Assembly (NCBI GenBank): GCA_035763885.1
Contig: DASUAH010000081.1
Coordinates: 1 to 49,033 of the forward strand
Length of the DNA: 49,033 nucleotides
Direction: 5' to 3'
Source of the DNA: Gemmatimonadales bacterium
GTDB lineage: Bacteria; Gemmatimonadota; Gemmatimonadetes; Gemmatimonadales; GWC2-71-9
The position numbers and the translations under genes were made by a program. Shown one piece after another: positions 1-49,033 of the stretch. The notes under the pieces are model-generated. The model saw nothing but the letters and a program-made list of their open reading frames with translations, was not told where the DNA came from and made no database searches. The stretch's first letter is position 1. Each line of letters starts with the position of its first letter.

Positions 1-1017
1 AACCCGCTCGAGCTGATCCGGGGGGAACAGGAGCTCTCGACCGGCGACTGGAAGCGCGTCTTCACCCAGGCGCGCGACTTGGGAGTGCTGCAGCTCGGCC
101 TCTCGGGAGGCGAGCCGCTGGTGCGGAAGGACCTGGAGGAGCTCGCGGCGCACGCGCACCAGCTCGGGCTCTACCAGACGCTCGTCACCTCGGGACTCGG
201 GCTGACCCGGCAGCGTGCCGAGCGCCTGAAGGACGCGGGGCTCGAGCACGTGCAGGTCTCGATCCAGGATTCGGATACCGCCTCGGCCGAGCGGATCGCG
301 GGCGTGAGCTCGGTGAAGCAGAAGCGGGCGGCGGTGGCGCTGGTGAAGGAGCTGGGCTTCGCCTTCACGGTGAACGTGGTACTGCACCGGGCCAACCTGG
401 ACCGGATCGACGAGATCATCGAGCTCGCCGCGGGATGGGGAGCCGACCGGCTCGAGCTCGCCAATACCCAGTACTATGGGTGGGGGCTGAAGAATCGCGC
501 TGCGCTCATGCCGACCCGCGACCAGGTCGCACGTGCCAAGGCGATCGCCGAGGAGGCGATCGCGCGCTACCGCCGGAAGATGCAGATCATCTTCGTGCTC
601 CCCGACTACTACGAGACGCTCCCGAAGGCGTGCTACGGCGGATGGGGACGGTTCTATATCGTCATCGGTCCCGACGGTACGGCGCTTCCCTGCCACGCCG
701 CCAACTCGATCCCGACGCTCAGTTTCCCAAACGTGCGCGAGCACTCGCTGGACTGGGTCTGGCAGGAGTCGCCGGGGTTCAGCGCGTTCCGGGGCGACGC
801 GTGGATGAAGGAGCCGTGCCGGAGCTGCCCGCGGAAGGCGGTGGACTTCGCAGGCTGCCGCTGTCAGGCGTTCGCGCTCACCGGCGATGCGACGAACCCC
901 GACCCGGTCTGCTCGCTCACTCCCTTCCGCCGCATTATTGACGAGGCGCTCGAGGAGACGGGCGCCCCGGTGGAGTACGAGTACCGTCAGCTCGCAGGCG
1001 AGCCCCAGCGCGCGTGA
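1..1017 (+). CDS. pqqE: PQQ biosynthesis radical-SAM/SPASM protein PqqE (5' end cut by window edge)
   Basis: Frame 1 is open from nt 1 (NPLELIRGEQELSTGDWKRVF...). GGEPLVRKDL and the C-terminal Cys cluster CRSCPRKAVDFAGCRCQAFALTGDATNPDPVCSLTP are collinear with known PqqE proteins. Confidence 0.88.
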   Translation, partial: NPLELIRGEQELSTGDWKRVFTQARDLGVLQLGLSGGEPLVRKDLEELAAHAHQLGLYQTLVTSGLGLTRQRAERLKDAGLEHVQVSIQDSDTASAERIAGVSSVKQKRAAVALVKELGFAFTVNVVLHRANLDRIDEIIELAAGWGADRLELANTQYYGWGLKNRAALMPTRDQVARAKAIAEEAIARYRRKMQIIFVLPDYYETLPKACYGGWGRFYIVIGPDGTALPCHAANSIPTLSFPNVREHSLDWVWQESPGFSAFRGDAWMKEPCRSCPRKAVDFAGCRCQAFALTGDATNPDPVCSLTPFRRIIDEALEETGAPVEYEYRQLAGEPQRA

Positions 1018-1925
1018 ACCTGTTCGCCGTCGAGGCCGAGGGCCTCGGCCGGGACTACGGACCCGTTCGGGCGCTCGATGCCCTCACGCTCCGGATCCCG
1101 CCCGCGGCCCTCGTCGGTCTGCTGGGGCCGAACGGCGCCGGGAAGACCACCACGATGCTGCTCCTCGCCACGCTGCTCGCGCCGACCCGCGGCGCGGCCC
1201 GCGTCTTCGGGCACGACGTCACCCGCGAGCGGCGGGCCGTGCGCCGGCGACTGGGCCTGGTCTTCCAGGAGCCGAGCGTGGACGGGCTGCTGACGGTCGA
1301 GGAGAACCTTCGTTTCGCCGCGAGGCTGGCGGGCCTGGGGGGCCGGCGCGCAGTGGGAGCGGTGCGCCAGACGCTCCAGCGGACCGGCCTGCTCGACAAG
1401 GCCCGGCAGCCGGCGAAGCAGCTCTCCGGCGGGTGGCGGCGCCTGGCGGACATCGCGCGCGCCACGCTCCACCAGCCGGATCTGCTGGTCCTCGACGAGC
1501 CCACCGTCGGGCTCGACCCGGAGCACCGCGACCGCATGTGGAGCCTGCTGGACGCCGAGCGGCGGGAGCGCGGAGCGACGATCCTCTTCTCCACCCACTA
1601 TCTCTCCGAGGCCGAGCCCAGCGACCGGGTGGTCATGCTGGCGCGGGGAACCGTCGTGGCCGACGGCACTCCGGCCCAGCTTCGCGCCGCGATCGGCGAC
1701 GAGGTGGCGGAGATCGAGGGCGAAGGAGCGGAGGCGCTGATCGGTGTTCTGGAAGCCGCGGGCCTGATGCGGACGCGACAGCGATCCGGCCGCGGCTGGC
1801 GCGTGGGCCTCAGCGGCGGCCACGGCCGCGCGGGCGAGCTGGCCGCCGCGGCGCCCGGAATCTTTCGGCTCGCCTTCCGCCCTCCCACGCTCGAGGACGT
1901 CTACTTCGCCAGGACGCAGGCATGA
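1014..1925 (+). CDS. ABC transporter ATP-binding protein (ABC-2 exporter type)
   Basis: Walker A GPNGAGKTT, signature LSGGWRRL, Walker B LLVLDEPTVGLD. The GTG start overlaps the pqqE stop (GTGA at 1014-1017). Confidence 0.9.
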   Translation: MNLFAVEAEGLGRDYGPVRALDALTLRIPPAALVGLLGPNGAGKTTTMLLLATLLAPTRGAARVFGHDVTRERRAVRRRLGLVFQEPSVDGLLTVEENLRFAARLAGLGGRRAVGAVRQTLQRTGLLDKARQPAKQLSGGWRRLADIARATLHQPDLLVLDEPTVGLDPEHRDRMWSLLDAERRERGATILFSTHYLSEAEPSDRVVMLARGTVVADGTPAQLRAAIGDEVAEIEGEGAEALIGVLEAAGLMRTRQRSGRGWRVGLSGGHGRAGELAAAAPGIFRLAFRPPTLEDVYFARTQA

Positions 1926-2713
1926 GTGCGGCGGTCACCGCATGGGGCATCGTGGCCCGCGACCTCACCCGCAGCGTGCGGCAGCGGAGCCGCCTCGTCG
2001 CCGGCGTGGCGCGACCGTTCGTCTGGGTGCTGCTGGTCGGGGTCGGGTTCAACTCCATCGCCCGCGTGGGGGGCGGCCTCTCCTACCACGCCTACGCCTA
2101 CCCCGGCGGCGTCGTGATGGGGGCGCTCTTCGGCGGCATGCTGACCGCGATCTCCACCGTGTACGACCGCGAGTTCGGAATGCTGCGGCTCATGCTCGCG
2201 AGCCCGTCGGGCGCGCCGGCGCTGCTCGCGGGACGCACCATCTCGGCGACGCTCGTGGGGGTGTTGCAGGGAGGGATCGTGCTCGGGTGCGCACCCCTGC
2301 TGACCGGCGTCGGCGCGACCGAGGTCGCACGCGGGCTCGGAGCCCTGCTCCTCGCGGCTTTCACGAGCGCCACCCTCGGCCTGCTGGTCGCGGCGCGACT
2401 CACGTCGGTGGAGAACTTCGGCGGCGTGATCAACGTCGTGCTCTTTCCGCTGCTCTTCGTGAGCGGCGCCCTCTACCCGACCGCGGGGATGCCGCCGCCG
2501 CTGCGGGCGCTCGCCCGGGTGAACCCGGTCACCTACATGGTGGATCTCATGCGACATGCATTCGGCCAGCCCGTGGAGTTCACCGCGCTGACCGATGCGG
2601 CGGCCATCCTCGCAACAGGGGTGGTCGCGATCGCGGTGGCGGCCGCGCTGTTCGATCCGGAGCAGCGATTCATCGGGCGGGGTCGCGGGACGACGGCCGA
2701 CAGTCGCCCGTAG
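1922..2713 (+). CDS. ABC-2 type transporter permease
   Basis: The ATG at 1922 overlaps the ATPase stop (ATGA). About 263 aa with multiple hydrophobic spans (VWVLLVGVGF, VVMGALFGGML, VVLFPLLFVSGALYP), typical of ABC-2 permeases. Confidence 0.85.
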   Translation: MSAAVTAWGIVARDLTRSVRQRSRLVAGVARPFVWVLLVGVGFNSIARVGGGLSYHAYAYPGGVVMGALFGGMLTAISTVYDREFGMLRLMLASPSGAPALLAGRTISATLVGVLQGGIVLGCAPLLTGVGATEVARGLGALLLAAFTSATLGLLVAARLTSVENFGGVINVVLFPLLFVSGALYPTAGMPPPLRALARVNPVTYMVDLMRHAFGQPVEFTALTDAAAILATGVVAIAVAAALFDPEQRFIGRGRGTTADSRP

Positions 2714-3566
2714 GCGGCCGGTCGAAGGCCGCCGGCCGCTCCACCACGATACGCTGCTCCACCCGCGACTGCACCGGATGCCGGAGCCGCCCGCCGGGCG
2801 GGATGACGGTCTCGATCACCAGCCGCCGGTCGCGCCGCACCAGCCCTTCGCGCCGGTGCCACACGAACCGCTCCTCTTCTCGCGTGCTCTGCCGGGCCGA
2901 GGCCGGCGCGGTGTCGCCGCGCACGGTGACGCTGTCCGCGGTGCGGGTGACCGTGACGGCGAAACGGAGCAGCGTGTCGGCGGCGACGCTGTCGGGAAGG
3001 CGCCGGATCTCGAGGCCGTGGCCGTCGCCCCAGGCCGCGCCGACGGCGAGCGGCGCGGGGGGCAGGCGCGGGAGCAGATCCGCCGCGGCGCGGGAGAGAT
3101 CGATGACCTCCCCCACCCCGTCGGGGACGAAGGGCCGCGCGAGCTCGGTGTACCCGCCGTCAGCGGTCAGTACGCCCCGGTAGCGGCCGCCGATGATCCC
3201 GTCGGTGTCCGGCGCCAGCGTCCCTTCGGGCGTGCTCCGCCGTACGGCGAGGGAGTCGAACCACGCCTCGACCCGGATCGTGTCCCCCGGCGCCGGCCGG
3301 GCCCGCAGCGCCCACAGCCCGGCGACGTCGACGCCCTCGCGTCGCTCGCGCCCGGCGAGACCGGTCAGAATGTCGGAGCGCTGAACATAAGCGAACGCCG
3401 CGCAGTCGAGCTGTGCGGCGTCGTAGCGGACCTGGGCCGCGGCGCCACCGGCGCCGGCCACTGAGAGAATGGTGAGCGCGAGGGCCGGCTCAGCCGGTCG
3501 CGACCTGCTCCGCCGCGCCGACCGGACGAAACTCCAGATGCGCCGCGCGCACCATGACATAGTCAT
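2670..3566 (-). CDS. hypothetical protein, probably secreted
   Basis: 298-aa ORF with plausible protein composition after a signal-like segment (RRSRSRPAEPALALTILSVAGAGGAAAQ). The only canonical starts (ATG 3566 or 3560) overlap the upstream small gene by about 70 nt, so the start is uncertain. I recognise no family. Confidence 0.5.
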   Translation of the reverse strand: MTMSWCARRIWSFVRSARRSRSRPAEPALALTILSVAGAGGAAAQVRYDAAQLDCAAFAYVQRSDILTGLAGRERREGVDVAGLWALRARPAPGDTIRVEAWFDSLAVRRSTPEGTLAPDTDGIIGGRYRGVLTADGGYTELARPFVPDGVGEVIDLSRAAADLLPRLPPAPLAVGAAWGDGHGLEIRRLPDSVAADTLLRFAVTVTRTADSVTVRGDTAPASARQSTREEERFVWHRREGLVRRDRRLVIETVIPPGGRLRHPVQSRVEQRIVVERPAAFDRPPTGDCRPSSRDPAR

Positions 3567-3723
3567 GCGGCGTCTTGAGCCGCGCCAGCCGCTCGCCGGA
3601 CAGGTTCACGGTGCGCTTGCGCATCCCCGGCCACAGGGGGACCACCTCGTACCACGTGTGCCATTTGAGCTCGGGATATTGCCGGCGGTGCTGCTCCTTC
3701 ACTCGCGCCTCGAAGCGCGCCAT
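3490..3723 (-). CDS. hypothetical small protein (77 aa)
   Basis: The ATG at 3723 is preceded by GGAGG with 5-nt spacing (CCCGGAGGACGCATG on the minus strand). W/Y/K/H-rich, non-repetitive sequence (MARFEARVKEQHRRQYPELKWHTWYEVVPLW...) that does not look like a GC-frame artifact. Confidence 0.5.
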   Translation of the reverse strand: MARFEARVKEQHRRQYPELKWHTWYEVVPLWPGMRKRTVNLSGERLARLKTPHDYVMVRAAHLEFRPVGAAEQVATG

Positions 3724-3876
3724 GCGTCCTCCGGGAGAAGGTGCTCGCGGCGGGGGCCTCGGGATAAGCTGCAAACCGTACCGCCGGCGCACAAGCTGTT
3801 CTCGATTCGAACACCCGGAAAGTGACGAGATTCTCGACACTCGGCACTGCAGCTTCCTTCACCGGGATCCCGCCGC

Positions 3877-4596
3877 CTACCGGGCCGCACGGATCGCCGC
3901 GGGCACATTTGTGACTATGCCCGCCACCCCCCGGCTCCACAGCCGGCGAGCGAGCGCGGGCGCGTCCACCGTCCACACGTGCACGGGGCAGCCGAGCCGG
4001 CGCGCCGCGGCGACGAACCATCTCGTGGGCACCGGCAGCCCGCGGTGCCGCAGCGGCACCGAGAGCAGGCCGTAGCCCACGGTCGCAGGCGGGCGCCGGA
4101 GCGCCGACGACCAGTAGAGCCGCGCGATGTCTTCGCCGCAGGCGCCGGTCACGAACGGCGCGCCGCGAAACGCGCCCAGCGCGCACGTCTCCTCGGCGGC
4201 GACCACGCAGCGTGCGGCCGCGCCCCGGGCGAGCAGCACGTCCCGCACGGCGGTCTGCGCGGCGGCGTCCTTCACGTCGAGCAGCAGTGGGGTGCGCGGG
4301 AAGGCCGCCAGCACGTCGGCGAGGGAAGGCACGCCGGCGGCCTCAAGCTCGACCATGGTGAAGGCGGCCACCGGGCCCCGAAGCGGCGTGGTGCGATCCA
4401 GGGTGGGATCGTGCAGCGCGACCGGCACCCCGTCCCGGCTCAGACGCAGGTCCAGCTCGAGCGCGTCGGCGCCCTGCCGGACGGCCAGCTCGAAGGCGGC
4501 GAGGGTGTTCTCGGGAGCATCGGCCGAGGCGCCGCGGTGGGCGATCACCGGGCGGGCCGAGAGGTCGAGCAGCGCATGCACGCTATAATATGGCAT
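3877..4596 (-). CDS. glycerophosphodiester phosphodiesterase (GDPD family)
   Basis: VIAHRGASADAPENTLAAFELAVRQGADALELDLRLSRDGVPVALHDPTLDRTT is the canonical GDPD N-terminal motif block. Alternative start at ATG 4620. Confidence 0.85.
   Translation of the reverse strand: MPYYSVHALLDLSARPVIAHRGASADAPENTLAAFELAVRQGADALELDLRLSRDGVPVALHDPTLDRTTPLRGPVAAFTMVELEAAGVPSLADVLAAFPRTPLLLDVKDAAAQTAVRDVLLARGAAARCVVAAEETCALGAFRGAPFVTGACGEDIARLYWSSALRRPPATVGYGLLSVPLRHRGLPVPTRWFVAAARRLGCPVHVWTVDAPALARRLWSRGVAGIVTNVPAAIRAAR
4584..4589 (+). promoter_or_regulatory. perfect TATAAT hexamer 5 nt upstream of the amidohydrolase ATG (candidate -10 of a leaderless transcript)
   Basis: cgcTATAATatggcATG. A perfect -10 consensus stands out in GC-rich DNA. 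There is no convincing -35 (gaggtc/gtcgag). Confidence 0.3.
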
Positions 4597-5914
4597 GCTC
4601 TCACGACAGCTCGTCTTCATGGCCTGCGTCCTGGCGCCGGCCGCCCCGGCAGCCGCTCAGACCACTCCTCCATCGCGCACGCTGATCCGCGCCGGCCGGC
4701 TCATCGACGGCCTGGCCGATGCTCCTCGGCGCGAGCAGGGCATTCTGATCGAGAACGGGCGGGTGGCGGCGGTCGGCCCGTATTCCGAGGTCGCGACGCG
4801 CGCGGGCGAAGCCACGCGCGTGGATCTGGGCGCGATGACGGTGCTGCCGGGGCTCATCGACGCTCACACCCACCTCCTGCTTCAGGGCGACATTACCGCC
4901 GCCGAGTACGACGAGCAGGTGCTCAAGGAGTCGATCCCCTACCGGGCGATCCGCGCCACCGTCGCGGCCCGGAGGGCGCTCGACCGGGGCTTCACCACGC
5001 TGCGAGACCTCGAAACCGAGGGCGCGATGTACGCCGACGTGGACGTGAAGACGGCGATCGAGCGAGGGATCGTGCCCGGCCCACGCCTCTTCGTTGCCAC
5101 GCGCGCGTTCAGCGCCACGGGGATGTATCCGCTCCTCGGTTACTCGTGGGAGCTCTCGCTGCCCACCGGCGTGCAGATCGTGGACGGGGCCGACGCGATC
5201 CGGAAGGCGGTGCGCGAGCAGGTGAAGTACGGCGCCGACTGGATCAAGGTGTACGTCGACCGGCGGTACCACCTCGCCGCCGACGGCCGGCTCCGGAGCT
5301 GGGTCAATTTCACCGACGAGGAGCTCAAGGCCTTCGTGGAGGAGGCGCACCGGCTGGGCCGGCGGGCGGCGGCCCACGCGATCGGCTGGGACGGCATCGA
5401 CGCGGCGCTGCGCGCCGGCTTCGACACGATCGAGCACGGGCACGGGCTCACCCCGGACCTCATCGACCGCATGGTGCGCCAGAAGGTGTTCTGGTGCCCG
5501 ACCATCTACGTGACCCATTACGTGGCGCCGGGACGCGGCGGCATCTGGCCCAAGATGATCGAGCTCGAGCGGCTGGCGTTCGGGGAGGCGCTCAAGCGCG
5601 GCATGCTTCCGCTCATCGCCAACGGCAGCGACGCCGGCGGCTACGCGTGGGACGAGCCGCTGGCCAGGGAGCTCGCCCTGATGGTGGAGTACGGCATGAC
5701 GCCCGCGCAGGCGATCCGCGCGGCGACCAGCGTCGCGGCCCGGCTTCTCGGCCAGGAGGACCAGCTCGGCGCGGTGGCCCCGGGTCGCCACGCCGACCTG
5801 ATCGCGGTGGCGGGCGACCCGCTGGGCGACATCAGCGAGCTGCAGCGGGTCCGCTGGGTGATGAAGGGTGGGGTCGTGTACGCGTCGGGGGAGGCGAGGG
5901 CGCATGGACCCTGA
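4595..5914 (+). CDS. amidohydrolase family metallohydrolase, exported
   Basis: N-terminal signal peptide MLSRQLVFMACVLAPAAPAAAQ. HxH metal motif LPGLIDAHTHLLLQG. Length and C-terminal ADLIAVAGDPL block are typical of the amidohydrolase superfamily. Confidence 0.85.
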   Translation: MLSRQLVFMACVLAPAAPAAAQTTPPSRTLIRAGRLIDGLADAPRREQGILIENGRVAAVGPYSEVATRAGEATRVDLGAMTVLPGLIDAHTHLLLQGDITAAEYDEQVLKESIPYRAIRATVAARRALDRGFTTLRDLETEGAMYADVDVKTAIERGIVPGPRLFVATRAFSATGMYPLLGYSWELSLPTGVQIVDGADAIRKAVREQVKYGADWIKVYVDRRYHLAADGRLRSWVNFTDEELKAFVEEAHRLGRRAAAHAIGWDGIDAALRAGFDTIEHGHGLTPDLIDRMVRQKVFWCPTIYVTHYVAPGRGGIWPKMIELERLAFGEALKRGMLPLIANGSDAGGYAWDEPLARELALMVEYGMTPAQAIRAATSVAARLLGQEDQLGAVAPGRHADLIAVAGDPLGDISELQRVRWVMKGGVVYASGEARAHGP

Positions 5915-5929
5915 GCCTGAGCCGCCGCG

Positions 5930-7216
5930 GTGATGGACCGCCGCCGCTTCACGGAGCTCTGCGCCGGCGTGCTCGGAGGCGCCTCCTGGCGGCCGTGGGG
6001 CGAGCGGGCGACGCGCCCGGCGGACGAAGACCCGTGTGCGCTCCCCGGCCCGATCCGGTCGCTCACGCCCATGACTGCCGGGATCGCGCCGATCGACGAT
6101 CAGGAGCGCCAGGCCCGCCTGGAGCGGGCGCGCCGGCTCATGGCCGAGAACGAGATCGATGCGCTGGTCCTGGAGCCGGGCTCGAGTCTGTTCTACTACA
6201 CCGGTGTCCGCTGGCAGCTCTCCGAGCGCCCCTTCGTCGCCGTGCTGCCCGCTCGCGGCGAGCTGGCGTATGTCGGTCCGGCCTTCGAGGAGGCGCGGGC
6301 GCGCGAGCTCATCCGGCCCGCCGACGAGCTGCGCGTGTGGCAGGAGGACGAGAGTCCCTACGCGCTGATCGACGGGATTCTCCGGGATCGCGAGGTCGTC
6401 ACCGGCCGCCTCGGCGTCGAGGCGCAACTGAGATTCTTCCTGCTGGATGGCCTCCGGCGCGAAGCGCCCGCGGCGGATTACGCGCTCGCGGACGCGGTCA
6501 CCACCGGCTGTCGCATGGTCAAGTCGCCGGCCGAGCTCGCGCTCATGCAGCGGGCGAGCGACATCACGATCGCCGGGTTCCGCGCCGCGCTCGCTACCCT
6601 GCGTGAGGGCATGACGCAGCGGGAGCTGGAGCGCAACATGCTCGCGGCGCTCGAGCGGTTGGGGGGCTCGGACCCCTGGGTGCTCGTCGGCTTCGGCGAG
6701 CACTCCGCCTATCCGCACGGCAGCGTGCAGCCGCAGCGGCTCCGGGCACGCGACATCGTGCTCATGGACGCCGGTTGCGCGGTGCAGGGGTACCAGGCCG
6801 ACATCACCCGCACGACCGTCTTCGGCAAGCCGACGCGCCGGCAGGTCGAGGTCTGGAACCTGGAGCGGCGGGCGCAGGACGCGGCGTTCGCGGCGGCGCA
6901 GGTCGGCGCCACCTGCGGGTCGGTGGACGCGGCGGCCCGGCGGGTGATCACGGACGCGGGCTTTGGTCCGGATTACCTGGTGCCGGGCCTCCCGCACCGC
7001 ACGGGGCACGGCATCGGTCTCGACGGGCACGAGTCACCCAACTTCGTTCGCGGCAGTACCACGCGGCTGCGCCCGGGCATGTGCTTCAGCGACGAGCCGA
7101 CGATCGTCATCTACGGCGAGTTCGGCATCAGGCTCGAGGACTGCCTGTACCTCACCGAGAGCGGACCGCGGTTTTTCTCGCGGCAGAGCGCGGCCATCGA
7201 CCGCCCCCTCGGCTAG
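5930..7216 (+). CDS. M24 family Xaa-Pro peptidase with twin-arginine-like signal
   Basis: HRTGHGIGLDGHESP and GIRLEDCLYLTE metal-ligand blocks of M24B/creatinase-fold peptidases. The N-terminus MMDRRRFTELCAGVLGGASW resembles a Tat signal. Start is GTG 5930 or ATG 5933. Confidence 0.85.
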   Translation: MMDRRRFTELCAGVLGGASWRPWGERATRPADEDPCALPGPIRSLTPMTAGIAPIDDQERQARLERARRLMAENEIDALVLEPGSSLFYYTGVRWQLSERPFVAVLPARGELAYVGPAFEEARARELIRPADELRVWQEDESPYALIDGILRDREVVTGRLGVEAQLRFFLLDGLRREAPAADYALADAVTTGCRMVKSPAELALMQRASDITIAGFRAALATLREGMTQRELERNMLAALERLGGSDPWVLVGFGEHSAYPHGSVQPQRLRARDIVLMDAGCAVQGYQADITRTTVFGKPTRRQVEVWNLERRAQDAAFAAAQVGATCGSVDAAARRVITDAGFGPDYLVPGLPHRTGHGIGLDGHESPNFVRGSTTRLRPGMCFSDEPTIVIYGEFGIRLEDCLYLTESGPRFFSRQSAAIDRPLG

Positions 7217-9450
7217 GGAAAGCGCATCGTGGCGAGGAGCCGCTTGAACCGCGGGTCCGCACGCAGCGGGTCGAGCCTCGGGTCCACCTGGAGCAGCGCC
7301 ATCCAGTGGGTCCGTTCGGCGTGGGCCTTCTCCAGCCAGACGATCGCGTCGTCGAGCCGGCCCAGTCCCCCGTGCACCACGGCGATGTCGTAGGACGAGA
7401 CGTACCGGCGCTGCGCCATGGCGGTGAGCTCGTCGAGCACAGTCTGCGCCTCCGCGCGGCGCCCGGACAGCGCAAGGCCGTGGGCCAGAAAGGCGAGATC
7501 CACCGGCTCGCGGTTGGACAGCCGCACCGCCTCCGCGAACTCGACCGCCGCCTCGGCCGGGGCGCCGGCCTGCTCCAGCGACAGTCCCAGCCACAGGTGC
7601 GACACGCCGAGATCGGGATCGATCGCCAGCGCGCGCCGCTGCTGCGCGATGGCCTCGCCGTACCGCCGGGCGAAGTAGTACCCCCAGCCGAGCGCCGCGT
7701 TCTTGATCGGCGACAGCGGATCGAGGTTCACCGCCTGCCAGAACTCCGACAGCGACTCGTCGGCCCGCCCGAGGATGGCAAGGCAGTTCCCGTACCACTG
7801 GTGGGCCGTGGCGTAGCTCGGGTTCAGCTCGATCGCGCGGCGGAACCCCTGCTCGGCACCGGCCCAATCCCAGTCGAAGTACATCTTGACGTACGCGAAC
7901 GCGGGATGCGCTTCGGCGAGGGCGGGATGCAGCCGGAGTGCGGCCTGGGCCGCCGCCTTCGCCCGGGGGAACGCTTCAGTGGGCGGCAACGCCGTGTAGA
8001 ACCCGAGGAGCACATAGGAATCCGCCAGCCCGACCTGCGCGAGCGCGTACTCCGGATCGCGTTCCAGCGCCTGCTCGAAGTAGCGGAGCCCCTTCCGGAG
8101 CGCGTCCTCCGATCGCCGGTTCCACAGCTGGCGCCCCTTGAGGTACAGCGTGTAGGCCTCGAAGTCGGCGGTGGGAGGCTTCACCAGCGCCGCCCGCAAG
8201 GGCCCCAGCAGCCGCACCTCCAGCGCGCGCACGATCCCGCGCGAGATCTCGTCCTGGATCGCGAACACGTCCTCCATCTCGCGATCGAACGTGTCGGACC
8301 AGAGCTGGTAGCCGTTGGCGACATCGACGAGTTGCACGGCGACGCGCAGCCGGCGCCCCGCCCGACGTACGCTTCCCTCCAGCACGCTGGCGACGTTCAG
8401 CTGTCCGCCGATGGCGCGGACGTCCTGCTGCCTGCCCTTGAACGCGAAGACCGATGTGCGGGACACCACGTGGACGCCGGGAAGCTTGGCCAGCGCGTTG
8501 ATCAGCTCGTCGGTCATCCCGTCCGCGAAGAACTCGTTTTCGGGATCGGCGCTGAGATTGGCAAAGGGCAATACCGCGATGGAGGGGGGCGCCGCTCGCG
8601 CGGCGACCACCTCCGTGGTCGCCGCCGGGGTGAGCGCCCGGCCGAACTCCGCGGCGGTGGGGAAGCGATCGTCGGGGCTCCGGGCCAGCGCCCGCAACAC
8701 TGCCTGCTCGATCGAGTGCGGCACGCCGTCGGCGCCGGTGCGCAGCGGCGGCACTGGATCGGTGAAGCGCCGGGCCATCACCGCCTGGACAGTGGGTCCC
8801 GTGAACGGCGGGCGGCCGGCCAGCATCTCGTAGAGCACGCAGCCGAGCGAATAGATGTCGCTCCGGCCGTCGATCTCCCGCTCCCCGGCGGCCTGCTCGG
8901 GACTCATGTACGCCGCGGTGCCCACCACCAGGCCGGTCGCCGTGAGCTGCTCGTCGGCGGCCGCGACCGCGCGCGCCACCCCGAAATCGGCGAGCAGGGC
9001 GTGCTGCTCGGCAACCAGGATGTTCTCCGGCTTCACGTCGCGGTGGACGACGCCGCGCCGATGGGCGTAGTCCAGCGCATCGGCGACCTCGCGCGCGAGG
9101 CGGAGCGCCGGGTCGAGCGGCAGGCGCGATTCGCGCGCGAGCCTGTCGCGCAGGCTCTCGCCCTCCACGTAGGGCATCGTGTACCACAGGTGCCCCGCCG
9201 CGTCGCCGGACTCGAACACGGGGAGGATGTGGGGGTGCTGGAGGCGGGCCGCGAGCCGGATCTCGCGGAGGAACCGCTCGGGACCGAGGCTTGCCGTGAG
9301 CTGCGGATGCAGCACCTTGAGCGCCACGAGGCGTTCGTGCCGCACGTCGCGCGCGAGATATACCGTGGCCGTACCGCCGCGCCCCAGCTCATGCTGCAGC
9401 ACGTAGCGATCCTGGAGCGCTTGGGCGAGCGACGAGACGACGGGATGCAC
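7213..9450 (-). CDS. Ser/Thr protein kinase with central TolB-N-like domain and C-terminal TPR repeats
   Basis: GRGGTATVYLA...ALK, HRDVKPENIL, DFGVA and SPEQ kinase subdomains. Then PSIAVLPFANLSADPENEFFADGMTDELI, then a long TPR-like region (YALAQVGLADSYVLLG, AIELNPSYATAH...). GTG start. Confidence 0.9.
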   Translation of the reverse strand: MHPVVSSLAQALQDRYVLQHELGRGGTATVYLARDVRHERLVALKVLHPQLTASLGPERFLREIRLAARLQHPHILPVFESGDAAGHLWYTMPYVEGESLRDRLARESRLPLDPALRLAREVADALDYAHRRGVVHRDVKPENILVAEQHALLADFGVARAVAAADEQLTATGLVVGTAAYMSPEQAAGEREIDGRSDIYSLGCVLYEMLAGRPPFTGPTVQAVMARRFTDPVPPLRTGADGVPHSIEQAVLRALARSPDDRFPTAAEFGRALTPAATTEVVAARAAPPSIAVLPFANLSADPENEFFADGMTDELINALAKLPGVHVVSRTSVFAFKGRQQDVRAIGGQLNVASVLEGSVRRAGRRLRVAVQLVDVANGYQLWSDTFDREMEDVFAIQDEISRGIVRALEVRLLGPLRAALVKPPTADFEAYTLYLKGRQLWNRRSEDALRKGLRYFEQALERDPEYALAQVGLADSYVLLGFYTALPPTEAFPRAKAAAQAALRLHPALAEAHPAFAYVKMYFDWDWAGAEQGFRRAIELNPSYATAHQWYGNCLAILGRADESLSEFWQAVNLDPLSPIKNAALGWGYYFARRYGEAIAQQRRALAIDPDLGVSHLWLGLSLEQAGAPAEAAVEFAEAVRLSNREPVDLAFLAHGLALSGRRAEAQTVLDELTAMAQRRYVSSYDIAVVHGGLGRLDDAIVWLEKAHAERTHWMALLQVDPRLDPLRADPRFKRLLATMRFP

Positions 9451-9529
9451 GGTGGAGCCGCGCGGGAAGGGACGCTCGAATCTGCGGACCGGGAGCGCGA
9501 TGCGCCAGAGAACAGGGAACGCTGCGCGC

Positions 9530-10162
9530 TCAGCGGATCAGCCCGTGCTGCGCCGCATACCGGACCAGGTCCGCGTTGCTCGCGAGCTTCATCTTCTCCA
9601 GGATCCGTGACCGGTAGGTGCTCACGGTTTTCGGGCTCAAGCCGAGCTGCTCGGAGATCTCCTTCACCGTCCGACCCGAACCCAGCAGGCAGAGCACGTC
9701 GTACTCCCGATCGGAGAGGCGCTCGTGGGGCCACCCGTCCGCGCCGATCTCGAGCCCCACGGCCAGCCGCTCGGCGAGGGACGCGCTCACATATTTGCCC
9801 CCGCGGTGGACCTTGCGGATGGCGGCGACCAGCTCCTCGGGCGAATGATCCTTGGTCAGGTAGCCCGCCGCCCCCGCGCGCAGGGCGCGCACGGCGTATT
9901 GGTCCTCGGGGTGCACGCTCAGCACGAGCACCGGCAGCCGGGGCTGCGACTGCTTGAGCTCCTTCAGCACCTCCAGGAACCCGGGCCCCGGCATCGAGAC
10001 GTCGAGCAGCAGCACGTCCGCCGGGATGCGCCCGATCAGCGCGAGCAGCTCGTTGCCGTCCGACGCCTCCCCCACCACCTGCATCCCCGGCTCCTCATCG
10101 ATGATGCGGCGGAGCCCCGCCCGCACCACCGGATGATCGTCAGCCAGGCAGAGCCGGATCAT
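9530..10162 (-). CDS. NarL/LuxR-family response regulator
   Basis: Receiver domain (RLCLADDHPVV..., LLLDVSMPG) plus C-terminal LuxR HTH (LSDREYDVLCLLGSGRTVKEISEQLGLSPKTVSTYRSRI). The ATG at 10162 overlaps the kinase stop (ATGA). Confidence 0.9.
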   Translation of the reverse strand: MIRLCLADDHPVVRAGLRRIIDEEPGMQVVGEASDGNELLALIGRIPADVLLLDVSMPGPGFLEVLKELKQSQPRLPVLVLSVHPEDQYAVRALRAGAAGYLTKDHSPEELVAAIRKVHRGGKYVSASLAERLAVGLEIGADGWPHERLSDREYDVLCLLGSGRTVKEISEQLGLSPKTVSTYRSRILEKMKLASNADLVRYAAQHGLIR

Positions 10163-11442
10163 CTCGCCTCCGCGGGACCGAGGGGGATCCGCGCCGTGAC
10201 GGTGGTCCCCTGCCCCGGAAACCCCTCGATCGTGCACTCGCCGCTGCACGCGATCGCGCGCTCCCGGATCCCCACCAGCCCCAGCGATCGGAGGCCGGTG
10301 CGCTCCGCCTCGCTGATGCCGCGCCCGTCGTCCACCACCCGGAGGCTGACCTCCGCGGGGCCGAGGGCAAGCGTAATGTCGACCCGGCTCGCGCCCGCGT
10401 GGCGCGCCACGTTGGTGAGCGACTCCTGCAGGATCCGGAACACCGTGGTGGCGCGGGCGTCGTCCACGGCCGGGTGCGCGGAGGTCACCTGCAGTCGCAC
10501 CACGGTGCCGGTGCGCTTCTCGAACTCCTGCGCCTGCCACTCCACCGCCGCCACCAGGCCGAGGTGATCGAGCACGCTGGGACGGAGCTCGGTCGCGATC
10601 CGCCGCACCGCGTCTATGGTCCCGTCGATCCGGGTGACCACCGACTGAACCCGCTCGGCCAGGTCCGGCCGGTCGCGGAGCCGCGACTTGAGCCAGGAGA
10701 GATCGAGGCGAAGTCCGGTAAGCGCCTGGCCGAGCTCGTCGTGCACCTCGCGGCTGATCCGGGTCCGCTCGTCCTCTCGCACCGACTGGAGTCGCGCCGC
10801 CAGTGCGCGCAGCTCCTCGCGCGAGCGGCGGACGCCGTCCTCGGCCGTCCGGCGCGCGGTGATGTCGCGCTGGATCCCGAAGTGGCCCATGAGCCGCCCG
10901 TCGGGCGCGTAGAGGCAGATGTAGTCGCCCTCGATCCAGACCGGCCTGCCGTCCAGCCGGCGTTCCTCGGTTTCGGCGTGGAGGCGGCCGGCGTCCAGGA
11001 ACTCGCGCCAGACGCGCCGGCCATAGACCGGGTCGTGGGCGTAGAGCGCGGCCGGCGTGAGACCGACGAGCTGTTCCGGGCGCGCGCCGTACTGCGCGGC
11101 CATGGCGTCGTTTACCCGGGTGATCCGCTGGTGCTCGAACACCCAGTCCAGCACCTCCTCCTTGTCCACCGACTCGTCCCACCGGACCGGGTCGTCGAGC
11201 ATCATGAAGAAGAAGCCGTCCAGCGACTGCGAGAAGAACAGCTCCAGCAGGCGCTGGCTCTCCTGCAGGGCCTTCTCGGCCGGATGCAGCGGCGGCGCGG
11301 CCGCCGGCGGGGCCGGGGAAACCGGGGGCGACGCGCCCAGCACCTGCCGGAGGTAGGCCAGGCGGGTGAGGCCGGAGTCTCCCGGCTTGGGGAACGTGCC
11401 GGGCGGCGGAGAGTCGGCGGCGGGATCGGGCATGATAGGCAT
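10159..11442 (-). CDS. cytoplasmic PAS sensor histidine kinase (HisKA_3 type)
   Basis: PAS-like region, H-box EVHDELGQALTGLRLDL, ATPase blocks NVARHAGAS and DDGRGI. No TM segment. Alternative start at ATG 11433. Confidence 0.85.
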   Translation of the reverse strand: MPIMPDPAADSPPPGTFPKPGDSGLTRLAYLRQVLGASPPVSPAPPAAAPPLHPAEKALQESQRLLELFFSQSLDGFFFMMLDDPVRWDESVDKEEVLDWVFEHQRITRVNDAMAAQYGARPEQLVGLTPAALYAHDPVYGRRVWREFLDAGRLHAETEERRLDGRPVWIEGDYICLYAPDGRLMGHFGIQRDITARRTAEDGVRRSREELRALAARLQSVREDERTRISREVHDELGQALTGLRLDLSWLKSRLRDRPDLAERVQSVVTRIDGTIDAVRRIATELRPSVLDHLGLVAAVEWQAQEFEKRTGTVVRLQVTSAHPAVDDARATTVFRILQESLTNVARHAGASRVDITLALGPAEVSLRVVDDGRGISEAERTGLRSLGLVGIRERAIACSGECTIEGFPGQGTTVTARIPLGPAEAR

Positions 11443-11468
11443 AGTATCGGGGGTGGGCGGGCGACAGT

Positions 11469-12029
11469 CTACGGCGCGAACGTCAGGTCCACGTGCACCA
11501 CGATCTCCTCGTGCATCCGCAGCATCCCGAACGCCTTCGTCAGGCCGCCAACCCGGTAGTCCTTGACGTTAAGCGGGGTGTCCGCCCGGACCCGGATCGC
11601 AGCGGGCTCGAACACCACGGTCGCGGGGAGCTCGGCGTCGTTCGTGACCCCGTGGATGGTGAACCGCCCGCGGAGCGTCACGTCCACCGTGTCGCCGCGC
11701 TCGGCACCCGGCACGACCTCCGTGAGATCGAAGCGCATGGTCGGGTACTTGTCCGATTCCATCGACTTGTTGAGGTCGCGGTCGCGTTTGCCGTTGCCCG
11801 TGACCAGGGTCTTCACCGGCGCTTCGACCCAGCCCCGCACCGCCGGGAGCGCTCCCCCGGTCATCTCGCCGCGCAGGGTGCTCGTGCTGCCGGTGAAGTC
11901 GCCGGCGGTGGCGCGGGCGTCGAAGCTCAGGGTGCCCTCGCGGAGCGTCGCGCTGGGCACCTCCCGCTGCGCCTGCGCGGGCCCGCCGAACACCACGAGG
12001 GCCACGAGGGCGAGGAGCGGCCCGGTCAT
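11469..12029 (-). CDS. YceI family periplasmic protein
   Basis: Signal peptide MTGPLLALVALVVFGGPAQAQ, then the YceI-like pattern (SFDARATAGDFTGSTSTLRGEM...GNGKRDRDL...MESDKYP...F). The start overlaps the upstream gene's stop (ATGA). Confidence 0.8.
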   Translation of the reverse strand: MTGPLLALVALVVFGGPAQAQREVPSATLREGTLSFDARATAGDFTGSTSTLRGEMTGGALPAVRGWVEAPVKTLVTGNGKRDRDLNKSMESDKYPTMRFDLTEVVPGAERGDTVDVTLRGRFTIHGVTNDAELPATVVFEPAAIRVRADTPLNVKDYRVGGLTKAFGMLRMHEEIVVHVDLTFAP

Positions 12030-12862
12030 GGGAGCAGCGAGCTCCGCAGCACGAGCCGCGCCGTGACCGCGTCCGACGGCATGGCGTACACCTCGCCGCT
12101 CAGCGTGAAGCGATACGACAGCACCCAGGTCGCGCCGCCGAACACGGCCAGCCGGTCGAGATTCACCAGCACCCGGGTGGTATCGACGTCACCGACGCTG
12201 TTGGTGAAGTTGACCTGGAAGCGGGGTTCCAGGCGGCTGTAGCCCGCGCCCAGGTACGGCCGGAGCCGTCCCCCCGCCGCCGGAGCCGAGACCGCGAGGT
12301 CGGCGCCGAACACGTTCGGGCTGTACTTGTCGTCCGATTCGGTGCCGTCGAAACACTCACTGCTCGGATCCGCCAGCGCCTCGTCGTTGCAGGTGATGGG
12401 CGCGCGGATGGACCCGATGGTCGCGTGGCCGCGGACCGCCACGATCACCCCGTCGATGTTCCCGAACGAGCGGCCGAGCGAGAAGCCGAACAGGTTGGGC
12501 TTGACCCCGCCGACCCGCGCCGGCGGCAGCCAGCTCGCCTCGAGCGCGAGGCCGAACGGCAGCGGCAGCGCGAGCCGGGGGCGCGGCAGCACCGGGGTGA
12601 GATTGACGTTCTCGGGTCCCTTCCCGGGGCGGCAGATGGTGGGGGTCGCGGTCGCGTCGTCGATGTGCGGCATGTACGCCGCCTCGAGCCCGAACCGGAG
12701 GCCGGGGAGCAGCTCGGGCGCCTGGGCGCGGCCGAACGCGAGCGACACCGACGTCATGCCGAACGCGTTCGCCTCGTTGGACGTCTTCGGCGGCCGGCAT
12801 TCCTGCGCGCCGAGCGCGAGGGGCAGCAGCACGACGAGCCCACCCACCAGCAGCGCCCCCAT
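12026..12862 (-). CDS. hypothetical secreted beta-rich protein (possible outer-membrane protein)
   Basis: Signal peptide MGALLVGGLVVLLPLALGAQ. Alternating hydrophobic/polar strands (LRPYLGAGYSRLEPRFQVNF, FGGATWVLSYRFTLSGEVYA). I recognise no family. Confidence 0.55.
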   Translation of the reverse strand: MGALLVGGLVVLLPLALGAQECRPPKTSNEANAFGMTSVSLAFGRAQAPELLPGLRFGLEAAYMPHIDDATATPTICRPGKGPENVNLTPVLPRPRLALPLPFGLALEASWLPPARVGGVKPNLFGFSLGRSFGNIDGVIVAVRGHATIGSIRAPITCNDEALADPSSECFDGTESDDKYSPNVFGADLAVSAPAAGGRLRPYLGAGYSRLEPRFQVNFTNSVGDVDTTRVLVNLDRLAVFGGATWVLSYRFTLSGEVYAMPSDAVTARLVLRSSLLP

Positions 12863-13141
12863 TACTGGACCACGATGGTGCCGCTCATGGCGGGCAGGTC
12901 CGCGTGGTCATGGTGGCGCACTCCGGCAAGGCGAGTCCTCAACATGCTCCGGCGGCCGGCTTCGGGGTGTAGGCGCGAGCGGCGAGACGCCTGCGAACTT
13001 CCGGTTGGTGCACGTAGGACGGCGGCTGACGCTCCGGCGTCCTGCCCCGGTCCGCGACGCCGTGCGCCTATGTCGGGAATCGGATCGGTGTGAGGACGCG
13101 GGAGCGGTAGGCCCCGTGGGTGAGCGGCGAGCGGGGATCCC

Positions 13142-14770
13142 TCACCGCTCGCCCATGTAGGCATACCTCCAGTCCCGCGGAGACGCGAGCGTCTCCTTGA
13201 TCGTCCGCGGCGAGACCCAGCGCAGCAGGTTCAGCATGGAGCCCGCCTTGTCGTTGGTCCCGCTCGCCCGCGCACCGCCGAAGGGTTGCTGGCCCACCAC
13301 CGCACCGGTCGGCTTGTCGTTCACGTAGTAGTTGCCCGCCGCATGGCGGAGCGCCCGGTCGGCCTCGCGGATCGCGGCGCGGTCCCGCGAGAAGATCGCG
13401 CCGGTGAGCGCGTACGGACCGGTGCGGTCCACCAGCTCGAGCGTCTCCCGCCAGCGACCGGCGGGATAGACATGCACCGCGAGCACCGGGCCGAAGATCT
13501 CCTCGCACATGATCCGGTAGCCGGGATCCTCCACCTCGAACAGCGTCGGCTGCACGAACCAGCCCACCGAATCGTCCGTCCCGCCGCCCGCGAGGAGCCG
13601 TACGCCGGGCGCCTGTTTCGCGTGGTCGATGTAGCCGCGGATCTTCTCGAACGCCCGGCGGTCGATCACGGCGCCCATGAAGTTGCGGAAGTCGGCGACG
13701 TCACCCACGCGGAGCTCGCCGATCGCCGCGACCAGCCGGTCCCGCACCTCGGGCCAGATGCTGTCCGGGATGTATGCGCGGGAGGCGGCGCTGCACTTCT
13801 GCCCCTGGTACTCGTAGGCCCCGCGGATCAGGCCCGTCACCAGGGCGTCCACGTCGGCGCTCTCGTGGGCCACCACGAAGTCCTTGCCCCCGGTCTCCCC
13901 GACCAGCCGGGGATAGGCCCCGTAGCGCTGCAGGTTCTCCGCGGCGCGCTTCCAGAGGAGCTGGAAGACGGCGGTGGAACCCGTGAAGTGGATCCCCGCG
14001 AACGCCCGGTGCTCCAGCAGCACGTCGCTCACGTCCACCGAGTTGCCGGGGACGAAGTTGATCACGCCGGGCGGGAGGCCGGCTTCCTGGAGCAGCCGGA
14101 AGAAGTGCCAGTTGCTCAGGCAGGCGGTCGCCGCCGGCTTCCAGATCGCGACGTTCCCCATCAGCGCCGGCGCGCTGGGCAGGTTCGCGCCGATGGCAGT
14201 GAAGTTGAACGGCGTCACCGCGTAGACGAACCCCTCGAGCGGGCGGTAGTCGAGCCGGTTCCAGGCGCCCGGAGACGACTCCGGTTGCTCCCGGTACACC
14301 CGCTCGGCGTAGTACACGTTGAACCGCAGGAAGTCGATCAGCTCGCACGCGCTGTCGATCTCCGCCTGGAACGCGGTCTTGCTCTGCCCCAGCATGGTGG
14401 CGGCATTGAGCAGCTGGCGGTGGGAGGTCGCCAGCAGCTCGGCGGCCCTGAGGAAGACCGCCGCCCGATCCTCGAACCGCCAGTGGGCCCATTCGCGCTG
14501 CGCCTCGAGCGCGGCGGCCACCGCCCGCGCCACGATGCCGCGGTCGGCCTGGTGCACCCGGGCGAGCACGCGCTGGTGGCAGTGGGGCGAGGTGACCGGC
14601 TCGGTGCGGCCGGCGCGGACCTCCTGCCCGCCGATGACGATCGGGATGTCGATCACCTGGCCACCGACGGCGCCGAGCGACTGCTTCAGCGCGGCTCGCT
14701 CCGGGCTGCCCGGGACGTAGGAGAGGACGGGCTCGTTCTGGGGGACCGGAATGTTGGGGAAGCCGGACAT
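13142..14770 (-). CDS. pruA: L-glutamate gamma-semialdehyde (1-pyrroline-5-carboxylate) dehydrogenase
   Basis: 542 aa, collinear with PruA/RocA-type ALDH: N-terminal PVPQNEPVLSYVPGSPERAAL, GETGGKDF, catalytic GQKCSAASR. Confidence 0.9.
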   Translation of the reverse strand: MSGFPNIPVPQNEPVLSYVPGSPERAALKQSLGAVGGQVIDIPIVIGGQEVRAGRTEPVTSPHCHQRVLARVHQADRGIVARAVAAALEAQREWAHWRFEDRAAVFLRAAELLATSHRQLLNAATMLGQSKTAFQAEIDSACELIDFLRFNVYYAERVYREQPESSPGAWNRLDYRPLEGFVYAVTPFNFTAIGANLPSAPALMGNVAIWKPAATACLSNWHFFRLLQEAGLPPGVINFVPGNSVDVSDVLLEHRAFAGIHFTGSTAVFQLLWKRAAENLQRYGAYPRLVGETGGKDFVVAHESADVDALVTGLIRGAYEYQGQKCSAASRAYIPDSIWPEVRDRLVAAIGELRVGDVADFRNFMGAVIDRRAFEKIRGYIDHAKQAPGVRLLAGGGTDDSVGWFVQPTLFEVEDPGYRIMCEEIFGPVLAVHVYPAGRWRETLELVDRTGPYALTGAIFSRDRAAIREADRALRHAAGNYYVNDKPTGAVVGQQPFGGARASGTNDKAGSMLNLLRWVSPRTIKETLASPRDWRYAYMGER

Positions 14771-14820
14771 GGGAATGCTGCTCGATGGTCGAAGGGCAAC
14801 GGCCTAGCTCCGTCCCTAAG

Positions 14821-15780
14821 CTAATCGCGGGCCCTGCTCCCCGTGATTCCCTCCGGCGGGGTACCGGGCCCCGCTACCCGGGGCGTGGCCAGCGGCACGA
14901 ACCCGTTCGCCCGCAGGATCGCGTTCCCCGCGGGCGACACCAGAAAGCGGGCGAACGCCGCGGCCGTGGCGGGGTGGGCCGCCCGCAACGGTATGGTGAA
15001 CGCGTAGACGATCGGCTCGCCCCTGATCTCGACCGAATCAGCGTCCTGCACAGCACCCGGCACCCGAGCCGACGCCAGGACGTAGCGCTCCGCGAGGTCA
15101 GGGTCGCCCAGGTTCACCTCGCGCGGGATCGCCACGTATCGCAATCCACGCTGGCGGGCCACTGCCTCGTACTCCCAGGCGTAGTCGAGCTCGCCGGCCT
15201 GCAGCAGGGCGACCAGGTCGGCGGACTTCGGGCGGACATATCGGGCGGGCACCGCTGCCCGCAGGCGATTGGCCAACCCCGGTTGCCCGTAATAGCGCTC
15301 CGCCAGCTGGTACACCATCAGCGCCCGGTATCCCGCCGGGTCGAGGCTGGGGTCCGAGTACCCGGTCCGGACCCCTGGTCGCAGGAGCACGCGCCACCAG
15401 TTGTCCGGCGTGATGTCGCCCGAGCCGCTGGCGCCCTCCGAGTAGGCGAGCACCATCTCGCTGCGGGCGAACAGCGCATACCACGACGCGTGCACGGGGA
15501 TCAGCAGTTTCGGAATGACCCCGTAATCCGCCACGGCCAGCAGATCCGGAATCTTCCCGAGCTCGGTCAGCTTCCGCGCGGCCTCGAGGCTGCCGGAGTT
15601 CTCCTGTGCCGGCCGCACATCGCGATGGTGCGCCGTGAACGCCTGCAGCGCCTCGCGGATGGGCTTCGCCAAGCTGCCGGCGTTGAACACGACCAGCGGG
15701 CCGGCGACGCGCTGCTGCGCAGCGGCCGTTGCGCGAACAACCAGCCCCAGCAGCAGCGCGAGCAACGTCGAGCGGATCAC
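14821..15780 (-). CDS. periplasmic oxyanion (molybdate/tungstate ModA/WtpA-like) substrate-binding protein
   Basis: Signal peptide VIRSTLLALLLGLVVRATAAAQ, then VVFNAGSLAKPI (AGSL motif of ModA/WtpA-type SBPs). GTG 15780 is preceded by AGGAG at 6-nt spacing. The upstream in-frame ATG 15840 lacks an RBS. Confidence 0.7.
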   Translation of the reverse strand: MIRSTLLALLLGLVVRATAAAQQRVAGPLVVFNAGSLAKPIREALQAFTAHHRDVRPAQENSGSLEAARKLTELGKIPDLLAVADYGVIPKLLIPVHASWYALFARSEMVLAYSEGASGSGDITPDNWWRVLLRPGVRTGYSDPSLDPAGYRALMVYQLAERYYGQPGLANRLRAAVPARYVRPKSADLVALLQAGELDYAWEYEAVARQRGLRYVAIPREVNLGDPDLAERYVLASARVPGAVQDADSVEIRGEPIVYAFTIPLRAAHPATAAAFARFLVSPAGNAILRANGFVPLATPRVAGPGTPPEGITGSRARD

Positions 15781-15812
15781 CCGGATCTCCTGGTGGGTTA
15801 TGTTAGCAGCGC

Positions 15813-16238
15813 ATGCCGAACACCGCGCGTCCCTCAGCATCCCACCGCGGGGCCGGTCGCCTGCCGCCCGGCATCAGCGGCCAGATCAAGGGCTGGCTCA
15901 ACCTCGACGGCCGGTTCTTTCTGGGCCCCCGCTACGTCACCTTGCTGGAAGGGATCGACGCCACGGGCACGATCCGCGACGGCTGCCGCCGCACGCAGAT
16001 GAGCTACCGGACCTGCCTCAACCGGATCCGGCAGATGGAGCGCGCGCTCGGGCGACCGCTGGTCGTCACCGCTCGCGGGGGCGCCGCGGGGGGGCGCGCC
16101 GAGCTGACCGCCGAGGCCCGGCGCCTCGTCCGGCTGTACCGCGGGTGGAGGGACCGGATGGAGCAGGAGACCCGCCGCGCGTTTGCCGCCGCCCGCCGCG
16201 ATCTGGCAGGCTCCCGCCACCGGGCCCGGAGCCGATAG
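15813..16238 (+). CDS. ModE N-terminal-domain-like winged-helix regulator (no Mop domains)
   Basis: LGPRYVTLLEGIDATGTIRDGCRRTQMSYRTCLNRIRQMERALGRPLVVTARGGAAGGRAELTAEARRLVRLY parallels the ModE N-terminal HTH, including the GG(x)GGG A-L-T segment. Divergent from the oxyanion SBP with only a 32-nt intergenic gap. Confidence 0.65.
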   Translation: MPNTARPSASHRGAGRLPPGISGQIKGWLNLDGRFFLGPRYVTLLEGIDATGTIRDGCRRTQMSYRTCLNRIRQMERALGRPLVVTARGGAAGGRAELTAEARRLVRLYRGWRDRMEQETRRAFAAARRDLAGSRHRARSR

Positions 16239-16464
16239 GCACACCGCTGCACATCGCAGGAGACGGCCGTAACCTCGCCGGCGGACGGGGGGACGTCAAC
16301 CAGCGCGGGGGCGGATGCGAGCGGCTGCGTGTGGAGGCGCGACGCGTCACGGTCGAGCGGGCTCGCGCGGGGATCAGGCGGCCGCGGCCCTTGAAACGGG
16401 CATCGGCAGGATGGGCTCTCCGGCGCGGCGTCGATGGTATATTATCGGCCAACCCGGAGACGAC

Positions 16465-16866
16465 ATGAGCCGATCCCTTGCCGCCTTCCTGCTTCTGCTC
16501 CTGCTTGGCGCCTGCCGCGACTACGCGCTCTATCCCCGCCTCGCCGGCCAGAACGGCCTCGTCCCGCCGGATCGGTACGCCCGGTACGGCCGCGAGCAGG
16601 CCCAGCACGTGGCGATCGGCCGCGAGTTCGCGGCGGCGCACCAGGGCGACTCGCCCGAGGCACGCGTCCGCCAGGCAGAGGCCGCGGTGGCGTACGCGCG
16701 CACCCTGCCGGACGTGCAGGAGGTGACCGCCGACCCCCTGGGGTACCGGCTCAACGTGACGTTCCGGAGCGGGTGGCGGGTGGCGGTGCTCCCGATCGAC
16801 GACGGGAAGCGCGGCGCCGAGACGCCCGGACTTCCCGCGACGGGAGGCGCGGCGCCGGCGAAGTAG
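16465..16866 (+). CDS. hypothetical lipoprotein
   Basis: GGAGA RBS 4 nt upstream of ATG 16465. Lipobox in MSRSLAAFLLLLLLGAC. Confidence 0.6.
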   Translation: MSRSLAAFLLLLLLGACRDYALYPRLAGQNGLVPPDRYARYGREQAQHVAIGREFAAAHQGDSPEARVRQAEAAVAYARTLPDVQEVTADPLGYRLNVTFRSGWRVAVLPIDDGKRGAETPGLPATGGAAPAK

Positions 16867-16890
16867 CGCCCCCGCCGCCCCGAGAGCCGC

Positions 16891-17208
16891 GTGGCCGACT
16901 GCTGCCAGGTCACCACCACGGTCGACACGCGCGAAACGGCGGAGCGGATCGCCACCGCGCTCGTCGAGGAGCGGCTCGCGGCCTGCGCCCAGGTGGCCGG
17001 TCCCATCGCCAGCACCTATCGCTGGCGCGGCGCCGTCGAGCACGCGACCGAGTGGCACTGCCACCTGAAGACGACGCGCGCCCGTGTGCCCGCCCTCGAG
17101 GCGCGGGTCCGCGAGCTCCACCCGTACGACGTCCCCGAGATCATCGCACTGCCGATCGTGGCGGGGCATCCCGCGTATCTGGCCTGGATCGAGGACTCCG
17201 TCCGATGA
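16891..17208 (+). CDS. cutA: divalent-cation tolerance protein CutA
   Basis: 105 aa. ...LVEERLAACAQVAGPIASTYRWRGAVEHATEW...LHPYDVPEIIALPI...YLAWI matches the CutA1 fold signature. GTG start. Confidence 0.85.
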   Translation: MADCCQVTTTVDTRETAERIATALVEERLAACAQVAGPIASTYRWRGAVEHATEWHCHLKTTRARVPALEARVRELHPYDVPEIIALPIVAGHPAYLAWIEDSVR

Positions 17209-18605
17209 CCGCGCCGCCACTCCCCCCGACCCCGCCCACGCCCGAGCTGCTGTACCTGCTGTCGGGCGACGAGGAGGACTTCGCGGCCGCCTGCGCGGAG
17301 CTCCTGCCGGCGGACATCGCGGAGGCACTCAACGGCCTGCCGGTCGCGGCAGCGATCCGGGTGCTGACCGCGCTTCCCTTCCATCGGGCGGTGCAGGTGC
17401 TGGACGAGCCGCAGCTCCTGCGGCGCGGCGAGCTCATCGGCGGACTCGAGACCGCGCGCGCGGTGCCGCTCATCGAGGCGATGTCGGCCGACCAGCAGGT
17501 CGATCTGTTCCGCGAGCTCAGCGACGAGGCCCGTGCGCGGCTCATCCACGTGCTCGCCGCGCCCACCCGCGACGCCCTCGCTCTCCTGCTCCGGTTTCCG
17601 CCCCACACCGCCGGCGGCATCATGACGACGGAGTTCGTCGGTGTGCCGCCCACCTGGACGGCGGACCAGGTGAAGACGTACATCCGCGAGGTCGCCGCGG
17701 GCAAGGAGACGGTTTACGCCATCTACGTCCTGGAGCCCAGGGACCAGCGGCTGGTGCGGGTGGTCTCGCTGCGCGACATCATGCTCGCCGAGCCGAACCA
17801 GCCGGTGCTTCGGGTAGGAGAGACGCGGAAGCCCGTCACGGTGGGGCCGCTCACCGACCGGGAGGAGGTGGCGCGGCTGATCTCCAAGTACGATCTGCTC
17901 GCCATCCCGGTGCTGGACGACGCCGGCCACGTGCTCGGCATCGTCACGGTGGACGACGTGATCGACGCCCTGGTCCGGGAGTCCACCGAGGACGTACAGA
18001 AGTTCGGCGGCATGCAGGCGATCGAGGAGCCGTACACCCAGATCGGCCTTCCCGAGATGATCCGGAAGCGGGCCGGCTGGCTCTCCGCGCTGTTCCTCGG
18101 CGAGATGCTCACCTCGCTCGCGATGCAGGAGTTCGAGCACGAGATCAGCCGGGCCGTCGTGCTCGCGCTGTTCATCCCGCTCATCATCAGCAGCGGCGGC
18201 AACTCGGGCTCCCAAGCGACGTCGCTGATCATCCGCGCGCTCGCGCTCCGCGAGGTGACACTCCGCGACTGGTGGCGGGTGGCGCTCCGCGAGTTCCCCG
18301 CGGGGCTGGCGCTCGGCTCCATCCTCGGGGCGATCGGGGTGATCCGGATTCTCCTGTGGCAGTGGCTGGGCTGGTACGACTACGGCGCGCACTACCTGCT
18401 GGTGGCGCTCACGGTCGGGCTGGCGCTGGTCGGCGTGGTGCTGTTCGGCTCGCTGGCGGGATCGATGCTGCCGTTCGTGCTGCGGCGGCTGGGGTTCGAC
18501 CCGGCCAGTGCGTCGGCGCCGTTCGTGGCGACGCTGGTGGACGTGACCGGGCTCGTGATCTACTTCAGCGTCGCGCTCATACTGCTCCGGGGGACTCTGC
18601 TCTGA
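17205..18605 (+). CDS. mgtE: magnesium transporter MgtE
   Basis: The ATG at 17205 overlaps the cutA stop (ATGA). MgtE N-domain, CBS pair (LLAIPVLDDAGHVLGIVTVDDVIDAL), and TM domain with PLIISSGGNSGSQ. Confidence 0.9.
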   Translation: MTAPPLPPTPPTPELLYLLSGDEEDFAAACAELLPADIAEALNGLPVAAAIRVLTALPFHRAVQVLDEPQLLRRGELIGGLETARAVPLIEAMSADQQVDLFRELSDEARARLIHVLAAPTRDALALLLRFPPHTAGGIMTTEFVGVPPTWTADQVKTYIREVAAGKETVYAIYVLEPRDQRLVRVVSLRDIMLAEPNQPVLRVGETRKPVTVGPLTDREEVARLISKYDLLAIPVLDDAGHVLGIVTVDDVIDALVRESTEDVQKFGGMQAIEEPYTQIGLPEMIRKRAGWLSALFLGEMLTSLAMQEFEHEISRAVVLALFIPLIISSGGNSGSQATSLIIRALALREVTLRDWWRVALREFPAGLALGSILGAIGVIRILLWQWLGWYDYGAHYLLVALTVGLALVGVVLFGSLAGSMLPFVLRRLGFDPASASAPFVATLVDVTGLVIYFSVALILLRGTLL

Positions 18606-19668
18606 GGCTGGCGAGCCACCGGCCGATCGCCGGGAGCGGCAGCACGTGGGCCGCGGCCGCCCGCTGCACCGCCGCCCGGGGCATTCCGTAGACGACGCAG
18701 GTCTCCTCGCTTTCGGCGATGGTCACGCCGCCGCCCGTCCGGATGGCGGCCATCCCGTCCGCGCCATCGTCTCCCATCCCCGTGAGCAGGACGCCCAGCA
18801 CCCGGCCCGGCCGGGCCCGCGCCGCGGAGTGCATCAGCACGTCGACGCTCGGGACGTGGCGGGCGTGCGCCGGCTCGCGCGACAGCACCACCGACAGGCT
18901 GTCGGTCACGCGCAGGTGAATGCCGGCGGGTGCGATCACGACCCGTCCCGGCGCCAGCCGCTCGCCATCCCCCGCTTCGCCGACGCGAAGGCGGCAGTGC
19001 GCGTTCAGCCGGGTGGCGAACGGCAGGGTGAAGCCCGGCGGCATGTGCTGCACGATGGCGATGGGAAGCGGAAAGTCGCCCGGCAGCCCCTCGAGCAGCT
19101 GCTGGAGGGCGGCCGGTCCGCCGGTGGAGGCCCCGATGACACACAGATCGACGGTCAGACGGTCGGACGGCCAGCCGGCCGGCGTTTCGGGAGTGTCGCG
19201 GCCCTCCGCCGCTCCGGCCCGGCCGGCCGGCCGGCCGGGCGACCGTCCGACCGTCTGACCGTCGGGCCGTCTGCCAGGCCGCGCCAACACCTTCACTTTC
19301 TCTCTGAGCTCCCGTCCGAACCCGTCCAGGTCCATCAGGCCGAATCGGGACTTGTCCACGAAGTCGGCGGCGCCGGCGGCGAGTGCCTCGATCGTCGCCT
19401 CTGCGCCCTCCCGGGTGTGGGCCGACAGCATGACGACGGGCAGCGCCGGATCGCCCTGCCGCAGGCGCTTGAGGACCGCCAGGCCGTTCATCCCGGGCAT
19501 GTCCAGATCGAGGGTGACCAGGTCCGGCCGAACCCGCGGAATCAGCGCGAGCGCTTCGGCGCCGCTCGCCGCCTCGCCCACCACGCGCACACCCGCCTCG
19601 GCGGCCAGCACCTTGGCCGTCGCCTTGCGCGCGAAGGCCGAATCGTCCACCACGAAGACCCGGATCAC
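18577..19668 (-). CDS. cheB: chemotaxis response regulator protein-glutamate methylesterase CheB
   Basis: REC domain (VFVVDDSAFARK..., DLDMPGMNG) plus methylesterase domain (VIGASTGGPAAL, VQHMPPGF, LTGMGDDG). The GTG start overlaps the cheR stop (GTGA). The linker carries the palindromic repeat listed next. Confidence 0.9.
   Translation of the reverse strand: MIRVFVVDDSAFARKATAKVLAAEAGVRVVGEAASGAEALALIPRVRPDLVTLDLDMPGMNGLAVLKRLRQGDPALPVVMLSAHTREGAEATIEALAAGAADFVDKSRFGLMDLDGFGRELREKVKVLARPGRRPDGQTVGRSPGRPAGRAGAAEGRDTPETPAGWPSDRLTVDLCVIGASTGGPAALQQLLEGLPGDFPLPIAIVQHMPPGFTLPFATRLNAHCRLRVGEAGDGERLAPGRVVIAPAGIHLRVTDSLSVVLSREPAHARHVPSVDVLMHSAARARPGRVLGVLLTGMGDDGADGMAAIRTGGGVTIAESEETCVVYGMPRAAVQRAAAAHVLPLPAIGRWLASLRAESPGAV
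19150..19274. repeat. palindromic octamer-repeat element (CAGACGGY family) inside the cheB linker
   Basis: gacggtcagacggtcggacgg (19150-19170) is the exact reverse complement of ccgtccgaccgtctgaccgtc (19243-19263), a 21/21 match. The arms are made of (C/T)NGACGG(T/C) octamers. One extra octamer lies at 19267-19274, and the centre holds a short (CGGC)4 tract. Confidence 0.85.
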
Positions 19669-20495
19669 GCCGCCTCACGTTTCCGGTAGACCATCGCGCC
19701 CTCCAGCCACACGGCGGTGAACTCGTCGCTCCGGTCGATCAGCGACTCGGAATGCCCGAGGAGCAGGTAGCCCCGCGGCGCCAGCGCGCGGGCGAACAGC
19801 CGCACCGTGCGATCGAATCCCGCGTCGTCGAAGTAGATCAGCAGGTTGCGGCAGAGGACCGCGTCGTACGGCGGGCAGCCGACCGCGCTCGCGGTGGCGA
19901 GGTTGGCCTCGAAGAACCGCACCCCTCGACGGTAGCGCTCCCGCAGAACGCGCCGGCCGTTGCGCTCCTCGAAGTAGCGGCGGAGCGCCTCGGCATCGCA
20001 GGCACGGAGGGCGGACCCGTCGTACGCACCCTCCCGCGCCCGGGCCAGTCGGTCGCGGTTGAGATCACAGGCGTCGATCTCCCACGACACCCCGCGAAGC
20101 TCGAGGCCCGAGTCGTGCAGCGCGATCGCCAGCGAATACGGCTCCTCTCCCGACGAGCACCCGGCCGACAGGATCCGGAGCGGCCGGGTCCGCAGGTCGT
20201 CCATCAGCGGGGGGACGACGTGCCGGACGATGATGTCGAAGTGGTGCGGCTCGCGGAAGAAGTAGGTCTCGTTGTTGGTGAGATGCCGGGCGAGGTGGTC
20301 GAGCTCATAGTCCCGCTGCGGGTGCGAGCGGAGGTAGTGGTAGTAATCGAGCAGCGAGTCGAGACGCAGCGCGGAGATGCGCGGCCGGACGCGTGAGGCG
20401 AGGATGTCACGGCGGACGCCGGAGAACGAGAGGCCGAAGCGTTCCTGGATGAGGTCCGAGAGCAGCTTGCACTCGGCCTCGCCGGCCGCGTTCAT
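19665..20495 (-). CDS. cheR: chemotaxis protein methyltransferase CheR
   Basis: NETYFFREPHHF, SAM-binding ILSAGCSSGEEPYSLAI, CRNLLIYFD. The ATG overlaps the upstream stop (ATGA). Confidence 0.9.
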   Translation of the reverse strand: MNAAGEAECKLLSDLIQERFGLSFSGVRRDILASRVRPRISALRLDSLLDYYHYLRSHPQRDYELDHLARHLTNNETYFFREPHHFDIIVRHVVPPLMDDLRTRPLRILSAGCSSGEEPYSLAIALHDSGLELRGVSWEIDACDLNRDRLARAREGAYDGSALRACDAEALRRYFEERNGRRVLRERYRRGVRFFEANLATASAVGCPPYDAVLCRNLLIYFDDAGFDRTVRLFARALAPRGYLLLGHSESLIDRSDEFTAVWLEGAMVYRKREAA

Positions 20496-22477
20496 GCCGC
20501 CGCGGAATCGCAGCGCTGCGCGGTGCCGGCGAGCGACTGCCGGGCGGTGCGAGCCACCACCGGCTCCAGGTCGCGGGAAAGCGTGAGCAGCGGGGGCCGC
20601 GCCTCCGGAACGCCGAGCCGCCCGAGACCGCGCGCCGCCTCGTTCCGGATCGCCCAGTCCTCGTGCGCCGCCATCGCGATCAGCTCCTGGATCTCCTCCG
20701 GCCCGGCCGTCTGGGCCAGGCCGAGCGCGGCCACGTGGCGGAGCTCCGGCTCCTGCGCCCGCAGCCGCACCCGGAGAAAGTCGGCCACCCCCGCCGGTGC
20801 GATGGCCGCGAGCGCCCGCACGATCTCGATCCGCTCGTGGAGCGGTGCGGTCGGATAGAGCGCCTCGAGCTTGGACGCGGCCTCGGGGGCCCGGAGCTGG
20901 CCCAGGGCCCGGATCACGCGGAAGCGGAGCGAGTCCTCGGCGGAGAGCAGCGCGATCAGCGTCGTCGCGGCCCGGGCTCCCTCGCGGATCACGAGGAGCT
21001 CGAGCGCCTCGACCTGCACCTGTTCGTCACGGTCGGCGAGCGCCCGGACCAGCACCAGCTGCGCGCGGGTGCCCGGCAGCGCCGCGGCCGCGCGGAGCGC
21101 GGCGATCCGGACCGGCGGCGACGGCGACCGGGTGAACGCGAGCACCTCGGACTCGAACGCCGCCGCCCGGGCGAGCCGGACCGCCCCGAGTGCCGCAGCC
21201 ACGACGTCGTCTCCCACCCGTGGGTCCAGGCAGCTGCGGAGCTCGGCGAGCGCCTCGGCGGGCAGCTCCCCCAGCGCCGCAGCGGCGTGACCCCGCTCCT
21301 CGGGTCCGCCGTTGCGGAGCTGCGCCACCAGCGCCGGCGCCGCCCGGGCGTCGCCGGTGCAGCCGATCGCGCGGGCCGCCGCCGCCCGGACGCCCGGGTC
21401 GCCGTCGGCGAGCAGCGAGGTCAGCGTCGGCAAGTCGTCGGGTCCGAACCAGCCCGCCAGCAGGACGCCCCGGCGGACCGCGGGGTCGGGATGCGCCAGG
21501 AAGCCGGCGACGTCGTGACCGGACAGCTCCGCGTGCCGCCGCCACAACGGCTCGGCCCAGGGGGCCTCCGGGTCGCCGACGCGACGCAGGATCCTCGGAT
21601 ACAGGCTCCGGAATCCGCACACCAGGACCAGGGCCGCCGCGGCCTGCGCGAGCGGGCCGCCGTCCCCGTCATCCTCCGCGGTGCGCAGGAGCCCGCCCAG
21701 AAACGCCGAGACGCCGCCTTCGCCGCGCTCCGATTCCCGCCCGAAGCGCCGTCCGATCGCCGTGGAGTCGGGATGCAGCTCGAGCACGACGGCGGCGGCC
21801 TCCAGAATCGCGTCCCGCAGCGGCCGCTCCCGGACCGACGCGAGCAGCGCGAGCAACGGCTCCAGCGATTCCGGCGCCGCGATCCGCTGCAGCGCCTGCA
21901 CCGCCTGCTCCGCCACCAGAGTGTGGGGCACCAGGGCGAGCAGCGGGCCCACCGCAGCGGGCTCCCCGATCTCGCCCAGTGCGTTCACCGCGGCCAGCTG
22001 GAGCCAGAGGTTCCCGGAGAGCAGCTCGAGCAGTGCGGGGAGCGCCTCGCGGACCCGCATGCGGCCGAGCGTCTCGACCGCCGCCTGGGCCACGTTGGGA
22101 TCGTGGTGCGCCACCAGCGGCAGGACGCGCGCGGTGGACACCGGATCCCCGATGCGGGCGAGGATCTGCAGCGCGAACATGACCAGCTCGGCGTCGGGCG
22201 ACTGCAGCAGCTCGGCGAGGTGCGGCACTGCGTACGGCCCCTGCCGCTCCAGCGCCGCGAGCGCGCCGTTCCGGCGCCCGGCGTTGACGCCGTCCGCCAC
22301 CATGGCCCCGAGCACCTGGGGCTCCACGTACCGGGCGGCGAGCCGCACCGCGCGCTCGCGCACGACCGGGGCGTCGTCCTCCAGGGCCGCGAGGATCGCA
22401 TCCTCGGCGCCCGCGCCGGCGGCGGCGTCCAGCAGGGCGAGGCGCTCGGCGGGGGCCGGCATCCCCGGGGGAGTCAC
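20492..22477 (-). CDS. HEAT-repeat (PBS-lyase-like) protein embedded in the che operon
   Basis: 661 aa of repeated D/E-P-x-V-R-x-x-A-(A)-x-A-L-G units ([77 protein letters not shown]). GTG 22477 overlaps the mcp stop. Alternative start at ATG 22462. Confidence 0.8.
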
Positions 22478-23946
22478 GCGGCGGGCAGCTGGAACGTGTC
22501 CACCCGCTGGCGCAGTAGATCCGACTCGCCGGCGAGGGTGCGCGCCGCGGCGCTCATCTGCTCCACGGCCGCGAGGTTCTGCCGGGACACGGACGCGACC
22601 GACTCGACCGCCTTCACCACCAGCTCCCCGCCCCGCTTCTGCTCGGCCACGGCCTCGGACATCTGGTGGGTGAGATGGTTCATCTTCTCCGCGGCCCGCG
22701 TGATCTCCTTCGCCCCGGCCGCGTTCTCGCGCACCGCGGCCGCGATCTGCCGCGAGAGCTGCGACATGCTCTCCGCCATCCGGAGCACTTCCTTCGCTCC
22801 CGCCGCATGCTCCTCCGTCGCCCGGGCCGCCTCGCCCACCAGGTGCGAGGTCTGGTCGATGGAGCCGACCATCCCCGCGAGGACGCCGCCCATGAGGTCG
22901 ACGGCGCCCTTGGTCTCGCGCTGGACCGAGTCGATCACCGCGCCGATCTCCTGCGTCGCCTGCACCGACCGTTCGGCGAGCCGCCGCACCTCGTCGGCCA
23001 CGACCGCGAACCCGCGGCCAGCCTCGCCGGCTCGGGCCGCCTCGATCGCCGCATTGAGGGAGAGCAGGTTGGTCTGGTCGGCGATCCCCTCGATCACCTT
23101 GACGATCTTCCCGATCTCCTCCGACTGCTGCCCGATCGAGTTGATCGACGCCTGCAGCCGCTCGCCGCTCTTCCGCACCTCGCTGACCGACTGGCGGGAG
23201 ACTTCGTCGACCTGATGCACCCGCGAAGCAATGGCCCCCACGTTGTCGATCATGTCGGTCAGCCGGTTCACGGCCTCCTCGACCGACTGGAGCAGCGCCT
23301 CGCCGTGCTGCGAGGTCTGCACCAGGGTCGTGGTCATCTGCTGGATGGAGGACGAGGTCTCGTCCACGTTGGCGGCAAGCGCCTCGGCGTTACGCGCGAG
23401 CTGCTGCATCTGCGTGGCCATCTCCACCATGGTGGCGGAGGTCTGCTCGGTGGAGCTGGTCTGGGCCTCAGCGCCCTTCGCCATCTGCTCGGAGGAGGCC
23501 GAGATCTCCTCCGCCGAGGTGGCGACGGTGCGCGACGACGCGGAGATGTGCCCCACGATCACCCGCAGGTTCTTCACCATCTGCCGCATGGAGTGCTCGA
23601 GCCAGCCGATCTCGTCGCGGGACTGGCTCCGGATGTCGGTGGTGAGATCCCCCTTGCTGACCTCCTCGGCCAGCACGCCCAGCTTCTCCAGCGGATCGGC
23701 GATCAGCCGCGCGAGGATGAGCGCCGTGGTGAACCCGACGGCCACGATGCTGAGCGTCATGGTAAGCACGATCGACCGTGAGGCGTCCAGCAGCCCGCCG
23801 CCGCCTTCCATCCCCGCCATGCGCTCGAGCTGCCGGATCGCGAACCAGCCCTGCACCGCCGCGAGCGCCACCGTGAGGCAGAACCCCGTGAGGATCTTGC
23901 GGCGGATGGTCCAGTTCCGGATGTGTTGCATGATGGTCTGCGTCAT
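22474..23946 (-). CDS. methyl-accepting chemotaxis protein with hairpin membrane anchor
   Basis: Two TM segments about 21 aa apart, HAMP ([18 protein letters not shown]...), and the conserved signalling hairpin [40 protein letters not shown]. Confidence 0.9.
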
Positions 23947-23953
23947 GGGAGGC

Positions 23954-24496
23954 TCACGGCTGGGGAACGGACCCGGGCTGCAGCATGCGCTCCAGGTCGA
24001 GCAGGATGATCAGCCGGCCGTCGAGCTGGGCGACGCCGGTCACGTAGTCCGCCTGCGCCGACCGCGTCTCCTCCGGCGGCGCCACGACGCAGTCCGCGGG
24101 CACCTTGAGCACCTGGGCCACCGCGTCCACCAGGAGGCCCAGCACCCGGCCGTGCACCTCGGCGACCACCACGCGCGCCTTGGGGCCGGGCGCCAGCGGC
24201 TCCAAGCCCAGGCGGGTCCGGATCTCGTAGACGGGCAGGATGCGCCCCCGGAGGTTGGTGACGCCGCGGATGTGCGCGGGAGCCTGGGGCACCCGGGTGA
24301 TGTCGCCGACCCGGCTCACCTCGCGCACCGTCGCCACCGGCACCCCATACTCCTCCCGGTCGAGGCGGAACGCGATCAGGTGCAGCTGCGGATCGGGGGC
24401 GGCCGCCGCGGGCTCGGCCTGCGCCTGCGCGGCGAGCGCATCGGCGAACGCCAGCGCACCGGCGCGGGCGAGGTCGGCTCGGGCGGGCGCGGTCAT
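23954..24496 (-). CDS. cheW: chemotaxis coupling protein CheW
   Basis: 180 aa. [21 protein letters not shown]...[29 protein letters not shown] is the typical CheW domain. The ATG overlaps the cheA stop (TGATGA). Confidence 0.85.
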
Positions 24497-26139
24497 CAGG
24501 CCGCCTCCCGACAGCTCACGACGCCCGCGGCGTCGAGGATGCAGGCCACGCGGCCGTCGCCGAGGATGGTGGTGCCCGAGACGAGCTGCGGCCGCCCCAG
24601 CGTGGGGTCGAGGCTCTTCACCACAACGTCCTGGTGCCCGATGAGACGATCCACGAGCACGCCGCGCCGGCGCGGACCGGCGAAAAGCACGACGCAGTAG
24701 TTGCGCGGCGCGCGACTGGCGCCACCCGTGCCGAGGATCGCGCCGCCGTCGGCCACGTGCATCGCGGCACCGCGCCACACCATCACCCCCTGACCCTGCA
24801 GCTCGTGCAGGGCCGCCGGATCGACCCGGGTGGTCTCCGCGACGTGGCTCAGCGGCACCGCGTAGCGCTCCCGGTCCACCTCGACGATCAGCGACCGCAC
24901 GATCGCGAGGGTGAGTGGGAGCGTGAGCGTGAACACGGTGCCGGTGCCCTCCTCGCTCCGGACGTCGATGGCGCCCCCGAGCGCGTGGATCGCGGCCGCG
25001 GCGGCATCGAGCCCTACGCCGCGCCCGGCCAGCTCCGACACGTCGTCCGCGGTGGAGAAGCCCGGGACGAAGATGAGCGCGTGCACGTCCTCCGGCTCGG
25101 TCGAGCGCACCTCCAGATCCAGCGCGCGCGCCTTGGCGAGGATCCGCTCGGTGTCGAGGCCGCGCCCGTCGTCCGTGACCGTCACGACGATGCGATCGGC
25201 GACCGCAGCCGCGTGGAGCGCGAGCGTGGCCTCGGCCGGCTTGCCGCAGTGGCGCCGCTCGGCCTCGGCTTCGACCCCGTGCACCACCGCGTTGGTCAGC
25301 AGATGCACCAGCGGCTCGCCCAGCCGGTCCAGAATCGTCTTGTCCAGCAGCGTGTCGCCGCCGTCGGTCACGAGCCGGACCTGCTTCCCCTCCCCGCGCG
25401 CGACGTCCCGCACCAGCCGGTTGAAGCGGCCGAACACGGTGGAGATCGGCAGCAGGCGGGTTTGCATCAGGGCGGCTTCCAGCCGCTTCATCGTCGCGCC
25501 GAGGACCGTGACCACCTGCTCCAGCTCGGCCGTCTCGTCGCAGTTGCCCAGGATCGCACGGAGGCGGCGATGGGCGTCGGGCAGCGCGGATTGCGCGATC
25601 ATCGCCTCGCCGAAGATCTCGAGCAGCGTGTCGAGCCGCTGGAAGTCGACGCGGATGGTGCCGCCGCCCGCCTCCGGCCCCGCGCGCCGGTCGCCCCGCC
25701 GCCGCTCCAGGCGGAGCGGGCTCTCGCTCCGCGGCGTCGCGCCGAGCGCGGCGCGGACCCGCGTCACGTACGCCTCCGCAGCTTCGCCGTCCGCGCCCGG
25801 CTCGGCGGCGCTCCGGATGAGATCGGCCAGCAGCCCCGCCCCCTGCACCAGCAGTCCGGCGGTCTCGGGGGTCCGCCACGCCGGGTCCGCCAGCACCCGG
25901 GCGCACAGGTCCTCCAGGGCGTGGGCCACCGTCTGCATGGGACGGAGCCCCATCATCGCGGAGTTGCCCTTGACCGTGTGGAGGCGCGCCTTCAGCGCCG
26001 TCAGGTCGCCGGGATCGGTGTCGCCGGCTCGCCACCGCCGCTCCAGATCAAGCAGCGCGTCGGTCACGGCATCCGCGTGCGGGAGACACTCCGCGACGTA
26101 CTCGTGAACCAGCTCACCGAAGACGTGATCGTGATCCAT
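24496..26139 (-). CDS. cheA: chemotaxis histidine kinase CheA (P1-P3-P4-P5, no evident P2)
   Basis: Hpt LHTVKGNSAMMG, N-box HLLTNAVVHGVE, G1 DDGRGLD, G2 GRGVGLD, C-terminal CheW-like domain. Only 547 aa. Confidence 0.9.
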   Translation of the reverse strand: MDHDHVFGELVHEYVAECLPHADAVTDALLDLERRWRAGDTDPGDLTALKARLHTVKGNSAMMGLRPMQTVAHALEDLCARVLADPAWRTPETAGLLVQGAGLLADLIRSAAEPGADGEAAEAYVTRVRAALGATPRSESPLRLERRRGDRRAGPEAGGGTIRVDFQRLDTLLEIFGEAMIAQSALPDAHRRLRAILGNCDETAELEQVVTVLGATMKRLEAALMQTRLLPISTVFGRFNRLVRDVARGEGKQVRLVTDGGDTLLDKTILDRLGEPLVHLLTNAVVHGVEAEAERRHCGKPAEATLALHAAAVADRIVVTVTDDGRGLDTERILAKARALDLEVRSTEPEDVHALIFVPGFSTADDVSELAGRGVGLDAAAAAIHALGGAIDVRSEEGTGTVFTLTLPLTLAIVRSLIVEVDRERYAVPLSHVAETTRVDPAALHELQGQGVMVWRGAAMHVADGGAILGTGGASRAPRNYCVVLFAGPRRRGVLVDRLIGHQDVVVKSLDPTLGRPQLVSGTTILGDGRVACILDAAGVVSCREAA

Positions 26140-26140
26140 C

Positions 26141-26551
26141 TCAGGCGGCGGAGCGCTCGCGCTGCAGCCGCGCGACGAGCGCCTCGAGGTCGGCGGGAAG
26201 GAACGGCTTGCGCAGGTAGTCCCAGGCGCCGGCGGCGCGTCCCCGCGCCTCGTCTTCGGCGGTTCCCTCGGTCGTCACCAGGACGACCGCGACGTGAGGG
26301 TGGAGGTTCTCCGCGCGCCGGCGCTCGAGGAACTCGAGCCCGTTCATCTCGGGCATGTTGAGGTCGAGCAGGACGAGGCTGATCTCCGGGTGCGCGGCCA
26401 GCTGGGCGTATCCCTGTCGTCCGTTCATCGCGTGGAGCACCGTGCTGCCGGCCAGCGCGCCCCGGGAGAACACCAGCCGATACATCTGGTGCGTCAGCGC
26501 GGAATCGTCCACGACCAGGAAGGTCCCGGGCCGCGGGGCGGATTGGGTCAT
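26141..26551 (-). CDS. cheY: single-domain CheY-like response regulator
   Basis: FLVVDDSALTHQ..., LLDLNMPEMNG, YLRKPF. I prefer ATG 26551 (MTQSAPRPGTFLVVDD). The in-frame upstream ATG 26650 would add 33 non-receiver residues. Confidence 0.85.
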   Translation of the reverse strand: MTQSAPRPGTFLVVDDSALTHQMYRLVFSRGALAGSTVLHAMNGRQGYAQLAAHPEISLVLLDLNMPEMNGLEFLERRRAENLHPHVAVVLVTTEGTAEDEARGRAAGAWDYLRKPFLPADLEALVARLQRERSAA

Positions 26552-26826
26552 GAGAGCACCGTGCGGGGTGGAACCCGCCGTTCGGGTACCCTGGCTGTCG
26601 TGCGGTGAAGTGAAGCTTCCTTCAGGGACGGGCAAATCGTGTACCAACATTGCACAGACCCGCTAAGCCGTTGCGTCCACTTGCGGTGCCGGGCCGAGCG
26701 CCGGCGCCGCGCGCAGGATCGTCGTGCAAGTTGCCGCTGACGCTACTCGATCAGAACCGGAGCTGAGTGGCGCCCGCGGTCGGCGGGCGTATACTCCACC
26801 TCGCCCTCCCCCTCCGGAGACGACTC

Positions 26827-27096
26827 ATGCGGCGAAGCACCGTGGTGATGCTCCTCGCGCTGGCCGCCTTCGCGGCCCTCCTTCTCTATAACACGCTTAC
26901 CTCGCAGCGGGTCGAATGCCGCGTCGTGGTCGAGTACGAGGGTCGGCGCAACAGCGCCACGACTTCCGGCGCGACGGAGGCGGATGCCGAGCGGGAGGCC
27001 CGGACCGCGGCGTGCGGCCCCATCGCGGCGGGCATGGATGCCACGATCGCGTGCACGAACACCCCTCCCGTCGAGAAAGAGTGCCGGAGCCTGTGA
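26827..27096 (+). CDS. hypothetical small membrane-anchored Cys-containing protein (89 aa)
   Basis: GGAGA RBS upstream of ATG 26827. N-terminal TM/signal anchor MRRSTVVMLLALAAFAALLLY and 4 Cys in the soluble part. The stop overlaps the GTG of the next gene (GTGA). Confidence 0.45.
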   Translation: MRRSTVVMLLALAAFAALLLYNTLTSQRVECRVVVEYEGRRNSATTSGATEADAEREARTAACGPIAAGMDATIACTNTPPVEKECRSL

Positions 27097-28451
27097 CCGC
27101 GCCGGGCGCGGGCCTCCGCCTTCCCCACCCCCTGATCCTCCTGCTCGCGTGCCTCGCCGTCGCCGCGCTCGCGAGCTGGATCGTTCCCGCCGGCCGGTAC
27201 GAGCGCCGAGAGGACAGCGTCACCGGGCGCACCGTGGTGGTGCCCGGCACGTTCCACCGAGTCCAGCCGGCCCCGGTCGGACCGCTCCAGGCTGCCGTCG
27301 CCGTGCCGAAGGGCCTGGCCGACGCGGCGTCAGTGGTCTTCCTCGTGTTTCTCGTGGGCGGCGCGTTCGCCGTGGTCGAGCAGACGGGGGCGCTCACCGG
27401 CGCAGTCGCCTGGCTGGTGCGCGCGCTGGGGCGCCGAGAGGCGCTCATGATCCCCCTCGCCAGCGCGGCGTTCGCGCTGGGCGGCCTCGCGCAGAACATG
27501 CAGGAGGAGATCATCGCGTTCGTGCCGGTCCTCCTGCTGCTCGCTCGGCGCCTCGGCTTCGACGCGCTCACCGCCGTGGCGATCAGCCTCGGCAGCGCCG
27601 CCGTGGGCGCGGCGTTCAGCCCGATCAATCCCTTCCAGGTCGGCATCGCCCAGCAGCTCGCCCAGCTGCCGCCTCTCTCAGGGGGGCTCTTCCGGACCGC
27701 GGTCCTTCTGCTCGCATTCGGCATCTGGGTGGCGGGCACGATGCGGCACGCGCGACGGATCCACGACCATGCCGGCGGCGGCCGCGTGGCCGACACTCCC
27801 ACGGCCGTAGCGGCGGGGCGGCACGCGGTGATCCTGGGGCTGGTGGCCGCATCGTTCGTGCTGCTTGTCGTGGGGATCCTGCGCTTCGGCTGGGGATTCG
27901 ACGAGCTCTCGGCGGTCTTCTTCGTGATGGGACTTGCCGCCGGGCTCACGGCAGGACTCGGGTGGGCGGGTACCGCGGAGGCGTTCGTGACCGGGTTCCG
28001 GTCGATGGCGTGGGCCGGGATGCTCGTCGGGTTCGCCCGGGCGATCTACGTCGCTCTCGAGGAGGGCCGCATCCTCGATAGCCTCGTGCACGCGCTCTTC
28101 ACTCCGCTCGAGCACCTCCCGGTTGCGCTGTCAGGGCTGGGAATGATGGCCGCCCACACGGTGGTGCACGTGCCGGTGCCGAGCGTGAGCGGCCAGGCCG
28201 TGCTCACGATCCCGATTCTCGTGCCGGTGTCCGATCTGCTAGGAATGTCGCGGCAGGTGACGGTGCTCGCCTACCAGTACGGGGCGGGGCTGTGCGAGAT
28301 CGTCACCCCCACGAACGGGGCAATGATGGCCATCCTCGCGGCGGCAGGGGTGCCGTTCGGGCAATGGCTCCGGTTCGTGCTGCCGCTCTGGGCGGCGCTG
28401 CTCGGGCTGGGTGCGGTGGCGGTGGTGGCGGGGATCGCGCTCGGGGTGTAG
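27093..28451 (+). CDS. YfcC / DcuC-type (C4-dicarboxylate anaerobic carrier family) membrane transporter
   Basis: Collinear with E. coli YfcC as I recall it, e.g. SGQAVLTIPILVPVSDLLGMSRQVTVLAYQYGAGLCEIVTPTNGAMMA versus [35 protein letters not shown].... Polytopic membrane protein. Confidence 0.85.
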   Translation: MTAPGAGLRLPHPLILLLACLAVAALASWIVPAGRYERREDSVTGRTVVVPGTFHRVQPAPVGPLQAAVAVPKGLADAASVVFLVFLVGGAFAVVEQTGALTGAVAWLVRALGRREALMIPLASAAFALGGLAQNMQEEIIAFVPVLLLLARRLGFDALTAVAISLGSAAVGAAFSPINPFQVGIAQQLAQLPPLSGGLFRTAVLLLAFGIWVAGTMRHARRIHDHAGGGRVADTPTAVAAGRHAVILGLVAASFVLLVVGILRFGWGFDELSAVFFVMGLAAGLTAGLGWAGTAEAFVTGFRSMAWAGMLVGFARAIYVALEEGRILDSLVHALFTPLEHLPVALSGLGMMAAHTVVHVPVPSVSGQAVLTIPILVPVSDLLGMSRQVTVLAYQYGAGLCEIVTPTNGAMMAILAAAGVPFGQWLRFVLPLWAALLGLGAVAVVAGIALGV

Positions 28452-28452
28452 C

Positions 28453-28583
28453 CGGACGGTCAGACGGCCAGACGGTCAGACGGCCGGCCAGACGGCCGGT
28501 CGCGGTAGCTCGGGGGCGACCTGCTGGTGCCTGACCGTCAGACCGTCTGGCCGTCTGACCGTCTGACCGTCCGGCCGTCCGCC
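28453..28583. repeat. palindromic octamer-repeat element (CAGACGGY family) between convergent yfcC-like and trxC
   Basis: Left arm CGGACGGT CAGACGGC CAGACGGT CAGACGGC ..CAGACGGC. The right arm is the inverted array (ctgaccgtcagaccgtctggccgtctgaccgtctgaccgtccggccgtcc). cagacggccagacggtc (28461-28477) pairs perfectly with gaccgtctggccgtctg (28541-28557). Confidence 0.85.
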
Positions 28584-29014
28584 AAGGCCTCGAGCACCGG
28601 CATATCCGCCAGCCCCACGTGCCTCCCCGTCTCGCGGCCGCCCCGGAACGCAATCAGGGTGGGGAGGCCCTTGATGCCCAGCCGGCGTGGAGTCACCGGA
28701 TTTGCGTCGGTGTCGAGCTTGAGGACCAGCGCATCTCCCACTCGGGCCAGCGCGAACTCATCCAGCGTCGGCGCCATCATCCGGCAGGGCCCGCACCAGT
28801 CGGCATAGAAATCGACCAGCACCGGCACGCTTGCACCTTCGATGATCCGATCGAAGTCCTGGTCCGTAACCTTGGTGGGGCGATCGAGCCGGATCGGCCG
28901 GCCGCACTCGGCGCACTTCGGCCCTGCATTCAGTCGGGCCAGGTCCACCCGGTTCAGGGTGTCGCAGAACGCGCAGCGCACCGTTACGTAGCGCCCGGAA
29001 GCTGGCTGGGTCAT
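28538..29014 (-). CDS. trxC: thioredoxin 2 (TrxC-type, N-terminal zinc finger)
   Basis: CAFCDT...CAECGRP zinc-finger pair followed by VLVDFYADWCGPCRMMAP. The last about 14 codons (DGRTVRRSDGQTV*) and the stop codon lie inside the repeat element. Confidence 0.85.
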   Translation of the reverse strand: MTQPASGRYVTVRCAFCDTLNRVDLARLNAGPKCAECGRPIRLDRPTKVTDQDFDRIIEGASVPVLVDFYADWCGPCRMMAPTLDEFALARVGDALVLKLDTDANPVTPRRLGIKGLPTLIAFRGGRETGRHVGLADMPVLEALADGRTVRRSDGQTV

Positions 29015-29050
29015 CGCCCCAGTATAGCTCCACCGCCGGCATGTCGATAC

Positions 29051-29076
29051 TGAACTTCCGGCAGGCGCCGGGCGTT
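29051..29076 (+). promoter_or_regulatory. candidate ECF-sigma-type promoter (TGAAC-N17-CGTT) facing the GNAT gene
   Basis: tgaac (29051-55), a 17-nt spacer, then cgtt (29073-76). Same architecture as the motif upstream of the DM13/ECF sigma operon at 46288-46314. Confidence 0.3.
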
Positions 29077-29173
29077 CTTTAGACTGGGTGACAGGGCCCA
29101 CGGAAGGGCCCGGAAGTATGGCACTACTGTTGCGTTTGGTGGTTCCCGGACCACCGGAAGGCGGGCTGGTTCA

Positions 29174-29608
29174 ATGGGAGACGTCAAGATCCGCGAGATG
29201 GAACAGGACGGCGATTTCGCCGCGTGGTTCTCCGACCTCCTGGCCGAAGCCGAGGAGGCAGAGCAACTCGGCAGCGCCGGGGAAGACCGCTATCTGGTGC
29301 TGAGCAACGACATCGGCGACTGGATCGGCGGGCTTCATTTCTCCCTGCGCGGGGGCGTCGCCCACCTCGAGAACGTGGCGGTTCTGCCCAGTGAGCGGCA
29401 CCAGGGCCATGCCCACCGGCTGCTCGTGGCGTTCGAGGCGCACGCCGCGGAGGCCGGCGCCCACATAGCCGAGTTCTGGACCGACGACCTCCAGTCGGAG
29501 CCGCTGCTTGCAGCGCTCGGGTGGCAGGTGGTGTTGCGGCGCGAGGGCTACATCGGCCGCCGCACCTGGGTGCTTCTGGAGAAGGAGCTGGGCACGGACG
29601 GCGACTGA
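29174..29608 (+). CDS. GNAT family N-acetyltransferase
   Basis: 144 aa. LENVAVLPSERHQGHAHRLLVAFEAHAAEAG resembles GNAT motif A (R/Q-x-x-G-x-A/G). Confidence 0.65.
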   Translation: MGDVKIREMEQDGDFAAWFSDLLAEAEEAEQLGSAGEDRYLVLSNDIGDWIGGLHFSLRGGVAHLENVAVLPSERHQGHAHRLLVAFEAHAAEAGAHIAEFWTDDLQSEPLLAALGWQVVLRREGYIGRRTWVLLEKELGTDGD

Positions 29609-29635
29609 CCACTTTCGGCGACGATTGGCATACGA

Positions 29636-29680
29636 GGGACCGGCCGCAGTATGTTTGGCGGTTGGTCCCTACGTTTTCCT
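29636..29680 (+). terminator. 12-bp hairpin plus T-tract between GNAT and desaturase (terminator or attenuator)
   Basis: GGGACCGGCCGC-agtatgtttg-GCGGTTGGTCCC (two G-U pairs), followed by tacgTTTTcc. It ends 20 nt before the desaturase ATG. Confidence 0.5.
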
Positions 29681-29699
29681 GGAGCTCCGAAAGCGACCC

Positions 29700-30674
29700 A
29701 TGAGCCTCACCGAATCGGCCCGCGTCCTCCTCGCCAAAATCGAAGTGCTCAGGGACCTGGAAGCCCGGGTTCGGGAGCTGATGGCGGCCCACGAGCAGAA
29801 GCGCGAGCTGTGGTTCCCCTCGGACCTCATCAACCCGGCGCCGGGCGAGTGCCCGGACACGTATTACGCCACGCTGAGACGCCGTGCCGAGGGCATCCCC
29901 GACGCGGCGCGCGCGGCCATTGCCCTCAACACCCTCACCGAAGAAGGGCTGCCGCACTTTCACCGGCTGATCTCGGTGTACCTCGGGGACGACAGCTACT
30001 GGCGGGAATGGAACAACCTCTGGACCGCCGAGGAGGACCGGCACGGCGTCGTGCTGCACGACTATACGCGCGAGACCCGCATCCTCGACCAGCGCCGGTT
30101 CGAGGAGATGCAGTTCGAGTACCTGCGGGCGGGGTTCCATCCGGACTGGGACAAGGACCCCTACCGGGTCTTCGCGTACACCACCCTGCAGGAGCGCGCC
30201 ACGCAGCACTCGCACGCCGAGACGGGCAGACTGGCCGGCGAATACGAGCCTTCGCTGTCCGAGCTCCTGTCCAACGTGGCCCGCGACGAAGCCCGGCACT
30301 ACACCTTCTATCGTACCGTTTTCAGCGAGATCCTCGAGCGCGACCCCGACCAGGCCCTTCACTCCGCCTCGCTGATCATGCCGGGCATCCAGATGCCGGG
30401 CGCCAGCATGCCGGGCTTCAAGGAGCTGGCGGACGTGATCCGGCGGGCCGGCATTTACGGCCCGCGCGATTACCTGCGGATCGTGCAGGAGCAGATCCGG
30501 TACTGGCAGATCGAGGGCCTCACCGGATTGAGCGAGCTCGGGCGCAAGGCCCAGGAGAAGATCATGGGCATTCCGGATCGCCTGCGTCGGGTCGCGGAAC
30601 TCATCGAGACGCGCAGCCGGGCGAAGACGTTCAGCTTCGACGTCGTGTTCAACCGCGAATTCGCGATGGAATGA
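29700..30674 (+). CDS. soluble acyl-ACP desaturase (diiron, DesA-type)
   Basis: Both diiron E-x-x-H blocks are present (TAEEDRHGVVLHDY and ARDEARHYTFY), plus LTEEGLPHF and TTLQERATQHSH. Collinear with plant and actinobacterial stearoyl-ACP desaturases. Confidence 0.85.
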   Translation: MSLTESARVLLAKIEVLRDLEARVRELMAAHEQKRELWFPSDLINPAPGECPDTYYATLRRRAEGIPDAARAAIALNTLTEEGLPHFHRLISVYLGDDSYWREWNNLWTAEEDRHGVVLHDYTRETRILDQRRFEEMQFEYLRAGFHPDWDKDPYRVFAYTTLQERATQHSHAETGRLAGEYEPSLSELLSNVARDEARHYTFYRTVFSEILERDPDQALHSASLIMPGIQMPGASMPGFKELADVIRRAGIYGPRDYLRIVQEQIRYWQIEGLTGLSELGRKAQEKIMGIPDRLRRVAELIETRSRAKTFSFDVVFNREFAME

Positions 30675-31123
30675 GGCGGCTCGCCGCGAGGCGGATCCTG
30701 CCGCTGGCGGTGGCGGTCGCGGCGTGCGGCGGCGCCGACGATGACGGTGGCGCCACCGAGCGCTCGCGGGGCCTGGAGACCCTTCCGCCCGAGCTGCGTG
30801 ACGCCGCCTATCTCGGCCGCGAGATCTTCCAGCTGGTGGACCGCGCCGCGGACTACAAGGGCTCCCATCGCGGCAAGCCGCCGCGCTCCCTGAAGCAGAT
30901 GGGTATCGACAGCCTCGCGGGTCCGCTGGTGCGGCGCATCGCCACCGTGAGCGATTCCTCGGTGGTCACCGTCGCCTATCGTGAGCCGCGCGGTCGTGTG
31001 GTGGCTTCCTGCGAGGGGAACGCCCAGATCCTCGAGGAGGCAGCCCTCAACGAGGGTCGGTTCACGCTGGTCTGCACGACCGCCTCCGGCGCGATCGCCA
31101 AGTACGAGGTGCCGGGCCCGTGA
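30671..31123 (+). CDS. hypothetical lipoprotein
   Basis: The ATG overlaps the desaturase stop (ATGA). Lipobox in MRRLAARRILPLAVAVAAC. Confidence 0.6.
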   Translation: MRRLAARRILPLAVAVAACGGADDDGGATERSRGLETLPPELRDAAYLGREIFQLVDRAADYKGSHRGKPPRSLKQMGIDSLAGPLVRRIATVSDSSVVTVAYREPRGRVVASCEGNAQILEEAALNEGRFTLVCTTASGAIAKYEVPGP

Positions 31124-31698
31124 TGGCCGAGCTGGCGTCGGCGCTCGCCCGGTGGCTAGTGGTCGCCGCGCTCGGCTACGCCGCCGTCGTGGCCATCACC
31201 CATTGGGCGGTGCGCGACCGGCGCCTCAACCCGTTCGGCGCGTGGCCGCGCTTCGTGCGCCGGATCAGCGACCCGGTCCTGCGCCCGCTGGAGCGCCGGA
31301 TCGTGCGGGCGGGTGGCATGCCCCAGAGCGCCCCCTGGTGGCTCTTCGGCCTCGTGGTCGTCGGCGGGCTGTTGCTGGTCAGCGGCGTGAACTGGGCCAT
31401 CGGATTCGCCTACGAGCTGCGTATGCTCTCGGGGGCGGGGCCGCGCGTCTGGCTCATCGAGCTGGTGTCGTGGACCTTCCGGATCCTCATGTTTGCGCTG
31501 CTGGTGCGCGTGATCGCGTCCTGGTTCGGGATCTCGCCCTACCGGAAGTGGATGCGTCCCGTGGTATTCCTCACCGACTGGATCCTGGGTCCGCTTCGCC
31601 GGATTCTCCCGCCGTTCGGGCCGCTGGACCTGAGCCCGCTCGTCGCCTACTTCCTGTTGTGGGTCGCGCGCCAGCTGGTGATCGGGGCGCTGGTGTGA
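31120..31698 (+). CDS. yggT: YggT family membrane protein
   Basis: Two YGGT-like repeats (FVRRISDPVLRPLERRI... and FLTDWILGPLRRILPPFGPLDLSPLVAYFLL). The start (GTG 31120 or ATG 31123) overlaps the upstream stop. Confidence 0.8.
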   Translation: MMAELASALARWLVVAALGYAAVVAITHWAVRDRRLNPFGAWPRFVRRISDPVLRPLERRIVRAGGMPQSAPWWLFGLVVVGGLLLVSGVNWAIGFAYELRMLSGAGPRVWLIELVSWTFRILMFALLVRVIASWFGISPYRKWMRPVVFLTDWILGPLRRILPPFGPLDLSPLVAYFLLWVARQLVIGALV

Positions 31699-31715
31699 GA
31701 CGGCCAGACGGCCAG
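31697..31715. repeat. solo half-copy of the CAGACGGY octamer repeat
   Basis: GAGACGGC CAGACGGC CAG, beginning inside the yggT stop codon (tgTGAgacgg). No inverted partner nearby. Confidence 0.6.
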
Positions 31716-31722
31716 TAAGCCA

Positions 31723-32007
31723 GTGATAACGGAAACCTCAACCGGCATCAGGCTCAGCGTCCGCGTCCAGCCGCGGGCCTCCCGCACCGAGATCGCCGGA
31801 ATCTACGGCGATGCCCTCAAGGTCCGGGTGGCCGCACCCCCCGTGGACGGCGCGGCCAATGAGGCGCTGGTCCGGTTTCTCGCTGAGCGGCTGGGCGTAC
31901 CCCGTTCCGCGGTCACGGTCGCCGCGGGCGCGGCTGGCCGGCGCAAGCTGGTGGCGGTGGCCGGTCTCACGGCCAAGGACGCGGCCGCACGCCTGGGCCT
32001 CGGCTGA
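31723..32007 (+). CDS. DUF167 (YggU family) protein
   Basis: 94 aa. RLSVRVQPRASRTEI...LKVRVAAPPVDGAANEALVRFLAERLGVPRSAVTV..G..GRRK matches the YggU signature. GTG start. Confidence 0.8.
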   Translation: MITETSTGIRLSVRVQPRASRTEIAGIYGDALKVRVAAPPVDGAANEALVRFLAERLGVPRSAVTVAAGAAGRRKLVAVAGLTAKDAAARLGLG

Positions 32008-32014
32008 CGCGCCT

Positions 32015-32039
32015 GCGCAGCGCCCGGGCTCCGCTGCGC
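32015..32039 (+). terminator. GC hairpin just after yggU stop (possible terminator, no U-tract)
   Basis: GCGCAGCG-cccgggctc-CGCTGCGC, a perfect 8-bp stem starting 8 nt after the stop. Confidence 0.35.
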
Positions 32040-32135
32040 CGACGCTCGAGCGGCTGGCCGAGCCGAAGCGGGAGTCCGACCTGGGCGGGCCTCCCGGGGA
32101 GCAGGCCCGAGGGGGGCCCCCGGCGTGGAGCGCTC

Positions 32136-32165
32136 TTGAACTTCCGGGGCCGGGGCCAGTAAGTT
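32136..32165 (+). promoter_or_regulatory. candidate sigma70-type promoter of the metH leader
   Basis: TTGAAC (32136-41), an 18-nt spacer, then TAAGTT (32160-65), in a locally AT-rich patch. Confidence 0.35.
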
Positions 32166-32183
32166 GAGAGCGACAACCGAGCT

Positions 32184-32230
32184 CGTGGCGATTTGCGGCT
32201 ATTGCGGCCACGTTAAACAACCAGCTAAAA
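32184..32230 (+). ncRNA. structured 5' leader element upstream of metH (possible SAM-II/V-like pseudoknot riboswitch; class unverified)
   Basis: Hairpin CGTGGC-gatttgcggctattgcg-GCCACG, then gttaaacaaccAGCTAAAA. The 3' AGCU(AAA) can pair with loop UUU..GGCU. The CGAUUU and AGCUAAAA strings recall SAM-II conserved elements, but the fold is not canonical. Confidence 0.25.
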
Positions 32231-32237
32231 CGCCTCT

Positions 32238-32271
32238 CCCCGGGGACGTTTTGGCCCCGGGGCTTTCGTTT
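32238..32271 (+). terminator. intrinsic terminator/attenuator in the metH leader
   Basis: CCCCGGGG-acgttttgg-CCCCGGGG followed by cTTTCGTTT. It ends 10 nt before the metH GTG and overlaps the approach to the RBS GGGAG (32272-76). Confidence 0.45.
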
Positions 32272-32281
32272 GGGAGTAACC

Positions 32282-36030
<3,749 letters not shown>

Positions 36031-36031
<1 letters not shown>

Positions 36032-37899
36032 TGCCCACCTTTCGCGATCTCCTGAACGACGGCCGGGTGCACGTCTTCGACGGCGCCATGGGCACGATGC
36101 TCTATGCCCGCGGCGTGTTCGTCAACGTGTGCTACGACGAGCTCAACCTGAAGCAGCCCGGGCTGGTGCAGGAGGTGCACGAGGCCTACGTCCGGGCGGG
36201 CGCCGAGATTCTCGAGACCAACACCTTCGGCGCCAACCCGGTCAAGCTCTCCGCGTACGGGCTCGAGGAGCAGACGGAGGAGATCAACCGCGCCGCCGTC
36301 GGGCTCGCGAAGCGGGCGGCGCGCGGCCGCGCGCTGGTGGTGGGCGCCATCGGGCCGCTCGGCATCCGCATCGAGCCCTGGGGCCCCACCGCGACCGGGG
36401 AAGCGGTCGAGCATTTCAAGCGGCAGGCGAGTGGCCTGGCCGAAGCCGGGGTGGACGGCTTCCTGCTCGAGACCTTCAGCGACCTCGAGGAGCTGCATGC
36501 CGCGCTGGCCGCGGTGCGGACGCTCAGCGATCTGCCGGTGGTGGCGCAGATGACGGTGGGCGAGGACGGCAACACCTCCTACGGAACGGCCGTGGAGATC
36601 CTGGCCGCCCGGCTGACCGAATGGCCGACCGACGTCATCGGGCTCAACTGCTCGGTCGGTCCCGCGCCGATGCTGGACGCCATCGAGCGCATGGCGGCCG
36701 TGACGACCCGCCCCCTGTCGGCCCAGCCGAACGCGGGCCTGCCGCGTGCCGTGGGGGATCGCCGCATTTACCTGGCCAGCCCCGAGTACATGGCGCAGTA
36801 CGCGCGGCGGCTGATCCAGGCGGGGGTGCGGTTCATCGGGGGCTGCTGCGGCACGACGCCGGAGCACATCCGGCGGATCCGGGAATGCGTGGCCGGCACG
36901 GCACCGCGCCGGATCGCCACGCTGGAGCAGCCCGCTCCGGCCTCGACCCCGGCGCCGGGACGGGATCCCGTCCCGCTCGCGAAGCGCTCCCGCTGGGGCG
37001 GCCGGCTTGCGGCGGGCGAGTTCGTCACCTGTGTCGAAATCGTTCCGCCGCGGGGATGGAACCCGGCCGAGATGCTGGAGCACTGCCGCACGCTCAAGGT
37101 GGCGGGGGTCGACGCGGTGAACGTCCTCGACGGTCCGAGGGCCCAGAGTCGCATGGGGGTGCTCCCCGCGGCGCTCATCATCGAGCGGGAGGTCGGTATC
37201 GAGACGATCTTCCACTACACCTGCCGCGACCGCAACATGCTCGGCATGCTGAGCGACCTGCTCGGCGCCGCGGCGGGCGGGCTGCGGAACGTCCTGATCG
37301 TGACCGGGGATCCGCCGAGCGCGGGCCCCTACCCCGATGCGACCGCGGTCTTCGACATCGACAGCATCGGCCTCACGAACGTGGTGCACCGGCTCAACCG
37401 CGGGCTCGACCCGGGAGGCAACCCGCTGGACCAGCCCACGCGCTTCGTGATCGGCGTCGCGCTCAACCAGAGCGCGGTGGATCCGGAGCGGGAGCTGGAG
37501 CGCTTCGCCTGGAAGCTCGACGCCGGGGCGGAGTTCGCGGTCACCCAGCCGGTCTTCGACCCCGAGCAGCTCGCCCGGGTGCTCGAGCGCGCCCGTCCGT
37601 CCATTCCCGTGATCGCGGGGCTCTGGCCGCTGACGTCGCTGCGGAACGCGGAGTTCCTGGCCAACGAGGTGCCCGGCATCGCCGTGCCCCCTGCGGTCAT
37701 CGACCGCATGCGGCGGGCGGACGAGCGCGGGCCGGAAGCCGCGAGCGCCGAAGGCGTGCGGACCGCGCAGGAGATGTTCGACGCAGTGCGCGGGCTGGTG
37801 CAGGGGGTGCAGGTCAGCGCGCCGTTCGGGCAGGTCTCGCTCGCGCTGGAGGTGTTGGAGGGACTGGCGCCGGCGCGGCGCTCCTCCGCGATCAGGTGA
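36031..37899 (+). CDS. bifunctional homocysteine S-methyltransferase / methylenetetrahydrofolate reductase (YitJ-like fusion)
   Basis: N-terminal Hcy-MT domain ([24 protein letters not shown]) fused to an MTHFR domain (FVTCVEIVPPRG..., HYTCRDRN, VTGDPP, VTQPVFD). The ATG overlaps the metH stop (TGATG). Confidence 0.9.
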
Positions 37900-38770
37900 T
37901 CAGCTCGAGCACGCGCCGGTAGCGCGCGTCCGCCGCGTCGAAGCCGAGGTTGCTGACGTAGACCTTGTCCACTCCCACTTCGCGCAACGTGCGGATCGAG
38001 CGGGCGCAGACCTCCTCGGGCGAGCGTCCCTCCGCGAAGTCGCGGGTCACCCCTTCGGCCGGCACCGGAAAGAAGTCGCCCAATTGTCTGAGCGTGCGGG
38101 GATTCGCGCTCCGATAGAGGAACACCCCGAAGGCGCCCGGATACGGTACGCCGCGGCGCCGAGCCTCGGCGAGGAAGCGTTCGACCTCCCGGATCGAGTG
38201 GTGCGACACGATCTGGGTGAGGTAGAACTCGCCGGCGAACTCCGGGTTCAGGAGAAAATCCACCTGACGTTCGGGATCACGGTGAGGGTTGACCCAGCCG
38301 CCGAGGTTGAGCTCGGGCACCCAGCCCCGGATGCGCTGCCGGAGTTGGTAGGCGTGCGGCACGCAGCGGGGCGGGCCGGCCGACTGGTCGCCGCCGACGA
38401 CCGCGAGCGCCTCGAACCCGTGCGAGGCGGCCCGAAGCGCGTAGAGGCGCAGGTACTCCAGTGTGTGCTTGCAGGTGAGGAACGGCACCACCTTGGCCGT
38501 GGGGATCTCGCCGGCGAGGTTCGCGGTGAGGTGCGCCAGGTTCTCCTCCTCCGACTGGCCCACCGCGTTGTCGGTGAGAAAGATCAGGGTGTCGTGGCGC
38601 GCGAGCCGGCGGATCGAGTGGTAGGCGTCGATCCACGCGTCCAGGCTCTCGGCGTAGGAGAGCCCGGTCCGCGGCGGGCGGAGCTCGACCGCCAGGAGCG
38701 GGCGATCCTCGCGGAGGCGGCGGAGCACGGAGGTGGTCGGGGGCGACGGGGTGGCGGACGTCGGTTGCAT
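37892..38770 (-). CDS. stand-alone MTHFR (MetF)-like protein
   Basis: LLAVELRPPRTG..., FLTCKH, AVVGGDQ and YLTQIV follow the order of the MetF motifs (EFFPPRT, HLTC, GD, TQ). Its 3' end overlaps the convergent fusion gene by 8 nt. Confidence 0.7.
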   Translation of the reverse strand: MQPTSATPSPPTTSVLRRLREDRPLLAVELRPPRTGLSYAESLDAWIDAYHSIRRLARHDTLIFLTDNAVGQSEEENLAHLTANLAGEIPTAKVVPFLTCKHTLEYLRLYALRAASHGFEALAVVGGDQSAGPPRCVPHAYQLRQRIRGWVPELNLGGWVNPHRDPERQVDFLLNPEFAGEFYLTQIVSHHSIREVERFLAEARRRGVPYPGAFGVFLYRSANPRTLRQLGDFFPVPAEGVTRDFAEGRSPEEVCARSIRTLREVGVDKVYVSNLGFDAADARYRRVLELIT

Positions 38771-38917
38771 GTGGCCGAAACGTAACAGGCCCGGGGAGGT
38801 CGAACCGGCCCGGCGAGCGGCCTTGACGCGGGCAGGTCCACCCGCGCAGTAGTGCTGCGCAGCTTGCAGCGAGGACGATAGGTCACCTTTTGCGATCGAG
38901 GCCGGCCGGAGGGAGCC

Positions 38918-39394
38918 ATGGCACTCAAGCTGAGCTCGCCCGCGTTCGAGGCGGGCGGCGCGATACCCGCCGAATACACCTGTGACGGACGTGACGCGGC
39001 GCCCGCGCTCGAGTGGAGCGGGGCTCCCGCCGGCACCAAGAGCTTCGCGCTCATCGTGGACGACCCCGACGCGCCGGATCCCAGGGCGCCCAGGATGACC
39101 TGGGTGCACTGGGTGCTGTACGACATTCCGGCCGCCGCGACCGGGCTCCCGAAGGGCGCCACGACGAGGACATTGCCGGCCGGCACCCGGGAGGGGCTGA
39201 ACGACTGGAAGCGGACGCGGTACGGTGGCCCGTGCCCGCCGATCGGCCGGCACCGGTACTTCCACAAGCTCTACGCGCTGGACACAGTGCTCGGCGACCT
39301 GAAGCGCCCCACGAAGGCGAAGCTCGAAGCGGCGATGAAGGGGCACGTGCTGGCGCGGGCGGAGCTGATGGGGACGTACGAGCGGAGGCAGTGA
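38918..39394 (+). CDS. YbhB/YbcL family PEBP (Raf kinase inhibitor-like) protein
   Basis: FALIVDDPDAPDP, WVHWVLYDIP, GGPCPPIGRHRYFHKLYALD. Strong RBS GGAGGGAG. Confidence 0.85.
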   Translation: MALKLSSPAFEAGGAIPAEYTCDGRDAAPALEWSGAPAGTKSFALIVDDPDAPDPRAPRMTWVHWVLYDIPAAATGLPKGATTRTLPAGTREGLNDWKRTRYGGPCPPIGRHRYFHKLYALDTVLGDLKRPTKAKLEAAMKGHVLARAELMGTYERRQ

Positions 39395-39414
39395 CGCCCT
39401 TGTGCGCCCAGCCC

Positions 39415-39461
39415 GGGAGGAGAGCTCCGGTAGTGTCTGCCGGACACTACCGAGAGCTCCC
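39415..39461. terminator. long imperfect hairpin after the PEBP gene (likely terminator, no U-tract)
   Basis: GGGAGgAGAGCTCCGGTAGTGTC-tgccg-GACACTACCGaGAGCTCCC. A 10-bp perfect inner stem plus a 6-8 bp outer stem with a 1-nt bulge. Confidence 0.45.
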
Positions 39462-39572
39462 AGGCCGGTGGCGGGGGCCGGAGCGGGCGGCTAGTGTTCC
39501 TGTCCCCCCTTGAACGATCAGGCCTGGGCGATGGCTGAAACTGGCGCGGCGCAATGCGCGCCCGGGGCACGC

Positions 39573-40346
39573 ATGTGGCTCCGCGCGACGTGGCTTGGAA
39601 CCCTTCTGCTGACCTGGGCGGCGCCGCTCGGCGGGCAGCAGCCGCTCGCGGTGCCAGCCCCGGCGCCGCTGTCGAGAGACTCCGTGCTCGGTTCGCCCAG
39701 GACCATCCGCTGGTACCACGCGGCCGCTGTGATCGCCGGCACGTCGCTGCTGTTCATCGCCGACGGGCCGGTCGAACGCTTCGCGCAGAGTCACCGCTCC
39801 CCCTCGACCGACGGGGCGGCATCGGTCTTCCGCCGCTTCGGCCAGCCGGAAGTGTACGGAACCGTGAGCCTCGGACTGGTCGCCGCGGGACTCGCGTCCG
39901 GCGACGACCACCTCACCCGCGCCGGCGCCCGCGCCGCCTTCAGCGTCGGGCTGACCGGCGGCGCCACGTTTCTGCTCAAGGGCGTGCTGGGCCGCGAGCG
40001 CCCCGAGGCCGGCGAGGGGGCGCTCGATTTCGACCCGTTTTTCCCCCGCACCCAGGGCCTGCCGTCGGGGCACGCCGCGGCGGCCTTCGCGCTCGCCACC
40101 TCGCTCGCCGATGACATCCACCGGCCCTGGGCGACCGTGGGGCTGTACGCGCTGGCCACAGGAGCGGGGCTCTCGCGCATCAACGACGACCGGCACTGGT
40201 TGAGTGATGTCGCGCTCGGCGCCGTAGTGGGCGTGGCCTCGGCGAAGCTCGTGAGCGGCCGGTGGCGCATCTTCGGACTTCGCACCCCGTCCTTCCTCGC
40301 GACGCCGACCGGTGGGGCCGGCCTGGGCTGGCAGGCAAGCTTCTGA
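39573..40346 (+). CDS. PAP2 superfamily phosphatase (membrane)
   Basis: The three PAP2 motifs KGVLGRERP, PSGH and SRINDDRHWLSD. ATG 39573 gives the signal-like MWLRATWLGTLLLTWAAPLG. Alternative upstream starts at 39510 and 39531. Confidence 0.8.
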   Translation: MWLRATWLGTLLLTWAAPLGGQQPLAVPAPAPLSRDSVLGSPRTIRWYHAAAVIAGTSLLFIADGPVERFAQSHRSPSTDGAASVFRRFGQPEVYGTVSLGLVAAGLASGDDHLTRAGARAAFSVGLTGGATFLLKGVLGRERPEAGEGALDFDPFFPRTQGLPSGHAAAAFALATSLADDIHRPWATVGLYALATGAGLSRINDDRHWLSDVALGAVVGVASAKLVSGRWRIFGLRTPSFLATPTGGAGLGWQASF

Positions 40347-40388
40347 ACGCCGGCTGGTGACCCGCCCACGGCAGCGTGGGGCCATCGC

Positions 40389-40928
40389 TCAATCGTCCTC
40401 CGCTTCCCGCTCCGACCGGGCCGCGGCTTCCCGCTCCGACCGGGCCGCGGCCCCAGCCGCCCCCATCTCCGCCGGCGTCGCCGTGTAGGCACTCGCCGCA
40501 CCGTGGCGGTAGACGAGCTCTCCGCCGGTATGCCCCACCTGGGCGCCCAGCGCCGCGAGCCCGACCGCCCCGGCGCTCGCGACTATGCGGGCCGACCGGC
40601 CCACGCCGCCGCGGAGCAGCCCGGCCGCCGCGACCGCGAGGAGAGCCGCCGACAGCACCACGAACCGCTCGGCCGCCTCCTCGTGTCCTTCGAGCGCCTG
40701 CTCGGACACCGCGTTCTCCACCCGCTCCTCCTCGGACTCGCCGGTGCGGGAGGCGATCCAGCCCGACAGGGTGAGCACCGCCGCCGTGACCAGCGGAAAT
40801 GCCCAGGCCCGGCGGGGGGACGCGCCCCGGCGAATCGCCCAGATGGCGCCAAGGGCGACAAACGGCAGCAGCACCATGAAGACGATCGGGAAGTGGACGA
40901 CCGCCGGGTGCAGGGGATTCGGCAACAT
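40389..40928 (-). CDS. DUF2231-like membrane protein
   Basis: AAGGAG RBS upstream of ATG 40928. The N-terminus MLPNPLHPAVVHFPIVFMVLLP matches the HP..VHFPI signature, with 4 predicted TM segments. The C-terminal tail carries a tandem duplication. Confidence 0.7.
   Translation of the reverse strand: MLPNPLHPAVVHFPIVFMVLLPFVALGAIWAIRRGASPRRAWAFPLVTAAVLTLSGWIASRTGESEEERVENAVSEQALEGHEEAAERFVVLSAALLAVAAAGLLRGGVGRSARIVASAGAVGLAALGAQVGHTGGELVYRHGAASAYTATPAEMGAAGAAARSEREAAARSEREAEDD
40403..40450. repeat. perfect 24-bp tandem duplication inside the DUF2231 gene 3' end
   Basis: cttcccgctccgaccgggccgcgg occurs twice back-to-back (40403-40426 and 40427-40450), encoding AAARSERE twice, in frame. Confidence 0.9.
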
Positions 40929-41012
40929 ACTTTTCACTCCTTGGGTAACGGATCTGCCGCATGATGGGGCCGCGGCTGGTGGCGCGCCATCCGACATCCG
41001 ACGGAGGAGCGT

Positions 41013-41540
41013 ATGGAGAACGACGACCGCGACATGCGCCGGATACTGGTGGCCGTGCTGGTCGCGATCGGGATCGGCGGGGCGGTCGATCTGGTGCTCG
41101 ACGCGCCCGACCGGGTGTCGGCGCACGTGATCTACGAGCTTTGTCTGGTCGGGTTCAGCCTCGGCACCGCGGTCATGCTGTGGGTGAAATGGCACCGGGC
41201 GGAGCGGACCAACGTGCAGCTCCGTCGGACGCTCGCCGAGCGCCAGGCGGAACGGGACGCCTGGGCGGAGAGCGCCCGCAACGCCCTGGACGGCCTCGGG
41301 CGAGCCATTGACTCCCGCTTCGAGGCCTGGGGGCTCACCCCGGCGGAGCGGGACGTCGCCCTGATGCTGCTCAAGGGCAGGAGCCACAAGGAGATCGCGG
41401 CGGCAACCGACCGGAGCGAGCGCACCGTCCGGCAGCACGCGGCCACGGTCTATGGCAAGGCGGAGCTGGGCGGGCGCGCCGAGTTGGCCGCCTTCTTTCT
41501 GGAGAACCTCATGCTGCCGCGGGACCGCCCGCGCGAGTAA
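41013..41540 (+). CDS. membrane-anchored LuxR/GerE-family transcriptional regulator
   Basis: Strong RBS GGAGGAG. Two N-terminal TM segments, then LTPAERDVALMLLKGRSHKEIAAATDRSERTVRQHAATVYGKA (LuxR HTH). Confidence 0.75.
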   Translation: MENDDRDMRRILVAVLVAIGIGGAVDLVLDAPDRVSAHVIYELCLVGFSLGTAVMLWVKWHRAERTNVQLRRTLAERQAERDAWAESARNALDGLGRAIDSRFEAWGLTPAERDVALMLLKGRSHKEIAAATDRSERTVRQHAATVYGKAELGGRAELAAFFLENLMLPRDRPRE

Positions 41541-41577
41541 CTTCCCGCCGAGTTGACCCGCCCACGAGAGCCGACCG

Positions 41578-42741
41578 ATGTCCGACCTCACCACCACTGC
41601 CCCTGCCCTCACCGTTCTGAGCGAGGAAGAGGGGCTCTTCCGGTCCACCGTCCGCGAGTTCGCCGAGACGGAAGTCCGGCCCCACGTGAGCGAGATGGAC
41701 GATGCCTGCCGGTTCCGACCGGAGCTCATCGCCCAGTTCTTCGAGCTCGGGCTCATGGGAGTCGAGGTCCCCGAGCGCTACGGGGGGGCGGGCGGTACGA
41801 TCTTCATGGCCACGCTGGCCATCGAGGAGCTCGCCCGGGTGGACGCGTCGGCGGCGATCTACGTCGATGTGCAGAACACGCTGGTGGAGAACGCGCTCAC
41901 CCGCTGGGGGAACGACGAGCAGAAAGCGCGCTATTTCCCGCGACTCACGACAGACTTGCTCGGCGCATTCGCGCTGTCGGAACCGGCAAGCGGCAGCGAC
42001 GCGTTCGCGCTGGAGACGAAAGCGCAGCGGGCGGACGGCGGCTGGTCGCTCACCGGACGGAAGTTCTGGATCACCAACGGGGCGGAGGCGGGACTCTTCA
42101 TCGTCTTCGGCAACACCGATTTCTCGAAAGGCTACAAGGGTATCACCGCGTTCCTCGTGGAGCGGGACTTCGCCGGATTCTCGATCGGCAAGAAGGAGAA
42201 CAAGCTCGGCATCCGCGCCTCGAGTACTGTGGAGCTGATACTCGAGGGCTGCCGCGTCCCCGACGCGAACGTGCTCGGCCCGGTGGGCCAGGGCTACAAG
42301 ATCGCGATCGAGACGCTGAACGAGGGGCGGATCGGGATCGGCGCCCAGATGATCGGGGTCGCCACGGGCGCATTGGAGGCGGCCACGGCCTACTTGAAGG
42401 AGCGAAAGCAGTTCGGCCAGGCCGTGGCGGAGTTCCAGGGTGTGCAGTTCCAGCTGGCCCAGATGGCCACGGACCTGGAGGCGGCGCGGCTCATGGTCTA
42501 CAACGCCGCCAGACTCAAGGACGCGGGCCGCCCGTTTGCCCGCGAGGCGGCGATGGCGAAGCTCTTCAGCTCGCAGGTAGCGGACCGCATTACCTCGAGC
42601 TGTGTCGAGCTGTTCGGCGGGTACGGCTACTCGAAGGAGTATCCGGTCGAGAAGTTCTATCGGGACGCGAAGATCGGCGCGATCTACGAGGGCACCAGCA
42701 ACATGCAGCTCCGAACGATCGCGAAGTTGATGCTGAAGTAG
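41578..42741 (+). CDS. acyl-CoA dehydrogenase (short/branched-chain type)
   Basis: 387 aa. FALSEPASGSDA, WITNG, and C-terminal YRDAKIGAIYEGTSNMQLRTIAK. Confidence 0.9.
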   Translation: MSDLTTTAPALTVLSEEEGLFRSTVREFAETEVRPHVSEMDDACRFRPELIAQFFELGLMGVEVPERYGGAGGTIFMATLAIEELARVDASAAIYVDVQNTLVENALTRWGNDEQKARYFPRLTTDLLGAFALSEPASGSDAFALETKAQRADGGWSLTGRKFWITNGAEAGLFIVFGNTDFSKGYKGITAFLVERDFAGFSIGKKENKLGIRASSTVELILEGCRVPDANVLGPVGQGYKIAIETLNEGRIGIGAQMIGVATGALEAATAYLKERKQFGQAVAEFQGVQFQLAQMATDLEAARLMVYNAARLKDAGRPFAREAAMAKLFSSQVADRITSSCVELFGGYGYSKEYPVEKFYRDAKIGAIYEGTSNMQLRTIAKLMLK

Positions 42742-42853
42742 GCCTGCCCCGCTCCCGCGGCCCGGTCGAGCGGCGCCGCTGGTCCGTGGTATCAGAGTTA
42801 CGGCCGAGGCCGTGAGTTGTGTCACTCGGCTCGGCCGGCCAGATTGAGCGGTC

Positions 42854-44428
42854 ATGACGTCGCAGCTGCTCTCATGCCTCCGGCGTGGCCGCCGGAGCAT
42901 GCTGGTGTCTTGTGCTCTCGCGGCCGCCGGTCCGGCCGGCGCCCAAGACCCCGCAGTATCCCCGGCCGGATCCGCGCCCGGTCCTGCACCGGTCCCCGAC
43001 GCCCGCTGGCTCGAGGAACAGGTTGGGTCCTGGTACCGTGGCGCGTCGCGCCGGGCCCCGGGCGAATGGGGCATCGCCATCGCCGACGAGAACGGCGCGA
43101 TCCTGTGGGGCCTGAACGCGGACCGTCCCCTGGTCCCGGCATCGACCGTGAAGGTGTTCACCACCGGGTTCGCGCGGAGCGTGCTCGGGGGGAGCGCCCG
43201 GCGCCCCACGCGGGTGGTCGGCGCGGGCGCGGTGGAGCCGGCCAGTGGTGAGTGGGCAGGGAGCTGGGGGCTCGAGCTGAACGGCGACCCGTCGCTCGAG
43301 CGCGGCCCGGGTGAGGGCCCGACCCTCTACGAGCTCGCGCTCCAGCTCGCCAGCGGCGGGGTGCGCCAGCTGACCGGGCCCCTCCACGTCCAGAGCACCG
43401 AGGGTCCCGCCGACGCGGTGTATCCCGAGGTGTGGTCCCGCCGCCATCAGGGACGCCTCTTCGCCCCGCCCGTCGGCCCCCTCACGCTGCACGAGAACGT
43501 GGTGTGGGTCACGGTGGAGCCTGGCCGCAAGTCCGGTATCCGCCCGCTCCTGGTGGACGCCTCGCCCGACGGGATTCTCTCGCTGGTGACCGTGAGGGCG
43601 ACCACCCGTGCGGGCCGGCGATCGCGGCTTTCCCTGCAACCCCGCGCGGATGGCGGCTGGACGCTGGTCGGCACGATCGGGACTCGCGCCCGCACCCGGC
43701 GCATCACGGCGGTGATGCGCGATCCGAAGAGCGTGCTGAACGTCGCGTGGGCGCGGGCCCTCCAGCGGGCGGGCATCCAGTGGGATGCCACGCAACCCGG
43801 TGCCACGCCGCTGGGCGCGGCGCCCCGGGTGCTCGCCGAGGTGTCGTCCCCGCCGCTCGACTCGCTCGCGAGCGAGATCAACCGCCGGAGCCTCAACTAC
43901 GGTGCGGAGCTGCTCCTGCAGTGGGCGGGCGGGCGGGAGCGGGGCGCCGAGCGGCTGGCGGCCCACGTGCGCGAGGTGACCGGCGGCGCCGGGGAGGGAC
44001 TCCGACTCGTCGACGGCAGCGGGCTCTCCTATGATGATCGGGTGGCGCCCGCCACGTTCGTGTCCTATCTCGCGACGTTTCCCGCGATGCCGGCGGGCCG
44101 CAACTTCCCCCAGCTCCTGGCCGCCAACGGCAGCGGCACGCTGCACCGGCTCAGCTCGGGATTCCCCGGGGAGGGGGTCGTCCGCGCCAAGACCGGCACG
44201 CTCGGACACGTCGCGAGCGTGGTCGGGTACCTCGGACGCCCCGACGGCGTGTTGATCGTGGCGCTGATCTACAACGGGCGCCGGGTTCTGGCCGCACGGC
44301 AGGCGCAGTGGCGTCTCTTCCGGCTGCTCGGCGCCGACGGCGTGATCATCCCGAGCGACAGCGTACCGGACGCGCTCGAGCCGGTGCTGGGAGGCGAGGA
44401 GGCGGATGTGGAGGCGGACAGCGCCTAG
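42854..44428 (+). CDS. D-alanyl-D-alanine carboxypeptidase/endopeptidase (PBP4, S13 family)
   Basis: Signal peptide. SxxK (PASTVKVFTT), DGSGLS, KTGTLGHV. Confidence 0.85.
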   Translation: MTSQLLSCLRRGRRSMLVSCALAAAGPAGAQDPAVSPAGSAPGPAPVPDARWLEEQVGSWYRGASRRAPGEWGIAIADENGAILWGLNADRPLVPASTVKVFTTGFARSVLGGSARRPTRVVGAGAVEPASGEWAGSWGLELNGDPSLERGPGEGPTLYELALQLASGGVRQLTGPLHVQSTEGPADAVYPEVWSRRHQGRLFAPPVGPLTLHENVVWVTVEPGRKSGIRPLLVDASPDGILSLVTVRATTRAGRRSRLSLQPRADGGWTLVGTIGTRARTRRITAVMRDPKSVLNVAWARALQRAGIQWDATQPGATPLGAAPRVLAEVSSPPLDSLASEINRRSLNYGAELLLQWAGGRERGAERLAAHVREVTGGAGEGLRLVDGSGLSYDDRVAPATFVSYLATFPAMPAGRNFPQLLAANGSGTLHRLSSGFPGEGVVRAKTGTLGHVASVVGYLGRPDGVLIVALIYNGRRVLAARQAQWRLFRLLGADGVIIPSDSVPDALEPVLGGEEADVEADSA

Positions 44429-44437
44429 ACGCCGGCC

Positions 44438-45163
44438 TCAGAAGTCCACATGTACCAGCTCGGGCCCCTTCGGCTCGCCCGAGCGGTTCAACGCCGGCTC
44501 CACCGTGAGCGCGGCACCCATCACCGGCGCCGGCGTCGCCGGCATCTCCAGCGTGGCGAAGGCGGGCTTGTCGTCCTCGCAGCGAAGCTCCACCGACCGC
44601 ACCATCCCCGTTTCGGTCACGAACCAGAACTGGTAGACGGTCCCCGGCGGCGCCGCGGGAAGGCCGTGCATCACGACGTTCCAGCGGTGCGAGATCTCGT
44701 CCCGGAAGATCAGCAGCCCGCCGCGATGCTCGCCCATCGCGATCTCCCGCTGCACCACGCGGGCCGCGCGGCGCATGACCGAGAGCGTGTCCTCGACGGC
44801 GAGCAGCCGCCGCTCCCGCTCCGCCAGCAGCGATTCCACCTCGGCGCGGCGCCGGTGCTCGCCGTAGCCAAGGGCGGCAGCCAGCGCGACCGCGGCCGCC
44901 GCCGCGAGGCCCGAGGCATGGCGCCGCCACCAGGAGCGGCGGCGGAGCACGGAGTCGGCAAGCTCGCGGGTGAGCCCGGGGCGGGGAGCCGCCGGCACCG
45001 CCGCCATCGGAAGCCACCCGAGCTCGCGCTCCAGCCGGGCCACCTCCTGCCGGCACTCCTCGCATCGCGGGAGATGGTCATCGAACAGGCGCTCCTCCCG
45101 CGGCTCCAGCGCGCGGGAGACCCAGGCAGCCCGATTTTCCACGTACCAGTCGTGCGGCGTCAT
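44438..45163 (-). CDS. transmembrane anti-sigma factor with zinc-binding (ZAS, HxxxCxxC) N-terminus
   Basis: DDHLPRCEECRQEV, one TM segment (ASGLAAAAAVALAAALGY), and an RskA-like extracytoplasmic domain (VYQFWFVTE...). The ATG overlaps the sigma gene stop (ATGA). Confidence 0.8.
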   Translation of the reverse strand: MTPHDWYVENRAAWVSRALEPREERLFDDHLPRCEECRQEVARLERELGWLPMAAVPAAPRPGLTRELADSVLRRRSWWRRHASGLAAAAAVALAAALGYGEHRRRAEVESLLAERERRLLAVEDTLSVMRRAARVVQREIAMGEHRGGLLIFRDEISHRWNVVMHGLPAAPPGTVYQFWFVTETGMVRSVELRCEDDKPAFATLEMPATPAPVMGAALTVEPALNRSGEPKGPELVHVDF

Positions 45164-45732
45164 GGCACCCAGTCCCGGATCGGCGCCAGCGCGGTGCGCA
45201 GCTTGTCGAAGGCGAGCCGGAGCCGCGTCTTGACCGTCCCCATGGGTACGCCGAGGTGTTGCGCGATCTCGGAGTGCGTGAATCCGCTGAAGTAGGCGAG
45301 CCGAATTACGACACGCTGCTCTTCGGGCAGCGTGGCGAGCGCGGCGTGCACCGAGCGGTGCACGTGCCAGCCCGGCTGGGCCGACTCGTCCGGCTCCCGG
45401 AACGGCACCGGAGCCGAGGTGGCCACCTCGTACGCCTGGAACCGCGCTGCCTTGCGCCGCAAGCGGCTCCGCCGCCGCAGCCGGTCGATCGCCCGATTGC
45501 GCGCGACGCGAAGCAGCCACGGCATGAGCTCCTGGTACTCGTCCCCCAGCGTTCCGACCCGGTCCCACGCGGTCGCGAACACCTCGGCAGTCACCTCCTC
45601 CGCCTCGTCCTGGTCACGCAGCATCCCCAGCACCACTCCGAGCACCCACGGCGTGGCCGCCTCGATGAGCTCGACCAGCGCGCGCTCGTCGCGCGCCACG
45701 AGCCGCGCCCGCAGGCTCGCCTGCCCCGTCAT
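45160..45732 (-). CDS. ECF (group IV) RNA polymerase sigma factor
   Basis: Region 2 (DEAEEVTAEVFATAW...WLLRVARNRAIDRLRRR) and region 4 (VIRLAYFSGFTHSEIAQHLGVPMGTVKTRL). Alternative GTG start at 45792, directly after the DM13 stop. Confidence 0.85.
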   Translation of the reverse strand: MTGQASLRARLVARDERALVELIEAATPWVLGVVLGMLRDQDEAEEVTAEVFATAWDRVGTLGDEYQELMPWLLRVARNRAIDRLRRRSRLRRKAARFQAYEVATSAPVPFREPDESAQPGWHVHRSVHAALATLPEEQRVVIRLAYFSGFTHSEIAQHLGVPMGTVKTRLRLAFDKLRTALAPIRDWVP

Positions 45733-45793
45733 CGCGAGCGGTGGCGGCGCGCCGTCTGGGCTGCGCAGCGGATGCGGCTCGGACCGGGGCACG

Positions 45794-46243
45794 CTACTTC
45801 GCCATCATCGCATCGGCGGTCGCGAGCGGGGCCGTGCCCATGGCAACCGAGTACTTCTTGCACCAGAGCACGACGTGGCTGAACCCGCCGAGGTCGGTCC
45901 CCGCCGGCAGGTCGAACGCCTGCGCGCCGTCGAAGCGCCTCAGCCTGCCCAGGAACACTGCGCCTTGGGCCGGCACGCCCTCCGTGGGGCTCAATACGAC
46001 GTACACGTCGGGCCCCTTCTCCACCGAGAAGTCGGCGCCGAGCTCGAGACGGGTCCGCCCCCCGGCCGTAGTGATCTGATACGACCCGTTCGCGCGGTGC
46101 CCCTCGGCCCCGGCGAACGTGCCCTGGGGCGGCTTCATCATGGCATCCTGGCCCATGGCCGCGTCGCGCTCCTGCGCCGCAAGCGGTGCCCCGGCTAGAA
46201 CGAATGCCAGCCCCGCGGCGGCAATGCCAAAACGATACGTCAT
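45794..46243 (-). CDS. DM13 domain protein, secreted
   Basis: Signal peptide MTYRFGIAAAGLAFVLAGAPLAAQ. GSYQITTAGGRTRLELGADFSVEKGPDVYVVLS...FDLPAGTDLGGFSHVVLWCKKYSVAMGTAPL matches the DM13 pattern. Confidence 0.7.
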   Translation of the reverse strand: MTYRFGIAAAGLAFVLAGAPLAAQERDAAMGQDAMMKPPQGTFAGAEGHRANGSYQITTAGGRTRLELGADFSVEKGPDVYVVLSPTEGVPAQGAVFLGRLRRFDGAQAFDLPAGTDLGGFSHVVLWCKKYSVAMGTAPLATADAMMAK

Positions 46244-46287
46244 GAACGCCTCGCTGGTCGAGAGTGGTCCCGGTGCTGTGGGAAAGC

Positions 46288-46314
46288 AACGCCGCGGCGG
46301 GGAGAGCAGTTCTC
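46288..46314 (-). promoter_or_regulatory. candidate ECF-type promoter (GAGAAC-N17-CGTT) upstream of DM13-sigma-antisigma operon
   Basis: The minus strand reads GGAGAAC tgctctccccgccgcgg CGTT. It lies between the upstream terminator (46323-46354) and the DM13 ATG (46243). Confidence 0.35.
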
Positions 46315-46322
46315 CGGCAAGA

Positions 46323-46354
46323 AAAAAGGCGCCCGTCCCCAAGGACGGACGCCA
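46323..46354 (-). terminator. rho-independent terminator
   Basis: The minus strand reads GGCGTCCGTCC-ttgg-GGACGGGCGCC (11 bp, one G-U pair) followed by TTTTTTC. Confidence 0.7.
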
Positions 46355-46375
46355 GGACGAGCGCCGGCGCGCGGC

Positions 46376-46465
46376 TACCCGGAGCGCCGGCTGCTCGCCA
46401 GCACGAGCACGAGCCCTCCAACGATGGCCAGCCGGCCGAGGATCGGCGGAACGCCTGATCGCACG
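46376..46465 (-). CDS. possible 29-aa membrane peptide
   Basis: GTG 46465 is preceded by GAGG (5-nt spacing), 11 nt after the lmo0937-like stop. It encodes (M)RSGVPPILGRLAIVGGLVLVLASSRRSG. The stop is 22 nt upstream of the terminator. It is too short for statistics. Confidence 0.25.
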
Positions 46466-46476
46466 ACGGCCTCGCG

Positions 46477-46626
46477 TCAGATCGGGCGGCGGCCCTGAAT
46501 CACCCGGATCAACACCACGGCGATAGCCAGGATGAGCAGGATGTGAATGAAGCCGCCAAACGTGGTACCCGACACCAGCCCCAGCAGCCACAGCACCAGC
46601 AGGATGATGAAGATCGTCCAGATCAT
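46477..46626 (-). CDS. lmo0937 family small membrane protein (49 aa; below the ORF-track cutoff)
   Basis: MIWTIFIILLVLWLLGLVSGTTFGGFIHILLILAIAVVLIRVIQGRRPI is the family's hallmark sequence. GGAGG RBS upstream. Confidence 0.75.
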   Translation of the reverse strand: MIWTIFIILLVLWLLGLVSGTTFGGFIHILLILAIAVVLIRVIQGRRPI

Positions 46627-46725
46627 TGCCCCCTCCACTCGGGTTTCGGCCTGCCTAGGCTACACCTCCCGGGCGGGGGGTGCGGTGACTGTGGTCACCC
46701 GGTGAAGGGGCGCAGCGCAGCAGCT

Positions 46726-48138
46726 CTACTGTACCGCCCGGAACGCGTTCACCCGGCCGGCGCCGTACGCATCGTCGTTACCGGGCTTGCCCAGATCTTC
46801 GGCCGAGGCGCGGAGCCGCGCCTCGAGCTGGGCGGGGTGCATGCGGCCGAACTTGCCTACGATCAGCGCTGCCACCCCGGCAGCGGCAGGCGCGGCTTGG
46901 CTCGTGCCAGCCGCGCGCGCCCAACCGCCGACGTTGGTGCTGAGCACCATGTCGAGGAACCAGGCGCCGTTGGGGAAGAGGGTGAAGTCGCCGCCGGGGG
47001 CCCCGAAGTCGATGGCCGACTGGCCGAAGTTGCTGTACGACGCGAGCCGGTCGAAGTACGCGAGCGCTCCGAGGCTCGCGAAGTCCACCGGACCGAGCGC
47101 GGAGATGGTGAGGACGTTCGTGGACTGCGCCGGAAGCACGATCTTGTTGTTGCTGTGATCGAAGTCCACCGGCACGCCCGGCGGATCGCCGTTGCCCGCC
47201 GCGGCCACGATGAGCACGCCCTGCTGGTACGCGAAGGTGGTGACGCGTCCCAGGAACGAGGCGAGCTGGGCGATCCCGGTCTTGCCGGTCCGCTCGAAGG
47301 TGGCGCCGAGGCTCAGGTTGACGATGTCCGCGCCCGCCCCGCCCTGCTCGGTGGGCGTGGAGGCGTAGATCAGGCCCTGGATCAGTCCGCCGAACGTGCC
47401 GCTCCCGTCGTGCAGCACCTTCACGGGGATGATCGTCGCGCGCGGTGCGATGCCGATCGTGCCAAGTGCCGCCGCGCCCGCCACGATCCCGGCGACGTGG
47501 GTCCCGTGCCAGAAGGGGCCCACGTCCTCGTCCCAGTCGGTCGGGTTGCCGTTGGCGTCGGTGGCGAAGGACACCGCATGCGCGGCGTCGATGTTCGGGG
47601 CGAGGTCGGGGTGCGGGGCCCAGATGCCGCCGTCGAGAACGGCGACGCGGGCGCCCTGACCGACCTGGCCGGCCGCCCACGCAGCGGGCGCCTGGATGGC
47701 GCGCGGGGCCCACTGCTCCGCGAAGAAGAACGCTCCATCCTCGATGGCCTGCCCCTTCACCCCGGTGGCCGCCGGTTCGGCGGCCGCGTAGAAGCGCGCA
47801 TCCGGCCGCACCCACGCTACCCGTTGGTCCGCGACCGCATGGGCGATGCCCTGGATGCGCTCGGCACGTGCGGCAAAGTCGGGGCGCGCCGACTGCGCGA
47901 TGGCCAAGCCGACCTGCGGAAGGCTCGCGGCAAGCCGTCCGCCGGCCGCCTCGACTTGCTTCTCGAGCCCAGCGGGGAGCTGGTTACCGGGCGCGGCGAG
48001 GATGTACTGCCGGTCGCCGGCGGCGGCGCGGGCGGCGAACTGTGGTGTTTCGGGGGAGGACAGCGGATCGGTGCCGCAGGCGGCCAGCGCGAGGACGCCG
48101 GCGACCGCGCCCCCCAAGGGGAGTCGGGCAAGACGCAT
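46726..48138 (-). CDS. S8 family serine peptidase (subtilisin-like), lipoprotein
   Basis: Catalytic triad blocks VAVLDGGI, HGTHVAGIV and GTSQAAPAAAGVAAL. ATG 48138 gives the lipobox MRLARLPLGGAVAGVLALAAC. An in-frame upstream ATG at 48255 is less likely. Confidence 0.85.
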   Translation of the reverse strand: MRLARLPLGGAVAGVLALAACGTDPLSSPETPQFAARAAAGDRQYILAAPGNQLPAGLEKQVEAAGGRLAASLPQVGLAIAQSARPDFAARAERIQGIAHAVADQRVAWVRPDARFYAAAEPAATGVKGQAIEDGAFFFAEQWAPRAIQAPAAWAAGQVGQGARVAVLDGGIWAPHPDLAPNIDAAHAVSFATDANGNPTDWDEDVGPFWHGTHVAGIVAGAAALGTIGIAPRATIIPVKVLHDGSGTFGGLIQGLIYASTPTEQGGAGADIVNLSLGATFERTGKTGIAQLASFLGRVTTFAYQQGVLIVAAAGNGDPPGVPVDFDHSNNKIVLPAQSTNVLTISALGPVDFASLGALAYFDRLASYSNFGQSAIDFGAPGGDFTLFPNGAWFLDMVLSTNVGGWARAAGTSQAAPAAAGVAALIVGKFGRMHPAQLEARLRASAEDLGKPGNDDAYGAGRVNAFRAVQ

Positions 48139-48233
48139 GGCGATGCCCCTGGTTCGAGGTGGGAGACTGCGAGGCCGCACAAACATGCCCGGACGCCATG
48201 ACGTGGACAAGGCATTTCCGCGCGTGAGGTACC

Positions 48234-48271
48234 GAAAAAGTGAAGGGCCCGTCACTGGACGGGCCCCTTCG
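48234..48271 (-). terminator. rho-independent terminator between the two S8 genes
   Basis: The minus strand reads AAGGGGCCCGTC-cagt-GACGGGCCCTT (1-nt bulge) followed by caCTTTTTC. It starts 19 nt after the upstream S8 stop. Confidence 0.65.
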
Positions 48272-48289
48272 CATCAGGCGAGCGGGTGG

Positions 48290-49033
48290 TCAGGAGAAGC
48301 AGGACGAGTTGAGCGCTGCGTCGGCGGTGATGAAGCCGTGGCCGCTCCGATCGGTGCCCCAGTTTGCTGGTGTGATCAGTGGCGCCGGCACGAGACCCGC
48401 CGGGGCGGGGCTCACCTGCTGGTTCGTGTCGGTCAGGGGCTGGGCGGCGGTTTCCAGGCAGCTCTCGATCTGCGCGGGCGTGAGCGCCGGGTTCTTCTGG
48501 AGCATCAGCGCGACGATCCCCGCAACGTGCGGCGTGGCCTGCGAGGTCCCCCCCGCGATAGCGTAGTTGATCTGGCCGTTGTTGAAACCCCACGGCCCGA
48601 CGACCCAGGAGCCCGGCGCGGCGACGTCGAGATCGTAGTCGGCGCCCGTGTCCAGCCCGTCCGGATCCCGGGACGAGAACGACGAGACGTAGAAGTTCGC
48701 CGACGTATAGGGCTCGGGCACGTCGCACTGACGCCAGAACCGGCCTGGCAGCCGCGCGTCGAAGGCGGGATCGATGATGGTGCAGGCGGGGTTGAACGGC
48801 GCGACACCCCGGTTGTTCCACTCGCCGATCCAGCCCGCCGACGCGACGGCGATCACGGGGGCGTAGCCGCCGGGATAGCTCAAGTTCCCGTTCGGCCCGG
48901 AGTTGCCGACCGCCGCGACGACCACGACGCCGTTGCTGGTCGCGTAGTCGAGCGACTCCTGCTCTACAGCGTCGAGCACGGAGCCGCCGAGGCTCATGTT
49001 GATGACCGCGCGGCTGCCCGCGAGCGGGCCGCC
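48290..49033 (-). CDS. S8 family serine peptidase, C-terminal part (5' end beyond window)
   Basis: The frame is open to the window edge (GGPLAGSRAVINMSLGG...). AAVGNSGPNG (Asn block) and GGTSQATPHVAGIVALM (catalytic Ser). Confidence 0.85.
   Translation of the reverse strand, partial: GGPLAGSRAVINMSLGGSVLDAVEQESLDYATSNGVVVVAAVGNSGPNGNLSYPGGYAPVIAVASAGWIGEWNNRGVAPFNPACTIIDPAFDARLPGRFWRQCDVPEPYTSANFYVSSFSSRDPDGLDTGADYDLDVAAPGSWVVGPWGFNNGQINYAIAGGTSQATPHVAGIVALMLQKNPALTPAQIESCLETAAQPLTDTNQQVSPAPAGLVPAPLITPANWGTDRSGHGFITADAALNSSCFS

Follow-up and report, generated by a model that had tools for sequence, protein, structure and literature searches.

A palindromic element built from octamer arrays forms the interdomain linker of CheB in a Gemmatimonadales bacterium

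The Gemmatimonadales DNA analysed here (a single stretch of 49,033 nt, hereafter the window) carries a long palindrome of short repeats in frame within the cheB gene. How did such a sequence come to reside in a protein-coding gene, and what keeps it there? The original prediction, made from the sequence alone, took it for a REP/MITE-like element that had inserted into, or expanded within, a coding linker. We therefore looked at the palindrome and the protein segment it encodes, at further copies in the window and in other genomes, and at the same site in cheB orthologues.

The palindrome and the linker it encodes

The cheB gene is an ORF of 363 codons on the minus strand (18577-19668) that encodes, in this order, a REC domain, a linker and a methylesterase domain. 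It closes the operon cheY-cheA-cheW-MCP-HEAT-cheR-cheB, the synteny of which is kept in the orthologous loci. As predicted, the palindrome lies wholly within this ORF, with Pfam domains on either side (Response_reg, residues 4-107; CheB_methylest, residues 177-350). A perfect inverted repeat of 21 bp had been reported; the repeat is real, but it is 22 nt long (19149-19170 / 19243-19264). It is made of GACGGNCN octamers and is in frame. Arm A (19149-19170) reads CGACGGTCAGACGGTCGGACGG on the plus strand, forms the 3′ arm on the mRNA and encodes ...PSDRLTVD. Arm B (19243-19264) is its exact reverse complement, forms the mRNA 5′ arm and encodes PDGQTVGRS. The spacer between the perfect arms (19171-19242, minus strand) measures 72 nt and corresponds exactly to codons 143-166. 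The entire element spans 19137-19276 on the minus strand (codons 131-178, with the perfect part at codons 135-174) and includes imperfect outer arms of 47 nt (19137-19183 / 19230-19276) that are 83% complementary. Each arm holds 3-4 octamer units, and variant units are mirrored between both arms, here as well as in the orthologous locus L193. The spacer has inner stems of its own, one of which joins a (CCGG)n run at 19217-19240 to 19170-19183; this run is the repetitive CCGG/CGGC centre noted originally. The peptide had also been read correctly as RRPDGQTVGRSPGRPAGRAGAAEGRDTPETPAGWPSDRLTVD, followed by LCVIGASTGGP.

The window, which has a G+C content of 71.7%, was simulated 100 times with a second-order Markov model; with loops limited to 150 nt, the longest perfect inverted repeat had a mean length of 12.3 nt and a maximum of 17 nt, compared to the 22 nt observed. 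The predicted potential for a long mRNA hairpin was confirmed by RNA folding: the mRNA strand of the element folds at −117 kcal/mol (z = −7.3), and 0 of 200 dinucleotide shuffles were as stable. Furthermore, GACGGTCNGACGG (at most one mismatch) was found 15 times in the window versus 1.7 times expected, a count attained in no shuffle. The cheB locus is also carried by contigs from four independent soil-metagenome runs, which break inside the arms. The palindrome can therefore not be ascribed to a fault of one assembly. These contigs, in which minority variants are masked, showed no indels, strand changes or joints at the element. In the source communities, the depth over the arms was 27-67 compared to about 5 on the flanks, pointing to a multicopy sequence. 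No RNA-seq run was found that contains the cheB locus.

When CheB was aligned to PDB 1A2O, residues 132-173 stayed unaligned and represent the linker. In the AlphaFold2 model, residues 133-164 have a pLDDT below 50 and residues 130-174 are coil, and the linker between the REC and methylesterase domains is thus predicted to be a disordered tether. The last REC helix stops at about residue 129-131 and the first catalytic strand starts at residue 175. The palindrome, P135-D174, is therefore the whole tether, and because it is the complete linker, its removal would leave CheB with almost no tether at all. The ‘38-codon block’, previously regarded as an extra insert, in fact makes up the entire linker.

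Octamer arrays elsewhere in the window and in other genomes

A second family member is located at 28453-28583, between the convergent dcuC-like (ending at 28451) and trxC-like genes. It consists of a forward array (28455-28485) and an inverted array (28533-28581) and folds at −103.6 kcal/mol (z = −7.4). It had been predicted as an element of the same type in intergenic DNA; the type is the same, but the element is not purely intergenic, since the thioredoxin-2-like gene (28538-28981, minus strand) takes its final 14 codons, along with its stop codon, from the right arm, which thereby writes the C-terminal tail DGRTVRRSDGQTV. In addition, a two-unit remnant, TGA-GACGGCCAGACGGCCAG, was found on the plus strand at 31696-31716, beginning in the stop codon of a yggT-like gene and 7 nt ahead of the next gene. 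A period-8 stretch in the metH linker (33319-33345) lacks an inverted partner and probably does not belong to the family. Over the window, Rfam 15 at the gathering score gave SAM_alpha (32175-32248) as the sole match and nothing at the elements. Both elements were likewise blank in a promoter/terminator scan, which gave 2 sites over 13 kb versus 2.2 expected, and no T-run follows the arms of the cheB element or of the second element. We rejected an intrinsic (rho-independent) terminator, for which the hairpin is present but the U-tract is absent and the terminator scan is blank. Among the 47 predicted genes of the 49-kb window, none encodes a transposase, a RAYT, an IS200-like or another mobilising protein.

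To survey other genomes, a pattern search was run with one genome per species; the matches listed comprise at least 111 loci, a sample that is skewed to GACGGYC-type arrays by the search pattern. At least 64 of these at least 111 listed loci come from Gemmatimonadota MAGs. Among the matches listed, 17 loci combine a forward array with an inverted one that follows at a distance of no more than 250 nt, and all 17 belong to Gemmatimonadota. The family, with the structure (GACGGNCN)3-19, spacer, inverted array, is thus dispersed and strongly enriched in Gemmatimonadota. Its mainstream unit is GACGGTCR, its arrays contain 3-19 units, and its spacers of about 20-250 nt are mutually unrelated. Period-8 arrays number 162 in the family loci, compared to at most 54 for each of the other periods between 5 and 12. 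These copies in related genomes are numerous and, together with the second element and the remnant at 31696-31716, bear out the original view of the cheB palindrome as an in-frame member of a dispersed REP/MITE-like family with further octamer arrays elsewhere. The family is undescribed in the searchable literature. It inhabits a widespread, poorly studied soil phylum and is unusual in its build, with expandable octamer arrays serving as hairpin arms.

The positions of the arrays relative to genes were determined with home-made gene calls, based on a codon log-odds model that was trained on called genes of related loci and validated on the window. This model was used instead of GC3-only gene finding, which mis-called strands in DNA of 72% G+C. 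Most array groups that do not touch a contig edge are intergenic (59 of 89), and in 35 of 57 cases the array starts −5 to +10 nt from the stop codon. In-frame copies were found between or outside the domains of Pfam-confirmed proteins, namely UvrD, S9 peptidase, the lipoyl-E3BD linker of E2, AcrB, DnaE2, ImuB, ThiC and PfkB. The array sites in dnaE2 are orthologous across three genomes. (GACGGTCA)n encodes the hydrophilic cyclic peptide DGQTVRRS in all frames, which makes in-frame residence in linkers and loops possible; the complementary array encodes PSDRLTVR if the TGA is out of frame. Interdomain linkers of core proteins (CheB, E2, DnaE2, ImuB, UvrD) can therefore be written by palindromic elements. 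A separate search of protein databases with the array-encoded peptides returned 18 short ORFs without domains.

At the cheB element, L001, L011, L015 and L035, where the array edges are ragged, we saw no target-site duplications. The only gene seen between inverted arrays is 23S_rRNA_IVP (L022 and L029). As neither a mobilising gene nor a target-site duplication was found, we infer mobility from dispersal alone. A CRISPR was ruled out, the units being contiguous and without spacers. A Chi-like or uptake-sequence-like role for the octamer was considered and then dropped; the unit includes what we take to be the core of the Neisseria uptake sequence. In practical terms, octamer elements break short-read assemblies, generate spurious small ORFs and put variable segments into otherwise conserved marker proteins.

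Occupancy and turnover of the cheB site

DNA of cheB orthologues was obtained protein by protein and yielded 13 syntenic loci from 12 distinct genomes (one and the same linker is encoded by L112 and L197). Among the 80 loci listed by a search of metagenome contigs for relatives of CheB, two were close orthologues. Seven of the 13 orthologues read carry a palindrome at the same site (five strong and two degenerate), built from other repeat units. The hairpin unit is GGCGGGCA in L192 and L194, GATGAGCG in L193 and L200, purine-rich in L195 and GGCGGRCN in L202, and these hairpins have z-scores from −4.5 to −13.6. L196 and L201 harbour a degenerate palindrome. In L197, L198, L199, L112 and L203 no hairpin was found (z about 0), while gene and synteny are intact. 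The linkers of the syntenic orthologues are of comparable length, and several lineages without the hairpin are still long-linkered. The linker array is the sole period-8 array in the surroundings (about 10 kb) of these cheB genes.

Comparisons between close relatives revealed how quickly the site changes. P0003, P0005 and P0013 share 95-96% identity outside the linker, whereas their linkers are unalignable, and P0006, P0010 and P0011 (98-99% identity) have linkers that differ by indels of 5-10 residues. On the other hand, L192 and L194 have the element including its spacer in common with only 88% identity elsewhere, which indicates that change is episodic. The unit types are not distributed along the CheB tree, so that recombination or repeated replacement would have to be assumed, which is a point against the reading favoured below. 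Hairpins persist or recur at this one site in lineages with CheB proteins of only about 72% identity. These data show that the cheB site has been occupied across an entire clade of species, that unit sequence, unit number and spacer vary even between genes of 95-96% identity, and that some lineages lost the hairpin but retained a long linker. Simple insertion, as originally proposed, finds no support: the 38-codon block is not absent from the orthologues, which have equally long linkers and palindromes of other units. Because the palindrome is the full linker and orthologues are occupied at the same site, long residence with turnover or replacement is indicated and not a recent one-off insertion.

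The cheB stretch is therefore probably a palindromic minisatellite that has long been resident at its site and turns over fast, a copy belonging to a Gemmatimonadota-enriched family. The element would have entered, or arisen in, the linker of an ancestral cheB. Turnover could then proceed by slippage inside the arrays, by copying of one arm from the other through fold-back or template-switch repair, which would mirror variant units, and by occasional wholesale replacement via recombination or gene conversion. Of the versions that arise, only those that are stop-free and in frame would pass purifying selection on CheB, and the product would be a flexible tether and nothing more, with no need to assume a specific function of the hairpin. 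The element would be tolerated because it encodes a disordered tether, and the mRNA hairpin presumably because translating ribosomes unwind it.

Alternatively, the hairpin itself might be functional and selected in the cheB mRNA or DNA, sited between the two domain-coding halves, with arms that co-vary since pairing and not sequence matters. Possible roles are a ribosome pause for co-translational folding of REC, an RNase III/degradosome site or a block on mgtE antisense transcription. The mgtE gene (17205-18605, plus strand) is convergent with cheB and their 3′ ends share 29 nt; the overlap recurs in every orthologous locus (about 41 nt) and leaves no intergenic room for a terminator between the two genes. 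The terminator scan found no canonical terminators in the region, and elsewhere the family occupies terminator positions, directly after stop codons. Moreover, pairing at this site is strong or residual in eight genomes, with at least five unrelated unit sequences, which resembles massive compensatory change. However, the hairpin is missing from five orthologous loci, which represent four genomes (L203, L197/L112, L198 and L199), and arm-to-arm copying accounts for mirrored arms without selection. The hairpin also lies about 545 nt past the mgtE stop codon, has no U-tract and has no Rfam match. On balance, we regard selection on the cheB hairpin as unlikely.

A broader version would extend this to the family: the hairpin and not the sequence would be conserved, and Gemmatimonadales linkers (cheB, dnaE2, imuB and others) would keep a stem-loop as a functional RNA or DNA device, either as an interdomain translational pause or processing site or as a switch operated by slippage of 8 nt or by inversion of the spacer, with the arrays regenerating perfect stems. 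The same-site pattern in dnaE2, like the recurrence in cheB, could equally be read as selection on structure. We judge this family-wide reading doubtful. The cheB site offers a natural series in which near-identical flanks surround differing units, and perfect stems stand against decayed hairpins; this series can tell mutational self-renewal of the palindrome from selection on RNA structure.

There is little to recommend a recent one-off MITE/REP-like insertion into the cheB linker of this genome. The mainstream GACGGTC(A/G) units, common to the second element and most Gemmatimonadales loci, fit such an event, and the perfect 22-nt arms suggest a young copy. Nevertheless, the palindrome is the whole linker, orthologues have palindromes at the same codons, and neither an empty site nor a target duplication was seen among the loci read. 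It is possible that an older resident element was replaced or converted by a mainstream-type copy, which forms part of the turnover explanation that we favour.

A switch is very improbable. Slippage by 8 nt could truncate CheB to a CheY-like REC protein, as in a contingency locus, or recombination between the 22-nt arms could flip the 72-nt spacer and give two linker isoforms, as in an intragenic inverton. A unit of 8 nt is not divisible by three, unit numbers range from 3 to 19 across loci, and the spacer of exactly 24 codons (143-166) has a reverse complement that is stop-free in frame. Intragenic invertons have already been described. Against this, the contigs of the four runs, which hide minority variants, contain no indels, strand changes or joints, each arm has merely 3-4 units, and an open antisense frame is expected anyway at 72% G+C. 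Finally, an ordinary low-complexity Pro/Gly/Arg linker that is palindromic by chance or through G+C-rich composition would suit the 71.7% G+C of the window and the compositional bias of CheB-family linkers, but is refuted by the shuffles (z = −7.3), by the simulations (at most 17 nt versus arms of 22 nt) and by the same octamer arrays at other positions of the window and in related genomes, of which there are dozens.

Comparison with known repeat systems

In Neisseria and Haemophilus, simple-sequence contingency loci are ORFs that contain repeats with units of four to seven nucleotides. Similarly, cheB contains an 8-nt tandem repeat inside its ORF with a unit not divisible by three, so that a change in unit number shifts the frame. 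Unlike contingency loci, the octamer arrays are paired in inverted orientation and are mostly extragenic.

REP, BIME and REPIN elements are described as RAYT-mobilised. The octamer family resembles them in being short, G+C-rich, multicopy and mostly extragenic just downstream of genes, and in its vertical persistence and species-specific sequence flavours, whereas each REP consists of one imperfect palindrome, about 20-40 nt long, that has a conserved head, and the octamer family has arms of 3-19 octamers and no common head or core. In contrast to REP and REPIN elements, in-frame intragenic copies are common in the octamer family, and no RAYT is found among the 47 genes of the window. The MITEs ERIC, Correia and BOX are non-autonomous inverted-repeat elements without a transposase, which are sometimes fused in frame to host ORFs (PMC10969869). 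The octamer family likewise consists of inverted arrays around a non-coding spacer and lacks a transposase, but has no fixed length and no identified parent IS and, at the elements read, whose array edges are ragged, shows no target-site duplication.

The paired ‘global regulator binding sites’ (classes 1-3) and the GGGACCG x4 elements of Geobacter metallireducens (PMC2700814) are the nearest architectural precedent that we found, the likeness being one of architecture only. Each site contains 3-5 octa-, nona- or heptanucleotide repeats in tandem, heptamers of a related family occur between and within genes, and the sites were read as putative IHF/HU sites (PMC2700814). Both systems share multicopy, opposite-strand pairs of tandem repeats with variable spacing. 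The Geobacter sites have another consensus (GTTGCTYN and others), belong to another phylum and have insertion sequences at a fixed distance, while in-frame linker coding and turnover at orthologous sites are features of the octamer family that do not figure in their description (PMC2700814).

Rickettsia palindromic elements (RPEs) are dispersed, about 100-150 bp long and in many cases in frame in unrelated housekeeping genes (Ogata et al. 2000, summarised in PMC10969869), where they add a hydrophilic peptide at tolerated positions without destroying the protein (PMC10969869). Like RPEs, the octamer family occurs in frame in unrelated ORFs at structurally tolerated positions, including the cheB linker, UvrD and E2. 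By description the two are set apart, since the arms of the octamer family are tandem arrays of short units and its hosts are Gemmatimonadales. RPEs reside in obligate intracellular alpha-proteobacteria and their copies are conserved in sequence, whereas the octamer family swaps its unit at one site between close relatives. The octamer family thus provides a free-living counterpart to the Rickettsia case of selfish palindromes within protein-coding genes.

The palindrome in cheB and the tether it encodes

The window has a G+C content of 71.7% and carries cheB on the minus strand (18577-19668), an ORF of 363 aa whose product has its closest relatives among CheB proteins of Gemmatimonadales metagenome-assembled genomes. 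An inverted repeat had been noticed within this gene, and the search for reverse-complement matches, simulations, a motif count and folding all confirmed it. The exact reverse complements, 19149-19170 and 19243-19264, measure 22 nt and not 21 as first stated, and imperfect pairing reaches 19137-19183 and 19230-19276. Each arm is built from successive GACGGNCN octamers, with a (CCGG)n run in the inner spacer between them. Three tests place the palindrome beyond chance. When the window was simulated 100 times with a Markov-2 model, no perfect inverted repeat was longer than 17 nt; the two-unit motif occurs 15 times in the window, compared to 1.7 expected; and the mRNA strand of the element folds into the long hairpin noted earlier, with −117 kcal/mol and, relative to dinucleotide shuffles, z = −7.3. 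The GACGGTC core, found at 19150-19264 and family-wide, is itself a near-palindrome (GAC-N-GTC), which makes an array 6/8 self-complementary. The same core as in the DNA uptake sequence of Neisseria is present in the unit CCGTCTGA, likely by coincidence.

Four independent soil metagenome runs also yielded contigs with the cheB locus, at ≥99% identity. These contigs terminate within the arms, where the depth is 27-67 versus ~5 on the flanks. The palindrome is therefore real, and the sampled communities contain multiple copies of its arms.

In the window protein, Pfam places Response_reg at residues 4-107 and CheB_methylest at 177-350. Alignment with Salmonella CheB (PDB 1A2O) covers residues 2-131 and 174-352, leaving 132-173 unaligned. 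In the AlphaFold2 model, the last helix of the response-regulator domain (114-129) is followed by coil (130-174), with pLDDT <50 at 133-164, and by the first catalytic strand (175-180). In codon terms, the perfect palindrome extends from position 3 of codon 135 to position 1 of codon 174, with the 72-nt spacer between its arms corresponding exactly to codons 143-166; the translation originally quoted for this stretch is correct. The palindrome therefore encodes the entire CheB tether, predicted to be disordered, and is not an add-on to a linker.

Turnover at the linker site in orthologous loci

We read 13 orthologous cheB loci, representing 12 distinct genomes, as the linkers of L112 and L197 are the same. 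All have in common the gene order cheY-cheA-cheW-MCP-HEAT-cheR-cheB, which converges on and overlaps mgtE-cutA. The 3′ overlap of cheB and mgtE is conserved across the clade and measures 29 nt in the window (18577-18605) and ~41 nt in the orthologous loci (L192 11043-11083 and equivalents).

The original reading was that a REP/MITE-like element had inserted into or expanded within the linker, in which case relatives should lack a 38-codon block. Instead, the orthologous linkers are about as long as that of the window, although they cannot be aligned with it. The proposed element type, a dispersed palindromic family, was right; the insertion history was not, as the palindrome is the whole tether and orthologues carry palindromes at the same site. 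L192 and L194 have units of GGCGGGCA with arms of 30-31 nt (94-97% complementary), and L193 has units of GATGAGCG with 43-nt arms (95% complementary, z = −13.6). In L200, one arm consists of GATGAGCG and the other of GGAGGAGC (z = −6.8), while L195 has a purine-rich unit with a period of ~10 (z = −4.5). L202, from another sub-clade (72% identical to the window protein), has GGCGGRCN units and 51-nt arms (z = −10). The palindromes of L196 and L201 are degenerate, and L197, L112, L198, L199 and L203 have none (z ~0). No period-8 array other than that of the linker lies within ~10 kb of cheB in the orthologous loci.

Unit types do not follow the CheB tree. Outside the linker, the CheB relatives P0003, P0005 and P0013 are 95-96% identical and their genes align almost base for base; the exception is a stretch of ~120 nt that resists alignment and stops exactly at the GAC-CTC-TGC-GTC (DLCV) codons. 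P0006, P0010 and P0011 are 98-99% identical with linker indels of 5-10 residues. In contrast, L192 and L194 have the same element, spacer included, despite only 88% identity elsewhere; change is therefore episodic and not clock-like. At its left edge, L200 retains a GGGGCGGGCAGG stub of the GGCGGGCA type, which suggests that a newer array took over the interior of an older one.

The cheB stretch thus belongs to a dispersed palindromic repeat family, its site has held such a palindrome across the clade, the sequence there turns over quickly and the gene can persist after its hairpin has decayed. As a whole account, we consider a resident, turning-over palindromic element somewhat probable. An ancestral linker would have been colonised by an array, or have given rise to one. 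Slippage would expand, contract and homogenise the arrays, and one arm could serve as template for recopying the other, through fold-back or template-switch repair, which would explain why the two arms mirror each other's variant units in the window and L193. Occasional recombination or conversion would bring in a different version, and selection on CheB would purge versions that are out of frame or contain stops. The unit of the window copy is the mainstream GACGGTC(A/G), common to the second element at 28453-28583, and this copy may thus be a comparatively recent renewal.

The main rival, selection on the stem itself, appears unlikely. Perfect stems of unrelated sequences do recur at one codon position, as a functional RNA structure would, and the cheB-mgtE overlap leaves no room for a conventional terminator. 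However, five orthologous loci (four distinct genomes) are free of a hairpin, which together with the proposed arm-copying mechanism makes selection unnecessary. Switch models, whether through slippage by 8 nt or inversion of the spacer, find no support in the contigs of the four soil runs, contigs being blind to minority forms.

A family of octamer arrays between and within genes

The element at 28453-28583 is of the cheB type, as noted earlier (−103.6 kcal/mol, z = −7.4). It starts 2 nt past the stop codon of a DcuC-family gene. At 28538-28583 it overlaps a thioredoxin-2-like gene on the minus strand, whose final 14 residues (DGRTVRRSDGQTV) and stop codon are supplied by the far (right) arm, so that the element has remodelled this C-terminus. 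A two-unit GACGGCCA remnant (31696-31716, plus strand) starts within the TGA stop of a yggT-like gene and ends 7 nt short of a DUF167 gene; this member is either minimal or has decayed. A short period-8 stretch at 33319-33345 (plus strand; GCCGCCCC twice and a variant, encoding PPRRPATPP) sits in metH, in the linker that joins the homocysteine and pterin domains. No inverted partner was found for it and we rejected it as a member; it is probably an ordinary proline-rich linker. Directly upstream of metH (32282-36031) we found a match to the SAM_alpha (SAM-II, RF00521) riboswitch at 32175-32248 (plus strand; 42.6 bits, gathering score 36), a family named for alpha-proteobacteria, here in a Gemmatimonadales genome.

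Scanning one genome per bacterial or archaeal species with GACGGYCAGACGGYCNGACGG gave at least 111 loci. Among the matches listed, 64 were in Gemmatimonadota MAGs, and the others were mostly single arrays in actinobacteria; a forward array followed by an inverted array within 250 nt occurred at 17 loci, all 17 in Gemmatimonadota. The family build is (GACGGNCN)3-19, a spacer of ~20-250 nt, which sometimes contains a second, unrelated palindrome, and an inverted array. Unit flavour is genome-specific: GACGGTC(A/G) in most, GACGGCCN in two and GACGG(G/A)CA in one. By-catch units at Gemmatimonadota loci include GGCGGGCA, GGGCGGTC and GGCGGACA. In the 64 Gemmatimonadota loci (451 kb), period-8 arrays numbered 162 versus at most 54 for each other period from 5 to 12. 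The 54 were of period 7, versus at most 24 for periods 5, 6 and 9-12, and heptamer-based relatives may exist. A second repeat, approximately TCATCCCGAGCGNAGCGAGGGATCT, recurs with its inverse in the spacers of elements from different genomes (L004, L011, L014, L028, L033 and L035), which suggests nested or composite elements. In two genomes, at L022 (2249-2808) and L029 (579-1230), a 23S_rRNA_IVP gene (four-helix bundle, PF05635) lies between forward and inverted arrays ~450 nt apart, a layout like that of an intervening sequence in rRNA enclosed by a long stem.

With a codon log-odds gene finder, which reproduces the known genes of the window, 59 of the 89 non-edge array groups were intergenic. 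Such arrays typically occupy the entire gap between genes, as in L015, where the element lies exactly between tuf and rpsJ, and the distance from stop codon to array was between −5 and +10 nt in 35/57. In the window, no T-tract follows the arms of the cheB and 28453-28583 elements, and the terminator scan found no canonical terminators at the elements. L019 has at least ten GACGG(G/A)CA arrays in one 8-kb stretch (1832-7980), several of which, read by eye, appear to sit just upstream of ORFs starting with a prepilin-type GFTLIEILVV motif, or to extend into them.

Within genes, (GACGGTCA)n is stop-free in all frames and always gives the cyclic peptide DGQTVRRS, while the complementary array reads PSDRLTVR unless TGA is in frame. 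Array-encoded peptides were found between or outside the domains of Pfam-confirmed proteins: UvrD (between the helicase C-terminal and tudor domains), E2 acyltransferase (lipoyl-E3-binding linker), ThiC (N-terminus), an S9 peptidase, AcrB, a PfkB kinase, ImuB and DnaE2. The dnaE2 sites are orthologous in three genomes with differing units. The imuB-dnaE2 cassettes hold 4 of the 64 Gemmatimonadota loci among the matches listed (L074, L099, L103 and L111), far above the expectation for one locus per genome; each has two to four in-frame arrays at sites that recur between genomes.

Comparison with known systems

We found no description of these octamer-array elements in the searchable literature. 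The octamer element fails the feature that defines REPs, one short palindrome whose head is conserved, and it differs from rho-independent terminators in having no U-tract. Target duplications were not visible at the elements read, nor was there a cognate transposase among the genes of the 49-kb window. Therefore, the element was assigned to no named family; the octamer elements are an undescribed family of unusual build. REP, BIME and REPIN sequences are similar in extragenic position, persistence and species-specific flavours. The nearest architectural precedent is in Geobacter metallireducens, where multicopy sites are paired on opposite strands, each with 3-5 octa- or heptanucleotide repeats in tandem, with a related heptamer family between and within genes; in 2009 they were annotated, without testing, as possible IHF/HU sites (PMC2700814). 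In way of working, the closest system is the Rickettsia palindromic element (RPE), with its in-frame residence within genes. The octamer family is a clear case of RPE-like invasion of coding linkers, here in a free-living phylum, and the natural series at cheB could separate self-renewal of a palindrome from selection on its structure.
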